A stretch of DNA of 64,000 nt from an uncultured Bacilli bacterium (GTDB lineage: Bacteria; Bacillota_I; Bacilli_A; RF39; UBA660). The notes beneath the pieces were generated by a model that ran no database searches, was not told the DNA's origin, and was given only the letters and a program-made list of their open reading frames with translations. A program made the position numbers and the translations under genes. The stretch covers positions 34,015 through 98,014 of the forward strand of contig CALVIG010000001.1 in assembly GCA_944329425.1 (NCBI GenBank). Direction: 5' to 3'. Of the stretch, positions 1 to 64,000 are shown piece after piece; positions within the stretch are counted from its first letter, which is position 1; each line of letters starts with the position of its first letter.

Positions 1-185
1 TTTTTAGTGCTTTTTGAAGTAGTAAGAAGTTCACTAGGCATCGTAATATAATACACGCTTAAAACAAGTATTAAACTAAATAAAGTTAAAAACCATAATT
101 TTTGTTTATTAATCATATTATCCTCCAAATCTTTCTAATTAAATATATGCACGATGATTACAAAAAGAACAAAAAAGAAGCTTTA

Positions 186-1565
186 TTAAGCTTCTTCCTT
201 TTCTGCTTTCATTATAGCGTTAGCAAATGGTAAAACATCATTTATCTTTTTATCTAATTCTCTTTTCTTTTCATCTAATTCTTTTTCTTTATTATCTAAT
301 TCCTTTTCAAACCTATCCAATTCCTCTTTTTTCGCATTAGAACTTTCTATTAAATCATTAACAAAATCTTCATCTTCTTGTAATTTACGTTCTTCATCTT
401 CATACTTGCTTTGTCTTTCTTTAATGGCTTCCAAACGTTTAGTTAACCTATTTATCATTTCTTCAACTATCTCTTGTTCATCAAGTTCAGCATCTAAGGT
501 TTCGCCATCTTGAATTCTATCCAAAGGTTTAACCGATAGATATTCATCATCTAAACTTTTCTTTTCATTTGGAATTGATACTACTGGAGATTTAGCTATT
601 TTTAGAATTTCCTCAACATCATAAGATTTTTTAGAAGTTTCTGGTTTTATTTCTTTTTCTACTTCAATAGGCTCTATTACTGGAATATCCATAGGCTTAA
701 CTTGTTCTTCTTTTACTTCCTCAACTATAGGTACTTCTGGTATTTCTAAAGAATCACTTGGTACTTGTATACTAGGTTCAACGATATTACTTATGCTTGG
801 AACTTCTGGTATTTCTGGAATTTCCGGAATTTTCGGAATTTCTGGAATTGTACTAATTTCTGACATAGAACTTTCTTGATTACTGTTTATGCCATCATAA
901 GTACCATCAATATCATCAAAATCTATGGTTCCGTTTAGTGCACCACTTACTTCGTTCACAAAATTATTTAAGTATAAATTACTAATTTTTGCTAGTGACT
1001 TAGAAATCAAATCATACACATCATTTTTATATGAATTCATAAGCTCCGCAAGTTTGTTATCATCAAAATTACTAATTCCTTTTAGATAAGAAATAAATTC
1101 GTTAATGCATTTTTCAATCTCTTCATTAGAACCATCTTCATTAAAAAATGGTACTCTTTTAATTTTTACTATTTCTAAATACTTATCGTTTAATAACGAA
1201 TCCAAGTTTTGAATGAAGTTTTCTTTTTCTTCTTTTGTATTTATGTTTGAAGTTTCAATTTTATCGTTTATCTTATCAACAAATTGTTCATTTACCGTTT
1301 CTACACTTCTTAAATCCTTAATAGCATATGATTCAATTAACTTTGAAATTGGGGTCGTAACCATGTCTTTTACGTTCATTATTGCGTTTGAAAAATCTAC
1401 CGTATAATTAGAAATGGTAACAACATCACCAATTAATGCCGTTGTTTTTTCATCTATAAACTTATTTAAGTTTCTAAGTTCAGAACGATAAGTATTATTA
1501 TCTTCACTAACCTTATCTAAAACACTACTCAACAATTTACTCATTATCGTTACCTCCCATTTCAT
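186..1565 (-). CDS. hypothetical coiled-coil protein with (P-E-I/V)n tandem repeat segment
   Basis: Long ORF with a Lys/Glu-rich coiled-coil C-terminus. A PEIPEIPEIPEVP repeat is encoded by the ggaatttc(t/c) tandem repeat at ~795-850. Confidence 0.4.
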   Translation of the reverse strand: MKWEVTIMSKLLSSVLDKVSEDNNTYRSELRNLNKFIDEKTTALIGDVVTISNYTVDFSNAIMNVKDMVTTPISKLIESYAIKDLRSVETVNEQFVDKINDKIETSNINTKEEKENFIQNLDSLLNDKYLEIVKIKRVPFFNEDGSNEEIEKCINEFISYLKGISNFDDNKLAELMNSYKNDVYDLISKSLAKISNLYLNNFVNEVSGALNGTIDFDDIDGTYDGINSNQESSMSEISTIPEIPKIPEIPEIPEVPSISNIVEPSIQVPSDSLEIPEVPIVEEVKEEQVKPMDIPVIEPIEVEKEIKPETSKKSYDVEEILKIAKSPVVSIPNEKKSLDDEYLSVKPLDRIQDGETLDAELDEQEIVEEMINRLTKRLEAIKERQSKYEDEERKLQEDEDFVNDLIESSNAKKEELDRFEKELDNKEKELDEKKRELDKKINDVLPFANAIMKAEKEEA

Positions 1566-2559
1566 CAGACACCTTTATCTTATTTAGACCTTTAATTAGA
1601 GGCTTAATATTAAGAAAAATTACTTCAGCTTCTGATAGTTTAGAATTTAATTCAACTTCCCTAGAGTTTAATTCAAGTTTTCTTTGTGATAACTTATTCT
1701 CTCTTTCAATGTTAGCTTCAATGTTTTTGTTAGTCGCGGTTAGTCTTTCATCGACTTCATCTTTTCTTTTTTCTAACTTCATTTCTTTTCTATACAATTT
1801 TTCTTCCTTGGTATTTAAACTCAAAATAACTTTGTTAAACAATGTCATATCATCATATTTCTCAAATTTATTAGTTGCTACACCATTAACACTAGGTTGC
1901 ATAGCGGTTTCCATACTTTTGTCTTCCATCATAACATCATCTTCCCCTTTTTCTTTTTCTACCACATTTTGTTTTAATTCATCAGTTAAAATTTTTAAAT
2001 ATTTATTATCAGTACTACTTATTAGTTCCTGTAATTTATCTTCCAATTCTTTTTTTGTTTTATCTAATAATGAATTTATTGCATTTACTAAAAACGCGTT
2101 TTCAGTTAAGTATGAAGTAATTTCTTTATCTACATACAAACGAAGTTTTTCAATTATTTCACTAAGATTTAAATCTTCGGTCATGTTTAATTGATTAGAA
2201 TTTTTATTTGACTTTAAATCCTTAATGTATGTTTTTTCTAATTTATCAATGGTAATATTACCTTCAACGTATTCTTCAATAAACGAATCATTCGTTATTT
2301 GAAGTGCGAGAGAATCAATAAATAATTTTCTTTTTATTTTTTTTACAATTGATGATTTAATGATCTCAGAGGTTTTATTACGCAAAACTTCTTCTGACAA
2401 CTTAATACTTGTTCCATTTAATAAACTTGACAAGTCCTCTGCAAAATGATAAATACCCTCGTCAATTAACTCTATTAAATCTTTAGATATTATTTTTTCA
2501 TTTAAGGTACTACATTTTAAAAGGACACTGTTTTTAATCCTTTCAATAACGCCAATCAT
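1537..2559 (-). CDS. hypothetical coiled-coil protein
   Basis: 340-aa ORF with a coiled-coil-like heptad-rich sequence. It overlaps the downstream ORF by 29 nt, which suggests operon coupling. Confidence 0.4.
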   Translation of the reverse strand: MIGVIERIKNSVLLKCSTLNEKIISKDLIELIDEGIYHFAEDLSSLLNGTSIKLSEEVLRNKTSEIIKSSIVKKIKRKLFIDSLALQITNDSFIEEYVEGNITIDKLEKTYIKDLKSNKNSNQLNMTEDLNLSEIIEKLRLYVDKEITSYLTENAFLVNAINSLLDKTKKELEDKLQELISSTDNKYLKILTDELKQNVVEKEKGEDDVMMEDKSMETAMQPSVNGVATNKFEKYDDMTLFNKVILSLNTKEEKLYRKEMKLEKRKDEVDERLTATNKNIEANIERENKLSQRKLELNSREVELNSKLSEAEVIFLNIKPLIKGLNKIKVSDEMGGNDNE

Positions 2560-2665
2560 AACTAGCCTCCTTGTTTAAACCTACCCCTTTTAACACAAAC
2601 CATAACGGTTCATATTATAACTATAAACATTCTATCACAAAAAAAGATAAATTTAAACATTAAAT

Positions 2666-5242
2666 TTACCTTTTTCTACTTTTTTTAAACACCAGCTTGT
2701 TATTACAAAAACAATATACCATTAACAAGGTGAATGAAACTATTGATATAATAATACCTTCCTTTAACTTATAAGGATAAAATACCATCTTTATATTATG
2801 GGTACCTTCCGTAATATCAAAACCTAAGTAAGAATCCGCAATCATATAAGTTTTTACTTTTTTACCATCTATATATACGCTCCAACCTTTATCATACGCT
2901 ATTGAAGTAAATACTATTTGATTTTTCTTAGCAGTTAGTTCGCCAACGATATTGGTATCATTATAATCACTAATTTTTAGGCAACCATCTTTTATTTCTT
3001 CATAAAATTTTTCAAAAGTAGAATGATTAACTGAATAAGCGTAAAAACTTAAAACGCCTTCCTCATATGAATCAAAATTAATTTCAACGTCAATTAAGCC
3101 CCCGCTTTTTTTGCCAACGTTAACAACATAATATTCATCAGACGTTAAAGAATAATAAGTTCCATCTACATAAAAACCAGTAACACTACTTCCTCCAATA
3201 TATATATAAATACTTTGTACCTTATCATTTTTAAGGGATAGCTTCAAGGAAGTAGATCCACCATTTAAATTGTAAGTAAATTCGCCGTTTGAATTCATTT
3301 CAAAATTTTCATCAACGATGTAACCCCCACTAACACTACTAACCTTAACCGGAGTAAAAATATTATTATAGCCAGTTGATAATAAAACAAAATTACTTTG
3401 ATTTATAAAAGGCACTCCTGTAATCAATTCCCAGTTTTTAACACTTTTGTCCACCGCGTACGCAATAGACGAAGAATATCTATACTTATTTAAATCATAA
3501 TATTCATCAGAATATTCAAGATCATAATAATCATCATCAACATAATTTCCCATTAGGTATTTTACGTTAAACATCGTATTATAAACTGGAGTTTGAACAG
3601 CGTTATAATAATAACTATTAATGTCATTGCCAGGCATTCCCATCATTCTTTGAAATTTAGAAACGCTTTCGTAAGCCATTGAAGAAAAGGTTGATATACC
3701 CTTATAACCATACCACGCAGGATCATTTAAAGTTAAATAATTAGTTTTTTCCATTCGGTATAAGTCATCATCAGTTTCTTTCGCATACGTTATTAAATTT
3801 TCATATGGTTTTTTATCCATCATAAAATTATCAATATCATGATCTATCTTCCAATTAGCATTTATACCGTAAATGCATTCACAAGATACCGTAACTAAAG
3901 TAAATATCATTAAAACTCGTTTAGGCATTTTCTTTAAGAAACTTAAAAGATAAATAAAATAATAACATAAAATAAAAATCAAACACGCAATAACCTTACT
4001 TTCACTCATGTTTTCAAATGATAATTTTGATGCTAGCATTGTAAAAACAAACATAATCATAAATCCTAAAGTAACTTTTAACTTACTTAAATATTTTATG
4101 TTTAAAAAAGAATAATAAGAAATTACTATTAAAACAAACACGTAAATGAAAGAATATCGCCAAGGTAAATCATTAGGGACGTGAAAAGCATGCCAAATAA
4201 AATCAATCGTGTTTATGTTAAAAGAGAAAAAGAAAAATAATAATGATAGTAAAGTTAAAACCTTAGCTTTTAAATTTATCTTTTTATTTATGAATAAAAG
4301 GATGATTAAGCATAAACTAATAAGTCCACAGTACACGTTAGGAAGCGGTAATATATCGCTAGCAAAAACGGTTCTGTTAGTCGCGGTTAAATGATTAAAT
4401 AAATAATCAATTACACCAAAATTAGTGGCAACGTCTGGAAAAGAGCCTTTAGTTGCAGAAATACTTTGAAGTGAATAAAAAAGTGGAACCAAAGCAAAAG
4501 AAACTAATCCGGCTGCTAAAACCGAAAACAAGCCAAACATCAAAAAAGTTTTTAAAATGTTTTTTATTTTATAATTACCTTTGTATAAAAAATAACCTAT
4601 AAAATAAAATACTGAAAATATGCATATCATATACCCAATAAAATAATTTGCAAATAACATTATAGCCAAAGAAATAGTATAAAAAAGTGGTTTTTTTTCA
4701 TCAATAATTCTATTTATACCATAAGCAATAAGCGGTAAAAACACCATTCCATCAAGCCACATTATGTTCCAATAATAGGCACAGAAATAACCTGAGAATG
4801 CGTATAAAGCCCCAAAAGCACATATAGCAAAATTACTTTTTTTAAAAGTTTTTTTTAAATAATAAGCCATTGTACAAGAAGCAAAAATAGCTTTTAAGGC
4901 AATTATTACGGAAAATGCCATTACTATGTTTTCTTTTTTAAATAAGAACATTATTATGTTAAAAGGACTTGATAAATAATTCAAAAAATTTCGGTAAAAA
5001 GGTATACCTCCTCCAGTGTTAAAAGAGTATAAAAGGCATTCTCCTTCTTTTACCCTATCATATAATTCATTAAGTAACGGACCATACTGATGATAAAAAT
5101 CAACATCTAGCATAGAATTGTTTCCAAATGGGGCTATTTTATTAAATGTATAAATAACCGAAATAATTATACTAGATAATAAAAACGTAATAATTAACCA
5201 TCTATTTTCCTTTAAAAAATTACTTAGTTTATTTTTCATCAT
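2666..5242 (-). CDS. YfhO-family polytopic membrane protein (putative glycosyltransferase)
   Basis: 858 aa, with many TM helices in the N-terminal half and a large extracytoplasmic C-terminal domain. The N-terminus (PFG...DVDFYHQYGPLL) resembles the YfhO family. Confidence 0.65.
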   Translation of the reverse strand: MMKNKLSNFLKENRWLIITFLLSSIIISVIYTFNKIAPFGNNSMLDVDFYHQYGPLLNELYDRVKEGECLLYSFNTGGGIPFYRNFLNYLSSPFNIIMFLFKKENIVMAFSVIIALKAIFASCTMAYYLKKTFKKSNFAICAFGALYAFSGYFCAYYWNIMWLDGMVFLPLIAYGINRIIDEKKPLFYTISLAIMLFANYFIGYMICIFSVFYFIGYFLYKGNYKIKNILKTFLMFGLFSVLAAGLVSFALVPLFYSLQSISATKGSFPDVATNFGVIDYLFNHLTATNRTVFASDILPLPNVYCGLISLCLIILLFINKKINLKAKVLTLLSLLFFFFSFNINTIDFIWHAFHVPNDLPWRYSFIYVFVLIVISYYSFLNIKYLSKLKVTLGFMIMFVFTMLASKLSFENMSESKVIACLIFILCYYFIYLLSFLKKMPKRVLMIFTLVTVSCECIYGINANWKIDHDIDNFMMDKKPYENLITYAKETDDDLYRMEKTNYLTLNDPAWYGYKGISTFSSMAYESVSKFQRMMGMPGNDINSYYYNAVQTPVYNTMFNVKYLMGNYVDDDYYDLEYSDEYYDLNKYRYSSSIAYAVDKSVKNWELITGVPFINQSNFVLLSTGYNNIFTPVKVSSVSGGYIVDENFEMNSNGEFTYNLNGGSTSLKLSLKNDKVQSIYIYIGGSSVTGFYVDGTYYSLTSDEYYVVNVGKKSGGLIDVEINFDSYEEGVLSFYAYSVNHSTFEKFYEEIKDGCLKISDYNDTNIVGELTAKKNQIVFTSIAYDKGWSVYIDGKKVKTYMIADSYLGFDITEGTHNIKMVFYPYKLKEGIIISIVSFTLLMVYCFCNNKLVFKKSRKR

Positions 5243-5306
5243 ATCACCAAGATAATAATAACATAAAAAAGAAGAAGGAACAATAATTAAACTTTTTGTT
5301 ATAACG

Positions 5307-6041
5307 TTATTCTAAAACGTTTTTTATCGCTTCTTCTTTTTTATAAAAAATCATTAATTTTTCATTTATATCTACCGTTGCAAGTAAAATGTTTTTGTAG
5401 TCGTTACAACCCTTTACTTTTAATTCCTTATTTAACCATTTAATATCTTTGTTTATGTTTTTTAGATTATTTATCATTATTTTTCCATCTATTATTACGT
5501 TTGAGCATAATCCCTGTTTACTAGGTTTTAAATTCATATCTTTTACGGTAACTTGCTGATATTCTTCTTTAGGTAAAAAACTAACCTTTCCATTCGCTTC
5601 CATTATTGCATACTTTATTTGGCTAACATCAAAATATCCAGCACTTCTTGCCGTTTCCAAAAAATCATTCATGTCAAATTTTATTTTTTTTAAATTTTTT
5701 ACAACAAACTTCCCATCTTGAATAATAATTGTAGGGGTTCCCATTAAAAATCTTCTTAACAAAATACTTTTTGTAGTTAATATACCAACAATGGTTGCTA
5801 TTAAACCAAATATCAAAACCGAAACAAAACCATTTAAAACCTGAGAATCTAAGTTCATTGTCATTTCTGCCGCAAAATTACCTATGGAAATACTTATAAC
5901 GTAATCAAACAAACTAAGTTCTGAAACTTGTCTTTTTCCAATCATCTTAGTAATCAAAAAAAGAGTAATTAAAGAAAATACCGCCCTTGAAGAAACAACA
6001 AAAATCTCATACCAATTAGTACTTATTATATCGCCCATCAT
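5307..6041 (-). CDS. DUF421 (YetF-like) membrane protein
   Basis: N-terminal TM helices with an ELSLFDYVISISIGNFAAEMT motif typical of DUF421. The C-terminal half is soluble. Confidence 0.5.
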   Translation of the reverse strand: MMGDIISTNWYEIFVVSSRAVFSLITLFLITKMIGKRQVSELSLFDYVISISIGNFAAEMTMNLDSQVLNGFVSVLIFGLIATIVGILTTKSILLRRFLMGTPTIIIQDGKFVVKNLKKIKFDMNDFLETARSAGYFDVSQIKYAIMEANGKVSFLPKEEYQQVTVKDMNLKPSKQGLCSNVIIDGKIMINNLKNINKDIKWLNKELKVKGCNDYKNILLATVDINEKLMIFYKKEEAIKNVLE

Positions 6042-6132
6042 AAAACATCACCGTTTATATAATTATCAAAAAAATAAGATTATATTCAAAAAAAGATTAC
6101 TAACGTAATCTTTTATCGACATTACTTATACA

Positions 6133-7242
6133 TTAATTTTTCTTTTGTATTATGCTACTTTTGGTTATTGTCTTGATGGTATCACTTCCATCTATAGTAT
6201 ATTCAACGTTAAAATATATTACCCTTGTTACGTCGCTTTCTTCAAATAGTACCGTATCTGCTAAACTACTAGCGTCAATTCCAACATAACTACCATTTCC
6301 AATTTTATATGCTATTTTATTAACGGTGGCATTATCACAAGTAATGTCATATTTAGCACTATTTGAGTTAACTTCTTTTATTGTTAAAGAGCAATTACCA
6401 TTTACCTGTTTTTTCGTTGTAGTTGGATTAATGGTTTTAGTAGAATACTTAGATATTTTACTATTATTTGGATAATAAACAACTTTAAGCGTTATTTTTT
6501 CAAGAAGTTGTTCTTTTGAAAACTTGATACTATCATTTAATTTCTTAGTTGATAATTTTTCGTAATCTTCTTTACCAACTTTATACTGAATTTCTTTTAC
6601 TTTTGCGTTATCACAACTTATTTGGTAATTAACACCACTACTCGTTTTATCAAGGGAAGAAAAAACGCATTTACCAGAAGCATCCTTTATTACCGTTATG
6701 TTAAAATCAGTGGATTTTAGTGAACCATCAACAGCGGTTGCGGTAATTACGGCGTTCCCAACCGAAACTCCTGTTACTTTTCCGTTTTCATCAACCGTTG
6801 CAACTTCCTCATCTGAGCTTTTATACCTTATTTTTTTATTAGAAGCATCTGCGGGTGTAACGGTTAAATACACTTTCCTAGCCGTGCCTTCCTTTATCGT
6901 TATATCTTTAATAATGGGATTTAGATCAGTAATTAAGACGTTTTCATTACTTGTTTGGCTAGTCCCATTTACCAAGCCTTGTAAATTCAAGCTTTTAAAT
7001 CCAAATAAACTACCATATCCAAAAACAAGTAATAAAGTAACACCAAAAAACGATAACCCAGCAATAATAAGTGATTTTTTCTTGGTTTCTTTACTTGCAA
7101 GACGTGGTCTACCTACTTTCTTTTTTTCAGTATCATCATCAAATCCTAAATATTCAACTACATCTTTTTTCACACTATCACTTCCATTATCACTATTATC
7201 TATAAAAATATTAACATTAAAAATATTCCCAGTAAACAACAA
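6133..7242 (-). CDS. membrane-anchored protein with bacterial Ig-like (Big_2) domain
   Basis: TM segment near residue 60. ATVDENGKVTGVSVGNAVITATA is a classic Big_2 motif. Confidence 0.5.
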   Translation of the reverse strand: MLFTGNIFNVNIFIDNSDNGSDSVKKDVVEYLGFDDDTEKKKVGRPRLASKETKKKSLIIAGLSFFGVTLLLVFGYGSLFGFKSLNLQGLVNGTSQTSNENVLITDLNPIIKDITIKEGTARKVYLTVTPADASNKKIRYKSSDEEVATVDENGKVTGVSVGNAVITATAVDGSLKSTDFNITVIKDASGKCVFSSLDKTSSGVNYQISCDNAKVKEIQYKVGKEDYEKLSTKKLNDSIKFSKEQLLEKITLKVVYYPNNSKISKYSTKTINPTTTKKQVNGNCSLTIKEVNSNSAKYDITCDNATVNKIAYKIGNGSYVGIDASSLADTVLFEESDVTRVIYFNVEYTIDGSDTIKTITKSSIIQKKN

Positions 7243-7301
7243 TATATACGTTATGTAAAGTGATTTTACAATAAAAAAACAAGTTAAACAAACTTGTCTT
7301 T

Positions 7302-8006
7302 TTAACCTATCAAGAAGTTCACCAAAACTGGTCCGAGAACGATTAATAATATTAACGGAATGAAAAATATTACCGAAAAAATACTTATTTTATTTGGTAT
7401 TTTATTAATTTGTGCTTTTATATCCATTACCTGTTTATCTTTTAAAAAGTCTAATTGGTTATACATAGTTTCTATAATACTATTACCAAAAAGATTAGAT
7501 TGTTCCATGTTTAAAATTATATTATTAATCGTTAAACTTGGAATTCTATAACTCATAAGAGATAAAGCCTCCGTAAGTGACTTACCAAAATTAACTTGTT
7601 TTAAGGTTTCTTTAAATTCGTCAGATATTTCAGAATCAATGTACTTACATGCCATTTTTATCGCGTTTTCCAAGTTTCTACCAGACTCTAACGCAAGGGT
7701 TAAAACCTCAAAATAATAATATGCTTCATTGTTTAATTTAGCCTCTCTTCTTTTTAAAGGTTTATCAATCATTGCATAATTGACAAAGTAATACCATAAA
7801 ACGGTAACAATGGGAGCTAAAAGCGCACCAGATGAAGCAAACAAAAACACCACAACGAAAACTAGCATAGAGGTATAAAACCTAAAATTCATAAAATATT
7901 CCGTATCAAATTTTTTTGATACCCCAAATAAATTTATCTTATCTTCCACCTTTTTTATGTCTTTTTCACGATAAATGCGGTAAATAAACGACTTTTTATC
8001 TTTCAT
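7302..8006 (-). CDS. Tad/T2SS-F family inner-membrane protein (TadC-like)
   Basis: Polytopic membrane protein in a GspF/TadC-like arrangement, lying directly downstream of the CpaF ATPase and the TadB-like gene. Confidence 0.5.
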   Translation of the reverse strand: MKDKKSFIYRIYREKDIKKVEDKINLFGVSKKFDTEYFMNFRFYTSMLVFVVVFLFASSGALLAPIVTVLWYYFVNYAMIDKPLKRREAKLNNEAYYYFEVLTLALESGRNLENAIKMACKYIDSEISDEFKETLKQVNFGKSLTEALSLMSYRIPSLTINNIILNMEQSNLFGNSIIETMYNQLDFLKDKQVMDIKAQINKIPNKISIFSVIFFIPLILLIVLGPVLVNFLIG

Positions 8007-8008
8007 GT

Positions 8009-9001
8009 TTAAAACCTCACTTTCATGATGCGGTTAACAACGTACGCATAAATACCGTAAAGTAAAACCATTATACAAAGTAATATGTTACCTTCGGTGG
8101 TATTAAAAAGAGGCAAAAAATAGCTTGTGTTTAAAGCCGTTATAAACAAAACAAACACAAAAGGCATAAATAATAATACCTTACTTATCATTGAAGAACT
8201 AGATGTTAAAGATTTCATTTCTTGTTTTAGTTTTTGCTTATTAAATAACATTTTTTCAATTGACGAAAACACCTTAATTATGTTACCACCAGTTTTATTT
8301 AAAATGCTAAGTGATGAGGTTATGTAACTTACTTCTTCCGACTCTACCCTTTTACTAAACCTATCAAAAACAACGTCAAGCGATAAACCATAACTAATTT
8401 CCAAATGCATTTTTTTAAACTCTTGTTTTATTGGCCCTTTTAGTTCATGCGCTACTATTTCTATGGCTTGCATGGTACTTCTACCTGATCTAAAAGCATT
8501 ATTCATTATTATTATTGCGTTTAATAATTCTTGCTCAACTTGTTTTTTCTTGCGATAATCTGAGAATTTAAAGTATATATCAAGCAAGAAAAATCCTAAT
8601 AAACCAAATAATAGTATATCAAATAAACTAGGTAAATTTCCTTCTATTATCCTTGCAAACGAAATAATAAACACGAATAGTAAGGAAATAATAAACTTGT
8701 TACTAACAAAGTCCATTGCACTAATATCCTTTGTTTCATCATAAGAAATGTATTTATTATATTTTAAACTATACTTTTTCATAACGATTGACTTCTTTAA
8801 ATATGAACTTAGTTTATGAATGATTTTAGAATACTCATTATGTAATAAATCAAAAAGTGAAACAGATTTGTTTTTAATAGAGTCAATACTGTATTTAGCT
8901 ATTCTTTTTTCTATTTTAAGTGCCTTGTTATATATTATTAAATAAAATATTATAAAGGCTAAAATAACCATAATTATGGTTTGAATAATAAATACGTTCA
9001 T
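8009..9001 (-). CDS. Tad/T2SS-F family inner-membrane protein (TadB-like)
   Basis: TM-cytoplasmic domain-TM architecture adjacent to the CpaF/TadA ATPase. Confidence 0.5.
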   Translation of the reverse strand: MNVFIIQTIIMVILAFIIFYLIIYNKALKIEKRIAKYSIDSIKNKSVSLFDLLHNEYSKIIHKLSSYLKKSIVMKKYSLKYNKYISYDETKDISAMDFVSNKFIISLLFVFIISFARIIEGNLPSLFDILLFGLLGFFLLDIYFKFSDYRKKKQVEQELLNAIIIMNNAFRSGRSTMQAIEIVAHELKGPIKQEFKKMHLEISYGLSLDVVFDRFSKRVESEEVSYITSSLSILNKTGGNIIKVFSSIEKMLFNKQKLKQEMKSLTSSSSMISKVLLFMPFVFVLFITALNTSYFLPLFNTTEGNILLCIMVLLYGIYAYVVNRIMKVRF

Positions 9002-9015
9002 GTTTATTCACCTTC

Positions 9016-10350
9016 TTACTTTTTAAAGTTAAAAATATCTTCTAAATCATCTATCCCTTTACTTTTAATTTTTTTATAAACGTTAGGAACACGTTTTTTT
9101 AAATCAAAGGCACCATCTACCTCACCGTTTGAGGTTAAACCTGTTTGTTTGAAACTAAATATTTCTTTAAGTTCAATAACGTCGTCTTTAAAGCCATCCA
9201 CTTCACATATACTGGTAACTTTTCGTCTTCCATCAGATAACCTTGATACGTTAACAACTAAATCAATTGCGTTTTCAATGTATTCACGAATAGCTTTTAT
9301 TGGAATATCCATACCCGCCATTAAAACCATGGTCTCAAGTCTGTTTAACGCATCTGAAGGACTATTAGCATGCATCGTCGTAAGTGATCCGTCATGACCA
9401 GTATTCATGGCCTGAAGCATGTCAAACGCTTCTTTACCACGGACTTCACCTACAATTATTCTATCAGGTCTCATACGAAGAGAATTAATAACTAAATCAC
9501 GAATCGTTACTTCACCGGTCCCTTCATAGTTAACTAACCTGGTTTCAAGTCCAATAACATGTGATTGTCTAAGTCTTAGCTCCGCAGCATCTTCTATCGT
9601 AATAATACGTTCATGATCCCCAATAAACGACGATAACGCGTTAAGTAAAGTCGTTTTACCGCTTCCAGTACCACCACATATAATTATGTTTAACTTTGCT
9701 TTTACCGAAGCATCAAGGAACCTAGCCATGTAAGGAGTCATGGAACCAGTTCTTAAAAAATCCTCAATGGTTTGCATGTCCCTTCTAAACTTTCTTATGG
9801 TGACAACCGGACCTTTTAATGATAGCGGTGGAATTACCGCATTAAGTCTAGAGCCATCTTCAAGTCTTGCATCAACCATTGGGTTTGCGGTATCAATGGT
9901 TCTTCCAAGTGGCTGAACTATTTTTTGAATGGTTCTTATAATGTGTTCATCATTAATGAATGATACCGAATCATCTTTACTTATTTGCCCGTCTATTTCA
10001 ACGTATACTTCGTTTTTACCATTAACCATTATCTCGGTTATATTTGGGTCTTCCAAAAGTTCGGTTATAGGGCCATAACCATTTATTTCATTATCAATAA
10101 GGTTAAAAATATGACTTCTTTCTAAGTTAGTCAAATCATAACCTAATAGAGCCTTATCTATTTCATCATTTATGTATTCATGAAGCAACTTGTTATTAGG
10201 AATCTTATCATCTATCAAATTAGATATGATGGTGTTTCTTAAATTATCAAGTAACTCTTTATCTTTGAAAATTTCATAGTCTGCTACTGGTTTAGTAACA
10301 ACTTTTTCTTCTTTTATATCAAATGCATCAAGTAGTTTTTTCCTAGCCAT
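9016..10350 (-). CDS. CpaF/TadA-type secretion ATPase (VirB11/GspE superfamily)
   Basis: Walker [15 protein letters not shown] and [10 protein letters not shown], with the Asp box and His box typical of type II/IV secretion ATPases. Confidence 0.85.
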
Positions 10351-11131
10351 CTTTTCTTACCTCCTTGTTAGGTTCTTTACTATTTAACAAAGCGGTTGCT
10401 AACTTAGTAAGCTTAATTATATCGTTTTTCTTTGAAGATCTTATTTTTTTGTTAAGAGTTAATATTTCACCATCAATTACATACTTATCAATATCTTTTA
10501 TGTAAAAAGAATGATCTATCGTATAATCAATGTTATGCTTTATTATGTTCTTTACGTCAAACAAAGAAAAATAATCTTTTCCAGTATCTTTCGATGAATT
10601 AAAGACAACCTTATAATTATCATTTTCGGTATCTTCAAATATTGCAATCATACTACGTGCATTTTTTAAGTCAACTGGATCATTTGTAACCATGAATAAA
10701 GTATTGTCACTCTTATCAATAGCGGTTAAAGAAACCGGGCTTAAATTATGAGAAGTATCAATCAAAATAACATCATACTTATAAATGCACGAAGAAATAA
10801 TTAAATTAACGTACTTTGAATCAATTTTAAGTGCGTTTCTAGGATCTTTAGGTGCTGCTAAAACATCTATTTTATCATTGTATTTGCAAACGTAATTAGA
10901 AATCTCCTCAAACCTATTATTGCTAATGTCATCCACGGCGTTAAATATCGTTTTTTCAACTGGTACGTTAAGACTTAAAGCAATACCACCACTATTTAAA
11001 TCAAGGTCAATTATCAATACCTTTTTATCCATCAAACTATATATTCCGGCCAAATTAATGGTTGTTGTTGTTTTACCAACTCCGCCCTTACAAGAAAACA
11101 CCGTTATTATTTTAGCTGCTTGTTTTTTCAT
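10343..11131 (-). CDS. CpaE/TadZ-like ParA/MinD-family ATPase
   Basis: Deviant Walker A SCKGGVGKTTTTINLA. It sits in the Tad locus upstream of the ATPase. Confidence 0.6.
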   Translation of the reverse strand: MKKQAAKIITVFSCKGGVGKTTTTINLAGIYSLMDKKVLIIDLDLNSGGIALSLNVPVEKTIFNAVDDISNNRFEEISNYVCKYNDKIDVLAAPKDPRNALKIDSKYVNLIISSCIYKYDVILIDTSHNLSPVSLTAIDKSDNTLFMVTNDPVDLKNARSMIAIFEDTENDNYKVVFNSSKDTGKDYFSLFDVKNIIKHNIDYTIDHSFYIKDIDKYVIDGEILTLNKKIRSSKKNDIIKLTKLATALLNSKEPNKEVRKDG

Positions 11132-11525
11132 TTTGCACCTCTTCTATAATTATTCTATCATCCTTAAGAAAGCCTTTATATTCGCTTTTTTGTTTATATA
11201 TTTTTTTTCCAACAATACTTCCAAAAAAACCCTTAGTCGATTTATCCAAACATACGTTTACGATTTTATTTTCCTCATCAATATCAATCTTATAATTATC
11301 TATCTCATCATCATTTTGATAAATCAAATCAACCATTTCTTTATAAGGGTCTTCATCAATATGTTTAACACCATAACTAACCACCATTTTGGTAATTTCG
11401 TTAAGTTTGTTGCTATTATACTTAGCATAACTAACATCAATAACAAAGGTACCAATCATTATAAAAAAAGGGATAAAAGCTACAAACAACGCAAGCGTTT
11501 GACCTTTGTTATTTAACCTATTCAT
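11112..11525 (-). CDS. TadE-like pilus assembly/pseudopilin protein
   Basis: Short N-terminal region followed by a hydrophobic helix (GQTLALFVAFIPFFIMI) of TadE/TadF type. Confidence 0.5.
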   Translation of the reverse strand: MNRLNNKGQTLALFVAFIPFFIMIGTFVIDVSYAKYNSNKLNEITKMVVSYGVKHIDEDPYKEMVDLIYQNDDEIDNYKIDIDEENKIVNVCLDKSTKGFFGSIVGKKIYKQKSEYKGFLKDDRIIIEEVQNEKTSS

Positions 11526-11889
11526 TTCTTATCACCCTTGTTGCACTTACGTTAAAAACATCAGACTTTATGTAGGTTAATCCAGGTGTTATTGGTTCTA
11601 TTTTCTTAGAAACCTTAATGGTTACGTAATAACCATTCGTATTAATTTCTAGTTTTACTTCATCTTTTCTGTTTTCGTTTATTATCGATTCAATTTCACT
11701 TGGAGTTTTACCATCCTGATAGAACGTAACAACATCAGAAGTAACGCTTTCTAAATCATTTTTCAAGGAAATTATTCTTCCAAAATCTACTACGCAAAAA
11801 ATAAGAAGCAACGTTACTGGTAATATTATAATAAATTCTACAAGTGCTTGACCTTTTTTATCTTTCAACATAGCCACCCCTATTATCAA
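11518..11889 (-). CDS. TadE-like protein with class-III prepilin-type signal
   Basis: KGQALVEFIIILPVTLLLIF, a G/A-L-V-E-F prepilin-like N-terminus. Confidence 0.5.
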   Translation of the reverse strand: MIIGVAMLKDKKGQALVEFIIILPVTLLLIFCVVDFGRIISLKNDLESVTSDVVTFYQDGKTPSEIESIINENRKDEVKLEINTNGYYVTIKVSKKIEPITPGLTYIKSDVFNVSATRVIRNE

Positions 11890-11951
11890 TGAATATTATA
11901 ACAAAAAGACTCGAATATTACAATCAAAAATAAAAAAATAACGATAAAACG

Positions 11952-12578
11952 TTATTTTTTGTTCTTTAAAAGCGTATACCCAACAAGTCCAACAATAATA
12001 ATTATCATACCCACTATTATTACACCGTTATTGTTATTTCCACTTGCTTCCTTTACAACGGAAAGGGTTAAAAAATAATCCGAGCAATGGTCTATATCAA
12101 AAGTAACGTATCCGTTACTTACCATTATGTTGTTTTGAACTAATTCAATTTTATTAGTAGTATCATCATAATAATATAAATTTAACATCTGTTCATCTTT
12201 GAATTTGCTTACTGGTACTTTTATGGTAGCAGTAGATGGTAAATCGCCATGATAATTAAAAGAAACATATTCTTTTTTCATGTTTTTTGATATTAGTTTT
12301 TCTATATCATTTTTAAAAGGTGAATTAAACCCTATTGACATATCAAAATCAAATGCATTTTTCTCGTATTCTTCTTTATCAAAGCTCCAAGAATAAGAAA
12401 ACTTTCCGTTCTCATCTTGAATAAAAATAACCTTATCTTTTGTATCCGTCTTAATTAAATTATCTGAGGCACTAATACTGCTTATGCCAGCAAAAGATAG
12501 GATAACTGCTAATAAAATAATTAATATTTTTTTCATAAGCATGCCTCCTTTTGTTATTACATAAAACTTAACAAACAA
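11952..12578 (-). CDS. secreted protein with signal peptide and C-terminal TM anchor
   Basis: N-terminal signal peptide (KKILIILLAVILSFAGISSISA) and a C-terminal hydrophobic anchor with a basic tail. Confidence 0.3.
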   Translation of the reverse strand: MFVKFYVITKGGMLMKKILIILLAVILSFAGISSISASDNLIKTDTKDKVIFIQDENGKFSYSWSFDKEEYEKNAFDFDMSIGFNSPFKNDIEKLISKNMKKEYVSFNYHGDLPSTATIKVPVSKFKDEQMLNLYYYDDTTNKIELVQNNIMVSNGYVTFDIDHCSDYFLTLSVVKEASGNNNNGVIIVGMIIIIVGLVGYTLLKNKK

Positions 12579-13204
12579 ACAACTAAATTAAAAATCGACA
12601 TAACTAACACACTAAGTGTAAAGTTATTAGTTTTCCAATAAAAGTGTGAAACAATCATCATCGTGGATAAGTAGCATACCGATGACATAATGTTATTAAA
12701 ACTCATGCTGGTGTAAACGATGTTGAAGAAAAAGTAAAATATTGCCGAAAACATTATAAAAAACCATTTATTATCTATTATGTCCCTTACGGATTTTCTA
12801 AATATAATTCCTTCAACTAACGGATAATATATGCACGTTAGTAATACAACGATTAATGAATTTTCTTTAAACGTAGTAAGCAAAGAAAAATCGTTTTCAG
12901 AAGTTCCCTTAACGTTAAATAAAACACCTACTATTAAGTTTATCAAAACCATTGAAACAAATATCAAAACTATGCTTATAAGCATGCGCATTAAGTACTT
13001 TTTCCAGTTTTTTTTAATATCTTTAAAATCAGAAATAAAAACTTGCTTGTACAAAAATATCAATATAAAAGCGTATAACAAATATAGCATTATATCAATC
13101 AAATTAGATTTAGATATAAGTGCAATTACGTATGGTAACGCAAAATATGATATTATAACCAATATTGATTTAATAAAAACATTACTCTTTTCTTTTTCCT
13201 TCAT
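12557..13204 (-). CDS. CPBP/Abi-family intramembrane metalloprotease (CAAX protease-like)
   Basis: Polytopic membrane protein with an E-G-I-I-F-R motif resembling the CPBP motif 1 (EExxxR). Confidence 0.45.
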   Translation of the reverse strand: MKEKEKSNVFIKSILVIISYFALPYVIALISKSNLIDIMLYLLYAFILIFLYKQVFISDFKDIKKNWKKYLMRMLISIVLIFVSMVLINLIVGVLFNVKGTSENDFSLLTTFKENSLIVVLLTCIYYPLVEGIIFRKSVRDIIDNKWFFIMFSAIFYFFFNIVYTSMSFNNIMSSVCYLSTMMIVSHFYWKTNNFTLSVLVMSIFNLVVCLLSFM

Positions 13205-13256
13205 TTCAAGCCTCCACTAACTTAATATTAGCAAAATCAGCTGTTAAAATCAATAA

Positions 13257-13290
13257 AAAAAGGAAAGTATGTAAACATACATTCCTTATA
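13257..13290 (-). terminator. intrinsic terminator / attenuator hairpin upstream of CPBP gene
   Basis: ggaatgtatgtttacatactttcc hairpin followed by a T-run on the minus strand. Confidence 0.5.
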
Positions 13291-13298
13291 ATACAACA

Positions 13299-13334
13299 TT
13301 AGATCCATCTAAGTAACATTCTTAGCCAACTCAT
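13299..13334 (-). CDS. 11-codon micro-ORF (MSWLRMLLRWI) with strong SD, candidate leader peptide
   Basis: GGAAGGAGG lies 7 nt upstream of the ATG. The ORF ends immediately before the terminator hairpin at 13257-13290. Confidence 0.3.
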   Translation of the reverse strand: MSWLRMLLRWI

Positions 13335-13518
13335 AAATAAATCCTCCTTCCCCTTTTATATTCTTATAACTTTTAGGTATCAGATTGATACCCTTCTACG
13401 ATTAAAATATAACATTTTTATTTAAAAAAAACAATATACATCAATTATACGTAAAGTATCACGAACTTGTTTTCCTATGTAATTTTATGCAAAATAAAAA
13501 GATGTATTCAAAAAAACA

Positions 13519-13659
13519 TCATTTGTCTGTCTTGTTTTTACTTAATATATAAATTACCAAAAACAAAATAATAAACATCATAAAAATGATTATTAAACCC
13601 ATGTTTTTATCATTATTTACAGCTTCCCTTACAATGGATAATAAATTAAATTGCCACAT
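13519..13659 (-). CDS. 46-aa small hydrophobic peptide
   Basis: Unannotated ORF MWQFNLLSIVREAVNNDKNMGLIIIFMMFIIILFLVIYILSKNKTDK. The SD is AGGGAG and it contains one TM helix. Confidence 0.35.
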   Translation of the reverse strand: MWQFNLLSIVREAVNNDKNMGLIIIFMMFIILFLVIYILSKNKTDK

Positions 13660-13847
13660 TTTAAAGCATCACTCCCTATCAATGTTGTATTATATATTTT
13701 TTTAGCGGCTTTTTCATTATATCAAGAAAAGCATATATTACAGCAACAAAATTATGACATTAATAAGTTTTAATATTTATACTGTAAACATACGTAAAAG
13801 ACTTGTATAAAACGTATTTTTTTATATAATATCTATGGTGATAAAAA

Positions 13848-14369
13848 ATGAAAATGCTTATAATGTCTGATATTCATGGAGACTATGAAAGTTTTAGTAA
13901 TGTATTAAAAAATGAATCATTTGATAAGCTTATTATACTAGGAGATTTATTTTCTTATGGTTTTAATTATAATAATAAAGATGAAAATAATATTTTAAAA
14001 TTATTATCAAACTATAAAGATGCTATTATTTTAATAAAAGGAAATTGTGATGAAAATATTAGTTATGAAGAATTCGGTTTATTCGCTCATGATGTTATTT
14101 CTCTTCACTTAAATAATCACGTAGTAACCCTTACTCATGGCAACATATATTCTAAAGGTTTTTTACCTAGTTATCACGGAGATATTTTTGCGTCTGGTCA
14201 TACACATGTTCCAATGCTTTTAAAAGAGCAAGGAATAATTTATTTAAATCCTGGAAGCATTGGAAAACCAAGAGGCGGATTAGATAAATCATACGCTATA
14301 TTTAAAGATAACAAAATAGAAATTAAAACTATAGACGGAAAAATAATAAAAGAAATGAAAATTAATTAG
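13848..14369 (+). CDS. YfcE/MJ0936-type metallophosphoesterase
   Basis: MKMLIMSDIHGDYESF plus GNCD, GHTH and GSIG motifs of the calcineurin-like phosphodiesterase family. Confidence 0.8.
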   Translation: MKMLIMSDIHGDYESFSNVLKNESFDKLIILGDLFSYGFNYNNKDENNILKLLSNYKDAIILIKGNCDENISYEEFGLFAHDVISLHLNNHVVTLTHGNIYSKGFLPSYHGDIFASGHTHVPMLLKEQGIIYLNPGSIGKPRGGLDKSYAIFKDNKIEIKTIDGKIIKEMKIN

Positions 14370-14737
14370 TTTTCATTTCTTTTTAATTTGTAAACTTTTA
14401 TTATTTTCATGTTTTTTATTTCTTCAAAACTAGCTTTATCATACACAATATTATCTATTACACACATCATGTGATACCAATCATTTACGTGAGCAAAAAC
14501 TATATTTACACCATTTAAATTAATATCTTTTAATAATTTATTTTTATAACTATTATCTATTACAAAATTATTTTTAAATAAGTATTTTTCAAAAACTTCT
14601 TCTTCATTATAACTTTCATTTATATGAATTAATTCATTTTTTACATCTAAGTAATTTTTATTTAAGGCCTTAGATATACTTCTTATAACACATCCACCGT
14701 TTTCATTTACTGGATTATAATATATTGTTTTCATCAA
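14366..14737 (-). CDS. hypothetical protein (possible papain-like Cys/His fold)
   Basis: 123 aa with GGCVIRS and WYHMMCV. Only weak motif evidence. Confidence 0.25.
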   Translation of the reverse strand: MMKTIYYNPVNENGGCVIRSISKALNKNYLDVKNELIHINESYNEEEVFEKYLFKNNFVIDNSYKNKLLKDINLNGVNIVFAHVNDWYHMMCVIDNIVYDKASFEEIKNMKIIKVYKLKRNEN

Positions 14738-14752
14738 GTCACCACCTTCAAA

Positions 14753-15544
14753 TTATACTCTTGCATTCATCAAATTGGTTGATGAGTACCTTTTTAAACC
14801 CATGTTAAACATAACAAACGCAAATACAACCATAAATATAGTAAATAATATAACTATCAAAGCTATTAAAATATTATTAGTAAGTAATACCCTAACCGGT
14901 AAATATACAATAAACCCAATTGGAAATATAGTATATAATAACACCTTTAATACCCCGCTAAAAATATTTTCTGGATAAGTTCCGAAAGAAGTAGGAATTC
15001 TTGTAAGAGTTGTTACTAAATCTCTAAAATTAATACTAAAGAATAATAAAGAATACATAATGGTAACAAAGCAAGCATAAATGATTGCACCAGTTATTAT
15101 AAATAAGCTTGCGTATAAAAACGTTATTACACTAGGCGATGCAATTAAAACTACCGCGTAGCCATATAATAAATCACCAAATGCGCTCATGGATGTTTGA
15201 GATGTAGCTATACTTATTAAAACACTTTTTGGTTGTACTAAATAAGCATCTAACTTACCACTAATAATATATTGGGGCAAATAATGTACACCACAAAAAA
15301 TAATATTAGAAAGTCCATATGCTCCAGCCATTATTCCCCATAAAAATAATATTTGTTTCATAGATAAATCTGCTCCATCAGATACTGATAAAATAATTAT
15401 CCATTGTACTAAGAAAGAAGCATTAGAAATAAACATCAAAAGAACACTAAAAAGAAAAGAACTTTTGTTAATCATTGATCTTAGAATACTATATTTAATT
15501 GATAATAACGATACCTTAAATTGATTTTTAACCTCCGTTAACAT
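14753..15544 (-). CDS. ABC-2 family transporter permease
   Basis: Six-TM permease downstream of the ABC ATPase gene. Confidence 0.6.
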   Translation of the reverse strand: MLTEVKNQFKVSLLSIKYSILRSMINKSSFLFSVLLMFISNASFLVQWIIILSVSDGADLSMKQILFLWGIMAGAYGLSNIIFCGVHYLPQYIISGKLDAYLVQPKSVLISIATSQTSMSAFGDLLYGYAVVLIASPSVITFLYASLFIITGAIIYACFVTIMYSLLFFSINFRDLVTTLTRIPTSFGTYPENIFSGVLKVLLYTIFPIGFIVYLPVRVLLTNNILIALIVILFTIFMVVFAFVMFNMGLKRYSSTNLMNARV

Positions 15545-16322
15545 TTAATTTTTTCACTCCTTTCTTATACTCAATAGTAATAATCAAAACTAAAATAAAG
15601 ACGTAAAATAATTGAGATACTAATACTCCATAAAATTCATTTATATTAAAATTAACAAGCATTTTAACAGGTCCAGATACCGCTGCGTAAACAGGTGAAT
15701 ATCTGATTACTGGTTGTAACCACACAGGAAATACTTCCAAAGGAAATGTCACACCAAAAATTAAAAATACTGTTTTATAAAGCCACTGAAATGGTTCTGA
15801 ATTTTCTATCCAAAAAGAAAAATAACTAATTATTAATCTTATGAGTGAAGCTATTATAACTGCTAGAAACATTATCAATATTATTAAAGGTAGATACTTG
15901 ATTTGAAATGTATTTAAAGGCCCTATAAGTATAATACCTAATAAAATAGAACATAACAAATTAATAATCATTTTAATTGTAGATTCTGCAAAAAACCTTG
16001 AGAAAATATATCCTGTATAACTATATGGTTTATTTATGGTATAAGCAATATTACCACTTACGATATCACTAGTTGGAGTTTTTCTAACTATATTACTAGA
16101 AGAAAAACTAGTTAAAAATTCCGTAAAAGTAACATACCATATCATTTGTGCAAAAGTATAACCACTAATAATACTTTTTTCACCACTAGAATATAAATAT
16201 TTCCATAATGCAAAAAATATAAATATATGAATTCCAGTACCTATGAAGGATAAAAACATTCCTTTAGCATACTGAAGTTCTTCTAATAACGTTGCTTTAT
16301 ATATAGAAAGATATTTTCTCAT
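15528..16322 (-). CDS. ABC-2 family transporter permease
   Basis: Six-TM permease overlapping its neighbours. Confidence 0.6.
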   Translation of the reverse strand: MRKYLSIYKATLLEELQYAKGMFLSFIGTGIHIFIFFALWKYLYSSGEKSIISGYTFAQMIWYVTFTEFLTSFSSSNIVRKTPTSDIVSGNIAYTINKPYSYTGYIFSRFFAESTIKMIINLLCSILLGIILIGPLNTFQIKYLPLIILIMFLAVIIASLIRLIISYFSFWIENSEPFQWLYKTVFLIFGVTFPLEVFPVWLQPVIRYSPVYAAVSGPVKMLVNFNINEFYGVLVSQLFYVFILVLIITIEYKKGVKKLNVNGG

Positions 16323-17311
16323 TATTTTTTACTTCCTTTATATATGTTTGCAATTATGTTTTCCAATGGTTCATTAGATATATTAATATCTATAATTTTA
16401 TCAGTATTAAGTAATTTTATTACGTCTGCAACAGATTTTTTAGATACATCAATAGAAAGTTTTAAATTGTATTCCTTATCCTTTAAAATAGTTATACCAT
16501 CTTCATCATCTAGATTAACTTTTTCTTTCATTTTAACTTCTATTATTTTTCTATTTAAATAATTATATTTTAAATTTTGCATTGTATCATCCAATACTAC
16601 TTTTCCATCATTTATTATAACTACCCTTTTACAAAGTTTTTCAATATCTCCAACATCATGACTAGTTAAGAAAATTGTTGTACCAAATTCTTTATTCATT
16701 CGTTTTATTAGAACTCTTATATTTTCTTTAACTACTGGATCAAGACCAATAGTAGGTTCATCTAAAAATAGTATTTCTGGTTTATGTATTAAGCTGGCTG
16801 CTATTTCACAACGTATTCTTTGCCCTAGTGATAAATTTCTAACTGGAGTATTAATAAATTCATCAAGTTCTAAAGTATCATTTAGTTCTTTTATTCTTCT
16901 TTCTATTTCATAATCTTTTAAATCATATATGGCTCCAAAAAACTTAAAATTATCATATGGTGTTAGATGAGTCCATAACTGCTCTTTTTGACCAAATACC
17001 GTACCTATTTTATAAGCTAATTTTTTTCTTTGTTTAGCTGGATTTATTCCTGCTACTATAGCTTCACCCTTAGTTGGCGTAAGAATTCCGGTAAGCATTT
17101 TTATAGTTGTTGATTTACCCGCTCCATTAGGGCCAATAAACGCTATTACTTCACCTTTTTCTACGGTTAAAGATAAATTATTAACTGCTTTTTTTATCTT
17201 ATATTTTGGTTTGAAAATAGATTTTAAACTCCCTTTAAATCCTTTTTCTTTTTCTTTAATTTTAAAAGTTTTAGATAAATGTTTTATTTCTATTATGTTC
17301 ACACTACTCAC
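16322..17311 (-). CDS. ABC transporter ATP-binding protein
   Basis: GPNGAGKST Walker A, LSLGQR signature and ILFLDEPT Walker B. Confidence 0.85.
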   Translation of the reverse strand: MSSVNIIEIKHLSKTFKIKEKEKGFKGSLKSIFKPKYKIKKAVNNLSLTVEKGEVIAFIGPNGAGKSTTIKMLTGILTPTKGEAIVAGINPAKQRKKLAYKIGTVFGQKEQLWTHLTPYDNFKFFGAIYDLKDYEIERRIKELNDTLELDEFINTPVRNLSLGQRIRCEIAASLIHKPEILFLDEPTIGLDPVVKENIRVLIKRMNKEFGTTIFLTSHDVGDIEKLCKRVVIINDGKVVLDDTMQNLKYNYLNRKIIEVKMKEKVNLDDEDGITILKDKEYNLKLSIDVSKKSVADVIKLLNTDKIIDINISNEPLENIIANIYKGSKK

Positions 17312-17342
17312 TTACCTTCCTTGAATATTTTTATAATAGTAA

Positions 17343-17873
17343 TTACTTATTTACTAACAATTTTATATCATCATAGTAATAGTAATTTTCATCTAAGTTC
17401 TGTCCAGCTCTTTTAAATATAGCCTTGTCTTTCATTATGCCTCCTAAATGCTTATAAAAACTATTTGAAGGATTACCCACAAGACAACCTATTACCATTT
17501 CTTTATAGCCTAATTTTATTAATTCTTTAGCCGCATTAATAACTAGTTTTTTACCAAAACCAAAACCCTTATAACCATCAATTATATAAAGTGCATATAT
17601 TTCTCCATATGAAGGATATTTTTCTTCATTTTTTGCTTTACCATAGCTTGTAAATCCAACTATTTTCCCATCTACCTCTAAAACCGAAAATAAATCTATC
17701 CCTTCTTTTATTTTTTTTATATATCTTTCAATCATATTCGGAATTTCATTAGTTAAATTATCCAAATACTCATCATTTACTATTCCTCGATAAGTTTCCT
17801 GCCATGCAGTTGCAACTACGGTAGCGATTCCCTTAGCATCCTCTACTTTTGCTTTTCTAATTAAATCTTTCAT
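17343..17873 (-). CDS. GNAT family N-acetyltransferase
   Basis: GKGFGFGKKL acetyl-CoA-binding motif. Confidence 0.7.
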   Translation of the reverse strand: MKDLIRKAKVEDAKGIATVVATAWQETYRGIVNDEYLDNLTNEIPNMIERYIKKIKEGIDLFSVLEVDGKIVGFTSYGKAKNEEKYPSYGEIYALYIIDGYKGFGFGKKLVINAAKELIKLGYKEMVIGCLVGNPSNSFYKHLGGIMKDKAIFKRAGQNLDENYYYYDDIKLLVNK

Positions 17874-17888
17874 AAGTTCCCTCCATTC

Positions 17889-18422
17889 TTAATAATCTTT
17901 TCTTAGTATTTCCATTAATATTTCATCATAATACTTACCATTTAAAAAATAACATTCATGCCTTACACCATACTCTTTAAAACCTATCTTTTTGTAACAT
18001 GCTATAGCATTTTTGTTAAAGCTAAAAACTGCTAAATTTATGTTATTAAGATTTAAAATATTAAATCCATAATCTAGTAATAATTTTAAAGCTTCCGCTC
18101 CATAGCCTTTATTTCTTTCTTTTTGTTCACCAATAAAAATACCTAAAGTACCGGTTCTACAAACAGGGTTAACATCCATAATACTAGCATTTCCTAAAAG
18201 AGTGTTTCCATCACGCTTTATAATTGCAAAAGTATAATCTCCGTTTTTTAAAACGTTAGAAAGCCATTCTTTTTCTCCTTCTAAACTTACGACCTTATGT
18301 GTACTTCCTAATCCATCTGATATACTTGCATCATTTAACCACTTAGTATAAATCTCTGAATCTTCTAAACTTAATGGAGATAGATATATTCTTTTCCCTT
18401 TGATTTTTTCAAAATATTTCAT
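17889..18422 (-). CDS. GNAT family N-acetyltransferase (RimJ/RimL-like)
   Basis: KGYGAEALKLLLDYGF motif. Confidence 0.7.
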   Translation of the reverse strand: MKYFEKIKGKRIYLSPLSLEDSEIYTKWLNDASISDGLGSTHKVVSLEGEKEWLSNVLKNGDYTFAIIKRDGNTLLGNASIMDVNPVCRTGTLGIFIGEQKERNKGYGAEALKLLLDYGFNILNLNNINLAVFSFNKNAIACYKKIGFKEYGVRHECYFLNGKYYDEILMEILRKDY

Positions 18423-18446
18423 TTTCTTTCCTCCTTTCTAAGTTTA

Positions 18447-18492
18447 TGCTTCAAGCAAAAAAGCACAGAACCACAAACTTTAATTTGTGACT
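18447..18492. terminator. bidirectional hairpin terminator between GNAT genes
   Basis: aaagcacagaacc...gtgactccgtgctttt imperfect hairpin flanked by A/T runs. Confidence 0.4.
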
Positions 18493-18657
18493 CCGTGCTT
18501 TTAAAAGTACGTGTAGGTTATTAACCCAGGATGGCTCATATATACAGCATCAAAAATTATACTTACACCCTCTCACTTGACTTTAATTATACTAAAATAT
18601 GTTTTTATGTCAAGATATTTTGAATAATCGTAAATTTATTCACTCTAATTATACGGT

Positions 18658-19125
18658 TTATAATATATCTTCAAATTTTATGGTTTTAATAGACATCCCT
18701 ATTTTTTTATAAAACTCAATGGCCGTTTTGTTAAACCCCCAAACATTTAAATCTATAGATTTACAATTATTTTCCATTGCTATCCTTTTAGCTTCAAAAT
18801 ATAATTCTTTTCCTATATTTTTCCTTACTTCATCCTTATTTACTACTATCATATCAATGTATAAATATTTTCTTGAATATATATATCCATCTTCTTCTTG
18901 CTGTTTAATAGAATACAATAAACAACCCTTTATATCGGAATTTTCCTCATATACTAAAATATTTTTATTATTACTATTAATTATATCCATAAATTCATTC
19001 TTGTAAAAAACATCATTATCCTTATAAATATCACTTCTATTTTTAGAATGTAAATTATGGACACTTTGCATTAATGCTTTAATATATTTAAAATCTTTCT
19101 CTTCAACAAATCTTATTTTTTTCAT
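18658..19125 (-). CDS. GNAT family N-acetyltransferase
   Basis: Size and an RKNIGKELYFEAKRIA Q/RxxGxG/A-like motif. Confidence 0.6.
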   Translation of the reverse strand: MKKIRFVEEKDFKYIKALMQSVHNLHSKNRSDIYKDNDVFYKNEFMDIINSNNKNILVYEENSDIKGCLLYSIKQQEEDGYIYSRKYLYIDMIVVNKDEVRKNIGKELYFEAKRIAMENNCKSIDLNVWGFNKTAIEFYKKIGMSIKTIKFEDIL

Positions 19126-19137
19126 TTTCTTAATCTC

Positions 19138-19716
19138 CTATTTATTTACATCCTCATCTAAAATAATTTCAGCTTTCTTAACAAAATAATTCCCTTTTTC
19201 ATATGGTAAATCATATTCTTCAAGTTCACTTATCATATCTTTTATATCTTCATATTTTTTACTTATGTACTGTGGTTCATCTTCCATTTCAATAAAAATA
19301 TATTTATTGTTTACAAGTTGCACTATTAACTCTGTTTTATTACTACAATAAACAATACATTTATCATAAATCTTAAACAAGGATTTATAACCAATCATGT
19401 TCATAAACTCAAGAGCTTTTTTTGTATCAAGAACCGGGCACTTTACTTTGCCTTGTTTTAATATATTACCATTAGCATCATACTTTTTGTATTTATATAG
19501 CAATTCCTTTTCAATTTCAACTATATCTCTTATTAAAATACACTTACTTAAAATTTCTAAATTACTCATCTTTTTCAAATTTAATTTACTATCAATTAGA
19601 TAATCATCATTTACTTCATATTCTTCTTTAATTACAAAACCTTTACTTGTAAGTTTTGCGTCTAAAGTTTTATAATCACAATTTACTTTTACAGTTATTT
19701 CTTTTTCTAATTTCAT
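19138..19716 (-). CDS. CYTH-domain protein (class IV adenylyl cyclase / triphosphatase-like)
   Basis: N-terminal EKEITVKV (ExExK) motif and a size typical of the CYTH domain. Confidence 0.5.
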   Translation of the reverse strand: MKLEKEITVKVNCDYKTLDAKLTSKGFVIKEEYEVNDDYLIDSKLNLKKMSNLEILSKCILIRDIVEIEKELLYKYKKYDANGNILKQGKVKCPVLDTKKALEFMNMIGYKSLFKIYDKCIVYCSNKTELIVQLVNNKYIFIEMEDEPQYISKKYEDIKDMISELEEYDLPYEKGNYFVKKAEIILDEDVNK

Positions 19717-19717
19717 A

Positions 19718-20173
19718 TTATAATCCTTTCATACATTTTATATAATCCTTATTACCTCTTTTTACAAATTTATTACTTTTATTTCTTAATTCATTCATTA
19801 AATTTAATGCTACTTTATATGCCATATCAAACTGCTTTTTTGTAATATCTTTATTATTAAAAGCTTTTATTAATTCTTTTTCATCAGATAAAGATATATA
19901 ACCACAACATCCATTAGCATTCTTAGTATGATAAATTACATCTAAATATAAATCGTCATAATAAATATCGCCATCTATAATCAACATTTTATCTATAACA
20001 TCAAAATAATATTCAAGTATTTTTCCATTATTATCAATAAATACTCTAACATTATAATTTAAATCAAGAGGAGTATATTCCAATATAGCGTAATTTTTAT
20101 CTAATATAGTTATTTTCTTACCATTAATAAAACAACTACATGTATCAGACATTTCATCAATATATTTAATCAT
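19718..20173 (-). CDS. hypothetical protein
   Basis: 151-aa ORF that is operon-coupled (1-nt gap) with the CYTH gene. Confidence 0.3.
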   Translation of the reverse strand: MIKYIDEMSDTCSCFINGKKITILDKNYAILEYTPLDLNYNVRVFIDNNGKILEYYFDVIDKMLIIDGDIYYDDLYLDVIYHTKNANGCCGYISLSDEKELIKAFNNKDITKKQFDMAYKVALNLMNELRNKSNKFVKRGNKDYIKCMKGL

Positions 20174-20280
20174 AATATAACTATTTAGCCTCTTATCAAA
20201 TGTTTTAAATATTCTTTTTTTCTTTTACTTCATTCATATAAACATCATTTATTTTTTTTTTCATAACAATCACTCTTAAA

Positions 20281-21162
20281 TCACAATATGTCATTATTTA
20301 AAATTGTTTTTATTAACTTTTTTACTTTTTTTATATATTCTTTATTTTTTATATTCATTAAATAGAAATGGCAATAGGCATTTATTAAGCACCATTTTAA
20401 AATTCTTTTATCATAGTTTCCATTTAATTTATAGCCTTCTAAAAAATAGTTAATATCATTAATATTATCCAAAAACTTTTGACCAGGCCTTAATACTACC
20501 GACCATGCTATATCTTGTTCTTTAACTCCTTTTCCGCTATATTCAAAATCTAATACTCCGTTTATCTTTTTATTCTTCCATAATATATTAGCATAGTGAA
20601 AATCACCATGAATAAACGAATCTTTCTTTAACATAGGTTTTTCTTTTACTAAATAATTAATACACTTTATTATAAAAGAATCTTCTATCTTATAATCTTT
20701 ACTATTTGGGATATCATTTATAATTCTTTGCTTGGCTTCTTCAAAATATGAACAATCTATTTTATGGATTAAAGAAAGTTCTATGCCATATTTTATTAAG
20801 TATTTTTTTCTTTGGTTTTCGTTGTTGTTAGTTATTATTTCCGATAGTCTTCTACCTTCTATTTTTGATAAAACAATATATCTTTTATTATTAGTAGTAC
20901 CATATTCTAATACGTTAGGCATTAACGAATATAAATTATTATCTTTTAATTTTTTAATATTAGATATTTCAGTTTCAAAACAAGCCATTTTACTACGTTC
21001 TATTTTAATGAAAACAATTTTTTCATTATTATTAAACCTAACGAGGCACTCTATAACATCATTACCCGCTGGCATATAATTTAATATTTTAATTAATTTA
21101 AACGTTTTAAAACTAATTTTAAATGGATCAATTAAAAGATCTCTATATTTTTTATATCTCAT
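20281..21162 (-). CDS. aminoglycoside/choline-kinase-like phosphotransferase family protein
   Basis: HGDFHYANILW (HGDxxxxN catalytic loop) and VLDFEYSG (DFE) motifs. Confidence 0.7.
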   Translation of the reverse strand: MRYKKYRDLLIDPFKISFKTFKLIKILNYMPAGNDVIECLVRFNNNEKIVFIKIERSKMACFETEISNIKKLKDNNLYSLMPNVLEYGTTNNKRYIVLSKIEGRRLSEIITNNNENQRKKYLIKYGIELSLIHKIDCSYFEEAKQRIINDIPNSKDYKIEDSFIIKCINYLVKEKPMLKKDSFIHGDFHYANILWKNKKINGVLDFEYSGKGVKEQDIAWSVVLRPGQKFLDNINDINYFLEGYKLNGNYDKRILKWCLINAYCHFYLMNIKNKEYIKKVKKLIKTILNNDIL

Positions 21163-21218
21163 AACTTACCTCGTATAAACTATAAAAACAATAACATTTA
21201 TTATGGATAATTGTCAAT

Positions 21219-21506
21219 TCAACTTCTATTTAAAATGTCTAAAACTATTTTTTTAACTTCATTCCATACGTTTTTTAAACTATCATATGATAAAGTTTTA
21301 TAAACATCATCTATATTTGCCCATATCAAATCATGAGTATCTATTGAATCGTTGTTACTTTTTCCACCATCTATCGCAATGTAATAATACATATAAACTT
21401 CATCCTTTTTAGAGTCAAAATAATGTTCTTTAAAAATTGGTTTATCATAGTAAATTATGCAATTTCTTTTGGTTTCTTCATTTGTCTCTCTAATCGCACA
21501 CTCCAT
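21219..21506 (-). pseudogene. NUDIX hydrolase fragment (C-terminal part only)
   Basis: The ORF begins inside the Nudix box (AIRETNEETK), and the N-terminal GX5E part is absent from the frame. Confidence 0.4.
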
Positions 21507-21624
21507 TAAGGTTTCATTTATTTCTTTATGCCCTTTAGGAAATGAATAATCATTTTGTTTTTTTCTATATATAAGACCTATTTTCTTAGTTTTTAAATTT
21601 ATTAATATAGTTCTAATTTCATAA

Positions 21625-22401
21625 TTATGAACCTACCGACTGATATTTTTTCATTCCTAATTTAAATGCTAAAAAGCATGGAATTAAATATACAAATACT
21701 ATTAAAGGTGTAAATGCATAAAGTACGTTATTACTTTTACCTATGAAATATAAAAGCGGATAATAATTAACAAAAGCATATGGTATTACAAATGTAAAAA
21801 ATAATAAAAAACCTTTTTTAAAAACTCCTATTGGATACTGAGCCATATGTTTACCACCATCAGTAAATAAGTTTCTAACTTCTAATCCTTGAATTGTTAT
21901 AAAACAGTAAGATGCTGCTAACAAAAATATTCCAAAGAAAATAACAATTGCACTTATTATCATAAGAAACAAAGTAATTACTTTTAATGGTGTTATAGAA
22001 ATATTTAAATTAATTAAAGATATTATCATTATAATTAATGCTTGTATTAATCTTGATATTTTAATAAAGTCCGCATCTGATGATAAAACTTGTATAAAAA
22101 TATTTTTTGGTCTTAAAAGTAATCTATCAAAATCCCCACTTATAATTAATCTATCAAATCTATCAATGCCTCTTGCAAACGTTTCACAAAAAGCATAACC
22201 AAATTGTATTATCGAAAAGCAAAGAAGTACTTCATATAAAGTAAATCCTTTTATGTTATCAAACTTATCAAATAAAGATAATATGATAAAGTAATATGAA
22301 AAGAAAACCATTATTTGTGATAAAAAAGCTATTATAAATGATGCTTTATACTCTAACATTGACTTTAAATGCATAGATAAAGATTTTACATATAACTTCA
22401 T
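21625..22401 (-). CDS. ABC-2 family transporter permease
   Basis: Paralogous to 14753-15544, with a multi-TM profile. Confidence 0.6.
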   Translation of the reverse strand: MKLYVKSLSMHLKSMLEYKASFIIAFLSQIMVFFSYYFIILSLFDKFDNIKGFTLYEVLLCFSIIQFGYAFCETFARGIDRFDRLIISGDFDRLLLRPKNIFIQVLSSDADFIKISRLIQALIIMIISLINLNISITPLKVITLFLMIISAIVIFFGIFLLAASYCFITIQGLEVRNLFTDGGKHMAQYPIGVFKKGFLLFFTFVIPYAFVNYYPLLYFIGKSNNVLYAFTPLIVFVYLIPCFLAFKLGMKKYQSVGS

Positions 22402-22402
22402 G

Positions 22403-23206
22403 TTAACCTCCTTGTACTACAACTTTCTTTAGTATTTTTTTAAGAATAACGTTTCCAATTAAAACCAGTATAATAAACCATATAACTTGAATTAACATTT
22501 GAAATAAGCCATCACTTACTGATATATTTCCAGAGTAAAGTCTAAAAGGTAAATCACATATGTATCTAAATGGCAATACGTTTGCTATTTTTTGTAAGAA
22601 TACTGGAAAAAAAGGAATTGGAATAACTCCGCCTGATAATATATCTGCAAGAGCCATAAATATATTTGTTATACCTTTTTCATTTAAGGTGCTAAGAGTT
22701 AATACATGATAAAGGGTAATAATAGCGGTCATTAAAAGAGCTCCAATAGTTAACGTTATTAAAAACATAATAAGACTTAAAAAAGAGGATGGAAGACTAA
22801 GCCCATATGGATATGGTAAGATAAAAGCAACTATTAAAACTGGTAAAAACCTTAATGCCACATCCGCTAATCTTTGACCAATTATTTTTGAAAACCACAT
22901 AAAATATATTTTTTTTGGTCTTAAAAGTTCATATGCTATATTACCATTTTTTATCATATTAAATATTTCGTTATCTTTATAATACATATATATTAGTGCG
23001 AAAAAAGCTTGGTTAAGCCATAAATATGAAACAAGCTGTCCTACTTCCATTGGACCATTATTACTACTTGATTCATAAAAAGCTAAATAAACCATTATGT
23101 ATACTAATCCAAAGAAAAATTGAGTTGCAATGCCTGCTAATGCTGCTTTTCTATATTGTAACTGTGTTATAAATCTTAATTTAAAATAAGATAAATAAAA
23201 TCTCAT
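22403..23206 (-). CDS. ABC-2 family transporter permease
   Basis: Paralogous to 15528-16322. Confidence 0.6.
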   Translation of the reverse strand: MRFYLSYFKLRFITQLQYRKAALAGIATQFFFGLVYIMVYLAFYESSSNNGPMEVGQLVSYLWLNQAFFALIYMYYKDNEIFNMIKNGNIAYELLRPKKIYFMWFSKIIGQRLADVALRFLPVLIVAFILPYPYGLSLPSSFLSLIMFLITLTIGALLMTAIITLYHVLTLSTLNEKGITNIFMALADILSGGVIPIPFFPVFLQKIANVLPFRYICDLPFRLYSGNISVSDGLFQMLIQVIWFIILVLIGNVILKKILKKVVVQGG

Positions 23207-24183
23207 ATTTTATACTCCTCGTATAATTTAACAATTATGTTATCTATATTTTCATTATCTATTTCAACATCATCAATAGTTGCGTTTTTTGATATTAAAT
23301 TAAGAAAAGCAGAAATATTAATTACTTTAGAATCAATAATAAATTTATAACCATTATTAGTTCGTTCTTTTTTTATAATTCCTTTGTTTTTTATATTTAT
23401 TTTATCTTTAGTAATAATATTAATGTATTTATTATTATCATATTTGCTTTTTAATTTCTTTAAAGAACCATCATATAAAACGCTACCTTTACCTATTAAA
23501 ATGATTCTTTTAGCTAGTGCCTCTATATCAGCCATGTCATGAGTTGTTAGTATTACTGTTATCTTTTTTTCTTTATTTAATTTTTTAATAAAATCTCTTA
23601 CTATTTGTTTTGATACCGCATCAAGGCCAATTGTAGGTTCATCCAAAAACAATATATCTGGTGAATGTAAAAGTGAAGCTGCTATTTCACAGCGCATTCT
23701 TTGTCCCAAACTAAGCTGCCTTACTGGAACATTTACGAATTCTTTTAAGTTAAGTTTTTCTATTAATTCATTTTTTGTTTTTATAAACTCGTCTTCTGGA
23801 ATATCATAAACATTCTTTAATAAATCAAAGGTATCTTCTGCAGGAATATCCCACCATAGTTGTGATCTTTGACCAAAGACTACTCCTATGTGTTTAACGT
23901 ACTTATCTCTTTGGTTATAAGGAACATAACCTTTTATCTTGCACGTTCCACTATCAGGGACTAAAATTCCACTTAGAATTTTAATCGTTGTAGATTTACC
24001 AGCTCCATTAGGACCAATATAACCTACTATCTCTCCTTTATTAATTTTAAATGACACGTTTTTTATTGCGTCAACTATTTTGTAGTCTCTCTTAAAAAAA
24101 GACCTAATGGCATTTTTTAATCCACTAGGTCTTTTGACTACCTTAAACTGCTTTGATATGTTATTAACATAGATGAATGACAT
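23203..24183 (-). CDS. ABC transporter ATP-binding protein
   Basis: GPNGAGKST, LSLGQR and ILFLDEPT motifs. Paralogous to 16322-17311. Confidence 0.85.
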   Translation of the reverse strand: MSFIYVNNISKQFKVVKRPSGLKNAIRSFFKRDYKIVDAIKNVSFKINKGEIVGYIGPNGAGKSTTIKILSGILVPDSGTCKIKGYVPYNQRDKYVKHIGVVFGQRSQLWWDIPAEDTFDLLKNVYDIPEDEFIKTKNELIEKLNLKEFVNVPVRQLSLGQRMRCEIAASLLHSPDILFLDEPTIGLDAVSKQIVRDFIKKLNKEKKITVILTTHDMADIEALAKRIILIGKGSVLYDGSLKKLKSKYDNNKYINIITKDKINIKNKGIIKKERTNNGYKFIIDSKVINISAFLNLISKNATIDDVEIDNENIDNIIVKLYEEYKI

Positions 24184-24306
24184 TTTTTCACCTTCCTTTC
24201 TAACATAGCAAAAAAGCCAGATATTTCTATCCAGTGGGTATAAAATATATAACTTTCTTGCAAAAACGTCACTTAAAATATACTATAAAAAACTATATAA
24301 TTCAAG

Positions 24307-25914
24307 CTATTTTTTTAATTTATTTTTAAAATCATCATAATTACCAACATAGCTTACTAGTTTTTTATTTTCAATATTAATTATTCTTGTTGCAACCTTG
24401 TTTATAAAATATCTATCATGAGATATTAATAATACCGTTCCATTATAATTATTAATAGCTTCTTCTAATACTTCTTTTGCACTAATGTCAATATGATTAG
24501 TAGGCTCATCCAAGATAAGTAAATTGTTATTTTCTTGCATAATACAAAATAATTTTAATCTTATTTTTTCTCCACCTGATAATTTACTTAACCTTTTAAA
24601 AACTTCTTGCCCATTAAACATAAATTTACTTAGCGCACTTCTTAAAATACTTTCTTCCTCATGAAAATATTTTTTAGCCTCATCTAAAACCGTAATACTA
24701 TTATCATCAAAACTAAATTCTTGAGAAACATAACTTATACTAGCACTCTCGGAAATATATAAATCCTTATTTTTTAAAATATATTTTATTAAAGTTGATT
24801 TACCAGTACCATTTCCTCCAACAATACACACTTTTTCTTTATAAAATAATTCTAAATTAGCATCTTTAAATAAAACATGATTATCAAAACTAATATTTAT
24901 GTTTTTTGCTACAATAACATCTTTACCAGACCTTTTACCCACTTCTAACTTTAATGGTATCTTATTATTAGTAATAGGTTTATCTTTTTTTTCTAACTTT
25001 TCTAGTCTTTTTTCTATACTAGCTGCTCTTTTAAAGAATGGTTCACCACCGGGATAAGCTTTTTTTCCAAATTCTCTTAATTTTTTAATAGATTTTTTCA
25101 TAGCTTCTATTTTCTTTTGTTGATCTTTATATTCTTTAAATTCCTTTTCAATTCTTTTTTCATTTTCTATTAAAAAATAAGAATAATTACCATGAAAAAC
25201 ATTAGTTTTACCATTTTCTATTAAAATTATTTTATCCACTACTTTATCTAAAAAATATCTATCATGTGAAACAATTAAAATAGTACCTTTATAATTTTTT
25301 AAATAATCTTCTAAATACTCTAACATTCTTATATCTAAATGATTAGTTGGTTCATCTAACAGTAATATATCTGGGTTAGATAATAGTAAAGTGACTAAGT
25401 TAACTAAAGTTTTTTCTCCTCCAGATAATATTTCATATTTTAAATCAAGTAATCTTTCCATGTTAAAAGCTGATACTATTTTATCTATTTTAGCATCTAT
25501 TTCATAACCACCTGCTTTAATAAATTCTTCTTGTACTTTTAAATATTTATTAATAGCATTTATTTGCTTGTCACCAGTTAAATTATTCATCTTACACTCA
25601 TAATTATCCATTTTATTTTTAAGTTTATTTAAATTACCAAAACTATTATATAAAATTTCTCTTACGCTTAATTTAAATAAACTTTTAATTGGTTCTTGAG
25701 TAAGATAACCAACCCTAGACTCTTTTTTTATAAATACATCTCCACTAGTTGGTAATTCTTCTTTTGTTATTAATTTTAATATAGTTGACTTGCCGCATCC
25801 ATTTTCACCTACTAAGGCGATTTTATCACCTGTTTTAACTTCAAAACTTAATTTATCTAAAACGTTATTAAAACCAAAATTTTTTGTAACATTATTTAAA
25901 CATATTTCCATCAT
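24307..25914 (-). CDS. ABC-F family ATPase (two fused ABC domains, no TMD; possible ARE/ribosome-protection type)
   Basis: Two Walker A motifs (GENGCGKST, GGNGTGKST) and two LSGGE signatures separated by a ~75-aa charged linker. Confidence 0.85.
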   Translation of the reverse strand: MMEICLNNVTKNFGFNNVLDKLSFEVKTGDKIALVGENGCGKSTILKLITKEELPTSGDVFIKKESRVGYLTQEPIKSLFKLSVREILYNSFGNLNKLKNKMDNYECKMNNLTGDKQINAINKYLKVQEEFIKAGGYEIDAKIDKIVSAFNMERLLDLKYEILSGGEKTLVNLVTLLLSNPDILLLDEPTNHLDIRMLEYLEDYLKNYKGTILIVSHDRYFLDKVVDKIILIENGKTNVFHGNYSYFLIENEKRIEKEFKEYKDQQKKIEAMKKSIKKLREFGKKAYPGGEPFFKRAASIEKRLEKLEKKDKPITNNKIPLKLEVGKRSGKDVIVAKNINISFDNHVLFKDANLELFYKEKVCIVGGNGTGKSTLIKYILKNKDLYISESASISYVSQEFSFDDNSITVLDEAKKYFHEEESILRSALSKFMFNGQEVFKRLSKLSGGEKIRLKLFCIMQENNNLLILDEPTNHIDISAKEVLEEAINNYNGTVLLISHDRYFINKVATRIINIENKKLVSYVGNYDDFKNKLKK

Positions 25915-25943
25915 ACTATCACATCTCCTTTAAAATATAAAAA

Positions 25944-25972
25944 AGCTACGCAAAAACTCTGCATAGCTTATA
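25944..25972 (-). terminator. attenuator terminator in ABC-F leader
   Basis: aagctatgcagagtttttgcgtagctttttt sits immediately upstream of the ABC-F SD and start codon. Confidence 0.55.
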
Positions 25973-26043
25973 TTCTATACAGATGTAGGCACGCCAAAAA
26001 CACAGCACCTACACCTGTTTTAAAAAAAGATGTTAGGTGCTGA

Positions 26044-26079
26044 TTAACAAGTATACATGATAGTCTTATTAGTATACAT
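26044..26079 (-). CDS. leader peptide uORF (MYTNKTIMYTC) of ABC-F gene
   Basis: AAGGAGGG SD 6 nt upstream of the ATG. The uORF is 11 codons and is followed by alternative hairpins and a terminator. Confidence 0.5.
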   Translation of the reverse strand: MYTNKTIMYTC

Positions 26080-26145
26080 ATTAATCCCTCCTTAATAATA
26101 AGTATATGTATAAAATAAATTTATGTCAATCATAAATTTGTTTTT

Positions 26146-26694
26146 TTAGAAAATATATTTATCTATAATCTTAATAACATTATAGCCCATTACTTGCTCA
26201 GAAATTATACCACTCTTTCTTGCAGCATCAACATTTTCTTTTCTATCATCTAAAAATAATATTTCTTCTGGTTTTACGTTAGCTTTTTTAATCAAAGTAT
26301 CAAAAAAATCTTTCTCTGGTTTATAAGCATTAATTTCAGATGAGATTATAATATCATCAAAAGTATTACCAAATTTTTTTATCAAAAATGATTTTATGTA
26401 TGAAACATGATTAGAAGCAATAAAAAACTTAACATCTTTATACTTACTTTTTATTATATTAATGTCTACCTTTATATCGTAAATTTTATTTATGATATTA
26501 TTAATTAACTTAATTACTTCTTCTTCATTTAGTTTTGTTAAATCTACTGCTTCTTTTATAACTTCTAAGTCATTTTTATTTTTACCAAATAATCTTTCTA
26601 TTTTATCTTCATTTATTGTTAAATAATTATCATTTTCTCCTAATAATACCCCAACCAAATCAAAAGCAATTACTTTTATCATCATATTCTCCAT
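26146..26694 (-). CDS. HAD-superfamily hydrolase
   Basis: FDLVGVL motif I variant and LDDRKENVDAARKSG motif IV. Confidence 0.65.
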   Translation of the reverse strand: MENMMIKVIAFDLVGVLLGENDNYLTINEDKIERLFGKNKNDLEVIKEAVDLTKLNEEEVIKLINNIINKIYDIKVDINIIKSKYKDVKFFIASNHVSYIKSFLIKKFGNTFDDIIISSEINAYKPEKDFFDTLIKKANVKPEEILFLDDRKENVDAARKSGIISEQVMGYNVIKIIDKYIF

Positions 26695-26704
26695 TCAATT
26701 AAAT

Positions 26705-27046
26705 TTAATCATTAACTAACTTAATTTTAATTCCAACGACTCCATTTTCTTTAATATCTTTTTCATTGTAATAAATAGACATATCATTTGGGTTAGCAAT
26801 ATCATTTTGTTCATAGCCAATTGATACCTTATCATGATTTTTATATAATTCATCAAAGTCTTTATATAAATAAATATTTTTTACTTTTACTAACATTTTT
26901 TCTTTAGTATTTATATTTGTAAACTCAATTAAATCTTCAACGTTAATTTTTCTTCTTTTTTCATCATATACTCTCATCTCTATTGTTTTAGTCTTATTTT
27001 TTATCTTTATAAATGGATCATTTTGTAATTTCATTTTATGCATCAT
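26705..27046 (-). CDS. ASCH-domain protein
   Basis: 113 aa. DPFIKIKNKTKTIEMRVYDEKRRKINVEDLIEF fits the ASCH beta-barrel consensus. Confidence 0.5.
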   Translation of the reverse strand: MMHKMKLQNDPFIKIKNKTKTIEMRVYDEKRRKINVEDLIEFTNINTKEKMLVKVKNIYLYKDFDELYKNHDKVSIGYEQNDIANPNDMSIYYNEKDIKENGVVGIKIKLVND

Positions 27047-27155
27047 ATTTTTTCTCCTTTATTTTATTTAATTATAACATATTATATAAATAAAAAAGAC
27101 ATCATACTAAATAAATATGTTGTCTTTTAAAATTAGTTTAATAAATAAAAGATTT

Positions 27156-27914
27156 CTATAAAGATTTTTGATTCTTTTCAATATTATATTTCATGCAATA
27201 AAATTTAATAGCATCTTCTAAAATAGTATTTCCAATTTGTAAAGATTTTTCATTACTTCTAATTATGTTTAATACTTCATCATGATTTTTAGTTTCTATT
27301 AAGTATCTAACTGCTAAATAAGATAAATCATATCCATTATATAAGTTATTTGAAAAATTTTTCCCATGAGATAATTCATTTAATGCAGGTAAGTTTTCAA
27401 TAGAAAGTATCTTATTTATAAAAGAAATAAATTTTTCATCATTTTCCAATATTTCATTTTCTCCAGATAAATTAAGTGCTAATCCTTCGTCTAGCCATAC
27501 TACTCTTTTTTGATATTCATTATTTAAAATAATTTCCTTATAAATAATATGAACTAGTTCATGTAATATAAGAGATAATTTTACTTTACTTATATCAACA
27601 TAATGATTTATCATACCATTATCATATGTTCCTTTAATATACCAAGGAAGAGTTGCCATATCAACTTTTCTTATTTCGGAAATGTAATTTTTAAAGATAT
27701 CTATGTTATCAAATAAGTTAACGGTTACTCTCCTAAAATCATTCAAAGAAAAAAAGTCAAAAATATTTTTTAAATTATTATTTGTATAATTTATAATGTA
27801 GTTTACAACTTGATTCAAAGAATTAGGTGCATAAATTATAAAGTTTTTATCTTCATATTGTTTTACTTGCATAATAATTTTAGCTCCTTTATTAAATTTA
27901 TTTTTAAATATCAT
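27156..27914 (-). CDS. hypothetical protein with HExxH motif (putative zinc metallopeptidase-like)
   Basis: LHELVHIIY. Confidence 0.3.
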   Translation of the reverse strand: MIFKNKFNKGAKIIMQVKQYEDKNFIIYAPNSLNQVVNYIINYTNNNLKNIFDFFSLNDFRRVTVNLFDNIDIFKNYISEIRKVDMATLPWYIKGTYDNGMINHYVDISKVKLSLILHELVHIIYKEIILNNEYQKRVVWLDEGLALNLSGENEILENDEKFISFINKILSIENLPALNELSHGKNFSNNLYNGYDLSYLAVRYLIETKNHDEVLNIIRSNEKSLQIGNTILEDAIKFYCMKYNIEKNQKSL

Positions 27915-28662
27915 ACTTTCCTATATCTTTTACTTCTTTATCGTTACTAAATTTATGACATGTACCGTTTTCAAATCTATAAGATAATCCATATATTTTT
28001 ACACTATTATCTGCTTTTAAAATGTATGTTCCATCGGGATAAGCAAAAAATGATCTTCTTTTACTATCTTTAAGTAATATATCCTCTTTTATATCTAATC
28101 CATCTAACATTATTACTTCATCATCAATATAATGAGGATTAATATTTATTTTAGTTAATCCTAAACCTTTTAAATATCTATTGTAATTTATATCTATTGC
28201 CTCACCTTCTTCTTCAGGAGGTGAATAAACTATATCAGCGCAATTCATACTCCCTGCCGATACACCACATACTACTACATCATTATTTTTATTTACTAAA
28301 TCTTTTAAATTAATATTATTAAAGAATTTATTTTGAGTAGGCACATGGCCTCCAGCTAAATATATAAAATCTGCTTGTGATACCAACCTACTTGATTCTT
28401 TAATATTTCTATTATCTAAAACAATATAATTTTTAAAAGGCAACGTTAAATCAAATGATTTAAATACCACGTTTGAATAAAAATCAGTTATTAGATAATC
28501 CTCTGGGTTACTTGCAATGTATAAAAAATTATCATACTTTTTTATATATTTTTTAAAATTATCTAATATATTATTTTTGTTTTCAAATCTAATTGGTATT
28601 TTATTACCATTTTCATCTTCAATATTAGTATTTAAAGAACTTGTTAAGAAAAGGGCTTTCAT
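27904..28662 (-). CDS. peptidase S51 (dipeptidase E-like) family protein
   Basis: VCGVSAGSMN nucleophile-elbow-like motif and the size. Confidence 0.55.
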   Translation of the reverse strand: MKALFLTSSLNTNIEDENGNKIPIRFENKNNILDNFKKYIKKYDNFLYIASNPEDYLITDFYSNVVFKSFDLTLPFKNYIVLDNRNIKESSRLVSQADFIYLAGGHVPTQNKFFNNINLKDLVNKNNDVVVCGVSAGSMNCADIVYSPPEEEGEAIDINYNRYLKGLGLTKININPHYIDDEVIMLDGLDIKEDILLKDSKRRSFFAYPDGTYILKADNSVKIYGLSYRFENGTCHKFSNDKEVKDIGKYDI

Positions 28663-28676
28663 TTTAATCTCCTCTA

Positions 28677-29372
28677 TTAAAATTCTTTTATCTCTAATTT
28701 ATTATCATAAAATGCTTCATACGCTTTCGCATCATCTTTACTTCTTATTATAGATATATCATCATCAATAATTTTAACGGCACAGCAATTATCTACACAT
28801 AATGCTTTAATATCATTATTTTCTTTTAATACTTTTTCTAAGTCTTCTTTCTTTTTTTCATCACTAGAAAAATGTGGAACAAACATATAATTTGTAAAAC
28901 CTAATCCATCTACCTTTACATAATTATTAGAAATACCTTCGTTTATTTCAAAATCAGATAAACCATACGTACAGTAGGTTATAGCACCTGCTGATACACC
29001 TGATAAAACGCACCCTCTTTTACTAGCTTCTTTTAGCATTTCATCCATGCCATTTTCTTTTAATAGATTAACTAGTTTAACGGTATTTCCACCACCAATA
29101 TATATAATATCAGCCTCTTTTATCTTTTTTTCTACCACTTCCATATGGGTTAACGTTTTATTAGATATTTTACCAGTTTCACAGCCAAGTTTTTTATAAA
29201 TGTCTTTTATTATCTTATAATATGAATCAGCAAAATTACTTGCTAACCCAATAAATAAAAAATTAGGATGGGTTTTATTGGTTAGTTTAACTATTTCCTC
29301 ATCAATTTCTTTAGTTTCGTATTTAGTATCAGCTCTTCCTATATCGCCGCCACCTATTAACACAAGTTTCAT
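28677..29372 (-). CDS. peptidase S51 (dipeptidase E-like) family protein
   Basis: LSGVSAGAI motif. Paralog of the adjacent gene. Confidence 0.55.
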   Translation of the reverse strand: MKLVLIGGGDIGRADTKYETKEIDEEIVKLTNKTHPNFLFIGLASNFADSYYKIIKDIYKKLGCETGKISNKTLTHMEVVEKKIKEADIIYIGGGNTVKLVNLLKENGMDEMLKEASKRGCVLSGVSAGAITYCTYGLSDFEINEGISNNYVKVDGLGFTNYMFVPHFSSDEKKKEDLEKVLKENNDIKALCVDNCCAVKIIDDDISIIRSKDDAKAYEAFYDNKLEIKEF

Positions 29373-29373
29373 G

Positions 29374-29598
29374 TTATTTTTCCTTCTTTCTTAATAATTC
29401 CATTTTATCTTTTAACATCCTTGTCCTTTTTTCTTTTAAGGACTCATCTAACATGTACGAATTACCATCATACATAAGCATATCCTTTTCTTTAACGTTA
29501 TTAGGAAGATCTTTTAGTTTAACGTTAATTAATTCTTTAGTTAATAAGTTTTCAATGGTTGCTATACCATTTTCTATTTTATCAACCGAATACATCAT
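29374..29598 (-). CDS. DUF3006-family small protein
   Basis: 74 aa with the pattern VDKIENGIATIE...DGNSY, typical of the partner of secreted MBL hydrolases. Confidence 0.5.
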   Translation of the reverse strand: MMYSVDKIENGIATIENLLTKELINVKLKDLPNNVKEKDMLMYDGNSYMLDESLKEKRTRMLKDKMELLRKKEK

Positions 29599-29605
29599 TA
29601 ATCAC

Positions 29606-30538
29606 CTACCCATTAGTGTCAGTTTGTATGGTTTTAACGTTTATGCTTATACCATCACTATAAAAAATTATCGTTCCATCATTATCCGTTCTATAAGTTT
29701 TGATATCCCTTTGATTAAGTCTTTTTATGGTGTTATCATCGGGATGGTTATAAACGTTATTTTCACCAACTGATATAACAGCATACGAAGGGTTTACGGC
29801 ATCCAAAAATTCATCAGAAGTACCATAAGAAGAACCATGATGGCTAACCTTTAACACGTCACTTTTAATATCCCTAAACAAAATTTCATCTTCTATACTG
29901 CTAGAAATATCCCCAGTAAATAAGAAGCTAGTATCACCAAAAGTAACCTTAAGAACGATTGAAGTATCGTTTAAATCATTTTCTTCGTTTCCAACGTATA
30001 TTACCCTTATTTTACAATCTCCTAAATCAAAAGTTTCGTCTTCGTAAGGAGTATAATACTTCAAATTATTTTCTTCTAAAGCATCTAACAAATCTTCAAA
30101 TGTCTTTGTAGTTGTAACAACACTCGGCATCATAAAATTTTTAATTGTAAAATTATTTATAATATCATCCATTCCGCCAATATGATCTTCGTGAGCATGA
30201 GTTGCAAAAACATAATCAAAAGTATCAATGTTTAAATCATTAAAATAATTAACTAGCTTTGCCCCATCTTCATTATTTCCTGCATCGATTAACACGTTAC
30301 CATTATCATTTTTAAGTAAAATACAGTCTGCTTGACCAACGTCAATGAAATAAACTTCTAAATTACCTTCTGTATTTACATCACCTTTTTCAATTTCATC
30401 AATTGAAGAAGACATCATGGATGCACTTTTTTTAGCATCATCAATAAAACCCGATGAAAAAATAACGTACAAAACTACTGCTACAAACACAATTACTTTT
30501 ATTGGATTTTGCTTTTTTATAAATGACTTTAACTTCAT
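29606..30538 (-). CDS. membrane-anchored MBL-fold metallo-hydrolase (ComEC C-terminal domain-like)
   Basis: N-terminal TM helix and a HAHEDHIGG metallo-beta-lactamase motif. Confidence 0.75.
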   Translation of the reverse strand: MKLKSFIKKQNPIKVIVFVAVVLYVIFSSGFIDDAKKSASMMSSSIDEIEKGDVNTEGNLEVYFIDVGQADCILLKNDNGNVLIDAGNNEDGAKLVNYFNDLNIDTFDYVFATHAHEDHIGGMDDIINNFTIKNFMMPSVVTTTKTFEDLLDALEENNLKYYTPYEDETFDLGDCKIRVIYVGNEENDLNDTSIVLKVTFGDTSFLFTGDISSSIEDEILFRDIKSDVLKVSHHGSSYGTSDEFLDAVNPSYAVISVGENNVYNHPDDNTIKRLNQRDIKTYRTDNDGTIIFYSDGISINVKTIQTDTNG

Positions 30539-30606
30539 AAAAATTACTCCTATACTATAAATATAATAACATTTTTTATGTAATTAGTCACATAAAAAAG
30601 TGGAAT

Positions 30607-30948
30607 CTACCTTTTTTTAAAATAAGTGATTCCACCATCATTAATTTCTTTTTCTGTTTTTATGTCAAATGCATCACTATATAACGTACTACTACCACTT
30701 ATACGTAAAGAACTCTTTTTAAGTTTATCGTTATAATACAAGACTTTGATAAGAATCTCGTTTAATAAAATAGTGCCTTTTATCCCCCTAAATAAAAAAG
30801 GGTTAAAATCATAATTTATAGTTGCCTCATCGTTAGTTATTTTAGCGTATATATTCCCTACTGAATTACCATCTATAATTAAATCATACGTTAAATCATT
30901 ATCATTAACGTTAATAAGTTCTATATCAATTTCTGTCAAAACAATCAC
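30607..30948 (-). CDS. hypothetical protein
   Basis: ORF only. Confidence 0.3.
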   Translation of the reverse strand: MIVLTEIDIELINVNDNDLTYDLIIDGNSVGNIYAKITNDEATINYDFNPFLFRGIKGTILLNEILIKVLYYNDKLKKSSLRISGSSTLYSDAFDIKTEKEINDGGITYFKKR

Positions 30949-30988
30949 CCTTTATATCATATGTTTAATGATTAAAAAAAAGCTTAAA

Positions 30989-31195
30989 TTAAGCTTCTTC
31001 TTTCTTTATTACTTCTTTTCCCTTGTAATTACCACATTCTGGGCATACTCTGTGTGGTCTTATCATAGCACCACACTTAGGACATTTTACCGTTCCGTTA
31101 GCTTCAATTTTATAGTGAGTACGACGCATTCTTTTTCTTGTCTTACTAACTTTTCTGAATGGAACTGCAAATAATTGGATATCCAACTTTAACAT
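30989..31195 (-). CDS. rpmF: 50S ribosomal protein L32
   Basis: [21 protein letters not shown] and a CPKCG...CPECG zinc ribbon. The SD is GGAAGGAG. Confidence 0.85.
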
Positions 31196-31210
31196 ATTCT
31201 CACTCCTTCC

Positions 31211-31702
31211 TTACTCTTTAATAAATTTACTTAAACTTGCGAGTCTTGGATCAATTACTTCCTTTTCATCATCTTCAGTAATAAGACGCCAACCATTACC
31301 TTCTTTTTTTTCTTCCTTGGCATCAGGGTGAAGAACTCTTAAAGGAACATCCACTAATATATATTGCCATATAATTGGAAAAATATCAAGTCTATTTTGA
31401 ATAATTTCTAACGAATTATCATTATTTTCTCCAATTACCTCATCAATATCAATATTAAACGGATATAAAACATCCTTAAGGGTCCTTGCACATGAAAGTG
31501 TCATTGTCCCAGTTACGTTTATGTTTAAACAATACTCTTCACCATCATAAGAAACGTAACCATTTACCTTTACTGGTGATATTTCTTTTATATCGGTACC
31601 GTTTAACCGTTCTTTAGGTATCGTTATTTCTGCCTTTATTGGTATTTCGTATAAATTACCGTACATTAACTTAGTTAAATCTACGTTCAAACCTATCACC
31701 AC
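31211..31702 (-). CDS. YceD/DUF177 family protein (large-subunit accumulation protein)
   Basis: Its position immediately upstream of rpmF and its size, a synteny conserved in Firmicutes. Confidence 0.55.
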   Translation of the reverse strand: MVIGLNVDLTKLMYGNLYEIPIKAEITIPKERLNGTDIKEISPVKVNGYVSYDGEEYCLNINVTGTMTLSCARTLKDVLYPFNIDIDEVIGENNDNSLEIIQNRLDIFPIIWQYILVDVPLRVLHPDAKEEKKEGNGWRLITEDDEKEVIDPRLASLSKFIKE

Positions 31703-31814
31703 CGCTTGATAATTATACTATTTTTTTATATTATTTTCAAGACTTATATAAAATGAAAATACATAAAGTGGATACCACAATACATATTACGTAAACATAT
31801 AACATTTATTCAAA

Positions 31815-32729
31815 CTAACGTTCATAATAATTTCTAATGTCATTTAATAAATTATCATTAAACGCTTTTTTTCTAATCATTTCTATTTCAAATTTATATG
31901 GTGGGTACACCCTTTGTTTTTTACCATCACTACTACTTACGTATGGTGTTTCAAGTATTTTTGGTACGTTAGCTAATTTATCATCGTAAATTATGTTAAT
32001 TAAATTATCAAAACCAACGTAACCATAACCTATGTTTTCATGTCTGTCTTTATGAGAAGAAATATCGTTTTTTGAATCATTAACGTGTACACATCCTATT
32101 TTATCCATTCCAATTACTTCATCAAATTCTTTTAAAAACTCATCAAAAGAGGCCATGTTATAACCAGCATCATGTAAATGACAAGTATCCAAACAAACCA
32201 TTAGTTTATCAGAATAACGAACACCATCAATAATACGTTTAATGTGCTCTAACTTATAGCAAATCTCACTACCCTTACCTGCCATGGTCTCCAAACATAA
32301 CTTAACTTCTTGATTATAAGTTATTACCTCATTTAAAGCGTTAATAACGTTATTAATACCCTTATCTAAATCCAAATTAACAAAACTACCAGGATGTAAG
32401 ACTATTTTTTCTACCCCAAGCATTGAAGCCCTATTAATTTCGTCCTTTAAAAAATTAATGGAAAACCTATAACTTTCCTCTTTTTCATTATTCGCTAAAT
32501 TAATAATGTAAGGTGCATGAATAATAATATTTTTTAATTCAACATTGTTTTCATATAATAAGTTTCTAGCTTCTAAGGTAAGATCATAATCTAATTTACA
32601 TCTTTTAGTATTTTGTGGTGCTCCCGTATAAAACATAAAACAATTACTTCCGTAGCTTAACGCTTCTTTAACGCTACCTACTAACTGATCATTACTCCTA
32701 AAAGAAACGTGTGAACCAATTAACAACAT
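31815..32729 (-). CDS. nfo: endonuclease IV (AP endonuclease, xylose-isomerase-like TIM barrel)
   Basis: MLLIGSHVS N-terminus, with HAPY, HPGS and CLDTCH metal-binding motifs. Confidence 0.8.
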   Translation of the reverse strand: MLLIGSHVSFRSNDQLVGSVKEALSYGSNCFMFYTGAPQNTKRCKLDYDLTLEARNLLYENNVELKNIIIHAPYIINLANNEKEESYRFSINFLKDEINRASMLGVEKIVLHPGSFVNLDLDKGINNVINALNEVITYNQEVKLCLETMAGKGSEICYKLEHIKRIIDGVRYSDKLMVCLDTCHLHDAGYNMASFDEFLKEFDEVIGMDKIGCVHVNDSKNDISSHKDRHENIGYGYVGFDNLINIIYDDKLANVPKILETPYVSSSDGKKQRVYPPYKFEIEMIRKKAFNDNLLNDIRNYYER

Positions 32730-32823
32730 GTACTACCACCTCATACTTCTTACATAAATATTATACTAAATATTGTAAAATTAGGCAAAAGAAAAAAGAG
32801 CTTTTAAGCAAGCTCTTTAACTT

Positions 32824-33279
32824 TTATTGTCCAGAAGTATTTGCAGTAGTGGAACAATCAGCTGTAAAAGTCATAGCATTTCCACTCACTGTATAACCAG
32901 ACTTTATTTTCTTTGTACCCGATTTCCCATCGGTACTATAATAATTGGTTAACGTAACGTTACCAAACTGTCCTTTAGCTGTTACGGTGACTTGATTCCC
33001 TGAAATGCTAATACCATAATCTTCATCGTTTACAGTTTCACCATTGTGATCAATTTCACTCATATCTGCTAGTTCAGAAACTGAAAGTTTATCATTTTGT
33101 GCACATAACATGTTAGCATTTTTTTCAATCATTTGGACTGAATCGTAGAATGAATCCGCTCTTGATTTTTTAATCGTCTTATTTACTTGTTGGGTTGCAA
33201 TAACCATTATGATTGCTAATACTACGATAACCGCTAGTAACTCAATTAACGTAAAACCTTTTTTATTCATTTTTTTCAT
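32824..33279 (-). CDS. type IV pilin/pseudopilin-like protein with prepilin-type N-methylation signal
   Basis: KKGFTLIELLAVIVVLAIIMVIA. Confidence 0.7.
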   Translation of the reverse strand: MKKMNKKGFTLIELLAVIVVLAIIMVIATQQVNKTIKKSRADSFYDSVQMIEKNANMLCAQNDKLSVSELADMSEIDHNGETVNDEDYGISISGNQVTVTAKGQFGNVTLTNYYSTDGKSGTKKIKSGYTVSGNAMTFTADCSTTANTSGQ

Positions 33280-33339
33280 TTTTATTCCTCCTATTATTAC
33301 AATTAAATATTATCATTATTACGAAGTTTAGTCAATATT

Positions 33340-33891
33340 TTATATCTTTCTTTTAAGTATATTTACAATTTTAGAACCATATTTTTTACATTTATAAATA
33401 ATCAAGTTTTGGTATTTAGAATAATCTATGTTTAGCTCTGTTTCACATACTATTAATCCATTATCACTCAATAAGTTTATGTTATCATTTATTATCGTTA
33501 ATGACCTATCTATTTCGTTAGTATTATATGGTGGGTCTAAAAAGATAACATCAAATACTTTACCCTCGCTTATAAAACTTTTTAAAGTGTTTATAGCATC
33601 ACCATGGATAATATTAGTATTTACCACGTTTAACGTTTTTATGTTATCTTTTATCGTGTTTATCGCAATTTTATTATTATCCACTAAATAAGCTTCTTTA
33701 GCTCCGTTACTTATTGCTTCTATAGCTAAATTACCAGTTCCTGAATATAAATCTAGCACTACAGCATCTTTAACATAACTTTGTATCATTGCAAAAACCG
33801 ATTCTTTTACCCTATCCATGGTTGGTCTTGTACCAATCATATCATAACCTTTTAAAGTTCTTCCCTTATATAAACCACTTATTATTTTCAT
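33340..33891 (-). CDS. rsmD: 16S rRNA (guanine966-N2)-methyltransferase
   Basis: DLYSGTGNLAIEA SAM-binding motif and the FLDPPY catalytic motif. Confidence 0.85.
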   Translation of the reverse strand: MKIISGLYKGRTLKGYDMIGTRPTMDRVKESVFAMIQSYVKDAVVLDLYSGTGNLAIEAISNGAKEAYLVDNNKIAINTIKDNIKTLNVVNTNIIHGDAINTLKSFISEGKVFDVIFLDPPYNTNEIDRSLTIINDNINLLSDNGLIVCETELNIDYSKYQNLIIYKCKKYGSKIVNILKRKI

Positions 33892-33937
33892 TAATAAATC
33901 ACCTACATAAATTTTATCACATATAAACTAAAAAGTA

Positions 33938-34234
33938 TTACTTTTTATTAGTAATACTTTTTATTCTATTATTTATTTGGATGGTAAGCATGTTAATTTT
34001 ATTTTGCAACTGGATATACTGACTAATTAAAGGATCCTTAAGTAACTTTATTTTTGCTTTTACGAATTCTTCTTTATAACCATACTTTTCATATAATTCT
34101 TTTGCATTATTAAATTCCTCAATTATTTTTTTTGTTTTACTACTATTACTTATTTTTTGTTTAATATCAGAAATATTTTTTTTAAAATCACTTTTTTCTA
34201 TTTTATCTATTATTTCATATGCTTTTTCTACCAC
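33938..34234 (-). CDS. hypothetical coiled-coil protein
   Basis: ORF only. Confidence 0.3.
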   Translation of the reverse strand: MVEKAYEIIDKIEKSDFKKNISDIKQKISNSSKTKKIIEEFNNAKELYEKYGYKEEFVKAKIKLLKDPLISQYIQLQNKINMLTIQINNRIKSITNKK

Positions 34235-34239
34235 TTACA

Positions 34240-34461
34240 TCACCTCAAAACGTTAATGAATTTACTAACCATATCAATTTTATCTATAAAATTATTTATT
34301 TTATCAGTAGTTCTTAATTTATATTTTTCCTTAACTTCAGAAACGAAAACATCCATCATTTCAGGGTTTCTCATGAGTGTTTTATACCAATAAGAATTAG
34401 ATCTTAAATACCTTTTATAATCAGGGTTTGAATCAAGAATGAGTTTTACTTTAATATCCAT
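34240..34461 (-). CDS. YlbE-like small protein
   Basis: Weak, from-memory similarity (PDYKRYLRSNSYWYKTLMRNPE) and conserved synteny near rsmD. Confidence 0.35.
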   Translation of the reverse strand: MDIKVKLILDSNPDYKRYLRSNSYWYKTLMRNPEMMDVFVSEVKEKYKLRTTDKINNFIDKIDMVSKFINVLR

Positions 34462-34829
34462 TAATCCTCAAATTTCTTAAATAACTGCCTAGGTTCATAC
34501 CCTTTTGACGTATTAACCGCATCTTTAGCGGTTAAACCCTGAAGTAACTCAACTATTTTTTGCAAACCATTTACACCCTTTTGAACTGAATTCATGTCTA
34601 TTTTTTTTATCATATCAGCGATTGATGCAAAGTTAAAAGTTTCTTCTTTATTAACAGCTTTATTTTCTTTATTAATTGGTTTATACATTTCCCAAGCTTT
34701 TTCATCTTCCCCATACAATGACCACTGCTCATAAAATTTTTGCCAGGTCATCTTTCCTGAATTAACATACCCTATTAATTCAGGTTTTTTTCTTACAAAT
34801 GCTTTAAATTCCTCTTTCAAGATAATCAC
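34461..34829 (-). CDS. YlbD-like (putative spore coat) protein
   Basis: FKAFVRKKPE...WQKFYEQWSLYGEDEKAWEMY resembles the YlbD family, with matching synteny. Confidence 0.4.
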   Translation of the reverse strand: MIILKEEFKAFVRKKPELIGYVNSGKMTWQKFYEQWSLYGEDEKAWEMYKPINKENKAVNKEETFNFASIADMIKKIDMNSVQKGVNGLQKIVELLQGLTAKDAVNTSKGYEPRQLFKKFED

Positions 34830-34840
34830 CCTAATATAAT

Positions 34841-35536
34841 TTATGCATTTTTCGATGATTTTTTCATTTTCTTTAATTCTATTTTATCATTTTTCAAAAC
34901 CCTATTAGATTCTATTATTTTGGAAATAGCTTTATTATAAGTTACTAAATCAATATTAGTACGTTTTAAATATTTAATGGTTTTTTTTGGATACTTTACG
35001 TAACATTCACATATTAACCATGCCTTAGACATCATAACATAATAATCATGATTTACATCATTATCAATTAGCTTATATATTTCGTTTAAGTATTCTTCAC
35101 TTACAAAATAATTAAGAAGGCATACAAAAGAAAATCTAACCCTCCAAGGGTTACTACTTAATAAGTTTCTTTTTATAAAGTTCATAAACTCATCTTTTAT
35201 TTTGTTTAAGGTTTTACAAGATGAGCATATCATATCACAAACTGCCCAATTATCTATTTTATCCAAAAACTTATCTAGCTTTTGTATAATTATAGATGGA
35301 TCCTTTATGTTAGAAATTACCATACCTTCTAACAAAACTTCTTCATAATAGTTATTTTTAACTTGATTTAAAAATGCCTCGTAATCAGTTTTTGCTATTT
35401 TTTTAGATATTTTTCTTAATACGGGAACCCTAACCCCAATTGTATTCATTTTTGTGTTTATTATTTTATCATTAAATATTTTATATTTAATGTCTTTATT
35501 ATGCTCTAACAATTTTAATATATCCTCATAGTTCAT
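34841..35536 (-). CDS. DNA alkylation repair protein (AlkD/AlkC-like HEAT-repeat glycosylase family)
   Basis: Size and N-terminal pattern (ILKLLEHNKD...KIFNDKIINTKMNTIGVRVPVLRKISK). Confidence 0.6.
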   Translation of the reverse strand: MNYEDILKLLEHNKDIKYKIFNDKIINTKMNTIGVRVPVLRKISKKIAKTDYEAFLNQVKNNYYEEVLLEGMVISNIKDPSIIIQKLDKFLDKIDNWAVCDMICSSCKTLNKIKDEFMNFIKRNLLSSNPWRVRFSFVCLLNYFVSEEYLNEIYKLIDNDVNHDYYVMMSKAWLICECYVKYPKKTIKYLKRTNIDLVTYNKAISKIIESNRVLKNDKIELKKMKKSSKNA

Positions 35537-35590
35537 TTCAAATCACCTTTTATATTATAACAAAAATATTCAGAACGTTTATTCCGAATA

Positions 35591-36307
35591 TTATTTTTGT
35601 ACTATAATGGTTATCATATTATAATCCTCATTAAGGGTAGAATTACACGTCATACTAAGACTATAATAAGAGGTTTTTTCATAATAAAACTTCTCTTCCA
35701 AAAGCTTAGAAACCGCCTTTAAATCAACGTTAACCTTAACGAAGTTATTTATTAAAGAATTTATGTTATTGCTAACGTTTGCGCTATTTAAATCACTTAC
35801 TTTATATGATATATTTGCCGTTAAATAGTAAACGTTATAATCTTCATCATAATAAACGCTAATGTTATCAATAACGTTTTTAGCTTGCGTACGATACGCA
35901 TATGACGCTATATAATTTTTATCATTTAAAGACCTTATTTCTTCTTTAGATACATCAAAACCAACGTTTTTAAAAAGTACGCTTCTTTTATCAGGTTTTA
36001 TGTTAGCATATTTTTCTTCAAACTTATTAACCAATTTATAATTTGTATTATCTTTTTCATCTAATAATTTCTTATTCAAAAAACTTGAACCAACGAATAA
36101 AACAAGTAAAATTATAACTAGAAAAATCAAGCCTAATATTTTTTTTGATTTTTTTAGAGATATTTGAATGTTTTTCTTTTTTACATCACCTGGAAATTGT
36201 TCAAATACTATTTTACCCCTTGATTTATCCTTTTTTTCTGAATAAGAGGTTTTTATATCTTTCATATTAACACCTCTATCATGAATATAATAACATTTAT
36301 TCATCAT
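35591..36307 (-). CDS. membrane-anchored hypothetical protein
   Basis: Single TM around residue 60 with an extracytoplasmic C-terminal domain. Confidence 0.3.
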   Translation of the reverse strand: MMNKCYYIHDRGVNMKDIKTSYSEKKDKSRGKIVFEQFPGDVKKKNIQISLKKSKKILGLIFLVIILLVLFVGSSFLNKKLLDEKDNTNYKLVNKFEEKYANIKPDKRSVLFKNVGFDVSKEEIRSLNDKNYIASYAYRTQAKNVIDNISVYYDEDYNVYYLTANISYKVSDLNSANVSNNINSLINNFVKVNVDLKAVSKLLEEKFYYEKTSYYSLSMTCNSTLNEDYNMITIIVQK

Positions 36308-36317
36308 TAAAACAATA

Positions 36318-37787
36318 TTATTTTCTCTTAGTCATTAATAGATTTACTATGTTTTCAGCAAATTCATTATTTATTTTTAAATACTCATCCCATAGATCAG
36401 GTATTTCGGCAGCTTTCAAAATGGTACTTTCCAAATAGCATAAGCTTTCGTTACGTTCTTTTGTTTTGCTAATAACGTGATAACCTTTATGGTCTTTCTT
36501 ACAAAATACCCCCAATATTATAAAAACGTTTTCTGATAATTTTTTATATGTAATTCTAATATCATTTATCCTAACCTTAAATACTTTTTTTATCGTCGTT
36601 ATGGAACTTACCTTTGTTTTAGGATCATTATTTTTTATCATTTCTAATCCTTTTAAAACATCAACATAATACTCGCTTGGTATATTACCTTTAAGGATGT
36701 CAGAATAAACCTTGTTTTTCTTTTCCAAAAATCCGTAATATAACAAAACGTTTTGTTCACCATTAACATCTTTTACAGGTTCATTTTTCAAATTTTCTAA
36801 ATATGTTGATAAATAATTTTTTAACAACTTTTCTTTTTCAGTTAATCCTAATAAATTAATTATTCTTAATAAAATTTTATCAATATTGCAATCATATTTT
36901 ACGGAATCCAAAAATAAATTAATATCTTTATAACTATCAAAGAAATTTAACGCCATTAAGTAGTTTTTAGCTAAATAATTAGTGGTTGCTTCATCATCTT
37001 CATCAACATCATCTTCTTTTATCGGGTCTAAATTATCGTCAACGTGAATTTTACAATTGCCTTTTTCCTCTTTTTCTTTATGAACTGATAAAGTAGGTAA
37101 ATCCTTAGGCTTCAAACTTAACAAATATTCGTTTAATTCAGTTGATAATTTGTTTTTTTCTTCTTCATTTGCTATTTTTGATAAAAGTAAGGTAATTGAA
37201 GAAATATCCCTAGGTGTAAGCTTACTATTACTTTGAATGTTTTTTAAAGCATATTCTAAAACTTTCTTATCATCCTTTACGTTTTCTTTTTCTTTTAATA
37301 AGTTTTCATATAAATCAATCATTGATCCACAAACATACAAAACAATTTCTTCATTTAATTTAAATAGTTTATCATCTCTTTCTTTCATCATGATTAACTT
37401 ATCATAAACTTCTTTTAACCTGTTATTTGCGCGGCTTTTTATTGCTAAACTATTTAAAAACTCATCACTAAATATTATCTTTTTTGATAAACCATAGCTT
37501 TGTAAAACAAGATTAACCTCACTATCATGTTCTTCAAACAAAATTTTATTTCTTAGCATTTGCTCAATAGCTACCAAATTAATCTGCTCCATAATTTCGG
37601 TTAATTTGTCTAATAAAACTTTATTTTCAGTCAATCGTAAAACGTTTTCTTTTTTAAAATTTCTTCCCTTCGGCTTTAAAGCTTCATAAACTGGTTTATA
37701 CTCTAATAAACGTTTGTTTAAATTTTTTATTTGTATTTCGTATCCGTTAATCTCATGTTTAATTAAATTTATTAAATTTTCACACAC
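36318..37787 (-). CDS. hypothetical 489-aa protein (C-terminal segment RelE/HigB-like?)
   Basis: ORF. The C-terminal VRINDIRITYKKLSENVFIILGVFCKKDHKGY resembles the RelE/ParE/Gp49 fold signature. Confidence 0.3.
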   Translation of the reverse strand: MCENLINLIKHEINGYEIQIKNLNKRLLEYKPVYEALKPKGRNFKKENVLRLTENKVLLDKLTEIMEQINLVAIEQMLRNKILFEEHDSEVNLVLQSYGLSKKIIFSDEFLNSLAIKSRANNRLKEVYDKLIMMKERDDKLFKLNEEIVLYVCGSMIDLYENLLKEKENVKDDKKVLEYALKNIQSNSKLTPRDISSITLLLSKIANEEEKNKLSTELNEYLLSLKPKDLPTLSVHKEKEEKGNCKIHVDDNLDPIKEDDVDEDDEATTNYLAKNYLMALNFFDSYKDINLFLDSVKYDCNIDKILLRIINLLGLTEKEKLLKNYLSTYLENLKNEPVKDVNGEQNVLLYYGFLEKKNKVYSDILKGNIPSEYYVDVLKGLEMIKNNDPKTKVSSITTIKKVFKVRINDIRITYKKLSENVFIILGVFCKKDHKGYHVISKTKERNESLCYLESTILKAAEIPDLWDEYLKINNEFAENIVNLLMTKRK

Positions 37788-37823
37788 CGTAAATCACCTT
37801 AATAATTATATCATAAAAAGAAA

Positions 37824-38519
37824 CTATAGTTTTATAGTTTCTTTTATTTTTTTTATTACTTTTTTTTCAATACGAGATATGTAACTTTGAGATATGTTTA
37901 ATTTTTCTGCTAATTCTTTTTGAGTTATTTCTTTTTCTCCAAAAAGGCCATATCTTAATTTCATTATTTGTTTATCTCTTTCGGGTAAATTATTTATCTC
38001 TTTCATTAATGTTACTTTTAAATCATTATCTTCTAGTTCTTTTGTTACTAAATCAGGATCAGTGCCCAAAATATCTTCTAGGTGTAATTCGTTTCCCTCT
38101 GAATCATATGACAAGGATTCTTCTAGAGAAACATCGCCATTTCTTTTTTTATTCTTTCTTAAATACATAAGTATTTCGTTATCTATACACCTTGATGCGT
38201 ACGTAGCTAATTTTATGTTTTTATCCATCTTATAAGTATTTATCCCCTTGATTAAACCTATTGTTCCAATACTAACCAAATCCTCTAAGTCTATTTTCGT
38301 GTTTTCATATTTCTTAGATAAATAAACTACCAATCTTAAATTATGCTCTATAAGTTTGTTTTTAGCTTCGTTACTTCCCTTTGATGCTTCTTCTAAATAT
38401 TTCAATTCTTCTTGCCTTGAAAGAGGTTCAGGAAGTGCATCTTGTGCTCCAACGAAAAATATAGTACTAACTTTTTTAAATAAGCTTTTAATAAAACTAA
38501 TAATTTTTTTCATATACAA
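37824..38519 (-). CDS. sigE: pro-sigma-E, sporulation sigma factor
   Basis: N-terminal pro-sequence then ALPEPLSRQEE...ERNLRLVVY...IGTIGLIKGINTY...KLATYASRCIENEILMYLR, almost diagnostic for SigE. Confidence 0.85.
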   Translation of the reverse strand: MYMKKIISFIKSLFKKVSTIFFVGAQDALPEPLSRQEELKYLEEASKGSNEAKNKLIEHNLRLVVYLSKKYENTKIDLEDLVSIGTIGLIKGINTYKMDKNIKLATYASRCIDNEILMYLRKNKKRNGDVSLEESLSYDSEGNELHLEDILGTDPDLVTKELEDNDLKVTLMKEINNLPERDKQIMKLRYGLFGEKEITQKELAEKLNISQSYISRIEKKVIKKIKETIKL

Positions 38520-39305
38520 TCATCTCCTTAACAATTTTTTATGCAATAACAAGTCTACCCCATCTATTTGAAAATTATTGTCACTTATACCAACCAAACA
38601 TTCTTTTTCAATTTTTTTACCATTTATTATTAATTCTTTTATCCTAAAACACTTAATTAATCCATTACCTTTAACGGTTAAACAAGGTACTAATATGGTT
38701 TTAGGGTTATATCCATTTAAAACATGTTTACTAATTATTATTATAGGTCTTTTTTTATAAGGATCGCTAAGGTTATTACCAGTATCTAAAAAACCAGTAA
38801 CATTGATCTTTTTATTATTTAAAAACCTAATTGAAACTTCATACTTTTTAGAATATTCTTCTTTAAGCTTCCTTGTTTTAATCACGTACGTACCTAATAA
38901 GATTGGCGATAATATAATTATTAAAACAACGTTTATTCCCATACCATTATGAAAAAAAATAAGGCCGGTATTTTTATAAGACATCTCAACGTTAACATAA
39001 TATAAAAAACCTCCCAAAATTATACTTATTAAATATAAATATATTAAGTTATTAAGCGTATATTTTATGTTTTTGTACGAAAAAGTGATCATTACCATCA
39101 ATGTTGAAATTAAAATCTTAACGAAAAAAAATATCGTAGAACTTATGTTAATGAATAAAAAAAGAATACTTATACCACCTACAAAGGCACCAAGAAATAT
39201 TCTTGAAATTTTAACGTTTCTTTTTAATATCAAAGAAACTGATAATAATAAAATAAAATCTAAAAAAAAGTTTAATAGTATAATTAGATCAACGTATATT
39301 TTCAT
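38520..39305 (-). CDS. spoIIGA: sigma-E processing aspartic peptidase SpoIIGA
   Basis: MKIYVDLIILLNFFLDFILLL N-terminus, membrane N-domain, and the position between ftsZ and sigE. Confidence 0.8.
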   Translation of the reverse strand: MKIYVDLIILLNFFLDFILLLSVSLILKRNVKISRIFLGAFVGGISILFLFINISSTIFFFVKILISTLMVMITFSYKNIKYTLNNLIYLYLISIILGGFLYYVNVEMSYKNTGLIFFHNGMGINVVLIIILSPILLGTYVIKTRKLKEEYSKKYEVSIRFLNNKKINVTGFLDTGNNLSDPYKKRPIIIISKHVLNGYNPKTILVPCLTVKGNGLIKCFRIKELIINGKKIEKECLVGISDNNFQIDGVDLLLHKKLLRR

Positions 39306-39393
39306 ATAATCACCAAGATAATTATAAAAAGAAAGTATTTAAATAACTGTCTAATTATGTTCAATAAAAAAAGAATGCTAATTTTTAGCATTC

Positions 39394-40485
39394 TTAAAAA
39401 CTTCTTCTATTCTTTAAAAAGTTTGGTATATCATCATCGTCGTCATCATCATCTTGAATTAGGTTACTAACCCTCGATTGATTCATTGAATTACCAGCAT
39501 TAATTTGGTTATTGCTTGCTTCTTGAGCCTTTTGTTCACCCTTTTCAAAGCCGGTTGCAATAACGGTTACTATTACTTCATCAGATAAATTTTCGTTAAT
39601 AACCGCACCAAAAATAGTGTTTATGTCATTGTTTGAAGTTGATCTAACAACTTCTGCTGCGTCTTCTGCTTCAAACAAAGTAAGATTAGCACCACCAGTT
39701 ATGTTTATGATTGCATCGGTTGCTCCAGAAATATTAGTTTCAAGAAGTGGGCTTGAAACGGCTTGCTTAGCAGCTTCAACAGCTCTGTTTTCACCAGTTC
39801 CCATACCAATACCAATAAGTGCGTTACCACTTTTTTCCATAACCGCTTTAACATCAGCAAAATCTAGGTTTATTAAACCAGTAACCGCGATTAAATCAGA
39901 AATTGATTGAACTCCTCTATGAAGTACGTTATCAACCTCATGGAAAGCTTCTACCATTGGGGTTGATTTATCGATTATTTCTCTTAACCTATCATTTGGA
40001 ATAACGATTAGAGTATCTACGTGTTGTTTTAACTCTGATAAACCACTAATTGCTTGAGCCATCCTTCTTTTACCCTCAAAACTAAATGGTTTAGTAACTA
40101 TTGCAACGGTTAAAGCACCAAGGCCTTGAGCTATTTCAGCGATAACAGGTGCTGCACCAGTACCTGTTCCACCTCCCATACCGCAAGTGATAAATACCAT
40201 ATCTGCGCCTTTTAATGCTTCTTCTATTTCTTTTTTAGATTCCAAAGCGGCCTCTCTACCAACTTCTGGGCGTCCGCCTGCTCCTAAACCAGCTGATATT
40301 TTAGAACCAATTTGAATTTTTGTTTCTGCCTTTGAACTATTTAAAACTTGTAAATCAGTATTAGCAACGATAAACTCAACGCCCCTAACACCACATTCTA
40401 TCATGCGGTTAACGGCGTTACCACCGCCACCACCAACACCGATAACTTTGATTTTTGCTAATTGATCTACTGGTAAACCAAACAT
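39394..40485 (-). CDS. ftsZ: cell division GTPase FtsZ
   Basis: [10 protein letters not shown] tubulin signature, [17 protein letters not shown], and an acidic C-terminal tail. Confidence 0.95.
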
Positions 40486-40497
40486 TTTATTTCCTCC

Positions 40498-41766
40498 TTA
40501 ATTGTCAAAAAAGTAGCTAAAAAACCTTCCGAATACCGAATCACTTCTACCTATTCTTGTTTTACTATGTACCAAGCTATCGACATCGTCACTACTAAAC
40601 ATTGAATATTCTTTTCCCCTTAATTTTATCTTTTTAACAAAGTGCTTAATCGCACCAGATATGGTAATAAACCTTGCCTTCCTAATTCCTAAAGTATTTA
40701 ATGAATAAGTGGATGCTTTCTTACCAAATAAATCATCCAAAACAAAGTTAATACCCGGCATATCTGTTATGCCACCTAGTACCATTATATAACGAATTTG
40801 TTTATTTGTTAATACTTTTAATTCATTTTTCGCAACATTTAATATCTGAGATAACCTTTTATTTATCACTTGTGAAAGTTCATACTGATTTATGCTAACA
40901 AGTTTTCCATTAACATCCCGAGTCTCATAAGTTTCGTTTTTGTTAGCATACCTAGGACTAGCAACACCAAAATATTCTTTTATCTTACGGGCAGTCTTTT
41001 TATTAGTATAATAAATATAAGATACATCCTCATCAATTATCTTACTTCCCATCTTAACGATGCTACTATTAGTTATGATACCTTTATTAAACACCGAAAT
41101 AGTAGTTAAATCCTTACCTATGTTGATAATTGCACTACCAGTTTCATCCATTTCATCATTTTTTACTTCTTCATAATCACATATTGATCCAAGAGCTAAA
41201 TCTACAACTTCAAGTCCTGCGGCTTCAATAACCTTAACGTATGATATAACGTATGTTTTTGGAACAAGTGCAAGCATGGCTCTAATACCTAACCTATCAC
41301 ATATTTTGTTAACAGGATCTTTTAAAGTTTCTATCTCAGAACCATTTTCATAAATGGTAAAATCAATTGGAGTTATACTAACAAGTTCCATGTTAGGTGC
41401 AATATCATTTATAACGAAATTTTGAACCCTTAAAACGTCTTTTTTGGTAACCATCTTCTCATCGTTTATTATCGGAACATTTCCATGAACTAAATTAAAT
41501 TCAGCATCTAACGCAGGTATGACCAAAACCACTTTTTTTACGTTAACATTGATCCTAGAATTAATGTCTTCAATCGCCAATTTAATTCTTTCCAATAAAA
41601 CGTTTTCATCAATTATAATCCCGTTTTTAACGCCTTTTGATCTAACTGATGAAACCGCTAAAGTTCTTAATTTGCCTTGAAAATATTCACTAACTAAAAT
41701 ACGAATCGTATCAGAGCCAATATCAACACTAGTATATATTTTCTTCATTAGCACTACTCCTATCAT
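40498..41766 (-). CDS. ftsA: cell division protein FtsA (true start probably the internal MKKIYTSVDIGS)
   Basis: Actin-like ATPase motifs (VDIGSDTIRILV, GGITDMPG) and its position upstream of ftsZ. Confidence 0.8.
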   Translation of the reverse strand: MIGVVLMKKIYTSVDIGSDTIRILVSEYFQGKLRTLAVSSVRSKGVKNGIIIDENVLLERIKLAIEDINSRINVNVKKVVLVIPALDAEFNLVHGNVPIINDEKMVTKKDVLRVQNFVINDIAPNMELVSITPIDFTIYENGSEIETLKDPVNKICDRLGIRAMLALVPKTYVISYVKVIEAAGLEVVDLALGSICDYEEVKNDEMDETGSAIINIGKDLTTISVFNKGIITNSSIVKMGSKIIDEDVSYIYYTNKKTARKIKEYFGVASPRYANKNETYETRDVNGKLVSINQYELSQVINKRLSQILNVAKNELKVLTNKQIRYIMVLGGITDMPGINFVLDDLFGKKASTYSLNTLGIRKARFITISGAIKHFVKKIKLRGKEYSMFSSDDVDSLVHSKTRIGRSDSVFGRFFSYFFDN

Positions 41767-41859
41767 GTAATAACTTTACCATATAAAGTTATTATACTAT
41801 ATAAAACGATTTTTTTAAATACATAATTAATTTAAAAAATAATTAAATTCCTCCATGTA

Positions 41860-43053
41860 TTACCCAATACCCATCTGCTCGGTTTTATTTTCCTTAGTAT
41901 CTATGTTGTAATAATATTTAATATATTTTTCATTAGAATTTTCGTCTAAAGTAGTATCTTCAACAACCAAATTAATTATTGTTTCGTTATCTAATTTCTC
42001 GGTTGTTGACAAAGTTTCATTAAAAACTAAACCATCCGTTATTTTACAAAACTTTGTAATAACATTACCATCATAATTAATTAATTTAAGATAATCGTCA
42101 TTATCAATTACCACGACATAATCATTAAACAACATACATACTTGTTTATATGATTTACTTTTTTTAACTAATTTATTTTCTTTATTATAAATACTAAAAG
42201 TATCATCTTCATTTAAAATAACTACGTTACCATTTTTGGAAACAGCGTAATTAGAGTATCTTTTTCCATCAAACATAAGTTCAAAAGAATCATTATATAT
42301 TTCAGAATCATTACCATTATCATTTGAATAATTTTTTGCGTAATAAACATAATTTTCATTTGAGAAAGGGTGTATTGGTTTGTCAGAATTCCACAATATT
42401 TTACCAGTTTTTGTATTTATTACATAATTTTTTTCGTTTCCTGAATCATCATAAACACCCGCTATTACTTTATTTTGAGAAAATAATACGTTTTCATAAA
42501 CGTACATATAATCATACATAAATTCAGTTGAAAAATCATCTATATCAAAAGAATAATAAGCATATTTGTTATCTAGATTAGAAATTACTAGGCCATATAC
42601 ATTTTCGTTATATCCGCAAATATCAACGCTATTATAAAAAGCATTTGGTAGCTTTAAATTTAAAGCTTCGTTTTTTGAATAATCATATATTATGTATACC
42701 CCATCATAAATTATTACATAGTTTTTCTTTGAATACGTGCCATAAAAATTGCAGTCCTTACTAACGCATCCATATGAAGTTACGTACTCATAATCTTGTA
42801 AGGATTCATCTATATTTTGATCATCCTTTGTTAAAACAACGGAATTATCTAAAGATTTATAAACGTTTATTTTACTGGCATCACCGTTTGGTGTATACCA
42901 ATTTTCTTCTTTTTCATTATTAATCGTTTCCTTTTTACCATTAGAAATATTTTTCTCAAAATTCGTGCTAATAAATGCTATAACAATAATTAATACAAGA
43001 AAAATTAATAATAAAATTAATATCTTTTTCTTTTGCTTTAACACTAATTTCAC
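41860..43053 (-). CDS. membrane-anchored extracytoplasmic hypothetical protein
   Basis: 397 aa with an N-terminal TM and a Tyr/Asn/Asp-rich ectodomain. It lies between divIB and ftsA. Confidence 0.3.
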   Translation of the reverse strand: MKLVLKQKKKILILLLIFLVLIIVIAFISTNFEKNISNGKKETINNEKEENWYTPNGDASKINVYKSLDNSVVLTKDDQNIDESLQDYEYVTSYGCVSKDCNFYGTYSKKNYVIIYDGVYIIYDYSKNEALNLKLPNAFYNSVDICGYNENVYGLVISNLDNKYAYYSFDIDDFSTEFMYDYMYVYENVLFSQNKVIAGVYDDSGNEKNYVINTKTGKILWNSDKPIHPFSNENYVYYAKNYSNDNGNDSEIYNDSFELMFDGKRYSNYAVSKNGNVVILNEDDTFSIYNKENKLVKKSKSYKQVCMLFNDYVVVIDNDDYLKLINYDGNVITKFCKITDGLVFNETLSTTEKLDNETIINLVVEDTTLDENSNEKYIKYYYNIDTKENKTEQMGIG

Positions 43054-43109
43054 TTCCCTATTCTATAAAAAATAATATCATAATTAATATTGCTAGTAAA
43101 TAAAAAAGA

Positions 43110-43781
43110 TTATTTTACTTCAAAATAATCTCCATAGTCTAAATATAAAGTTCCATTTTGTTTTCCAACGTTTTCTAAAATAGTATTATACTTGTTTAAC
43201 TTATCAAACTTATTAACGGTTAAATACACACTATTACCATCATTCATGTTTACGTAATAACGATCATCATCAATTTCGTTTGGATCATATTTTATTTCAG
43301 ACATTTGACACAAGATATCTTTATCTATTTTATTCATGGCCTTTAAAAAACCACTTTTTTTCTTTTGAGGAACCTCGTTTACTAAATAAGGAACGCAAAT
43401 TATCTTATCATCTTTTATGGCTATTCCATCATCGGTTATTTTTTCGTTAGTTAATGAATCTACGTATAACACTTTTTTTTCCGTTATTGATATTTTAATA
43501 CTTAAAATTCCTTTTGACACCTTAACGCTTTTAACATACTTATTTTTAAGTATTTTATTTTTAACCGAAAAAGAAAACGTACTAAAGTATGAAGGATAAT
43601 CTTCTAACTCTGCTATTTCTATAATTTCTTGATCTGTCAAAACATCATTACCTTTAATTATTATATTTCTTATTGGAACGTCCACAAACCTGATTAACGC
43701 AAAAGAAATTACTGAAATAAACAGTAACAATAAAAATAATCTACCAACCCTTAACCTTCTTTTCTTCTTTTGCTTTTTCAT
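43110..43781 (-). CDS. divIB: cell division protein DivIB/FtsQ
   Basis: Basic N-terminus, single TM and a POTRA-like region, in the position between murB and ftsA. Confidence 0.6.
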   Translation of the reverse strand: MKKQKKKRRLRVGRLFLLLLFISVISFALIRFVDVPIRNIIIKGNDVLTDQEIIEIAELEDYPSYFSTFSFSVKNKILKNKYVKSVKVSKGILSIKISITEKKVLYVDSLTNEKITDDGIAIKDDKIICVPYLVNEVPQKKKSGFLKAMNKIDKDILCQMSEIKYDPNEIDDDRYYVNMNDGNSVYLTVNKFDKLNKYNTILENVGKQNGTLYLDYGDYFEVK

Positions 43782-43785
43782 CTTG

Positions 43786-44691
43786 CTACTCCCAATTAAC
43801 GAATTCCTGTTCTATTTTTAGATCTACGTTTGTTTTTTCTTTTACTTTATCATGAACGTAATTAATTAAATTCATAACGTCATTAGCGCTTGCTTTACCA
43901 GTGTTTATTATGAAATTCGCGTGTTTTAAGCTTACCTCAGCACCACCTATTTTATATCCCTTAAGACCACAATCTTCTATTAACTTACCAGCAAAATCAT
44001 TTTCTGGATTTCTAAATACAGAACCCGCCGAAGGATATTCTAAGGGCTGAGAAAGAAGCCTTTTTTGTCGTCTTGTTTCCATAAGTTCCTTTATTAACTT
44101 TTTATCTCCATGCCTTAACACCAACTTAGCTTCTAAACATATATATCCTGCGTTATGCCTTAAAAATGAATCCCGGTATTTATAATTTAAATCTTTGTTA
44201 TATAAAGTAATTACCTTTAAATCAGGAGATAAAACCTTTATCTCAGAAACTATGTAACCCATATCTGATTTATAAGCACCTGCATTCATAAATACCGCAC
44301 CACCTACCGTTCCAGGAATACCCGATGCAAATTCTAGCCCCGTTAAGCCCTCTTTTAAAGCCATATAAGATAACTTAATTAGACTTACGCCAGCACCTGC
44401 CGTTATTATGGTATCGTCTATTTTAACTTTATCAAAAGAATCTAATTTAATGATTACACCTTCATACGGTTTATCGCTAAAAACAAGGTTAGAACCATAA
44501 CCTAATACCTTATATTTAACCGATTCATCGTTTAATTTATTTAATAGTAACACAAGTTTTTTAACATCTTTAGGATACACTATTATACGTGCTATTCCTC
44601 CTACTTTATAGGTGGTATAATTGCTTAAACTAACGTTTTGTTTATAATTACCAATTTTATTTTTCTTTATAAAACTTATTATGTCTTTCAC
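43786..44691 (-). CDS. murB: UDP-N-acetylenolpyruvoylglucosamine reductase
   Basis: FAD-binding domain YKVGG...LGYGSNL and the C-terminal MurB domain. Confidence 0.85.
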   Translation of the reverse strand: MKDIISFIKKNKIGNYKQNVSLSNYTTYKVGGIARIIVYPKDVKKLVLLLNKLNDESVKYKVLGYGSNLVFSDKPYEGVIIKLDSFDKVKIDDTIITAGAGVSLIKLSYMALKEGLTGLEFASGIPGTVGGAVFMNAGAYKSDMGYIVSEIKVLSPDLKVITLYNKDLNYKYRDSFLRHNAGYICLEAKLVLRHGDKKLIKELMETRRQKRLLSQPLEYPSAGSVFRNPENDFAGKLIEDCGLKGYKIGGAEVSLKHANFIINTGKASANDVMNLINYVHDKVKEKTNVDLKIEQEFVNWE

Positions 44692-45782
44692 TTTTTCACC
44701 ACCAACTTAACTATCTCATCATATATCTTAGACGCACTATTTCTAACTTCAAACGCTTTTAAATTTTTCTTCATATTATTTGTAAAAAGTTTATCATCCA
44801 ATACTTTTTCTACCATTCTAAGTAAAATGTCTCCTTTTAAGTCTTTTTCTTCTAATATCATAGCAGCATCCTTATTAACTAAATCCATAGCGTTTTTATA
44901 TTGATGGTTTTCGGTAACGTAAGGACTAGGTATAAGAATTGAAGGAACGTTTAAAGAAGCAATTTCGCTTAAAGTTGAAGCTCCTGCCCGCGATACTAAA
45001 ACGTCAGTTACTTTTAAAAGACTTACCATGTTATCAACGTATGGTACTATCTTTATGTTATTGGTATATTTTATTTTCTTATATTCATCATAATAATTTT
45101 TACCAGTAACAAACATAACTTCATAATCTTTATTGTTAAAAAGCGTTAGCATGTTCTTCATTTTATCACTAACGGTTTTTGAGCCTAAAGAACCCATAAC
45201 TATTAAAACTAATTTTTTATTTGATGAAAGTCCATAATCTTCTTTTTTCGCAGGTGTAACCTTCATGGCACTCTCACTGCAAGGGTTACCAGTATATATA
45301 ACTCTTTTTTTATCTTCAGATTTTTCCTCTAAACTTTTAAATGAAACAAAAATTTTATCCGCAAACTTAGAAGCAAATTTATTAGTAACCCCAAAAGATG
45401 AGTTTTGCTCATGAATGCAGCATTTAACCCCAAGCTTATGAGCAGCGTAAATAACTGGTGCAGAAACGTAGCCACCAACCCCAATTACTACGTCAGGATT
45501 AAATTTTTTTATTATTCTTTTACACCTTGATATGGCATTTATAAATAAAAGCACACTTTTAACGTTTTTAAAACTTAGTTTTCTTCTTAACCCTTCCACG
45601 TTTATTCCGATAAACTTAAAACCTTCTTTTGGTACGATATCCTTTTCCATTCGATTGCTAGTGCCTATGTAAAGGATTTCACTTGCTTTATCCTTTTCCT
45701 TAATTTTCTTTGCAATGGCAAGCGCTGGATAAATATGTCCACCAGTACCACCCGCTGATATAATAACTTTCAAATGAATCAC
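44688..45782 (-). CDS. murG: UDP-GlcNAc:lipid I N-acetylglucosaminyltransferase
   Basis: GGTGGHIYPALAIA N-terminal G-loop, GT28 C-terminal domain, and dcw synteny. Confidence 0.9.
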   Translation of the reverse strand: MIHLKVIISAGGTGGHIYPALAIAKKIKEKDKASEILYIGTSNRMEKDIVPKEGFKFIGINVEGLRRKLSFKNVKSVLLFINAISRCKRIIKKFNPDVVIGVGGYVSAPVIYAAHKLGVKCCIHEQNSSFGVTNKFASKFADKIFVSFKSLEEKSEDKKRVIYTGNPCSESAMKVTPAKKEDYGLSSNKKLVLIVMGSLGSKTVSDKMKNMLTLFNNKDYEVMFVTGKNYYDEYKKIKYTNNIKIVPYVDNMVSLLKVTDVLVSRAGASTLSEIASLNVPSILIPSPYVTENHQYKNAMDLVNKDAAMILEEKDLKGDILLRMVEKVLDDKLFTNNMKKNLKAFEVRNSASKIYDEIVKLVVKK

Positions 45783-45867
45783 CTACTATTAAGTATTATA
45801 TCATAATTATATGATTTAAATATAACAAAAAGAATGTTCTTTACAAATGACTTATTAAAAACAAAAA

Positions 45868-45900
45868 AATAACGATCCTGATAAAATCGTTATTTTTTTA
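45868..45900. terminator. bidirectional intrinsic terminator
   Basis: aaaaaaataacgatcctgataaaatcgttattttttt: a 9-bp stem flanked by A- and T-runs. Confidence 0.6.
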
Positions 45901-46219
45901 GTTTTAGAATGAAAAATCACTCTGAATTCAAGCAAACCCCAAATTCATTTTTAAATATTATCAGTATTTAATGTGATATCTTATTCTCATGAGTTTTCTT
46001 TCTCATTTACAATTGTAAGGCCTAGATACGAATAAGATTAGTTTTTTAAACTATTTTCAACTATCTTTAAACATAAGATAGATAATAGATATTAAAAATA
46101 TCGTTTAGAAAGAAACAAACTTTCTTTCTAAATATAATATCTATAGTAAACCTACCTAGGTTAACTTCATTATAACACGTTATTTTGTTTTGTCAACACA
46201 TTTTAATATTATTCTTAAT

Positions 46220-47347
46220 TTAACTATTTTCTAAAAGCCAAACCAAGCCATTATCTTTACTAATAAATATTAATTCTTTTTCCTCATATCCATCTTTATT
46301 TGGATTTATTTGATATACTGAACAATTTATTTTTAACGTGTTTCCATCATAGTAAGGTACATCTTTCACGCTAATGTATTCCGCGCTTTCGTTTTTATAT
46401 TTAAAATTGGCAACTGAAAAAGTTTTACCACCATCATTAGTAACGTATAACCCTGGTCTTGAATTATCTAAATAAATTTTTCCAGTAGATATCGCAAACC
46501 CTAAATTCGTGTCTAAAAAAACAAATTTTGCTTCATTACTAACTTCAATTGTTTTATCCGATATAACATAAAAGTTTTTACCATTATCCTTACTTCTTAA
46601 AACTTCTACTAAAACGTTTTGCCCCAATACATTATCTTGTTTACTAAACCTTAATATCGTATTATTAAATTTCTTTTCATATAAAACTTCTTCATCTTCT
46701 GGTAATATATAATCATTATTTTTATTATAATCATTTGATTCAGTAATATCTTCTTCGTATATAGCTTTATCTATTATTTTTCCATTTTCATCTTTAATAA
46801 AAGTTTCAGTTTTCTTTAACTTTATTTTTCCCTTGCTATCATAATAAGTGTATTTAACACCATCAATAGCCTCAAGATTATCAAAAGGGTCGAAATTCCC
46901 TTCACCAAAATAACCATGTACTTTTACTTTGGTTCCCATTAGTAATGGTCCATAATAATCATAATAGCCAACGTCTACATATTTAAAGGAATTCACTACT
47001 GCCACATATTTTTTATCGTCTAAATTTACCGTATGTTCAGACTGATATTTAAAAACTGATACAAAATTTATAAACGGCATAAAAGTAATTACTAAAATCA
47101 ATATAGAAACAACACACAATGATGAAAATATTATAGCTGATCTTTTATTTTCAGCAACATTATGTATTTGCTGAAATACGCCAACTATAAATCCAATTAT
47201 AGATATTAATATTATAAGAATGATAACCCATATTCTAAATCTTATATTAGTCAAATATAAGATAAAATTAATTAATATATTAATACCTACAAAAATTAAA
47301 TCACATAGAAGTATTTCCGTTTTAAATTTATTAAATATTTTCTTCAT
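46220..47347 (-). CDS. membrane protein with extracytoplasmic BNR/Asp-box repeat domain
   Basis: Three N-terminal TMs, and SKDNGKNF, TNDGGKTFS and SKDNGLVW Asp-box repeats. Confidence 0.45.
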   Translation of the reverse strand: MKKIFNKFKTEILLCDLIFVGINILINFILYLTNIRFRIWVIILIILISIIGFIVGVFQQIHNVAENKRSAIIFSSLCVVSILILVITFMPFINFVSVFKYQSEHTVNLDDKKYVAVVNSFKYVDVGYYDYYGPLLMGTKVKVHGYFGEGNFDPFDNLEAIDGVKYTYYDSKGKIKLKKTETFIKDENGKIIDKAIYEEDITESNDYNKNNDYILPEDEEVLYEKKFNNTILRFSKQDNVLGQNVLVEVLRSKDNGKNFYVISDKTIEVSNEAKFVFLDTNLGFAISTGKIYLDNSRPGLYVTNDGGKTFSVANFKYKNESAEYISVKDVPYYDGNTLKINCSVYQINPNKDGYEEKELIFISKDNGLVWLLENS

Positions 47348-47358
47348 TTTTTCATCAC

Positions 47359-48375
47359 CTACTTTAAGATAATACTTTTCTCATAATTTTCTAAATAATT
47401 TTCTTTAAGTATTAATTTGTGATTCTTTATAACGAATTTTGAAACATTAGGCACTGATATACTCTCATCAGAATTATTTATTTTCGTTCTGTAATAAATT
47501 AATTCATCACCTTTAATTTCAAACGTACCTGATGAAGTTTCAATTATTTTGCTTTCATTTTCACTAATATAACGAATTTCTAAAGTAGCAGTCCATTCAT
47601 TTTCATTATTTTTATTTTCATATTTAGGCAAAAAATAAACAATCAAATTTGAATCTTCACTATATAATGTTTTAAAAGCATTTAATGCTCCTAATTTTTC
47701 ATTATATTCTTTGATTTGTAAAGTATTACAATAATTTCCATTTCTAATATTATAAGAAATTGTATTATATATAAAATTACCTTTAACAGAATAATCAATA
47801 AACGTAATATTAGCATCAGAATCATAATAGTACGTAGTATTATTACAAGAAATATGTTTTAAAGTATTCAAATAATTTTTCATTTCACTCTTTAAAATAT
47901 TTTTTCCTCTTAAGTTCTTGTAAGAATAAACGTTTTCATTGTTCTTCATTAAAAATGAAAATTTAGGAATACCAAGATTAATCAACTTATTGTCATTATG
48001 ATTATACCTAACGTGATTAACATCATATCCAAACGGAATAAGTTTAAATAAAATGATACAAATAATAATAACAATTGGGAGCATAATTAGTGCTATTTTT
48101 TTTATTATTTGTTTTTTTATTTTCTTTTTTTCATTTTTCAAAATTTCTTTAACATCAATATCATTCTTTTTTTCAATTTGAAGAATGTTATAAATGTCCG
48201 TATCTAACTGTTCCGCCAATTTTTCAAGAATAGTGATATCTGGTAAACTTAATCCCCTTTCCCACTTACTAACCGCTTTATCCGTTACAAATAGTTTATC
48301 TCCAAGTTCTTTTTGAGTTAACCCTTTTGATTTTCTAAGTGATGATATAAGCTTGCCTATTTTATTATTGTCCAT
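47359..48375 (-). CDS. membrane-anchored XRE-family HTH transcriptional regulator
   Basis: N-terminal HTH (LRKSKGLTQKELGDKLFVTDKAVSKWERG), a TM at ~residue 95, then an extracytoplasmic domain. Confidence 0.7.
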   Translation of the reverse strand: MDNNKIGKLISSLRKSKGLTQKELGDKLFVTDKAVSKWERGLSLPDITILEKLAEQLDTDIYNILQIEKKNDIDVKEILKNEKKKIKKQIIKKIALIMLPIVIIICIILFKLIPFGYDVNHVRYNHNDNKLINLGIPKFSFLMKNNENVYSYKNLRGKNILKSEMKNYLNTLKHISCNNTTYYYDSDANITFIDYSVKGNFIYNTISYNIRNGNYCNTLQIKEYNEKLGALNAFKTLYSEDSNLIVYFLPKYENKNNENEWTATLEIRYISENESKIIETSSGTFEIKGDELIYYRTKINNSDESISVPNVSKFVIKNHKLILKENYLENYEKSIILK

Positions 48376-48498
48376 AAGATTTCACCTCAATTACATTATA
48401 CTACATAAAAACAAATTCTCACTCTACTGTTGGTTTATTGTTATAAATTATAAAAAATCACTAAAAAACACATAAATAATATGTGTTTTAATAATAGT

Positions 48499-49041
48499 CT
48501 ACAAAAGCAAAATATATTCATAATCGTTTATATACTTATTACCTGGCTTATAATATCTTAGTTCTGTTTTTCGAAATTTAAAACCAAGTTTTTCACAAAC
48601 TCTTTTTGATTTTTCATTTCCTTCATAAAAATGAGCAATCATTTTTTTATATCCAAGTGATTTTAAATATTTTGAAATTTCTTTTAATGCTTCTGGAGCG
48701 TATCCATTTCCCCAATATTTTGGATGAGTGTTATATGATATTTCAATTGACATTTCTTCTTCATTTTCTCTATCCGCTATTATATTAGCTACCGGTTCAT
48801 TTGTATTTTTCAAAAACACGTACCAATCAAAAATTTTATTTTTTTCACATTCCTTATAATACTCTTTTGAATTTTCACCTATAAAATCTATTTCCTTTTC
48901 AAATTTTACAAATTCATTTCTTCCATCAATTCCTGTACATTTGGTTAAATCATATTCATAAATTTTTTTACAAACACTAGATGTTCCTTTGTCTAATATT
49001 AATCTTTTAGTTTCTAGCCTCTTTGTTTCATATTTCCTCAT
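48499..49041 (-). CDS. GNAT family N-acetyltransferase
   Basis: WGNGYAPEALKEI motif. Confidence 0.7.
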   Translation of the reverse strand: MRKYETKRLETKRLILDKGTSSVCKKIYEYDLTKCTGIDGRNEFVKFEKEIDFIGENSKEYYKECEKNKIFDWYVFLKNTNEPVANIIADRENEEEMSIEISYNTHPKYWGNGYAPEALKEISKYLKSLGYKKMIAHFYEGNEKSKRVCEKLGFKFRKTELRYYKPGNKYINDYEYILLL

Positions 49042-49115
49042 TTTTCATCCTCGTACAATTTATTATATGTTATTTATAATTATATACCAATTTTATTATT
49101 TAAAGTATAAGAAAG

Positions 49116-49223
49116 TTAATTTTGTCTATACCTAGATATGTTAAGGATAATCCCCATGGATATGAGGGTGATTATAAGGCTACTACCACCATAACTAAAG
49201 AATGGTAAAGTAACACCTGTAAC
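49116..49223 (-). pseudogene. 3' fragment of split SEDS gene (spoVE/ftsW C-terminus: [35 protein letters not shown])
   Basis: Unannotated in-frame segment encoding the canonical SEDS C-terminal motif. It continues exactly where the 5' fragment at 60890 diverges. Confidence 0.75.
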
Positions 49224-49276
49224 TCTTTTTGTGTTATCAAAAAAATAAGGGTTACACCTATACCGATTATAACTTT

Positions 49277-50893
49277 TTATGCTTGAACCATGTCTTTTGC
49301 TATTTCTGTTAAATTTCTAAATCTTAAATAAACCTTGACATTTTTCTTTTCACCATCTGATATAACTATTCTACTAATTAATTTCTTAATTACACTTTTA
49401 CTTGGATTTTTAAGTGACATAAATTCTTCTACTACCTTTCTACATTTGCAAAATTCTTTTTCATATGTATCACTTGAATAAAGCTTTAGTTTTTCTTCAA
49501 TTTTTTGTTTTTCTTCTTGTAATAACTTAAGTTCTTCTTCATGTTCTTTCGATAGCTTTTTGTATATGTCTACTGATATTACATTATCTAACTTATCATT
49601 ATATAAAGATGAAAGTACTTTATATTTTTTATCAATTTTTTTAGAAACATTTACAAGGTCATTATTTAACTTTTCAACGCCCCTATTAAAATAATAAATA
49701 GCATCTTCTACTAGCTTACTTGAATCATATTTCTTTAAAAATTTACCACCGAGTTCTTTTAAGAAAAGTAATATATCTTCTTCCAAATAATTATAATTGA
49801 TTCTATTAGGTGTACAATTACTATACTTTCCTTTCCGTTGATATAAATTACAATATGTATATCTTGAAACACCCTTTTTCCTTTGCCTTTCTGAAATTCC
49901 CAGATTATGGCCGCAATTACCACATATTAGCAATCCAGAAAGCAAATATTTATCATACTTTTTAACTGAAGATACTCTAGATTTACTATTTAAAATTTTT
50001 TGAACTTCCTGATATTCTTCTTCACTTATTATAGCTTCATGAGTATTTTTTACAATTATTTGATTAGTGCAATCTATTTTTTTTAGTTTTTTAGATGTAT
50101 GACTTGGTTTTTCGTACGTATGTTGAACCATGTTACCTATATACATTTGACTAGTCAAAATATTTTTTACAGTAGAATGTTTCCAAACACCATAACCTTC
50201 ATTTTCCGTCACCAATAATCCTCTATACTCTTTTTTATAGACTATTGGTATTGGAATTTTAGAATCTGTTAATTTTTTGCAGATTCTTGTGATTCCAAGA
50301 CCATCTAGCACCATTTTATAAATCATTCTTACAACTTTAGCTGCCTCTTCATCAATAATTAAATGATGATGATTTGCCGGATCTTTTTTATAACCATAAC
50401 ATGCAAATGAACCAATATAATCTCCTTTTTCTTGTTTGATACGAAAACTAGTTTTAACTTTTTTTGAAACCTCTCTTAAATAAAGGTCATTTACTCCAAG
50501 TCTTATACCAAGCATTGAATCACCAACGTTTGAATCATATGAGTCATTAATTGCAATATATCTAACATCATGTTCCAAAAAATATTCTTCTATATACTGA
50601 CCCGTCTTATACATCTCACGTCCAAGTCTAGATAAATCTTTTGTAATAACACAATTAATAACTCCATTTTCTATGTCTTTTATCATTCGTTCAAAACCTG
50701 GTCTATTAAAATTACCTCCGGAAAATCCGTCATCGACATACTCTCGAACAATATTTAAGCCATTATATTTTGCAAATGAACTATTTATAAGACGTTGACT
50801 TTCTATTGACGAAGATTCATCCTTACCATGTCTGATATCCTCTTTGGATAGTCTTAAATAGTTACCACACTTATAGATTTTATTACCTACCAT
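49277..50893 (-). CDS. large serine recombinase (resolvase catalytic domain + recombinase domain + zinc ribbon + coiled coil)
   Basis: YLRLSKED...SSSIESQR catalytic Ser/Arg region, CGNCGHNL zinc ribbon and a long C-terminal coiled coil, in 538 aa. Confidence 0.85.
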
Positions 50894-50929
50894 TTTTTAG
50901 CTCCTTTCCAATCGGTAGGTTCATTGTAT

Positions 50930-51190
50930 CTACATACAAATATTATCACCTATCTTTGATTTTTGCAAATCATCGTTTTCATTTTTTATTAGTTTTTCAC
51001 TACTCATTTTTTCCTTAAATGATTGCTCTAAAATGACTTTTAATGATTTCCCGGAATCGTCTGGTATAAAAGTAACTTTATAATTTTTTCTTATTTCTTT
51101 ATTCATTATATTATCACCAGTTCTATATATATGATTAAAAATTTCTAATACAACATTATTGCAAACATTAGACATTTTATTTATTTTCAC
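50930..51190 (-). CDS. hypothetical small protein (element-encoded)
   Basis: ORF adjacent to the recombinase. Confidence 0.3.
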   Translation of the reverse strand: MKINKMSNVCNNVVLEIFNHIYRTGDNIMNKEIRKNYKVTFIPDDSGKSLKVILEQSFKEKMSSEKLIKNENDDLQKSKIGDNICM

Positions 51191-51193
51191 CTC

Positions 51194-51550
51194 CTACAAA
51201 TTTTTAATATGTATTTCAATTGAATTTTCTTTTTCTATTAATAAGAATGGTTTATCTTTTAAATGATTTTTAAGAATAAATAATGAAGATTTTTTTAAAT
51301 TACTAAAATGCACCACTAAATACGTTCTTTCATTAGCAACTTTATAATCACAACTTACAATATCTTTAGAGAATAATCTCTCTACTTCTTTTAATATAGG
51401 GTTAAGCATTTTTATATCATGATCTCTAAAATCACTTTTAATATAATCTGATTTAACCTCACTTATTTTTTCAATTGTATAATCGAAGGCACTGAAAATC
51501 CATATAGCACCAATAATGTTTCTTCTTATTTGGGAATTAGCAAAGTACAT
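51194..51550 (-). CDS. hypothetical protein (element-encoded)
   Basis: ORF. Confidence 0.3.
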   Translation of the reverse strand: MYFANSQIRRNIIGAIWIFSAFDYTIEKISEVKSDYIKSDFRDHDIKMLNPILKEVERLFSKDIVSCDYKVANERTYLVVHFSNLKKSSLFILKNHLKDKPFLLIEKENSIEIHIKNL

Positions 51551-51659
51551 TATAAAAGATTAGAAAGCGCTAATGACAAATCAAAATTCATTAGTTTAGA
51601 TAATTTAATAAAACTATCAATCATATTTGATAAAAAAATAGATGATTTCTTAAAATAAT

Positions 51660-51700
51660 AAAAAGTGCATAAGCATTAAAAACTTATGCACTTTATTTTA
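51660..51700 (-). terminator. intrinsic terminator ending the 4-gene cargo operon
   Basis: agtgcataagcattaaaaacttatgcact: a perfect 10-bp stem followed by a T-rich tract on the minus strand. Confidence 0.6.
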
Positions 51701-51713
51701 ATTAAATTTAATA

Positions 51714-52196
51714 TTATCTATTATCAGACAAAACTATATTATTATTTGATTCTATATTGTTTCTAATTATCTTAGAAATATGATTAGGTTTAAAGTTTTC
51801 TTTATCTAAGTCTTCTATTTTTATCCAATGAAATTTATGTTCCTTTTCTACACCTTTATCTATTTCTTTTATTGTAAAAGAATTTTTAGGTAGTTTAGAC
51901 AATGACTTAAGTTTATAATAATAATTAATTTCTTGATTTACTTTACCATCAGTGATATAAATGTTTTCGTTAATACAAAATAAATCTATTATTTCAACAT
52001 CTATTTTTAATTCTTCACGCATTTCTCTTAACATTGCTTGCTTTGTACTTTCTCCAATCTCAACATGTCCACCTGGTAAACAACAACCAATAAATTTTTG
52101 AGTTTCATGGACTAAAAGTCTATCATCTTCTATTAACATTCCACTAACTCTTAATCGAAATTTTCCATTTTTTGTCTTGATTTTTATATCTTCCAT
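51714..52196 (-). CDS. NUDIX hydrolase
   Basis: Nudix box GGHVEIGESTKQAMLREMREELKI. Confidence 0.7.
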   Translation of the reverse strand: MEDIKIKTKNGKFRLRVSGMLIEDDRLLVHETQKFIGCCLPGGHVEIGESTKQAMLREMREELKIDVEIIDLFCINENIYITDGKVNQEINYYYKLKSLSKLPKNSFTIKEIDKGVEKEHKFHWIKIEDLDKENFKPNHISKIIRNNIESNNNIVLSDNR

Positions 52197-52928
52197 TTAA
52201 TATCCTCTTTTCTTCATTTCATTTTCTACAAATTTTATATGTTCTGGCAAATCAACACCAATCGTCTTATAATTAGTATGTAAAAATTTTATTTTATATC
52301 CTTTTTCAAGCATTCTTATCATTTCTATGCCACTTTCTAATTTTTCCAATTCGCTTTTTTTTATGTTTAAAAATTGTTTAAGAACATCATAACGATAACC
52401 ATATAAACCAAGAACTCTATATGAATATCCATACTTAAAATCATGTGGTATAGGTGACCTAGAAAAATACATAGCGAAATTATCCGAGTCTAAAACAACT
52501 TTTACGTTATTTCTATTTTCATGCTCTTCTTTATTCTCTATTTTAGATACCAAACCTACATAACTTATACTATCATTTTCCAAAAGTTCATCTATGATTT
52601 GATTTATGGATTCAGGGTCTATCAATGGCTCGTCTCCTTGTATGTTTAAATATATATCTCCATCCAATTTTTGTGATTCTAAAGCCAATTTCTCTGCTGC
52701 AGTAGTTGCTTTAATATGATCAAGCCTGCATGGTATATTATATTTAACACATACATCATATATTTCATCATCAGGTGTTACTACATATAATTCATCTATT
52801 CTATCAACCTTGCTAGCCTGTTTATATACCCAATAAATCATTGGTTTTTCATTGATTAAAGCTATGGGTTTACCTGGAAATCTTGAACTTCCCATTCTTG
52901 CGGGAATTAATCCAATTATCTTTTTCAT
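52197..52928 (-). CDS. KdsB-like cytidylyltransferase (CMP-3-deoxy-2-ulosonate synthetase family)
   Basis: GLIPARMGSSRFPGKP, NIQGDEPLI, NVKVVLD...AMYFSRSPIP and LGLYGYR all parallel KdsB. Confidence 0.8.
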   Translation of the reverse strand: MKKIIGLIPARMGSSRFPGKPIALINEKPMIYWVYKQASKVDRIDELYVVTPDDEIYDVCVKYNIPCRLDHIKATTAAEKLALESQKLDGDIYLNIQGDEPLIDPESINQIIDELLENDSISYVGLVSKIENKEEHENRNNVKVVLDSDNFAMYFSRSPIPHDFKYGYSYRVLGLYGYRYDVLKQFLNIKKSELEKLESGIEMIRMLEKGYKIKFLHTNYKTIGVDLPEHIKFVENEMKKRGY

Positions 52929-52935
52929 AATACGA

Positions 52936-53958
52936 CTATCTGCTCCTTATTTTTTTTATTAATTTTTTAACTTCTTCATTCTGCTTTTCATTATCAGTAA
53001 TATGCATTATTATGTCATAGTAATAATCTGTGATTAAATCACAATAATCACTTCTTATTTGTTTTTTTAATCTCATAGTTTTTTTAGACTGTGGAAATCC
53101 ACTTAATGGCTTTAAACGAAAGTCTGGATTATCAAATGAAATTTCCATAACTCTAATATTATAATCAGGTGAATTATAATTATCTTTTCTCAAAGATTGC
53201 ATCATGTGATCATATTTTAAATCTAATTTATACTTTTGTATATCATCAGTACTATAAACATCATATATAAACTCTTTTATATTTTTACTAGGTATAGTTA
53301 TATTTTCCGAAGATAAAATATCTATACCGCTTTCTACTTTTGTAATTGATTTTTCTATTTCATCATAGTAATTTCTTGCTGGTGGCCAAAGTAAGCAATA
53401 ATATGGTTTTTTACTTTTAACAAATAATTCATTAAGCTTTTCTTTTATTATGTTAATCTCATTCTCAGTAAAACCATTTTCTATAAACCATGCAAAACCA
53501 TATTTTCTTCTAGAAACATAAGTGTTATATATTCTAACTGGAATTTCTTTCATATCGTGATATAAAGCTAAAGCCAATCTATGAGAGCCATCATGTAAGT
53601 CATAATTCAAATCTGTTTCAAGATGTGAAGAATCATCAAATCCTTTTTCAAATGATTTTATCAATGTCAAAAATCTTTCATCCCAGTTTTCATTTATTCT
53701 TAGTTGTTGCATCTTTCTATAAATATTAAAACCATAATTATTTAATCCATAATATTCATCTATCGCCAAACATTTAACTGCAATGTCAACAGCATTAAAT
53801 TCAGTATTGTCATATTGGGATAAAAATAAATCAGTAGCAGTCAAGTTCAAATCTACAAAATTTTTATCTTTAAATTTTGGAAATTCGGTAGCAGTCCCAT
53901 TTTGATCTATATATTTGTTCAAATACATTCTATAACCTCCCATCCATGTATTTTTCAT
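52936..53958 (-). CDS. hypothetical protein with DGSHR (ParB/Srx-like?) motif
   Basis: 340 aa. LHDGSHRLALAL resembles the DGxxR motif of the ParB/sulfiredoxin fold. It overlaps the upstream gene by 29 nt. Confidence 0.3.
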   Translation of the reverse strand: MKNTWMGGYRMYLNKYIDQNGTATEFPKFKDKNFVDLNLTATDLFLSQYDNTEFNAVDIAVKCLAIDEYYGLNNYGFNIYRKMQQLRINENWDERFLTLIKSFEKGFDDSSHLETDLNYDLHDGSHRLALALYHDMKEIPVRIYNTYVSRRKYGFAWFIENGFTENEINIIKEKLNELFVKSKKPYYCLLWPPARNYYDEIEKSITKVESGIDILSSENITIPSKNIKEFIYDVYSTDDIQKYKLDLKYDHMMQSLRKDNYNSPDYNIRVMEISFDNPDFRLKPLSGFPQSKKTMRLKKQIRSDYCDLITDYYYDIIMHITDNEKQNEEVKKLIKKIRSR

Positions 53959-55717
53959 AATATTCTTTTATGATTTTTTCATTGAATCTACCTTTGTTTT
54001 CTTCGGGTATTGAATTTAATATTTTTTCCATTTGTAAATATGATAAATTTTTATCTAATAAATATTCTGCATACGTTCTATGCATTCTTCTAAATGCAGT
54101 CATACTATATGCAAAATCCTCTTCCCAATTCAAATGCTTTTTTAAACGTAAAATCTCATTTTCCATTATAGAATAAATATTTTCCAATTTATATTTTCTT
54201 TTATTGGTTAAATCATTTATATAATGTGTCATAACCTCAGTTTTTAAGTTACCTGGTGACCTACCTATACCGCTTACTGAGGTATCAATAATAATGTCCT
54301 GTTTAAAAGTATTATTTTCTATTAAAAGTTGAGCAGAAGAGAATGGTTGACTTAAATTATTATGTAGATGAATCCCTATCTTTATATTTTCATTTAATAA
54401 ATGATTCAATAAACTAAGTTTGTTTTTGAAATCTTTATTTAAAAACATACCAAAAGTATCGACAATAGAAAAAACATCCGGATTAATTTCATTTACTTGT
54501 CTTATCAAGTCAACAACACGTTCGTTACTATAACTAGAAAAATTAATAGGATTAACTGAACATATATAACCAAGTTCTTTTACTTTTTTACAATATTCTA
54601 TACCATCGGATATTAAATTGTCATGAAATGAAACTCTAATCATTTTCACCTTACCACTACATTTTTCTAAATTATTAATATTAAATTTATCAACTTGAGT
54701 AAGTAAAGAAAAAATAGAATTACACGAATTATACTTTGATAACAACTTTTCGGCTGATGAAACATTTGGAAACTTTGCCACATCTGAATCATAAACGCAA
54801 TCTTCTAAAAAACCGACCTCTATTATATCGATATTAGCTTTTATTAGTTTATATATAAAATTCTCAATCGTTTTTTTACCAAACATCGATTTATTAAGAT
54901 GACCCCCATCTCTTAAAGAACAATCTAAGATTTTAATATTTTCATAGTTAACTTGACTATGTATCAAATTAAAATAATTGCAAAGAAATTTAGCGACTCC
55001 ATCATCGTTGTTTGAAAATGTACTAAATTTTATATTATCATTTATTTCTTTCGATGAGTTTTCCATTCTAATGCCGATATCTGAATTTTTCAAACTTTCT
55101 AAATCTGACAAATCATCACCAAATACCATAGTTTTGTACTTTTTCTTTTGTTTTTCCAGTATTTTTAAAATTCCATTCCATTTATTAGTTTCTTTTGGCA
55201 AAATTCTTATCAGATGATTTTTATTATCATAGCTAACATCAGCTAAATCTATAATTTTATTTTTAATAATATCATAGTCTTTTTTAGAACCTCTAACCAA
55301 AAACTTATAATTATCATAACTTTCTATTGCTTTAGATATGGTTAAAGTTGTATCTTCAATAATATCAATATCACTATTATTAGTACAAAATGATGAGTAC
55401 AAATTTTCACTTATAATATCATAATTATTCTGTTTTAAGATTCTTATTATTTCTTTTGAAGTTTTCTTTGGAAAACTATTATGGTAAATTACGTTATACT
55501 TTTGGTCACAAATAAAATTTCCATTAAATGCTGATATGTAATCCGCATCAATATAATTAGCATATTCAATTGTCCTTTTGTAACTTCTTGAAGTACTTAT
55601 AATAATTTTATTGTTACACATTTTACAATCAGCTAAAATTCGTTTAGTATAACTTGATATTTTTCCTTTATTATTCAAAAGTGTCCCATCTAAATCTACA
55701 ATTATAAAATAGTTCAT
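53930..55717 (-). CDS. fusion protein: Cof-type HAD phosphatase (N) + HMGL-like pyruvate-utilising aldolase/synthase TIM barrel (C)
   Basis: IIVDLDGTLL and VFGDDLSDLESL HAD motifs, then KILDCSLRDGGHLN...IDIIEVGF, the HMGL-like N-terminal signature. Confidence 0.7.
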   Translation of the reverse strand: MNYFIIVDLDGTLLNNKGKISSYTKRILADCKMCNNKIIISTSRSYKRTIEYANYIDADYISAFNGNFICDQKYNVIYHNSFPKKTSKEIIRILKQNNYDIISENLYSSFCTNNSDIDIIEDTTLTISKAIESYDNYKFLVRGSKKDYDIIKNKIIDLADVSYDNKNHLIRILPKETNKWNGILKILEKQKKKYKTMVFGDDLSDLESLKNSDIGIRMENSSKEINDNIKFSTFSNNDDGVAKFLCNYFNLIHSQVNYENIKILDCSLRDGGHLNKSMFGKKTIENFIYKLIKANIDIIEVGFLEDCVYDSDVAKFPNVSSAEKLLSKYNSCNSIFSLLTQVDKFNINNLEKCSGKVKMIRVSFHDNLISDGIEYCKKVKELGYICSVNPINFSSYSNERVVDLIRQVNEINPDVFSIVDTFGMFLNKDFKNKLSLLNHLLNENIKIGIHLHNNLSQPFSSAQLLIENNTFKQDIIIDTSVSGIGRSPGNLKTEVMTHYINDLTNKRKYKLENIYSIMENEILRLKKHLNWEEDFAYSMTAFRRMHRTYAEYLLDKNLSYLQMEKILNSIPEENKGRFNEKIIKEYYEKYMDGRL

Positions 55718-55745
55718 AATTCACCCCACAAAATATATTTTTATA

Positions 55746-55812
55746 TAAAAAAAGGTGGCAAACACTTAAGTGTTTGCCACCATGAAAATACTGCCACCAT
55801 TTGGGCAAACAC
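55746..55812 (-). promoter_or_regulatory. transcription attenuator (terminator/antiterminator) in leader of cargo operon
   Basis: Terminator ggtggcaaacac-ttaa-gtgtttgccacc+T8 (55754-55781). An upstream gtgtttgccc (55803-55812) can pair with the terminator 5' arm. Confidence 0.55.
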
Positions 55813-55839
55813 AACACCCAAATTGATTTAATTGCTTTT

Positions 55840-55869
55840 AAAATACAGTATTTACCAAATATTGTCAAT
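55840..55869 (-). promoter_or_regulatory. sigma-A-like promoter (TTGACA-N17-TATTTT with TG)
   Basis: ttgacaatatttggtaaatactgtatttt, upstream of the attenuator. Confidence 0.4.
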
Positions 55870-55934
55870 ACTTTTATATAAAAATTATTAAATATTCTTT
55901 AAAAAGTAATTTTTTCATTATTTTTATATCAGTT

Positions 55935-57773
55935 TTATAACAGTTTAGCTATTACTCTTTCTATTTCATCTGTTATATCTTCTTTTAGCACAATATCACT
56001 AAAACCATCATCTAAATAGTATTTTTTAAAATGTTCTTTATCTTTTTCTAACATTGCAACAACTGGTACTTTAAACTTCTTATTCTCCTTTAATTTCTCT
56101 AATGTTGCTAAGGCTGATGTTCCTTTTAACTCATCATCAATTATTATTAAATTATAAAACTCTCCTGCTTTTAATCTATCTATGCAATCTTTACCAGACA
56201 TTGTTGTATTAATATCAATATTATATTTTCCTAAAATATTAGAAATCGTAAATAACTCTTCTTTATTATCATCAACCACCAAAACTCTTTTTCTTCCATA
56301 AACATCTGATGAATATTTTTCAATATCTTTCATTATATCAGTTAGCTCTTCTATTTTACATTTTTGATCTATAACTATTGTAAATGTTGTTCCTTTATCT
56401 TCTTCACTTTTTATGTTGAAACTTCCACCTAATAACTTAATAATTTTTATTGAAACTTTTAAGTCAACGTCTAGTTTATCAAGCTTACTAGTATCACTTT
56501 CATTTAATTCGGATTTATCATCCAATATGTCATTGATTTTTTCTATGTCCATTCCAATACCAGTATCTTCTATGTTTATAATGATTCTTGCAACATCATA
56601 TCTTACTATGGCATCAATATATATCCTTATATATCCTTTTTTTGTATTTTCTATGCAATTCAAAATAACTGACATAAGTACCTGTTTAAACTTAACATTA
56701 TCACCATTAAGACTATTTGGAACATTACTACTTACTTTAAAATCTAATGCAATGTTTTTATCTTTAATCGCATTTTGGATAAGGCCTTTTATCTCATTAA
56801 AGAAAACAGATGTATTATAATAATCTTCGTTTACCTTTATTTTATTAGCATCCATTGATGATATATCTAATATATTATTTAATCTAAATAATATACCATT
56901 TGCATTATCACCTATAATTCTGACCGCATCTTTCTTATCAATATCATTATCTAACTTATCAAAAGCTTTTGTAATTCCGATTATATTTTTAGTTGGTGCT
57001 TTTATTTCTTGAGATGTTTCAAATAAAAATCTAGATTTATCTTCTATTTGATCTTCTAGTAACTCTCTATTCCTTAAAAGTTCATTTACCATTTTAAGAT
57101 CAGGGTTTTCTATCGTAAAATACATAAGTACCGTAACAAAAGCAAAAGCAGAATTAATTACTGTTATACCAGGATTAATTTGCCTTATTACAAAAACAAA
57201 TATCATCATTAAAATTAACATAAAAAGTGGATAATACTTTTTATCTGTTATATGTTTTATATTTGAACAAACACTAAAAATATCAATTATTATAAATAAT
57301 CCACCCATTAAAAGTAAAACGTTAGTAGCCATACCATATGAATAAATGTAATTACCATCGTTAAAATAATAAAGTGGTAATTTAATAACAATTATAGCCA
57401 TTATTACATAAATAATTGTTAGCACACCAATTATACTTTTCCTAGTTTTCTTTAAGCGTTCTTTAAATTTTTCTCTACTTTCAAACGAAATAAAAAACAT
57501 ATATTCAGTAAATAAAAATTCCCATAATAATAAATAAACTAAAAATGCTCTATTAATTATTTCATTTAAAATTCTATAAGTACTAGATACATCTTTATGA
57601 GCTACAAAGAAAAAACACAAAAGTTCTAAAACCAAACCTATCATTGTTATAATAACAAGTCTACTATATAATTTATTTTCTGTATTTTTAAGTTTGCTTT
57701 TCGAAAAATAAACAGTTCCTACAAGTAAACAAAAAAGTAGCATACAACAAATAACTGTTATTCCTATTACCAT
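55935..57773 (-). CDS. hybrid sensor histidine kinase/response regulator with degenerate H-box (His replaced by Gln)
   Basis: Multi-TM N-terminal sensor. The DHp helix FLFETSQEIKAPTKNIIG aligns to FLANMSHELRTPLNAIIG, followed by HATPase G-boxes (DTGIGM, GGSFNIKSEEDKGTTF) and a C-terminal REC domain (VLVVDDN...IIIDDEL). Confidence 0.8.
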   Translation of the reverse strand: MVIGITVICCMLLFCLLVGTVYFSKSKLKNTENKLYSRLVIITMIGLVLELLCFFFVAHKDVSSTYRILNEIINRAFLVYLLLWEFLFTEYMFFISFESREKFKERLKKTRKSIIGVLTIIYVIMAIIVIKLPLYYFNDGNYIYSYGMATNVLLLMGGLFIIIDIFSVCSNIKHITDKKYYPLFMLILMMIFVFVIRQINPGITVINSAFAFVTVLMYFTIENPDLKMVNELLRNRELLEDQIEDKSRFLFETSQEIKAPTKNIIGITKAFDKLDNDIDKKDAVRIIGDNANGILFRLNNILDISSMDANKIKVNEDYYNTSVFFNEIKGLIQNAIKDKNIALDFKVSSNVPNSLNGDNVKFKQVLMSVILNCIENTKKGYIRIYIDAIVRYDVARIIINIEDTGIGMDIEKINDILDDKSELNESDTSKLDKLDVDLKVSIKIIKLLGGSFNIKSEEDKGTTFTIVIDQKCKIEELTDIMKDIEKYSSDVYGRKRVLVVDDNKEELFTISNILGKYNIDINTTMSGKDCIDRLKAGEFYNLIIIDDELKGTSALATLEKLKENKKFKVPVVAMLEKDKEHFKKYYLDDGFSDIVLKEDITDEIERVIAKLL

Positions 57774-57845
57774 CTAATCACTCCTAATAAAATATTTACT
57801 ACTTTTACTACCATACTACTTTTTTATTATAACACTTTATAAAAT

Positions 57846-57875
57846 AAAAAAGATAGAAAATACCTATCTTTTGTA
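57846..57875 (-). terminator. intrinsic terminator after acyl-CoA synthetase gene
   Basis: aagatagaaaatacctatctt plus a T-run on the minus strand. Confidence 0.45.
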
Positions 57876-57883
57876 GTTTTTTG

Positions 57884-59782
57884 TTATTTTTTTATTAGTT
57901 TTTTAGTATTTTGTTTTTGTTCATCCTGTTTTTCCAACGCAAGATAATCAATTTTTCCAATAGGAGTCAAAGGCAAACTATCATTAAATTCTACCTCACT
58001 AGGCTGATAATATTCAGGAAGTTCTTTTTGGCACATTGCAAATATTTCTTCTTCTATCTTATTTGTATCATAAGCATTATCTTTTAATACAACATGTACT
58101 TTTGGTACTTTACCTTGCGAAAACTCTAAGTCTCTTATACCAACTACCTTGCATGCCAAAACCATTGGATGCTTAATTACAATATCTTCTATTAAACTCG
58201 GAAATACCTTAAAACCATCTGCTCTTATTATCATTCTTTTTAGTCTATCGACAATAAACAAGTTACCATCGGCATCCATGTAACCAACATCACCAGAATG
58301 CACCCAAGTCAAACCATCTTCGTGTTTTATTAATATTTTATTAGTTTCTTCTTCATTTTTAAAGTAACCAAGCATAGTATTAGGGCCAGTTATACAAACT
58401 TCACCTTTCTCATCATATCCTAACTCTTCACCGGTTTTTGGATCAAAAATGGATATTACCGTGTTAGGAAATGGTATTCCAACACTACCAAGCTTATTAT
58501 TTTCATTAGATGTACAAGCCGATACCGCAGCATTAACTTCCGTCATTCCATAACCTTTTACAACTTTATAATTACAGTTATGTTCTTTTAAGAACTTATT
58601 AGTATCTTCTTCTAACCCCTCATCCATCTTATCTCCTCCAACTGTTGGAGCAATTATATAAGATAAATCTTCGTTTGCTAGCTTTTTACTATGAATTATA
58701 TTTCCATAATGAGATGGAACACCTACCATATGATTTGGTCTATTTTCTATTAATAATTCATCAAATTTTTTAGGATCAAATTGTGGTATTAATATAACTT
58801 CCATACCACAAGCTAATGGTAAATGTAATCCATTACCGATTCCATACGCTATAAATGGTGGCATTATATTTAACCAATTATGTTCTCTTTTGAAATCATA
58901 TCCTGCATTTTCACACTGAAATGAAGCAGCATTAACACTAAAGTTGGATAAAACAACTCCTTTGGATGGACCTGTTGTACCACCAGTATGAACTATTAAT
59001 AATGGTTTATCTTTTTCATACTTCGGATATGGCTCATAATCCTTTGTTTTACCTGCTTTAAAAAACTTAGGCCATGAAATACATTCACCACTTTTTGCAA
59101 ATTTACTTTCATTTTTTTTCATGTCTTTAAAGTAGTCTAATATTATATCTTTCTTTTTTGGCTCTTTTGTACCTTTATTATTAGCTTCTTCTTTTTTATC
59201 TTCATACATGCTATTTATATCTTTAGAAGCTTTTTTAAGCATTATTCCTAAAGGTAAAGAATCAGTTGGTGATACTGTAACAATTTTTTCTACTGTTGTT
59301 TTTTTCTTAACATCTTTTGCTTTATCAGCTGCAACATCAATTATTATAAGCATTTTTGATTCTGCTTCATTAATATAACTTTCTATTCCATCTTTGCTAG
59401 TTCTAGGGTCGACCATGTTAGCTACTGCACCTATTTTACTCAAAGCATAGTAAACATATATAGTTTCAGGAACAGTCGGCATAGAAACCGTTACTATGTC
59501 ACCTTCTTTTACTCCATAAGCTCTAAAGGCTCTTGCGGTTTGGTCTATGTTGTTAATCATTTCACCATAAGTGATTTTCCTACCAAAATAATTTAAAGCC
59601 ACTCTATTAGGATAATTCTTATTATTATCTACTATGTATTCATATATGGTCTTTTCAGGTAGTTTTTTATTTAGTACTTCTTTGTCGTAATATTTAAGCC
59701 ATGGTTTATCAATCGATGGCTTACCAGTTAATTTTTCCATAATTTCCCCCATTGTATAATTATATTTACTGCATTTATAATA
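57884..59782 (-). CDS. AMP-dependent synthetase/ligase (long-chain acyl-CoA synthetase-like); start moved to MEKLTGKP (the ORF-track 5' extension is probably spurious)
   Basis: AMP-binding motif LIVHTGGTTGPSKGV, and YGMTE and GDVGYMDADGNLFIVDRLK motifs. A GGGGGA SD precedes the internal ATG, and a terminator hairpin lies inside the annotated 5' extension. Confidence 0.8.
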   Translation of the reverse strand, partial: YYKCSKYNYTMGEIMEKLTGKPSIDKPWLKYYDKEVLNKKLPEKTIYEYIVDNNKNYPNRVALNYFGRKITYGEMINNIDQTARAFRAYGVKEGDIVTVSMPTVPETIYVYYALSKIGAVANMVDPRTSKDGIESYINEAESKMLIIIDVAADKAKDVKKKTTVEKIVTVSPTDSLPLGIMLKKASKDINSMYEDKKEEANNKGTKEPKKKDIILDYFKDMKKNESKFAKSGECISWPKFFKAGKTKDYEPYPKYEKDKPLLIVHTGGTTGPSKGVVLSNFSVNAASFQCENAGYDFKREHNWLNIMPPFIAYGIGNGLHLPLACGMEVILIPQFDPKKFDELLIENRPNHMVGVPSHYGNIIHSKKLANEDLSYIIAPTVGGDKMDEGLEEDTNKFLKEHNCNYKVVKGYGMTEVNAAVSACTSNENNKLGSVGIPFPNTVISIFDPKTGEELGYDEKGEVCITGPNTMLGYFKNEEETNKILIKHEDGLTWVHSGDVGYMDADGNLFIVDRLKRMIIRADGFKVFPSLIEDIVIKHPMVLACKVVGIRDLEFSQGKVPKVHVVLKDNAYDTNKIEEEIFAMCQKELPEYYQPSEVEFNDSLPLTPIGKIDYLALEKQDEQKQNTKKLIKK

Positions 59783-59974
59783 TAACATCTTTAATAAATA
59801 ATTGCAATTATATAAAAAAGAAACTAATAAAATAGTTTCCTTAGTTTCTTCTTGAACGGAAGTACACATGTGTAATATTTCTTATTGCTAAGTATAATAT
59901 AACATATTTTTCAAAGATTAGCAATAAAATAACATATAATTTTTATATACATTACTATCTTATAAACAGCTATT

Positions 59975-60679
59975 TTATACACCAAAATGAAAATCAACGC
60001 TTAAATTATAATGATATTTTTTATTTTTATAATATTTCTTTTTTCTAGCAAAGATATAACCGACTCTATGTTTATGATTAACATTGTGAAACGGATGAGC
60101 ATTATGAATTGTAAGCTCATCTCTTTCATGATTATCAATAATTTCCCAGGATGAACCAAATATTTTAGATATGAAAGATTTTCTAAAATACTGATTTTTA
60201 GGATAATTAATATAATCATTTTCATTTACTGCGATATGATACATAATATATACAAATCCATCTTCTTTAACTGATGACATTATTTTTTTTATTTTACTTC
60301 TCAAATCAATGTTTTTATTTCTATCTAAATGAAGTGACCTATATACATAAACAAAATCATATTTTTTATTATTATTGCTTGTATAAAAATTAGTCTCATT
60401 AACTTTTACATATTTACTTAAATTAAAAGTATTTATTTTATCTAATAATCCAATAACTTTATAATTTTCTACTGTTCCACCATATAAAAACTTTTTATTT
60501 TCTTCATAACAATCTAAATAAATATGTTTTCTAGCAAAGGGTAAAACATGAATTCCATCTAATGCATCAATAACTAAAACATTAATATCTCTATTATAAT
60601 ACTTTTTTAAAAAATCTATATAACAATAGCACGTTCTTTGAGCTTCTCCAAAAACGCTTCCATAACCTTTTTTCCCCAT
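59975..60679 (-). CDS. hypothetical protein (possible Rossmann-fold methyltransferase-like)
   Basis: The ORF has only a weak VLVIDALDG motif. Confidence 0.3.
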   Translation of the reverse strand: MGKKGYGSVFGEAQRTCYCYIDFLKKYYNRDINVLVIDALDGIHVLPFARKHIYLDCYEENKKFLYGGTVENYKVIGLLDKINTFNLSKYVKVNETNFYTSNNNKKYDFVYVYRSLHLDRNKNIDLRSKIKKIMSSVKEDGFVYIMYHIAVNENDYINYPKNQYFRKSFISKIFGSSWEIIDNHERDELTIHNAHPFHNVNHKHRVGYIFARKKKYYKNKKYHYNLSVDFHFGV

Positions 60680-60889
60680 ACATTACCTCCATTAAAATAG
60701 ATACAATGAACCCTTATTTTAAATGTTGTAATGTTAATGTAACCTCGAATTTCTTATTTAAAAATAAAGAACTTTTTCTTAATAAAATTATATTTAAACT
60801 CTTTTTGAAAGCTAGGGGTTACAACACATATTATTTTTTCCTTTTATTTTAAGGCATTTTTTAACAGTTGTAAAAAGTTTATAATTAAA

Positions 60890-61897
60890 TGTTACCCCCG
60901 TTACCGGAACTAGTCCGACAACTACTGCTAAATTAAGTAACGTTTGAAATGATAACTGAAAAATTATGCCAAATATTAAGAATTTTGAAAAAGTATCTGG
61001 TGCTTTAATTGATATTTTTACGCTTCTTAATATTATTATTAAAAACAAGGTAGCTACTGTTATTATTCCTATTATCCCTAGTTCTTCAGATATTATTGAA
61101 AATATAAAATCAGTTTGGGGTTCTGGCAAATAAAAATGTTTTTGAATCGAGTTTCCGAATCCAAGGCCAAATAACCCGCCTGGACCAATAGCAAATAAAG
61201 ACTGAATTGATTGAAAACCGGTTCCTAAAGGATCACTCCATGGATTTAAAAAGGATATTATACGGTTAACCCTGTAGGGTGCTATTAAAACCAAAATAAC
61301 GACTCCTACCATTCCAATTAAGCCAATTTTTATAAAAAACGAAAAATTAACACCCGAAATAAATAGCATTGCAACTATGGTCATAACAAGAATAGTACCA
61401 GTACCAAAATCAGGTTGTAACATAATAAGTCCAAAGGCAATCATGGTAATAGCTAAAATCGGAAAAACACCTTTAGTTATTGATTTTATGGTTTTAGGAT
61501 TATTACTAATATATTTACTAGTAAAAATTATCAAAGCTAATTTCATAAACTCACTTGGTTGTACACCTAGTCCCCCAATACCAAACCAGCTTCTAGAACC
61601 ATTTCTTATGCTACCAATTCCAGGTATTATTACTAATATCAAAAGAACAAAACAAGCAAATAAAATAAGATTAGATTTTTTTAAATAATATTTATAGGGT
61701 ATTTTACTAACTATTATCATTAAAACAACACCAATTATAAAAAACGCACTTTGTAATATAACATAATGAAATTTATCATTAAACTTATACTCTGCCCAAA
61801 TACTTGAGGCTGAAAAAATCATGATTATTCCATATATTGATGTTATTAATATGGTTATTAAAAGTGGTAAGTCAAACTTTTTTCTCAATAAAATCAC
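60890..61897 (-). pseudogene. 5' fragment (336 codons) of split SEDS gene spoVE/ftsW; the called ORF reads through into 25 element-encoded codons
   Basis: SEDS motifs QPSEFMKLA, LQPDFGTG, NPWSDPLGTGFQSIQSLFAIGPGGLFGLGFGNS and FYLPEPQTDFIFSII. Conservation stops abruptly after VTGVT, where LPFISYGGSS is expected. Confidence 0.8.
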
Positions 61898-61977
61898 CTC
61901 AAAAAAAATTAACTACTACTTAAAAATATTCTTAAAAAAAAGAAAAAGAACGTTTTTAAAACATTCTTAACAAATAA

Positions 61978-62499
61978 CTAATTATGTGTTGTTATTTTTT
62001 TATACACTTCTAAAACCGGTAACATTTCATAAGCAAGACTCCTAAACCTTGGAAATTTTTTAACATGGTCAATTAAAGTTTCCTCTACTTCACTTAATTT
62101 AACAAAGCATAATTTAAACTCGTTTTTTCTTTCATAGTCACTTATATTAATATTATCGTTATTTATAACCGTACTTTTTTTATAAACAAAATAAATCATG
62201 ATGTTTAGCCTGTTTTCATTTGTTCTAAAATAATTTTTAGAATAATGTTTAACCTTCATAAAAGGATAAAAATCATCTTTTTTAGCTTCTATACCAGTTT
62301 CTTCTTTAACTTCCCTTATAAGCCCATCATACACGTCTTCATCTTCTTTTAGGTGTCCTCCAGGGAACTGGTAATCATCATCACAGTAAGCAAGTAAAAT
62401 CTCATCATTATCATTTATCATTATGGCTTTTACCCTTGTTACAACTTCTTTTACATCATCATCATTTAAATTATCTTTATTTATTATTAATTCTTTCAT
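61978..62499 (-). CDS. NUDIX hydrolase
   Basis: FPGGHLKEDEDVYDGLIREVKEETGI Nudix box. Confidence 0.65.
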   Translation of the reverse strand: MKELIINKDNLNDDDVKEVVTRVKAIMINDNDEILLAYCDDDYQFPGGHLKEDEDVYDGLIREVKEETGIEAKKDDFYPFMKVKHYSKNYFRTNENRLNIMIYFVYKKSTVINNDNINISDYERKNEFKLCFVKLSEVEETLIDHVKKFPRFRSLAYEMLPVLEVYKKITTHN

Positions 62500-62552
62500 A
62501 TAGCACCCTTTTTATTACCATATTAATATTACTAAAATAACTTTATTATTTC

Positions 62553-62580
62553 AAGCGTAAAACAAAAAAAGATGCATGAT
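62553..62580 (-). terminator. intrinsic terminator downstream of mraY
   Basis: agatgcatgatttgcatct hairpin with a T7 run on the minus strand. Confidence 0.5.
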
Positions 62581-62587
62581 TTGCATC

Positions 62588-63589
62588 TTATAGCCAAGCG
62601 CCGTAAATTAGTGCGGCGGTACCTAAAATTAATCCACATATCCAAAATAATTTTACTATGTCTTGTTCTTTCCAACCTAACTTCTCAAAGTTATGATGAA
62701 GTGGTGTCATTAAAAATACTTTTTTCTTAAACACGAATAAGGAAAATACTTGGATAATAACGGACAAGGTTTCTAAAACAAACACTCCCATGATGATTGC
62801 AAAGGTAATTTCCCTTCTTACTAATATTGCAATAGCTGCTAAAACCCCACCTAACGCTAACGATCCGGTGTCCCCCATAAATACCTTGGCAGGATAAGTA
62901 TTATATACCAAGAAACCTAAAACACATCCAGCTAAAATAAAGCAAAATACCGCAACGTCTTGATATCCGGCAAGCCAGTCAGTTGTCCAAGTAATTACAC
63001 CTAAAACAAGTGTCGCAATAAATGATAACCCACCTGCAAGTCCATCCAATCCATCAGTTATGTTAACCGCGTTAGAAGACGCAACTAGCATGAATAAAAT
63101 GAAAAATCCGTATAACCAACCAACATCAACCTTAACGTTAAAAGCATGTATCCAAAATAACGGTTCAGAGCCACTTTTCATGTATATATAGAAAAATACT
63201 ATGGCAATTATGACCTGCCCGAATAATTTTTGTATTTCTGTTAAGCCTTCATTCTTTTTATGCTTAAGTTTCATAACATCATCAATTCCACCTAATATAG
63301 CATAAGCAACAAACACGAATAACACTATTAACAAATTACTATTAATATCTATTTTTTTAGTAAAATACATTATTAAAATAGTTATAAAAGTTGGAATGAT
63401 AAATATTAATCCTCCCATTGTTGGGACACCATTTTTCTTCTTATGATTTTCACCAACAAAAACACTTATTCTTTGGCCAATATTAAGTTTTTTTAATAAA
63501 GGTATTAAAAAATATCCCGTTATTGTTGATAAAATAAAACCAATCATAAGAGCCAAAGTCGATTTTGTTAATATAAACATTAATTTCAC
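62588..63589 (-). CDS. mraY: phospho-N-acetylmuramoyl-pentapeptide transferase
   Basis: Ten-TM profile with the GLDGLAGG, DDVMKL and FMGDTGSLALGG motifs. Confidence 0.9.
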   Translation of the reverse strand: MKLMFILTKSTLALMIGFILSTITGYFLIPLLKKLNIGQRISVFVGENHKKKNGVPTMGGLIFIIPTFITILIMYFTKKIDINSNLLIVLFVFVAYAILGGIDDVMKLKHKKNEGLTEIQKLFGQVIIAIVFFYIYMKSGSEPLFWIHAFNVKVDVGWLYGFFILFMLVASSNAVNITDGLDGLAGGLSFIATLVLGVITWTTDWLAGYQDVAVFCFILAGCVLGFLVYNTYPAKVFMGDTGSLALGGVLAAIAILVRREITFAIIMGVFVLETLSVIIQVFSLFVFKKKVFLMTPLHHNFEKLGWKEQDIVKLFWICGLILGTAALIYGAWL

Positions 63590-63668
63590 CTCTTTATATA
63601 CGATTATAATTATACTATATATTTTTTGATTTTTACAATTTTTTTATACTTACTTGATAATTATTTTA

Positions 63669-64000
63669 CTAATTACCAAGCATTAATCTTACCACTGAAC
63701 CTTCTTCCAACCTGGTTCCAGCCTCTGGTGATTGTTCAACTACGATACTTCCACTACCACTATATTCAACGGTGTAATTAGATAAAACCTTAGATGCTTC
63801 TTTTGGAGTTTTTCCTATCACGTTTTCTACCGTATAATATTTTTTATCATTCCAGTTATATTTTTTTTCGGTATTTACCTTTCTTTTTTCTATTCCTAAA
63901 GCATCTATCGAATCAAGTAATATGGACTTTGCTATTGGGGCAGATACAACTCCGCCATATTGAACCACTCTTTTGGGATTATTTATGGCAACATACACAA
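63669..64000 (-). CDS. penicillin-binding protein (SpoVD/PBP2B-type), C-terminal PASTA region; the gene continues beyond the window
   Basis: PASTA-like segment VENVIGKTPKEASKVLSNYTVEYSGSGSIVVEQSPEAGTRLEEGSVVRL, in dcw synteny upstream of mraY. Confidence 0.6.
   Translation of the reverse strand, partial: VYVAINNPKRVVQYGGVVSAPIAKSILLDSIDALGIEKRKVNTEKKYNWNDKKYYTVENVIGKTPKEASKVLSNYTVEYSGSGSIVVEQSPEAGTRLEEGSVVRLMLGN

Follow-up and report, generated by a model that had tools for sequence, protein, structure and literature searches.

spoVE interrupted by a putatively excisable serine recombinase element of conjugative ancestry in uncultured gut bacteria

Interrupted sporulation genes and related mobile elements

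Sporulation genes which are interrupted by an insert and restored through site-specific recombination form a short classic list, comprising sigK, spsM, spoVFB, spoVR, gerE, yabG and a few others. To our knowledge, nearly all of these occur in cultured Bacillus or Clostridium species and involve prophage-derived inserts. The skin element in sigK (associated with SpoIVCA and Skr in B. subtilis and with CD1231 and CD1234 in C. difficile) carries a large serine recombinase (LSR) gene at its edge, beside the 3′ fragment of the target, with a small gene just upstream (PMC6957869, PMC5025042, preprint 10.1101/2022.02.25.481979). The same arrangement is seen at the spoVE locus described here, and in both cases a (predicted) mother-cell gene is interrupted and its open reading frame (ORF) is restored by precise excision, which in the present case was performed in silico only. 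The two systems differ in target (sigK versus spoVE) and in their LSRs, which are only distantly related; furthermore, skin is a defective prophage, whereas the element described here appears to be of conjugative-element descent and belongs to a family with horizontal spread.

SPbeta, which interrupts spsM and is associated with SprA and SprB, is an active mobile element doubling as the insert of a mother-cell gene, and its directionality factor is encoded upstream of the integrase (PMC4191935, PMC5499854), a position occupied here by a candidate factor read from the sequence. SPbeta is, however, a phage of 134 kb whose sprB gene has a documented sigma-E/K promoter, while the present element lacks phage genes other than its integrase. 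The gin element in gerE of B. cereus ATCC 10987 is a small non-prophage insert with little beyond recombination genes (PMC5595907) and resembles the minimal 2.7- to 3.4-kb members of the spoVE family; its target gene and recombinases are different, and its excision during sporulation has been shown experimentally, as opposed to in silico here. Recombinase-bearing inserts have also been described in spoVFB (vfbin), spoVR (vrin), yabG (yin), kamA (phi3T), cotJC and spoIIID (PMC4191935, PMC10747680, PMC6957869, preprint 10.1101/2022.02.25.481979). Unlike the present element, those described are prophage-like, and neither spoVE nor spoVD is among these targets. An earlier note on this DNA had placed spoVE outside the classically interrupted genes, and the literature searched indeed yielded no description of an interrupted spoVE or spoVD.

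Serine recombinases are also used by integrative conjugative and mobilisable elements of the Firmicutes, such as Tn5397 (TndX) and Tn4451 (TnpX). Relatives of the present element similarly combine a MobL relaxase, a T4SS coupling protein (T4CP), a VirB4-like ATPase and an M23 peptidase with an LSR; in contrast, the element itself retains only a coupling-protein remnant, and the spoVE family is strictly confined to one codon. TndX-like enzymes are multi-targeting and typically carry DUF4368 (PMC10083194), a domain absent from most spoVE-family members. The best NCBIfam match of the LSR is XisF of the fdxN element in Anabaena heterocysts, likewise a serine recombinase restoring a gene in a terminally differentiated cell; organism and target are different, and a score of 99.7 bits against a cut-off of 375 excludes the LSR from XisF membership.

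The split spoVE gene and its attachment sites

The 64-kb stretch of DNA analysed here (the window) harbors, in order, genes for a SpoVD-like PBP, MraY and a NUDIX protein, the 5′ part of spoVE, the element, the 3′ part of spoVE, three extra genes, and then murG, murB, ftsQ, ftsA, ftsZ, spoIIGA (38520..39305) and sigE (37824..38519). This order and its synteny with B. subtilis agree with the earlier note, which had assigned the SEDS gene a spoVE-like place in the dcw cluster and had reported both sigE and spoIIGA; on such gene content the uncultured hosts are predicted to sporulate. Assignment of the SEDS gene as SpoVE, a peptidoglycan polymerase specific to sporulation and required for the spore wall, is probable; it rests on this synteny and on the intact conspecific allele, which scores 450.8 bits with the NCBIfam spoVE model TIGR02615, narrowly above its cut-off of 448.8.

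On the minus strand, the ORF at 60812..61897 encodes SEDS sequence as far as ...GLVPVTGVT and then an unrelated 25-aa tail, FNYKLFTTVKKCLKIKGKNNMCCNP*, while the C-terminus follows in frame at 49223..49116 (-); translation of both segments bears out what the earlier note had read there. The spoVE 5′ part spans 60897..61897 (-), comprising codons 1 to 331 and the attL core, its likely start being the TTG at 61888, which matches the intact allele P0001, rather than the GTG at 61897 with which the mechanical ORF begins. The 3′ part (49116..49215, -) supplies the third base of the Gly331 codon, codons 332 to 363 and the stop, and contains the conserved motif and last transmembrane helix. The gene is broken at the Gly331 codon (VT-G-VT). 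The insert had previously been estimated at about 11.7 kb; all coordinates hold, and its extent is refined to 11,681 bp (49216..60896, -, counting one GG copy), with the crossover at the GG of the Gly331 codon.

The truncated ORF covers positions 5 to 327 of the 356 positions of Pfam PF01098 (332 bits), whereas the 366-aa product spliced in silico fills positions 5 to 355 (381 bits), such that the insertion disrupts a conserved domain of the coding sequence. The detached segment aligns to the C-terminal helix of the solved FtsW and RodA structures, in keeping with the suggestion that it completes the SEDS protein, and the part lost on integration comprises LPF-SYGGSS, the block with the highest conservation in the family, together with the last transmembrane helix. 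In silico excision generates an ORF equal to the conspecific intact allele, and precise excision would thus recreate an intact spoVE.

Comparison with related genomes, which the earlier note had named as a check, identified an uninterrupted spoVE at the same place on conspecific contigs (L001 to L004, approximately 98% nucleotide identity). Given that the window derives from a metagenome assembly, an assembly chimera or a decayed SEDS duplicate was considered, an explanation which retains practically no probability and is regarded as already refuted. Both spoVE halves are 97 to 98% identical to the intact allele and lie in the same synteny, so the locus is not a decayed duplicate, and no second SEDS gene is present within the 64-kb window. 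Furthermore, the split junction recurs with 100% identity in independent samples, and the same codon-level junction is found on dozens of independent contigs from other species; together with the conspecific empty sites, the recurrence in independent samples indicates that the split is neither chance nor artefact.

The central dinucleotide GG lies at 60897..60898 (-) in attL (CCGGTAACG-GG-GGTAACATTTAA) and at 49216..49217 (-) in attR (GAGTTACA-GG-TGTTACTTTACC), and it is all that attL, attR and the empty conspecific attB have in common. The attB site reads GTAAC-G-GG-T-GTTAC, with inverted arms, while the deduced attP, GTTAC-A-GG-G-GTAAC, displays the reverse arrangement. A 2-bp core, imperfect inverted repeats and an attP differing from attB, all seen here, are the hallmark of LSR recombination. 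The intact 538-aa LSR is encoded directly beside the 3′ fragment (49277..50893, -), as had been claimed, and harbors Resolvase, Recombinase and Zn_ribbon_recom domains (PF00239, PF07508 and PF13408, all above cut-offs), with R14-L15-S16 invariant in a 20-sequence family alignment. By domain content and length, it is assigned to the large serine recombinases (three domains, about 450 to 700 aa).

Immediately upstream of the LSR gene, at the element edge adjoining the 3′ fragment, lies a small ORF (50930..51106, -) with a 58-aa core, or 81 aa if the ATG at 51175 is the start. About 56 loci carry it ahead of the LSR gene; it returned no significant family match in Pfam, PHROGs or NCBIfam, and occupies a position matching that of the small gene in skr-spoIVCA and sprB-sprA (PMC6957869; preprint 10.1101/2022.02.25.481979); its product is considered a candidate recombination directionality factor. 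An apparent 118-aa ORF nearby (51194..51550) was rejected as a gene or directionality factor, as it represents the 3′ remnant of a coupling-protein gene.

Element content and ancestry

All genes of the element are encoded on the minus strand. At the left end, a 234-aa ORF without a family match (59975..60679) has homologues at the same left-end position in seven other family elements and in strain L170; beyond this ORF, no cargo is shared among family members. The cargo comprises an AMP-binding acyl-CoA-ligase-like enzyme (57884..59869, 661 aa, although gene callers favour a 618-aa start), a membrane hybrid histidine kinase with a receiver domain (55935..57773, 612 aa), a fusion of a HAD-IIB phosphatase and an HMGL-like aldolase (53930..55717, 595 aa), a 340-aa ORF without a family match (52936..53958), a KdsB-like CMP-sugar cytidylyltransferase (52197..52928, 243 aa) and a NUDIX hydrolase (51714..52196, 160 aa). 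Two hairpins resembling intrinsic terminators are present on the same strand, one after the kinase gene (55754..55781), whose 12-bp stem includes 7 GC pairs and is followed by a T run, and one with a 13-bp stem between the cargo and the recombination module (51662..51694).

Between this second hairpin and the small ORF lie the last 95 codons of a T4CP gene (51197..51481, -), which share 82% identity with the complete 629-aa T4CP of L167. Relatives (L167, L007, L018, L048 and L052) carry a MobL relaxase, T4CP and VirB4-like gene, sister elements with 98%-identical LSRs encode a relaxase, a coupling protein and a VirB4-like ATPase, and relatives also carry an M23 peptidase alongside the LSR. Of the relaxase, coupling-protein and mating-pore genes by which integrative conjugative or mobilisable elements are recognised, the window element holds only the 95 T4CP codons and is, therefore, a derivative rather than a functional conjugative member. 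Its gene content identifies it as a non-conjugative, decayed relative of such elements.

The earlier note had envisaged a skin-like developmental element. The split gene, the LSR at the edge beside the 3′ fragment, the LSR-type att sites and the restorable target all stand, but a prophage-type identity does not: the integrase is the sole PHROG match in the element, phage structural, lysis and replication genes being absent, and the closest LSRs are 41% identical in the phage collection and 46% in viral contigs. A search of the plasmid collection gave no match to the element.

Site specificity, spread and the proposed excision

The spoVE 3′ fragment directly follows the LSR gene in 59 of the 62 assessable family loci, whose LSRs are 47 to 98% identical, and in the 25 loci for which both spoVE halves are available (inserts of 2.7 to 10.7 kb) the gene is always broken at the Gly331 codon. 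Across a deep integrase clade, the sequences thus place integration at a single site, the GG of the Gly331 codon, and define a large, previously undescribed element family occupying the same spoVE codon in dozens of uncultured gut bacteria. Regulated gene integrity has been recognised by domain disruption through independent events within one integrase clade (PMC7192596, Mageeney et al. 2020), a pattern seen here in the 59 loci and in at least three different elements at the site within one species.

LSRs differing by 0 to 3% are found in hosts whose SpoVE proteins differ by 30 to 40%, which points to recent horizontal transfer, and element-host co-divergence is absent (Spearman -0.15). The detached 3′ fragments all remain in frame to the normal stop, with a dN/dS of about 0.15 across 48 loci; given the co-phylogeny test, this value is not taken to show that the detached fragments are in use while the gene is split, since among horizontally spreading elements such conservation may reflect only recent insertion. 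In the species of the window, the site is occupied on about half of the sampled contigs, and intact alleles occur alongside at least three different interrupted ones in roughly equal contig counts.

It is quite improbable that the insertion is functionally neutral, with the 336-aa truncated SEDS protein being active, or another SEDS protein replacing it, and no excision being needed. Such neutrality would fit the many subfamilies in which the element itself supplies a stop codon right after Gly331, generating a clean truncation; the lost segment, however, is the most conserved part of the protein. Furthermore, two elements (L029 and L034) bring their own replacement spoVE 3′ end, indicating that the SpoVE C-terminus matters, and in one host (L026) spoVE has been repaired by duplication of its 3′ end, events which are sensible only if the C-terminus is needed.

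With slightly better than even confidence, we propose that the window harbors a decayed insert of the integrative conjugative or mobilisable element family, which occupies the single GG site of spoVE and is excised by its LSR and small protein in the sporulating mother cell. Integration would switch spoVE off by removing its last transmembrane helix and most conserved motif, a state presumed harmless during growth because model sporeformers employ spoVE solely in the mother cell. The LSR and the small ORF product would then recombine attL with attR, releasing a circle and recreating the exact spoVE, with timing believed to follow that of skin in sigK, SPbeta in spsM and gin in gerE, while the element would remain in the chromosome of the forespore. 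The loci compared directly support that spoVE is split, that the att sites have LSR-type anatomy and an empty counterpart, that site specificity extends across the family, and that the elements are of conjugative ancestry and move horizontally; mother-cell-specific excision in this host is plausible by analogy. In favor of excision, we count the persistence of the LSR and small ORF when all else is lost, both being intact in the minimal 2.7- to 3.4-kb elements and in the window copy with its T4CP remnant.

Alternatively, though on balance doubtfully, the insertion may represent plain inactivation, the conserved SEDS motif serving as a broad-host-range landing pad harmless to growth. Carriers would be sporulation-defective unless the element excises for transfer, and occupied gut lineages would persist for a while and be regenerated by horizontal transfer. 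The strong recent transfer without co-phylogeny, the presence/absence polymorphism within one species and the conjugative descent (with the small ORF and LSR closing the row of transfer genes in relatives that are intact) are all compatible with such a scenario. It accounts less readily for a clade with such divergent LSRs having kept this one site, for intact LSR and small ORF in elements without any transfer genes, and for the high occupancy within one species, since a knock-out lethal to transmission would not be expected to be common there. Carriers also keep the neighbouring spoIIGA and sigE intact, and the only clearly frameshifted LSR beside a spoVE fragment (L026) coincides with the repaired spoVE.

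The promoter evidence is weak, which favors plain inactivation. Upstream of the small ORF lies a promoter-like block, TCATT[AT]-N13-16-[CA]ATA, conserved at a fixed distance in 33 of 56 loci, which we take to resemble the sigma-E consensus. It is poorest in the window's own copy (51126..51153, -; TTGTATTA ... CATATATA), which aligns with the family block except that its -35 side has diverged. CATA at -40 to -18 occurs in 34% of small-ORF and spoVE upstream regions against a 10% background, figures which ignore shared ancestry, and a sigma-70 promoter scan found no enrichment over shuffles. The conserved block is nevertheless counted in favor of excision, along with the regulation known from B. 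subtilis, where spoVE is transcribed from sigma-E promoters and expressed in the mother cell and spoIVCA depends on sigma-E and SpoIIID (PMC517825). A conserved AATGTCTAA box was rejected as a SpoIIID site, since in most loci it corresponds to the final codons of the coupling-protein gene together with its stop, and read-through from the spoVE promoter into the window LSR gene is unlikely because the two terminator-like hairpins intervene. The attP sites deduced for the window element and for the commonest subfamily had no exact match in the metagenome and viral collections, as plain inactivation would allow, and no sample was seen to hold both integrated and excised forms; as excised circles would be rare, we treat the attP result as uninformative rather than negative.

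The known targets are thereby joined by a core cell-wall polymerase gene, common to a whole integrase clade across dozens of uncultured gut species, and the elements, of conjugative descent, continue to spread from one species to another. Should excision be developmental, a DNA rearrangement would gate cortex synthesis in these hosts; otherwise, mobile elements would cause frequent, reversible loss of sporulation in gut bacteria, with a bearing on transmission. The family is also a source of numerous natural LSR/attB/attP sets whose GG core is defined.

In the same lineage, spoVD, the partner transpeptidase gene, is split by a second, unrelated LSR family; annotation pipelines will label such spoVE and spoVD genes as truncated or as pseudogenes. 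Since spoVD is also a mother-cell gene, this second family is counted in favor of the excision model. A broader and unlikely extension is that, in this major lineage of uncultured gut Bacilli, both genes of the cortex pair are under regulated gene integrity by the two unrelated recombinase families, and that excision of the spoVE family in the doomed mother cell both restores sporulation and launches the element's own transfer, whether through conjugation or through DNA set free when the cell lyses, thereby coupling sporulation to horizontal gene flow. Strain L170 carries insertions in both spoVD and spoVE, a combination expected under plain inactivation if further hits are neutral once sporulation has been lost.

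Structure of the split spoVE gene

The observation of a SEDS gene split by an element with its own large serine recombinase (LSR) was confirmed. The description in the earlier note holds: the ORF at 60812..61897 (minus strand) encodes a SEDS protein as far as ...GLVPVTGVT, followed by a 25-residue tail unrelated to SEDS, and the missing C-terminus is specified as 35 residues at 49223..49116 (minus strand), beside an LSR gene (49277..50893, minus strand) whose 538-aa product harbors Resolvase, Recombinase, and zinc-ribbon domains. The interrupted ORF covers positions 5 to 327 of the 356-position Pfam SEDS model (332 bits); when the two parts are spliced in silico, the product covers positions 5 to 355 (381 bits). 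On alignment, the lost segment corresponds to the final helix in the solved structures of FtsW and RodA. The uninterrupted gene that was to be sought in relatives is present as an intact 363-aa gene at this locus in L001 to L004, four conspecific contigs from other samples which are ~98% identical to the window. No second SEDS gene was found within the window.

The intact allele narrowly passes the NCBIfam "spoVE" model TIGR02615 (450.8 bits; cutoff, 448.8), scoring 397.8 bits against the ftsW model and 310.9 bits against that of rodA. Despite this narrow margin, synteny supports its probable identity as spoVE, as the penicillin-binding protein (PBP) encoded upstream of mraY clearly passes the spoVD equivalog (746 bits against a cutoff of 688) and the SEDS gene located between mraY/murD and murG of B. 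subtilis is spoVE. On the minus strand, the insert is preceded by the SpoVD-like PBP gene, mraY, a NUDIX gene, and the 5′ part of spoVE, and followed by the 3′ part of spoVE, genes for GNAT, HTH, and BNR-like proteins, murG, murB, ftsQ, a 397-aa ORF, ftsA, ftsZ, spoIIGA, and sigE. No murD lies between mraY and spoVE. The host NUDIX gene found there (61978..62499) occurs in empty-site strains as well and is unrelated to the NUDIX gene of the element itself (51714..52196). Two ORFs without family matches, the 397-aa ORF between ftsQ and ftsA (41860..43053) and a 489-aa ORF that follows sigE in place of sigG (36318..37787), are likewise kept in empty-site strains.

The insert comprises 11,681 bp (49216..60896). 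In the empty-site alignment, attL, attR, and attB share no bases other than the GG of the Gly331 codon: the empty site, attB, reads ..GGTAAC-G-GG-T-GTTAC.. (longer spanning sequence, CCGGTAACGGGTGTTACTTTACC), attL reads ..GGTAAC-G-GG-G-GTAACATTTAA.., attR reads ..GAGTTAC-A-GG-T-GTTACTTTACC.., and the deduced circle junction, attP, reads GTTAC-A-GG-G-GTAAC (longer spanning sequence, GAGTTACAGGGGTAACATTTAA). Serine integrases act at a 2-nt nonpalindromic crossover with short inverted repeats beside it, their attB being unlike their attP. The GG crossover, the short flanking inverted repeats, and the difference between attB and attP represent the anatomy expected of such an enzyme. Two contigs, one of 242,610 bp from ENA ERZ24773375 (sample BRZ_HR) and one from run ERR4096449, match the window sequence at 100% identity.

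Elements sharing the spoVE site and their ancestry

A profile search of species-representative genomes yielded 580 relatives of the LSR, the best 80 of which derive almost exclusively from uncultured gut "Bacilli bacterium" MAGs, labels among them including Mycoplasma sp. CAG:877, Acholeplasma sp. CAG:878, Clostridium sp. CAG:710/914, and Ca. Faecisoma. In 72 loci, the LSR is at least 45% identical. Sequence past the LSR gene was available for 62 of these, and in 59 that gene is followed on the same strand, at a distance of no more than ~100 nt, by the spoVE 3′ fragment. Both halves of spoVE are present in 25 loci, with inserts of 2.7 to 10.7 kb, and the break point is the Gly331 codon in every case examined; no spoVE fragment was found near LSRs of ≤39% identity (L078 to L085).

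The conserved core of these elements consists of the LSR gene and, directly upstream, a small ORF of 41 to 63 aa for which no known-family match was found, the remaining cargo not being common to the family. In the window, this ORF, the candidate directionality factor, lies at 50930..51106 and has a longer form of 81 aa. Besides the small ORF and the LSR gene, minimal elements (2.7 to 3.0 kb) carry as their sole cargo a RelB-like/ParE-like pair, which looks like a RelB/DinJ-type antitoxin with a ParE/RelE-type toxin (putative pairs at L042 8979-9624, L043 9015-9622, L054 9084-9728, and L055 4017-4557). Locus L011 (185-9134), where both the small ORF and the recombinase match occur twice and the second copy precedes the spoVE 3′ fragment, may represent a tandem pair of elements at the site.

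L167, from a different species with flanks 76% identical to those of the window, contains an element whose LSR shares 98% identity with the window's and whose right end matches it over 2.4 kb at 95.7% identity; its cargo encodes a VirB4-like ATPase, an M23 peptidase, a MobL relaxase, and a coupling protein. In 23 family loci, a coupling-protein gene immediately precedes the small ORF, and relaxases are encoded in L007, L018, L048, and L052. A 118-aa ORF of the window was rejected as a gene, as it represents the last 95 codons of a coupling protein. Based on this remnant and the transfer genes of its relatives, the window element is a decayed derivative of a conjugative-type element, now with metabolic and signaling cargo. 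The designation "skin-like" is apt as regards the split gene and the adjoining LSR but not as regards the conjugative ancestry. No close relatives turned up among phage records, viral contigs, or plasmids.

LSR distance does not track host SpoVE distance (Spearman, -0.15), and elements 97 to 99% identical over 4 to 7 kb occur in hosts whose flanks are ~74% identical. A ComGC-like prepilin-type pilin (32824..33279) and a ComEC/Rec2-type metallo-beta-lactamase-domain protein (29606..30538) encoded in the window hint at DNA uptake as a possible route for elements without transfer genes. The cargo at 52197..55717, encoding a HAD phosphatase/HMGL-type aldolase fusion, a 340-aa protein, and a KdsB-like cytidylyltransferase, with a NUDIX gene thereafter, looks like a small activated-sugar pathway; no homologues of it were found in other family elements.

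Proposed excision and restoration of spoVE

The interpretation advanced in the earlier note, namely, that a mother-cell recombinase restores the gene during sporulation, is partly supported, and developmental excision of this kind is considered plausible. In its favor, spoVE is a mother-cell gene in model organisms (PMC517825). Further support comes from the fidelity of a deep integrase clade to a single spoVE site, the persistence of the small ORF and LSR gene where all transfer genes have been lost, a gene layout matching that of skr-spoIVCA and sprB-sprA, and the very common occupancy of the site. Three natural experiments also count in its favor: in L029 (6945-11745) and L034 (1921-6948), the element carries at its left edge a replacement for the spoVE 3′ end (terminating in QEERL[RK]*), so that spoVE is whole after integration, and L026 (6768-11757) combines a duplicated host 3′ end and an intact spoVE with a frameshifted LSR gene.

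The region upstream of the recombinase was inspected for promoters, as suggested. In 33 of 56 family loci, a TCATT[AT]-N13-16-[CA]ATA block, which resembles the sigma-E consensus, is located 45 to 48 nt upstream of the small ORF, compared to ~2% of background windows. Against developmental excision, this block has diverged in the window, the CATA enrichment is modest and its figure takes no account of shared ancestry, and the deduced attP of the window element and of the commonest subfamily was not found in metagenome and viral collections. The spoVE 3′ fragments are intact (dN/dS, ~0.15), which is not proof of selection in the split state because transfer is recent.

Allelic diversity and a second split gene

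The window SpoVE belongs to a 90%-identity cluster of 67 members. The 15 of these that are listed include intact alleles, represented by 27 contigs, and three different interrupted alleles, represented by 30, which each read through into a distinct tail. One of the three is due to the 7.3-kb element of L170, which, besides the small ORF and the LSR gene, carries an ABC transporter and a coupling-protein fragment. A 2.9-kb block (46205..49112) that begins a few bases past the spoVE stop in the window encodes a GNAT acetyltransferase (48499-49041), a membrane HTH-XRE protein (47359-48375), and a BNR-like protein (46220-47347). It is missing from L001 to L004 and L167, and neither repeats nor a recombinase were seen there; because its HTH protein shares 35% identity with one encoded by the spoVE element of L170, the block may have been left behind by an earlier element.

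L170 to L172 and L002, all of the window's species, contain the SpoVD-like PBP only from ~residue 412 onward. Immediately before this fragment lies another LSR, of 553 aa (L170 5926-7587), which has 26% identity to the spoVE LSR. The split spans L170 5926-8221 and recurs, beyond L171, L172, and L002, at positions 10001-12296 of L173 and of L176 to L178. Relatives of this LSR are very numerous; in other species, a PBP 3′ fragment and mraY again come after the LSR gene, which has a 64- to 68-aa ORF upstream, and the spoVD-splitting element carries glycan-synthesis cargo. When intact, this class B PBP, encoded in the dcw cluster, passes TIGR02214; that of the window's own contig looks intact. The junction would fall near position 64344, beyond the window. 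Thus, each of the two partner genes of cortex synthesis, spoVE and spoVD, has become the target of an integrase family unrelated to that of the other.

Interrupted sporulation genes in the literature searched were sigK, spsM, spoVFB, spoVR, gerE, yabG, kamA, cotJC, and spoIIID. In agreement with the earlier statement that spoVE is not a classic interrupted gene, it was not among them, nor was an interrupted spoVD or any sporulation gene harboring a natural element of conjugative type found there, absence from this literature being no proof of absence. What is new here, within a known class of interrupted sporulation genes, is the target gene, spoVE, together with the conjugative-element lineage. 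Elsewhere in the window, an ABC-F protein (24307..25914) scores 438.6 bits against the NCBIfam cutoff of 380 for ribosomal-protection-type ABC-F proteins.

Follow-up and report, generated by a model that had tools for sequence, protein, structure and literature searches.

The two copies of a short pentamer motif found in the window, which is the whole stretch of 64,000 nucleotides that was analysed, are very probably the centres of the attL and attR sites of an 11,681-bp element that was put into a spoVE-type SEDS gene by its own large serine recombinase (LSR), as judged from the sequence. The integrated body of the element extends from 49218 to 60896 (11,679 bp, to which one copy of GG is added to give 11,681 bp), and all of its genes are on the minus strand. 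As the preliminary description had noticed, the plus strand reads GTAAC-ACCT-GTAAC at 49210–49223 and GTTAC-CCCC-GTTAC at 60891–60904. Within the 64 kb of the window, GTWACNNNNGTWAC is matched twice, at the two junctions and nowhere else, against 0.11 expected from shuffles, and two matches were reached in one of 100 shuffles; the motif pair is not a chance match. Read on the minus strand and in frame with the split gene, both junctions encode V-T-G-V-T, with a different wobble base in each of the five codons.

The split gene and its host

The open reading frame at 60812–61897 (minus strand) comprises the first 336 codons of an FtsW/RodA/SpoVE-family protein and continues as unrelated sequence after ...GLVPVTGVT. 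The 5' part of the spoVE-type gene itself lies at 60897–61897 (minus strand), up to the Gly of VTGVT, and its frame runs on for 27 codons (VT plus 25) into the element, while the 3' part at 49116–49217 (minus strand) consists of the last 30 codons, which follow ...RVTGVT and end in RYRQN-stop. When the two parts are joined in silico at GG, the frame is intact and the resulting 366-aa protein is 99% identical to P0001, an uninterrupted allele that was found with the spliced protein as the query and is represented by four contigs (L001–L004). The best NCBIfam model for the intact homologue is spoVE, with 450.8 bits that are barely over the cut-off of 448.8, and ftsW scores 397.8 bits; the neighbouring PBP is matched by spoVD with 754 bits versus a cut-off of 688, scored on the orthologue in L012. 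No second SEDS paralogue was found in the window.

The order of the genes, spoVD (partial)–mraY–NUDIX–[split gene]–murG–murB–POTRA protein (at the divIB position)–ftsA–ftsZ–spoIIGA–sigE, with a YlbD coat gene further on, matches that of the Bacillus dcw cluster. The presence of spoIIGA, sigE and the YlbD coat protein in the window, and of SSPI and YlbD/YlbE in related loci, would make the host an endospore former by genetic potential. In L099, from the same species, spoVD (located upstream of spoVE at a distance of two genes) is interrupted by a further LSR element (5926–8221), unrelated to the first, whose 553-aa recombinase is 24% identical to that of the window. Since spoVD is also split by an LSR element, both cortex-synthesis genes, spoVE and spoVD, are targets in one species. 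PBP fragments of 207 aa are also found in L002 and L100–L102, and the end of the window at 64000 is 336 nt short of the spoVD site.

On the other side of the split gene, a 2.9-kb block (46205–49112) that is absent from L001–L004 and L099 directly follows the stop codon of spoVE. Three proteins are encoded there: a GNAT acetyltransferase, an HTH_3 protein of 338 aa and one of 375 aa that weakly matches a BNR repeat. The block is present in all four contigs shown with the window-type element. The 111-nt spoVE 3' fragment beside it is only 93.7% identical to L001, compared with 97.6% elsewhere.

Position of the crossover

The empty alleles in L001–L004, which belong to the same species and are 97.6% identical to the window in the DNA that flanks the element on either side, read CCGGTAACG-GG-TGTTACTTTACCA (GTAACG-GG-TGTTACT). 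In gene orientation, the empty site is CCG GTA ACG GGT GTT ACT TTA, the N-junction is CCG GTA ACG GGG GTA ACA TTT and the C-junction is AGA GTT ACA GGT GTT ACT TTA. Compared with the N-junction, the empty site is identical up to and including ...ACG-GG and has a mismatch at the next base (T versus G); compared with the C-junction, it is identical from GG-TGTT... onwards and has a mismatch at the preceding base (G versus A). Because the empty alleles mismatch both junctions immediately beside GG, the switch between host and element can lie only in the two G's in the middle of the N4 spacer, and the 2 bp in common at the switch point fit the 2-nt staggered cut of a serine recombinase, which requires exactly that. 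From the alleles, strand exchange is placed at a 2-bp non-palindromic GG common to attP and attB, and the four empty alleles thus give a precise position to the crossover that had been expected within or next to the 15 nt encoding VTGVT.

The attR core (P arm-GG-B' arm in gene orientation; 49210–49223) reads GTTAC-A-GG-T-GTTAC on the minus strand, with its element-side pentamer at 49219–49223 and its host-side pentamer at 49210–49214, and the attL core (B arm-GG-P' arm; 60891–60904) reads GTAAC-G-GG-G-GTAAC on the same strand. The crossover dinucleotide, CC on the plus strand and GG on the minus strand, is located at 49216–49217 in attR, where it makes up codon positions 1 and 2 of the Gly in VTGVT, and at 60897–60898 in attL.

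Alleles of the same species in the P0001 protein cluster are broken by two other elements (L099 and L101), with the tails PVTG/YALLLYSKL... and PVTG/YAGNWEKIV, and the DNA of both elements leaves the host sequence right after the same GG; the C-junction of L099 reads ...AAAAGGGTAAAG-GG-TGTTACTTTACC. More than 20 N-junctions in the wider family end in CCNGTNACN/GG. A scan of species-level genomes gave 562 relatives of the recombinase, and 80 loci were kept. About 50 of these abut .../GG/NGTNACN-YTN-CCN-TTY...SYGG, with recombinases that are 47–96% identical to that of the window (47–98% over the wider family); among the 80 loci kept, those with a recombinase of 39% identity or less gave no such GG/NGTNACN junction. 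The earlier assignment of the motifs to LSR attL/attR cores agrees with the empty alleles, the approximately 50 related loci, the symmetry of attP and the intact LSR. The view that the pentamers and the core together make up the half-sites is retained for the cores, which are real, and is revised for the pentamers, which represent no more than the 5 bp nearest the centre in half-sites that are much longer.

Symmetry of attB and attP

The rebuilt attB (GTAAC-G-GG-T-GTTAC) and attP (GTTAC-A-GG-G-GTAAC) are both inverted repeats about GG. As attL and attR are hybrids of these two inverted repeats, it is only there that the pentamers seem to be direct repeats with unlike wobble bases. The predicted attP joint reads ...CACAAAAAGAGTTACA-GG-GGTAACATTTAATTATAAAC..., and the predicted lineage-specific attB joint reads ...GTTCCGGTAACG-GG-TGTTACTTTACCATTCTTTAGT.... 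The host half of the pentamer pair results from coding, because the codons of VTGVT are palindromic about GG: the peptide is encoded by GTN-ACN-GGN-GTN-ACN, in which GTNAC is self-reverse-complementary if the wobble base is disregarded, and the 14-mer has its midpoint between the two G's with which the glycine codon begins. The VTGVT peptide, including the Gly codon, is unchanged in every homologue inspected. The element-side pentamer is a loose imitation of that of the host: in relatives it degenerates to G-Y-W-A-M, with GTTAC, GTAAC, ATTAC, GTTAA, GCTAA or GCAAA at positions −6 to −2 in elements with recombinases of at least 58% identity, and in distant subfamilies it is lost, the bases there being unrelated.

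In the 19 elements for which both ends are in hand, the rebuilt attP is dyad-symmetric about GG in every subfamily, with arm sequences that differ between subfamilies. Symmetry is found at positions 2–6 in attB, where the Val-Thr codons fix it, and at positions 2–9 in attP (19 elements), and attP and attB have only GG and parts of the pentamers in common. The attP sites of L059 and L055 have 17/30 symmetric positions, and that of the window has 11/30, its symmetry past the pentamers being weak. A 5-bp inward shift of the zinc-ribbon motif between attP and attB is predicted from earlier work (PMC3783163); a by-eye check for this shift was suggestive on one arm only (GATAA versus GGAYTAA) and the candidate was dropped.

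The extended P arm

The inner P half-site (49218–49249, minus strand; −1 to −32 from the crossover) is conserved with a fixed spacing in 25 elements and is symmetric with the P' arm at positions 2–6, 9, 10 and 13. It is followed by an outer tandem P-like unit (49250–49281, minus strand; −33 to −64), which includes the inner repeat at 49250–49264 discussed below and overlaps the stop codon of the recombinase at 49277–49279. The alignment of the P arms of 25 elements contains zero indels from the crossover to about −60, at the recombinase stop codon. A 26-nt block, AGGTGTAACCCTTATTTTTTTGATAA (49234–49259, minus strand; −42 to −17), is identical in the window, L005, L015, L006 and L008, the recombinases of which are 71–98% identical, and the bases flanking it vary.

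On self-comparison of the P arm, a second direct copy of the P half-site is found 31–33 bp further out, where the mean match profile peaks. The matches at this offset amount to 24/30 in L063, 22/30 in L055, 19/30 in L066, 18/30 in both L037 and L059, 17/30 in L022 and 16/30 in L006, with p values from ≤0.0005 up to 0.03 in composition-preserving shuffles for loci other than the window, and to 13/30 in the window, with p = 0.40. Within every subfamily, the outer copy is similar to the inner copy of the same arm, and self-comparison of the P' arm gave no offset peak like that of the P arm.

We suggest, tentatively, that the outer unit may be an accessory recombinase-binding site, namely a third half-site three helical turns from the core that helps in site choice or directionality. 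Such a role is consistent with the tandem self-similarity in several sequence-unrelated subfamilies (24/30, 22/30, 19/30 and 18/30), with the match of the outer copies to their own inner copies in the presence of a P' arm that gives no such signal, and with the invariance of the 26-nt block within the subfamily of the window. However, the value for the window itself is not significant, the outer unit is farther out than the 25-bp half-site seen in the single solved LSR–attP complex (PMC3783163), and common descent or a role in transcription could conserve the block too. RNA structure, including a terminator, was rejected as an explanation of the conserved P-arm block, since folding of the P arm as RNA gave a z value of −0.05 for the window, which is no better than that of shuffles, and only L018 folds well.

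The P' arm

The P' half-site lies at 60867–60896 (minus strand; +1 to +30). Further into the P' arm, at about +41 to +58, is a conserved hairpin, GCCTT-AAAATA-AAAGG (60840–60855, minus strand; +42 to +57 in the window), the stem of which, CCCTT/AAGGG or a covarying variant, is at the same distance from the crossover in all subfamilies, with equivalents at +41 to +58 in L010, L012, L014, L022, L023, L036, L038 and L043–L063. In the window the hairpin is followed by no T-run and is not a canonical terminator. The first gene at this end (59975–60679, minus strand) encodes a 234-aa protein that matches no family and holds the same position in related elements, with homologues of 232–235 aa in L010, L012, L014 and L099; a conserved −35/−10-like pair lies upstream of it.

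The recombinase, the small ORF and the cargo

The recombinase gene (49277–50893, minus strand) is 60 nt from the joint and encodes 538 aa with Resolvase, Recombinase and Zn_ribbon_recom domains (PF00239, E = 4e-19; PF07508, 7e-24; PF13408, 2e-11). Across 14 homologues, R14-L15-S16 and C324/C327/C348/C360 are invariant and the S88-R89-L90-G91-R92 motif is conserved, with S88 nearly invariant; on these residues and domains the enzyme is judged to be an intact, full-length LSR.

Directly upstream of the recombinase is a conserved small ORF of 58 aa (50930–51106, minus strand; ATG at 51106), with the motif K-V-x-F-x-F-x-x-D-x-x-G-K-S-L-K-x-I-L-E upstream of the recombinase in the window, L022, L027 and L054 and a region that aligns with L005, L006 and L008; it is the obvious candidate for a recombination directionality factor. 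Upstream of the small ORF on the minus strand, AAAATGTCTAAT (51167–51178) and CATA (51130–51133, 27 nt before the ATG) are invariant and are kept across six elements with diverged flanks, and they may represent a regulatory box plus the −10 element of a promoter of the mother-cell sigma type. As for a sigma-E/sigma-K promoter upstream of the small ORF, the invariant CATA and AAAATGTCTAAT are all that was found, which is too little to call one. Scans for sigma-70 promoters and for terminators in the surroundings of both ends were not decisive, the number of promoter-like hits being equal or close to that in shuffles, and a generic repeat finder run over the element returned only low-complexity AT-rich pairs.

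The cargo (51714–59869) contains a NUDIX hydrolase, a CMP-sugar-type cytidylyltransferase, a 340-aa protein without a family, a fusion of a HAD phosphatase with an HMGL-like aldolase, a hybrid histidine kinase with a receiver domain and an AMP-dependent ligase, and from this content it looks like a small metabolic and signalling island; it is absent from the related elements examined. PHROGs, Pfam and NCBIfam hold no family for the small ORF or for the 118-aa, 234-aa and 340-aa proteins. A strong terminator-like hairpin with 13 pairs and a T-run (51662–51694, minus strand) follows the cargo NUDIX gene and divides the cargo from a module that is common to related elements and consists of the 118-aa ORF, the small ORF and the recombinase.

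The element family and its distribution

The recombinases of L005, L006 and L008 (98%, 79% and 71% identical to that of the window, respectively) occupy the same position against the same 30 SEDS codons. A MobL relaxase is encoded in L005 and L006, a TraG/VirD4 coupling protein in L005, L006 and L008, and a VirB4-like ATPase in L006; the TraG homologue of L099 is shortened to 470 aa, versus 629 aa elsewhere. By gene content, the close relatives of the window element are conjugative elements. The window element itself encodes no relaxase, coupling protein or type IV secretion genes, by which an ICE would be recognized, and what it has in common with the others is confined to its ends, one of which has the 234-aa gene and the other the small ORF and the recombinase.

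Minimal elements of 2.9–4.5 kb are present at the same site (L044, 8717–11662; L045, 8707–11661; L054, L022, L024 and L027) and, read from their translations, look like a recombinase combined either with a DinJ/RelE-type toxin–antitoxin-like pair or with two likely membrane proteins. The gene is truncated in the window and in most relatives examined, some of which, including several of the minimal elements (GGG TAA), have a stop right after the Gly codon. The elements in L034 (6768–11680) and L040 (1921–6868), each about 3.9 kb long, leave the SEDS gene whole because they bring a replacement 3' end, the last 30 codons being duplicated after the recombinase.

Over 21.6 kb, the identity to the window element is 100% in each of three other samples and 99.8% in one more. 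The exact element is carried by ERZ28614860, ERZ24773375, ERR4303200 and ERR4096442, and an identical element or recombinase is found in at least 23 contigs from other samples. The distinctive tail of the window element is also present on a different strain background (P0253) with a diverged spoVE, and one species has an empty allele and at least three different elements at the spoVE site. In L015, L035, L039, L040, L077 and L088, a Firmicutes-type element with a spoVE flank is filed under Muribaculaceae, Treponema or Sphaerochaetaceae bins, and these odd assignments are probably binning contamination of public MAGs.

Proposed integration and excision

Given the site architecture, the crossover position and their conservation, a course of events can be proposed in which catalysis, the directionality factor and the timing of excision are what we infer. 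A recombinase dimer would bind an imperfect palindrome on the host gene (attB) and another dimer one on the element (attP); the two dimers would bring attP and attB into synapsis, all four strands would be cut with a 2-nt stagger at GG, and the halves would rotate, swap and be rejoined, with the non-palindromic GG setting the orientation. As the GG would be fixed by the invariant Gly codon, the element family would gain a target that is kept in a large number of species. If the same enzyme also brings about excision, presumably together with a small directionality factor, for which the 58-aa ORF is the candidate, spoVE would be rejoined exactly in frame. A directionality factor is needed for excision in all of the systems studied (PMC3783163, PMC5595907).

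We lean, with some hesitation, towards mother-cell-specific, skin-like excision rather than simple inactivation of the gene, because the host has sporulation genes, the target is spoVE-like, its partner spoVD is split in L099 and truncating insertions are common across species. A degenerate 39-nt pattern for the attP joint of an excised circle had 0 matches in the metagenome_contigs and viral_contigs assemblies, a search that is uninformative on rare products, and the rejoined spoVE protein of the lineage of the window, in two start variants, had no exact match in a collection of 15 billion proteins.

It is improbable that the sites are relics of a fixed fossil element that neither integrates nor excises, with spoVE permanently broken in the lineage. 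Such a state would account for the lack of a circular joint and of a rejoined allele of the lineage in the collections searched and for an element without transfer genes of its own, and the identity over 21.6 kb (100% in three samples and 99.8% in a fourth) could reflect clonal spread instead of mobility. However, rare excision products are not expected in assemblies, the recombinase ORF is full length with all of its invariant residues, both att sites are undamaged, the same tail occurs on diverged spoVE backgrounds (P0253 versus the window), and one species combines an empty allele with at least three elements at the site.

The inner repeat

A repeat about 40 bp into the element had also been put forward as a candidate core. 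The repeat is present, although AGTAACACCTGTAAC is located at 49209–49223 and not at 49210–49224, and its match to GGTTACACCTATACC (49250–49264) is 11/15 and not 11/14. An equally good direct match within ±100 nt exists for 19% of all 15-mers of the window and for 6.5% of those with at least five G/C, and the inner repeat alone is at chance level. Only its part at 49250–49259, GGTTACACCT, is kept in related elements, and its left pentamer is not conserved (GTATA is replaced by ATAAA or TCAAA). The inner repeat is the core-proximal end of the outer P unit, in a register that pairs GTGTAAC (−40 to −34) with GAGTTAC (−8 to −2) and does not pair the repeat with the core plus the host flank; what had been taken for a core belongs, in the family, to a tandem copy of the P half-site at an offset of 31–33 bp, not of about 40 bp.

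That the recombinase cuts the inner repeat as a second, alternative crossover core is very unlikely, even though the repeat resembles the core plus flank at 11/15 positions and lies within a strongly conserved block: the match is at chance level, the left pentamer is not conserved, the repeat lacks a dyad partner, none of the junctions at about 50 loci makes use of it, and the family-wide register aligns the repeat with the P half-site at offset 32 and not with the core. A target-site duplication by a transposase or a product of homologous recombination, which the similar 15-nt sequences at both ends might bring to mind, can practically be dismissed, as just 2 bp are common at the switch, all five wobble bases differ (the VTGVT codons had rightly been described as no simple target duplication on this ground), there is no transposase and a serine recombinase is located 60 nt from the joint.

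Comparison with known systems

The elements known to intervene in sporulation genes include skin, SPbeta, vfbin, vrin, gin and yin (PMC4191935, PMC5595907, PMC10747680). As with skin/SpoIVCA in sigK, SPbeta/SprA–SprB in spsM, gin/GirC–GirX in gerE and yin in yabG, a probable gene of the spore programme is split here by an LSR element. The likeness to the skin-type elements extends to the exact restoration of the frame on in silico excision and the position of the recombinase beside one joint (PMC5595907, PMC4191935, PMC10747680), to the range of sizes from minimal non-phage elements to large mobile ones, and to att sites that are inverted repeats about a central dinucleotide. In contrast, the target here is spoVE, the relatives of the window element are conjugative elements and not prophages, and the sequence common to attP and attB is 2 bp, whereas gin and SPbeta have a consensus of 9 to 16 bp. 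No paper on a serine recombinase or an intervening element in connection with spoVE or ftsW came up in a literature search.

The closest characterized enzymes are TndX and TnpX, at only about 35% identity, which also mobilize non-phage elements of Firmicutes (clostridial conjugative or mobilizable elements); TndX of Tn5397 is 34.5% identical to the window recombinase over 80% of its length, and the catalytic domain of TnpX of Tn4451 matches it with E = 8.5e-26. TndX and TnpX exchange strands at a 2-bp core, which is GA, and choose their targets more loosely, whereas the family of the window uses GG and a single gene-specific site.

The A118/LI integrase (PMC3783163) likewise uses a pseudo-palindrome centred on a dinucleotide, attP and attB being bound by the same dimer, and has a matching set of domains, with a match of 4kis to residues 276–377. 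Its model has 25-bp half-sites, whereas the P arm in the family of the window is free of indels to about −60 and has an apparent second tandem half-site. SCCmec, inserted by Ccr at the 3' end of rlmH, is also similar in its variable cargo, its lack of transfer genes, LSR insertion at one conserved gene end and the many elements per site, but the window recombinase scores only 90–96 bits against a cut-off of 900 in the NCBIfam Ccr models, and the gene is truncated, not preserved, in the window and most relatives examined, with the exceptions of L034 and L040. The IS607-family serine transposases (PMC6188088) have direct-repeat motifs for serine recombinase binding inside the element end, as in the P arm here; they differ in their N-terminal DNA-binding domain, belong to another subfamily and have no site-specific target, and the resemblance is taken as a lead only.

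Conclusions

In conclusion, the mechanism is a standard one, the target and the recombinase family are new, and the extended P arm is possibly new. The full picture, in which spoVE and, in the same species, spoVD would be unreported targets of developmentally excised elements in uncultured gut Bacilli, with a whole recombinase family, from 3-kb cassettes to conjugative elements, exploiting the palindromic coding of VTGVT and with an attP that has an accessory tandem half-site, is possible but rather doubtful in all its parts together. This study gives a base-precise attachment map (attB, attP, attL, attR and the crossover) for an uncharacterized recombinase family, and LSRs with defined short sites are sought-after tools for genome engineering. 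The apparent tandem P half-site is a testable departure from the simple-site model of LSRs. The map also reveals a route by which mobile elements gain a cross-species target, namely through a peptide motif that is encoded as a palindrome with an invariant glycine codon at its centre. Should excision be developmental, the few sporulation genes that are controlled by DNA rearrangement would be extended by spoVE, and possibly by spoVD, in abundant uncultured gut bacteria and with conjugative elements among the intervening sequences.

What the first reader, a model, noticed from the sequence alone, without database searches (positions are those of the whole stretch)
51714..55717. Element cargo operon: HAD-phosphatase/HMGL-aldolase fusion + DGSHR protein + KdsB-like CMP-transferase + NUDIX – possible non-canonical CMP-ulosonic-acid pathway
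The four genes are tightly coupled (overlaps of 29 nt, and gaps of 7 and 0 nt) and are bounded by a regulated leader and a strong terminator. KdsB-family enzymes CMP-activate 3-deoxy-2-ulosonic acids. No KdsA or NeuB-type PEP-dependent synthase is present. Instead there is an HMGL-like TIM barrel (LRDGGH; the family makes 4-hydroxy-2-oxo acids from pyruvate or acetyl-CoA plus a carbonyl acceptor) fused to a Cof-type HAD phosphatase. That phosphatase is analogous to KdsC, which dephosphorylates Kdo-8-P. So an aldolase-based route to a Kdo-like or other 2-keto-3-deoxy acid, followed by CMP activation, is plausible. The NUDIX gene and the 340-aa protein with a ParB/Srx-like DGSHR motif are unexplained extras. 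ParB-fold proteins bind CTP. I do not recognise this gene combination as a described pathway, and it is carried on the excisable element.
Basis: partly seen in the sequence, partly recalled or inferred. Interest (0 to 1): 0.7.

Follow-up and report, generated by a model that had tools for sequence, protein, structure and literature searches.

The report
Aldolase-based CMP-sugar-acid operon in gut Firmicute
A tightly packed four-gene operon in an uncultured gut bacterium most likely makes a CMP-activated Kdo-like sugar acid, using a pyruvate aldolase instead of the usual KdsA/NeuB synthase, and it includes a widespread, unnamed two-domain protein (ParB/Srx fold plus nucleoside-diphosphate-kinase fold) that turns up next to, or fused to, sugar-acid enzymes in many other genomes.

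Summary
Four co-directional minus-strand genes occupy 51714-55717, preceded by a leader with a terminator hairpin and followed by a strong terminator.
- a Cof-type HAD fused to an HMGL-like domain;
- a KdsB-type cytidylyltransferase;
- a NUDIX with an intact Nudix box;
- a 330/340-aa protein with no Pfam match.

The TIM barrel lies with the DmpG-type pyruvate aldolases (LRDGGH, HxH). The transferase groups with KdsB (E 5e-36) rather than NeuA (E 1e-7). No described pathway was found.

Comparative evidence strengthens the pathway reading. The nearest unfused relatives of the aldolase and the transferase sit beside a true KdsC-family phosphatase in polysaccharide loci that lack KdsA and NeuB.

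The "DGSHR" protein is not an unexplained extra. It is a ParB/Srx domain joined to an NDK-fold domain that keeps the catalytic-His motif. The family has about 3,300 clusters. Members lie beside NeuB and CT-HAD, are fused to a cytidylyltransferase or a Maf glycosyltransferase, and pair with NUDIX in an unrelated pyruvyl-transferase module.

The sugar, the acceptor, and the roles of P340 and NUDIX remain inferred. The claim that the operon is cargo of an excisable element is unproven. Verdict: a new variant of a known kind of pathway.

The parts
55745..55868 (-). Promoter-like site and 5' leader. It contains a small hairpin (UUUGGGUG...UGCCCAAA), a duplicated GGUGGCA motif, and an intrinsic-terminator hairpin (55781-55754) plus U7 about 25 nt before the start codon. 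An upstream GUGUUUGCC copy could pair with the terminator's 5' arm, which would make it a candidate antiterminator.
   Evidence: MFE -33.5 kcal/mol, z = -2.5. About 75 nt are 100% identical to the leader in sister-species loci L037, L039 and L040, whose proteins are only 71-79% identical. No Rfam family matches. The leader is absent from the more distant loci L006 and L008.
54953..55717 (-). N-terminal Cof-type HAD-IIB phosphatase domain of the 595-aa fusion (residues 1-255).
   Evidence: PF08282 E 1.4e-39. Motifs I-IV are intact in the window copy: DLDGT, STSR, K, GDDLSD. The nearest solved relatives are sugar-phosphate phosphatases (YidA, SupH, BT4131). In 4 of 24 family members the nucleophile Asp is lost.
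53930..54952 (-). C-terminal HMGL-like (DRE-TIM) domain of the fusion, with a helical tail. Predicted class II pyruvate aldolase acting as the ulosonate(-phosphate) synthase.
   Evidence: PF00682, 74 bits against a cut-off of 29. The best PDB match is 3dxi 'putative aldolase' (E 8.8e-20), followed by the 4-hydroxy-2-oxovalerate aldolases 4lrs and 1nvm. LRDGGH and HLHNN align with the DmpG catalytic and metal motifs. These residues are invariant in 24 fusions.
53407..53928 (-). P340 N-terminal domain: ParB/Srx-like fold carrying the invariant DGSHR motif. Start taken at M11.
52936..53406 (-). P340 C-terminal domain: nucleoside-diphosphate-kinase-like fold with an invariant H-x-T-D in the place of the NDK H-G-S-D.
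52197..52928 (-). KdsB-family CTP:3-deoxy-ulosonate cytidylyltransferase.
   Evidence: PF02348 E 3.5e-44 and NF003952 228.9 bits against 193. KdsB structures match at E 5e-36, NeuA at E 1e-7. P9, R11, S15, R16, K20, D99 and D226 align with A. aeolicus P8, R10, T14, R15, K19, D95 and D219 (PMC3149649). It is 52% identical to the CT of polysaccharide locus L016.
51714..52196 (-). NUDIX hydrolase. The start codon abuts the CT stop codon.
   Evidence: PF00293 E 3.5e-13. The Nudix box G-x5-E-x7-R-E-x2-E-E is intact, read directly from the sequence. It is fused to the CT in L008-L011 and L027 (406 aa). It lies adjacent to the module in most loci. A NUDIX gene also directly follows a P340-like gene in the unrelated module L041.
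51662..51694 (-). Intrinsic terminator closing the operon.
   Evidence: 13-bp stem, 7-nt loop and a T-rich tail.

Best explanation
The operon encodes a compact route to a CMP-activated 3-deoxy-2-ulosonic acid (Kdo-like, C6-C9) that does not use KdsA or NeuB.

Core steps:
1. The DmpG-like class II aldolase domain adds pyruvate to a phosphorylated aldose. This gives a 4-hydroxy-2-oxo (3-deoxy-ulosonate) phosphate.
2. The fused Cof-type HAD removes the phosphate. This is the KdsC/NANP step.
3. The KdsB-family enzyme couples the anomeric hydroxyl to CMP using CTP.

Accessory proteins. The ParB/Srx plus NDK-fold protein (P340) is most likely an NTP-dependent, phospho-His-type phosphotransferase. 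It would install or move the phosphate 'handle' on the sugar substrate. The NUDIX would work with it on a nucleoside-diphosphate compound, for example by releasing the sugar or sugar-phosphate from an NDP-sugar. On this reading the logic parallels the vertebrate sequence GNE (hydrolysing epimerase/kinase), NANS, NANP and CMAS.

Regulation. Expression appears to be gated by a conserved terminator/antiterminator leader.

Shown by computation: domain identities, catalytic motifs, operon structure, conservation of the gene set, and linkage of each part to ulosonate enzymes elsewhere.

Inferred: direction and substrates of the aldolase, the phosphatase substrate, the roles of P340 and NUDIX, the identity of the sugar, and the acceptor of the CMP-sugar.
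For: 1. Domains and motifs.

2. LRDGGH with a His after the Gly-Gly is the aldolase (DmpG) signature, not the LRDGEQ of the Claisen synthases (established family knowledge). It aligns with DmpG LRDGSH.

3. An independent 'same pathway, unfused' arrangement exists in polysaccharide loci L016-L018: a KdsB-like CT (52% identical), a 521-aa HMGL-like protein (42% identical) and a KdsC-family phosphatase (TIGR01670 157 bits against a cut-off of 107). The loci carry Wzy/Wzx/GT/RgpF genes and no NeuB or KdsA in the 17.5 kb held.

4. The core fusion-P340-CT set is present in all 11 GTDB species hits and in the metagenome loci. The order is the same in all of them except L023, where the CT gene comes first. 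NUDIX is adjacent, divergent or fused to the CT.

5. P340 relatives are linked to ulosonate enzymes in several ways:
- They lie next to NeuB plus a CTP_transf_3-HAD fusion in three loci.
- They are fused to CTP_transf_3 (P0252) and to a Maf_flag10_N/MptE-like glycosyltransferase (P0219).

6. A phosphatase always accompanies P340-like genes: HAD in the window type, a KdsC-like HAD in the NeuB type, and His_Phos_1 in the pyruvyl-transferase type. That pattern fits a kinase/phosphatase bracket.

7. The ParB/Srx fold includes small-molecule kinases (SerK, SbnI) and sulfiredoxin (PMC12704722).

8. The NDK fold with its His motif conserved.
Against: - There is no biochemical evidence.
- No glycosyltransferase or other consumer of a CMP-sugar lies in or next to the module in any context.
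- The hosts are Gram-positive-type Clostridia/Bacilli MAGs with no known Kdo-containing structure.
- The HAD nucleophile is lost in 4 of 24 fusion homologues, so the phosphatase step is not universally needed.
- P340-like proteins also occur in pyruvyl-transferase/SDR modules that have no cytidylyltransferase. Their role is therefore not tied to CMP activation as such.
- The NDK Lys12 equivalent is Trp in P340, and profile comparison with NDK is not significant.
- A canonical Nudix box argues for NDP-X pyrophosphatase chemistry but gives no substrate.
- The curated equivalog cut-offs are not reached for kdsB (148.6 against 155.2) or for DmpG (58.9 against 286).
Confidence: 0.5

Rival explanations
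1. The core pathway is the same, but P340 acts after CMP activation rather than before the aldolase. It would be the missing consumer or modifier of the CMP-ulosonate, for example a phosphotransferase that decorates the sugar acid, or a transferase onto a cytoplasmic acceptor. NUDIX would clear or process the nucleotide by-product.
For: P340 is the only protein in a self-contained module with no assigned step, and no GT is present. The P340 core is fused directly to a cytidylyltransferase and to a Maf-type nonulosonate glycosyltransferase, and often to methyltransferases and a nucleotidyltransferase-like domain. Those partners are typical of late tailoring steps. The ParB fold binds CTP or other cytidine nucleotides (PMC12704722).
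Against: P340-like proteins also occur in modules with no CMP-sugar enzyme. No glycosyltransferase-like fold was detected. NUDIX enzymes do not normally act on CMP-monophosphodiesters (established family knowledge).
Confidence: 0.2
2. The module is a nucleotide-centred conflict or defence system, or makes a small soluble metabolite, rather than a glycan-precursor pathway. It would make or consume a cytidine-nucleotide derivative. That could be a soluble CMP-acid signal or antimetabolite, or a CTP-draining cycle. P340 and NUDIX would control the nucleotide pool.
For: The module is self-contained and mobile. It lies beside TraG/T4SS genes and serine recombinases. It is rare: 11 of 185,579 species genomes. 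The NUDIX matches the PADLOC candidate PDC-S07 (E 9e-11). A NUDIX domain and a His_Phos_1 phosphatase (SixA) have each been reported to dephosphorylate phospho-NDK in other bacteria (PMC11784022; PMC12934123 by abstract only). The gene triplet P340-like/NUDIX/His_Phos_1 occurs in L041.
Against: No PADLOC hit for the other three proteins. Relatives of every component sit in ordinary polysaccharide loci. In two lineages the module lies among housekeeping or cell-wall genes without mobility genes. An aldolase plus a sugar phosphatase is hard to fit into a pure nucleotide-depletion system.
Confidence: 0.15
3. The module is a salvage or catabolic unit. The aldolase cleaves scavenged host or dietary ulosonic acids (Kdo, Kdn, sialic-acid-like) to pyruvate plus an aldose. 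Alternatively, the CT activates a scavenged sugar acid for surface display.
For: DmpG-type aldolases are reversible and work catabolically in their best-known role (established knowledge). The gut habitat is rich in sugar acids.
Against: No transporter, lyase partner or downstream catabolic genes are conserved with the module. A cytidylyltransferase and a phosphatase fused to the aldolase are anabolic features. The same trio in polysaccharide loci points to synthesis.
Confidence: 0.1
4. The TIM barrel is a Claisen-type acyl-CoA-dependent synthase (homocitrate/FrbC-like). The product would then be a CMP-conjugated non-sugar acid, as in phosphonate pathways.
For: HMGL-like enzymes and cytidylyltransferases co-occur in some phosphonate clusters (10.1101/2021.04.07.438883 appeared; not read in detail). 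There are weak hits to LeuA and homocitrate synthase models.
Against: The motif is LRDGGH, not LRDGEQ. The best matches are aldolases. No PEP mutase is present in any locus. The CT is KdsB-type.
Confidence: 0.03

Closest known systems
Kdo activation pathway KdsA, KdsC, KdsB (Gram-negative LPS and capsules)
   Same: It has a phosphatase step followed by a KdsB-family cytidylyltransferase that keeps the CTP-loop and both Mg-binding Asp residues. The predicted intermediate class is a 3-deoxy-2-ulosonate phosphate. Unfused relatives use a true KdsC-family phosphatase.
   Different: There is no KdsA (PEP-dependent, DAHP-synthase fold) and no KdsD in the loci. The synthase is replaced by an unrelated DRE-TIM pyruvate aldolase. 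The phosphatase is Cof-type HAD-IIB fused to the synthase, not HAD-IIIA KdsC. The hosts are Gram-positive-type lineages. Two extra proteins (P340, NUDIX) are present.
Kdn/sialic acid routes with phosphorylated intermediates: the Bacteroides Kdn-9-P synthase/phosphatase/CMP-Kdn synthetase route, and the vertebrate GNE-NANS-NANP-CMAS route (from established knowledge)
   Same: The logic of synthase, phosphatase and CMP-transferase is the same. The vertebrate route also begins with release of a sugar from an NDP-sugar followed by a kinase, which is the role proposed here for NUDIX plus P340. Distant P340 relatives sit beside NeuB and CT-HAD fusions.
   Different: The synthase here is not NeuB/NANS. 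The kinase candidate has a ParB/Srx plus NDK fold, not a ROK/ASKHA kinase fold. The hydrolase candidate is a NUDIX, not a hydrolysing 2-epimerase. None of these steps has been demonstrated.
DmpG/BphI 4-hydroxy-2-oxovalerate aldolases (class II, DRE-TIM), and PDB 3dxi 'putative aldolase'
   Same: The fold, the R-D-G-x-H catalytic motif and the H-x-H metal ligands all match.
   Different: Identity is low and the equivalog cut-off is missed by a wide margin (58.9 against 286 bits). There is no DmpF dehydrogenase partner and no match to the DmpG communication domain. The domain is fused to a phosphatase and linked to a cytidylyltransferase. The expected acceptor is a sugar phosphate, not acetaldehyde.
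ParB/Srx-fold small-molecule phosphotransferases (SerK, SbnI, sulfiredoxin)
   Different: No Pfam PF02195 match. The C-terminal partner is an NDK-fold domain. The 2025 ParB-CTPase fold survey does not mention NDK or nucleoside diphosphate kinase at all (PMC12704722).
Nucleoside diphosphate kinase and its reported regulators: the MutT1 NUDIX domain, and the His_Phos_1 enzyme SixA
   Different: No sequence-level NDK match. The Lys12 equivalent is Trp. The domain is fused to ParB/Srx. The resemblance in partners is a lead, not a test.

Membership tests
KdsB / CMP-Kdo synthetase (PF02348, NCBIfam kdsB models) | Profile score above the curated cut-off | tested here: inconclusive
   PF02348 151.6 bits against 22.6 and subfamily model NF003952 228.9 against 193 are both met. 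The equivalog TIGR00466 (148.6 against 155.2), NF009905 (233.1 against 255) and NF003948 (145.6 against 281) are not met.
KdsB / CMP-Kdo synthetase | CTP-loop residues (P, R, T/S-R, K) and the two strictly conserved Mg-A Asp residues | tested here: met
   P9, R11, S15, R16, K20, D99 and D226 align with A. aeolicus P8, R10, T14, R15, K19, D95 and D219 (residues from PMC3149649).
KdsB / CMP-Kdo synthetase | Closer to KdsB than to NeuA/PseF-type enzymes | tested here: met
   KdsB structures match at E 5e-36 to 4e-24, NeuA at E 1e-7 and 5e-6. The PseF model matches at E 5e-7 over 60 residues only.
KdsB / CMP-Kdo synthetase | The substrate is Kdo, made by KdsD/KdsA/KdsC | tested here: not met
   No DAHP_synth_1/KdsA, NeuB or SIS isomerase is present in any copy of the module. 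The actual substrate cannot be tested with these tools.
DmpG/BphI-type class II pyruvate aldolase (HMGL-like, DRE-TIM) | PF00682 above the gathering score; R-D-G-x-H and H-x-H motifs | tested here: met
   74 bits against 29. The motifs align with 1nvm and 4lrs and are invariant in 24 homologues.
DmpG/BphI-type class II pyruvate aldolase | Equivalog score, and a DmpF-type dehydrogenase partner | tested here: not met
   TIGR03217 58.9 against 286 and NF006049 65.3 against 229. No dehydrogenase partner is present in the loci.
Cof-type HAD-IIB phosphatase | PF08282 match and catalytic motifs I-IV | tested here: met
   E 1.4e-39. DLDGT, STSR, K and GDDLSD are present in the window copy. TIGR00099 scores 114.8, below its cut-off of 137. 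The nucleophile is lost in 4 of 24 homologues.
KdsC (HAD-IIIA, YrbI family) | Match to TIGR01670 / KdsC architecture (about 170-190 aa, capless tetramer type) | tested here: not met
   The window HAD is the Cof/IIB type with a cap. A true KdsC homologue (157 bits against 107) accompanies the unfused relatives in L016. The window domain is an analogue of KdsC, not a member.
NUDIX hydrolase | PF00293 match and Nudix box GX5EX7REUXEEXGU | tested here: met
   50.2 bits against 21.1. The box reads G-GHVEIG-E-STKQAML-RE-M-R-EE-L-K-I, with only the final G replaced by K (sequence). No specific subfamily could be assigned.
ParB/Srx superfamily (PF02195) | Sequence-profile match | tested here: not met
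   No Pfam or NCBIfam hit at E <= 0.01. The PDB profile search found nothing relevant.
ParB/Srx superfamily | Fold similarity and a conserved DGxHR/GxxR-type nucleotide-binding motif | tested here: met
Nucleoside diphosphate kinase (PF00334) | Sequence-profile match | tested here: not met
   No Pfam hit. hhalign against E. coli Ndk gives probability 0.2, not significant.
Nucleoside diphosphate kinase | NDK fold with the catalytic His in an H-G-S-D-like context | tested here: inconclusive
NeuB/KdsA PEP-dependent ulosonate synthases | Presence of PF03102 or PF00793 in the operon | tested here: not met
   Absent from the window operon and from all related modules.

The most novel reading that the evidence does not exclude
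The ParB/Srx plus NDK-fold protein defines a large, unnamed enzyme family of about 3,300 clusters at 50% identity. On this reading it is a dedicated partner of acidic-sugar pathways, namely ulosonate and pyruvyl-sugar pathways. It would carry out a previously undescribed phospho-His-mediated phosphoryl (or nucleotidyl) transfer on the sugar or on its CMP derivative, together with a NUDIX. The four-gene module would then produce a so-far undescribed CMP-activated 3-deoxy-ulosonic acid in Gram-positive gut bacteria, through a class II aldolase that has displaced KdsA/NeuB.
Probability: 0.3. Interest if true: 0.8.

Novelty: new variant of a known kind. Interest (0 to 1): 0.62.

Why it matters
All characterised routes to CMP-activated ulosonic acids (Kdo, Kdn, sialic, legionaminic and pseudaminic acids) start from a PEP-dependent KdsA or NeuB synthase. 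That statement rests on my own knowledge of the field.

A pyruvate-aldolase-based route would be a non-homologous replacement of the committed step. Genome screens that count NeuB or KdsA to predict sugar-acid display would miss it. It would also imply Kdo-like sugars in Gram-positive members of the human gut flora.

The analysis also gives a first functional anchor for a sizeable family of 'hypothetical' proteins with a ParB/Srx plus NDK fold. This extends the ParB-CTPase fold into sugar metabolism.

It also flags a perfectly conserved leader that may be a new cis-regulatory RNA.

Both proposals are directly testable with four soluble proteins.

Tried and rejected
1. Known defence system. PADLOC and PHROGs gave only generic NUDIX and HAD hits.
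2. Known riboswitch in the leader. Rfam in E-value mode found nothing there. The only real hit in 45-60.5 kb is a PGK RNA motif at 45951-46043.
3. Leader conserved across all modules. It is not. L006 and L008 have unrelated leaders. An exact-pattern scan of JGI metagenomes for the leader found nothing.
4. The 118-aa ORF downstream as a fifth component. The equal-length ORF in the sister species is not homologous.
5. Phosphonate or Claisen-synthase reading. Rejected on motif and context grounds.
6. The 190-aa tail of the 521-aa unfused aldolases being related to P340. It is not. It gives a weak MptE-like match (E 0.0019).
7. Sequence-profile link between P340 and NDK or PDB proteins. Not significant. 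Only fold comparison works.
8. AFDB Foldseek search. The library was unavailable.
9. Literature. Eight searches were run, one further query was rejected as malformed, and three papers were consulted. None described HMGL-like plus KdsB/NeuB/cytidylyltransferase, or a ParB/Srx-NDK fusion.
10. Source annotations. All cluster members are unnamed or 'hypothetical protein'.
11. Direct att-site or empty-site test of the 'excisable element'. Not possible with the scans remaining.

Full report
**1. What is there**

On the minus strand of the window, four ORFs run head to tail:
- 53930-55717 (595 aa);
- 52936-53958 (340 aa as the longest ORF);
- 52197-52928 (243 aa);
- 51714-52196 (160 aa).

The window has about 26% G+C throughout, with no compositional break at the operon.

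The second gene almost certainly starts at its eleventh codon. All 31 aligned homologues begin there. A GGGAGG ribosome-binding site lies 7 nt upstream of that ATG, and the junction reads TAG-A-ATG. The '29-nt overlap' is therefore more likely a 1-nt gap. The 7-nt and 0-nt spacings are as reported.

Upstream there is a promoter-like TTGACA-17-TATTTT (55868-55840). Next comes a 12-bp, 7-GC hairpin with a U-run (55781-55754), about 25 nt before the start codon. Downstream there is a 13-bp terminator (51694-51662).

**2. Domain identities**

- Hydrolase_3 / Cof-type HAD (E 1.4e-39, residues 5-245) fused to HMGL-like (E 1.7e-20, residues 261-518).
- CTP_transf_3 (E 3.5e-44). The KdsB subfamily model NF003952 scores above its cut-off (228.9 against 193).
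- NUDIX (E 3.5e-13).
- The 340-aa protein matches nothing in Pfam, NCBIfam, PADLOC or PHROGs.

The HAD has all four catalytic motifs. Its nearest solved relatives are sugar-phosphate phosphatases.

The TIM barrel's best solved relative is 3dxi, a 'putative aldolase' (E 8.8e-20). The DmpG-type 4-hydroxy-2-oxovalerate aldolases come next. Its LRDGGH aligns with DmpG LRDGSH, and its HLHNN aligns with the metal-binding HAHHN. From established knowledge of the family, a His two residues after the Asp marks the pyruvate aldolases, whereas the acyl-CoA Claisen enzymes have LRDGEQ. These residues are invariant in 24 fusion homologues.

The cytidylyltransferase matches thirteen KdsB structures at E 5e-36 to 4e-24, and NeuA only at E 1e-7 or weaker. 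It keeps the CTP-loop residues and the two Mg-binding aspartates defined for Aquifex KdsB (PMC3149649).

The Nudix box is intact.

**3. The module is a conserved unit**

The fusion gene, the 340-aa gene ('P340') and the CT occur together in every relative found. The order is the same in all but L023, where the CT gene comes first.

- There are 74 P340 homologues, mostly from gut metagenomes.
- There are 11 of 185,579 GTDB species representatives, all uncultured Clostridia or Bacilli MAGs.

NUDIX takes one of three positions: downstream, divergently upstream, or fused to the C-terminus of the CT (406 aa).

The contexts differ:
- between ftsW and murG in the window;
- beside TraG/T4SS genes;
- between leuS and mraZ;
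- beside other serine recombinases.

No copy has a KdsA, a NeuB, a PEP mutase, a transporter or a glycosyltransferase next to it.

**4. Independent support for an aldolase-based ulosonate route**

Beyond the fusions, the nearest relatives of the aldolase domain are HMGL-like proteins of about 520 aa (37-43% identical). In two separate families of polysaccharide loci they are flanked by a CTP_transf_3 gene and a 172-aa HAD gene. These loci carry Wzy, Wzx, GT2, RgpF and glycerophosphotransferase genes.

In L016 the details are:
- The CT is KdsB-like and 52% identical to the window enzyme.
- The HAD is a genuine KdsC-family member (TIGR01670, 157 bits against a cut-off of 107).
- No NeuB or KdsA is present in the 17.5 kb held.

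So the trio 'HMGL-like aldolase + KdsC + KdsB-like' exists as a glycan-locus pathway. The window operon is a compacted version in which a Cof-type HAD is fused to the aldolase.

**5. The 'DGSHR' protein**

A confident AlphaFold model (pLDDT 92.7) has two domains.

The following are invariant or nearly invariant across the whole superfamily:
- a Y-x3-Q-x2-R motif;
- DGSHR;
- a Trp at the start of the NDK-like sheet;
- K298, R302, Y312, D315, H319 and D322 (long-ORF numbering).

H319-I-T-D occupies the place of the NDK catalytic H-G-S-D. The Arg register is reproduced by hhalign, but that alignment is not statistically significant. This correspondence is therefore an inference.

The 2025 survey of the ParB-CTPase fold does not mention NDK or nucleoside diphosphate kinase at all.

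**6. P340 is not an 'extra'**

A profile search of 1.84 billion representative proteins finds 3,307 clusters at E <= 1e-3 and 485 at E <= 1e-30. Most are about 500 aa long and carry an additional domain. That domain has a G-G/S...D-x-D motif and a weak hit to the nucleotidyltransferase family DUF2204 (E 0.008).

Fusions:
- CTP_transf_3 + P340 core (P0252);
- Maf_flag10_N/MptE-like nonulosonate glycosyltransferase + P340 core (P0219);
- methyltransferase + P340 core (P0217, P0240).

Neighbourhoods:
- Three distant relatives (31-36% identical) lie beside a NeuB synthase and a CTP_transf_3-KdsC-like HAD fusion in glycan loci. The nucleotidyltransferase-like domain is either fused or encoded as a separate neighbouring ORF.
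- A third context lacks any cytidylyltransferase. It comprises polysaccharide pyruvyl transferase + SDR + P340-like + His_Phos_1 phosphatase + an Hsp70-like ATPase. In one of these loci a NUDIX gene directly follows the P340-like gene.

Three elements recur with P340:
- an enzyme that adds a pyruvate- or PEP-derived C3 unit to a sugar;
- a phosphatase;
- often a NUDIX.

**7. Mechanism proposed**

Core, confidence about 0.5-0.6: pyruvate plus an aldose-phosphate gives a 3-deoxy-ulosonate-phosphate (aldolase). That is dephosphorylated to the ulosonate (fused HAD). The ulosonate is then converted to the CMP-ulosonate (KdsB-like CT).

Accessory steps, lower confidence: NUDIX and P340 prepare the phosphorylated acceptor. 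NUDIX would cleave an NDP-sugar. P340 would be an NTP-dependent phospho-His phosphotransferase that places the phosphate handle removed later by the HAD. This uses every domain in one linear path. It mirrors the vertebrate GNE/NANS/NANP/CMAS logic (established knowledge). It also explains why a phosphatase always accompanies P340-like genes.

The main rival for P340 is a late role on the CMP-sugar, as a tailoring enzyme or transferase. The CT and Maf fusions favour that rival.

One lead was not tested. A mycobacterial NUDIX domain (PMC11784022) and the His_Phos_1 enzyme SixA (abstract) have been reported to dephosphorylate phospho-NDK. NUDIX and His_Phos_1 are the same two partner families seen next to the NDK-like P340.

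**8. What argues against the proposal**

- Nothing biochemical is known.
- There is no consumer of a CMP-sugar in or near the module.
- The hosts are not known to make Kdo-like sugars.
- Four of 24 fusion homologues have lost the HAD nucleophile.
- P340-like proteins also work in modules with no CMP chemistry.
- The equivalog-level cut-offs for kdsB and DmpG are not reached.

The module's rarity and its frequent association with mobility genes keep a conflict-system or soluble-metabolite reading alive.

**9. Leader**

About 75 nt of the leader are 100% identical between the window and a sister species. That stretch includes a small hairpin, two GGUGGCA repeats and the terminator. The sister species' operon proteins are only 71-79% identical, and the flanking intergenic sequence has diverged.

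An upstream GUGUUUGCC can pair with the terminator's 5' arm. This is the classic antiterminator arrangement, read directly from the sequence.

No Rfam family matches. More distant modules have other leaders. A JGI metagenome scan found no further copies. With only two distinct sequences, no covariation test is possible.

So 'regulated leader' is supported as a conserved attenuator-like element. Its effector is unknown.

**10. Element cargo**

The 15 kb between ftsW and murG contains:
- a 234-aa ORF, an AMP-dependent ligase and a hybrid histidine kinase/receiver;
- the operon and two small ORFs;
- a large serine recombinase, a GNAT, an HTH protein and a 375-aa ORF.

In the sister species the block AMP-ligase (80% identical) / HK-RR (50-70%) / operon lies next to leuS, with no recombinase.

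The operon may ride on the recombinase element in this genome, but this has not been demonstrated. The recombinase could equally belong to a smaller adjacent insertion.

**11. Novelty and score**

Eight literature searches found no paper that combines an HMGL-like aldolase with KdsB, NeuB or cytidylyltransferase genes, and none describing a ParB/Srx-NDK protein. All database members are unnamed.

I rate this a new variant of a known kind of pathway (CMP-ulosonate biosynthesis) with two unusual features:
- non-homologous replacement of the committed synthase;
- a sizeable uncharacterised accessory enzyme family.

Interest is 0.62. A glycobiologist would be surprised, and the proposal is directly testable. 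However, the evidence is entirely inferential, and the end product and its acceptor are unknown.

Noticed in passing
window 45951-46043 (-): A full-length match to the Rfam PGK RNA motif (RF03040, 87.4 bits against a gathering score of 50.8, E 5e-11). It lies in the gap between the 375-aa ORF and murG, at the edge of the 15-kb insertion in the dcw cluster.
   Followed up: no
window 55745-55835 (-); L037 about 8090-8190: The operon leader is 100% identical over about 75 nt between two species whose proteins are 71-79% identical. It has a terminator/antiterminator arrangement and duplicated GGUGGCA motifs, and it matches no Rfam family. It is a candidate new cis-regulatory RNA or protein-binding attenuator.
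   Followed up: partly
L016 7280-10090; L012 7317-9575 (also L013-L015, L017, L018): Polysaccharide loci carry a trio: a CTP_transf_3 cytidylyltransferase (KdsB-like in L016-L018, more PseF-like in L012-L015), a 521-524-aa HMGL-like aldolase, and a 172-aa HAD. The HAD was scored as KdsC-family only for L016. In L012-L015 it lies about 5 kb downstream of the aldolase and was not scored. No NeuB or KdsA is nearby. The aldolase has an extra C-terminal domain of about 190 aa with a weak MptE-like match (E 0.0019). This appears to be an uncharacterised glycan-locus version of the same pathway.
   Followed up: partly
L033 6210-10823; L034 6320-11660; L041 1795-7671: A separate conserved module: polysaccharide pyruvyl transferase, SDR, P340-like protein, His_Phos_1 phosphatase and an Hsp70/actin-like ATPase. 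L041 also has a NUDIX gene between the P340-like gene and the phosphatase, and a further 255-aa ORF. It sits in unrelated genomic contexts and its function is unknown.
   Followed up: partly
L030 8001-12604; L035 7364-12058; L036 1016-5770: NeuB-type loci in which a P340-like core carries, or is adjacent to, a domain of about 180 aa resembling a nucleotidyltransferase. It lies beside a CTP_transf_3-KdsC-like HAD fusion.
   Followed up: partly
L006 5554-6105; L019 and L020 5580-6098: A 2H-phosphoesterase (LigT-like, two H-x-T motifs; TIGR02258 E 5e-6) is encoded immediately upstream of the fusion gene in one branch of the module, next to the divergent NUDIX.
   Followed up: no
window 61978-62499 (-): A second, unrelated NUDIX gene (173 aa) sits between mraY and ftsW inside the dcw cluster. 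It is conserved in L001-L004.
   Followed up: no
L029 5161-5704; L037 8211-10010: There are signs of decay in some copies. L029 joins the first 66 or so residues of the HAD directly to the last 119 or so residues of P340, which looks like a deletion remnant. In L037 the fusion gene is split into 340-aa and 241-aa ORFs, whereas it is intact (599 aa) in L038-L040. The split could be a frameshift or an assembly error.
   Followed up: no
A5 alignment (P0143, P0149, P0152, P0153): Four of 24 HAD-aldolase fusions have lost the HAD nucleophile motif (DxDxT has become NMCST, NLYKT, NLHKT or NLDGT), while all aldolase motifs are kept. The phosphatase domain may be non-catalytic in that branch.
   Followed up: partly
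window 55935-57773 and 57884-59869 (-): A hybrid membrane histidine kinase/receiver (612 aa, with no DNA-binding domain) lies directly upstream of the operon and is syntenic with it in every sister-species locus examined. An AMP-dependent ligase (661 aa) lies upstream of the kinase; of the sister-species loci it is kept only in L039, and L037, L038 and L040 have a PlsC-type acyltransferase in that position. This is a possible functional link to regulation or lipid attachment.
   Followed up: no
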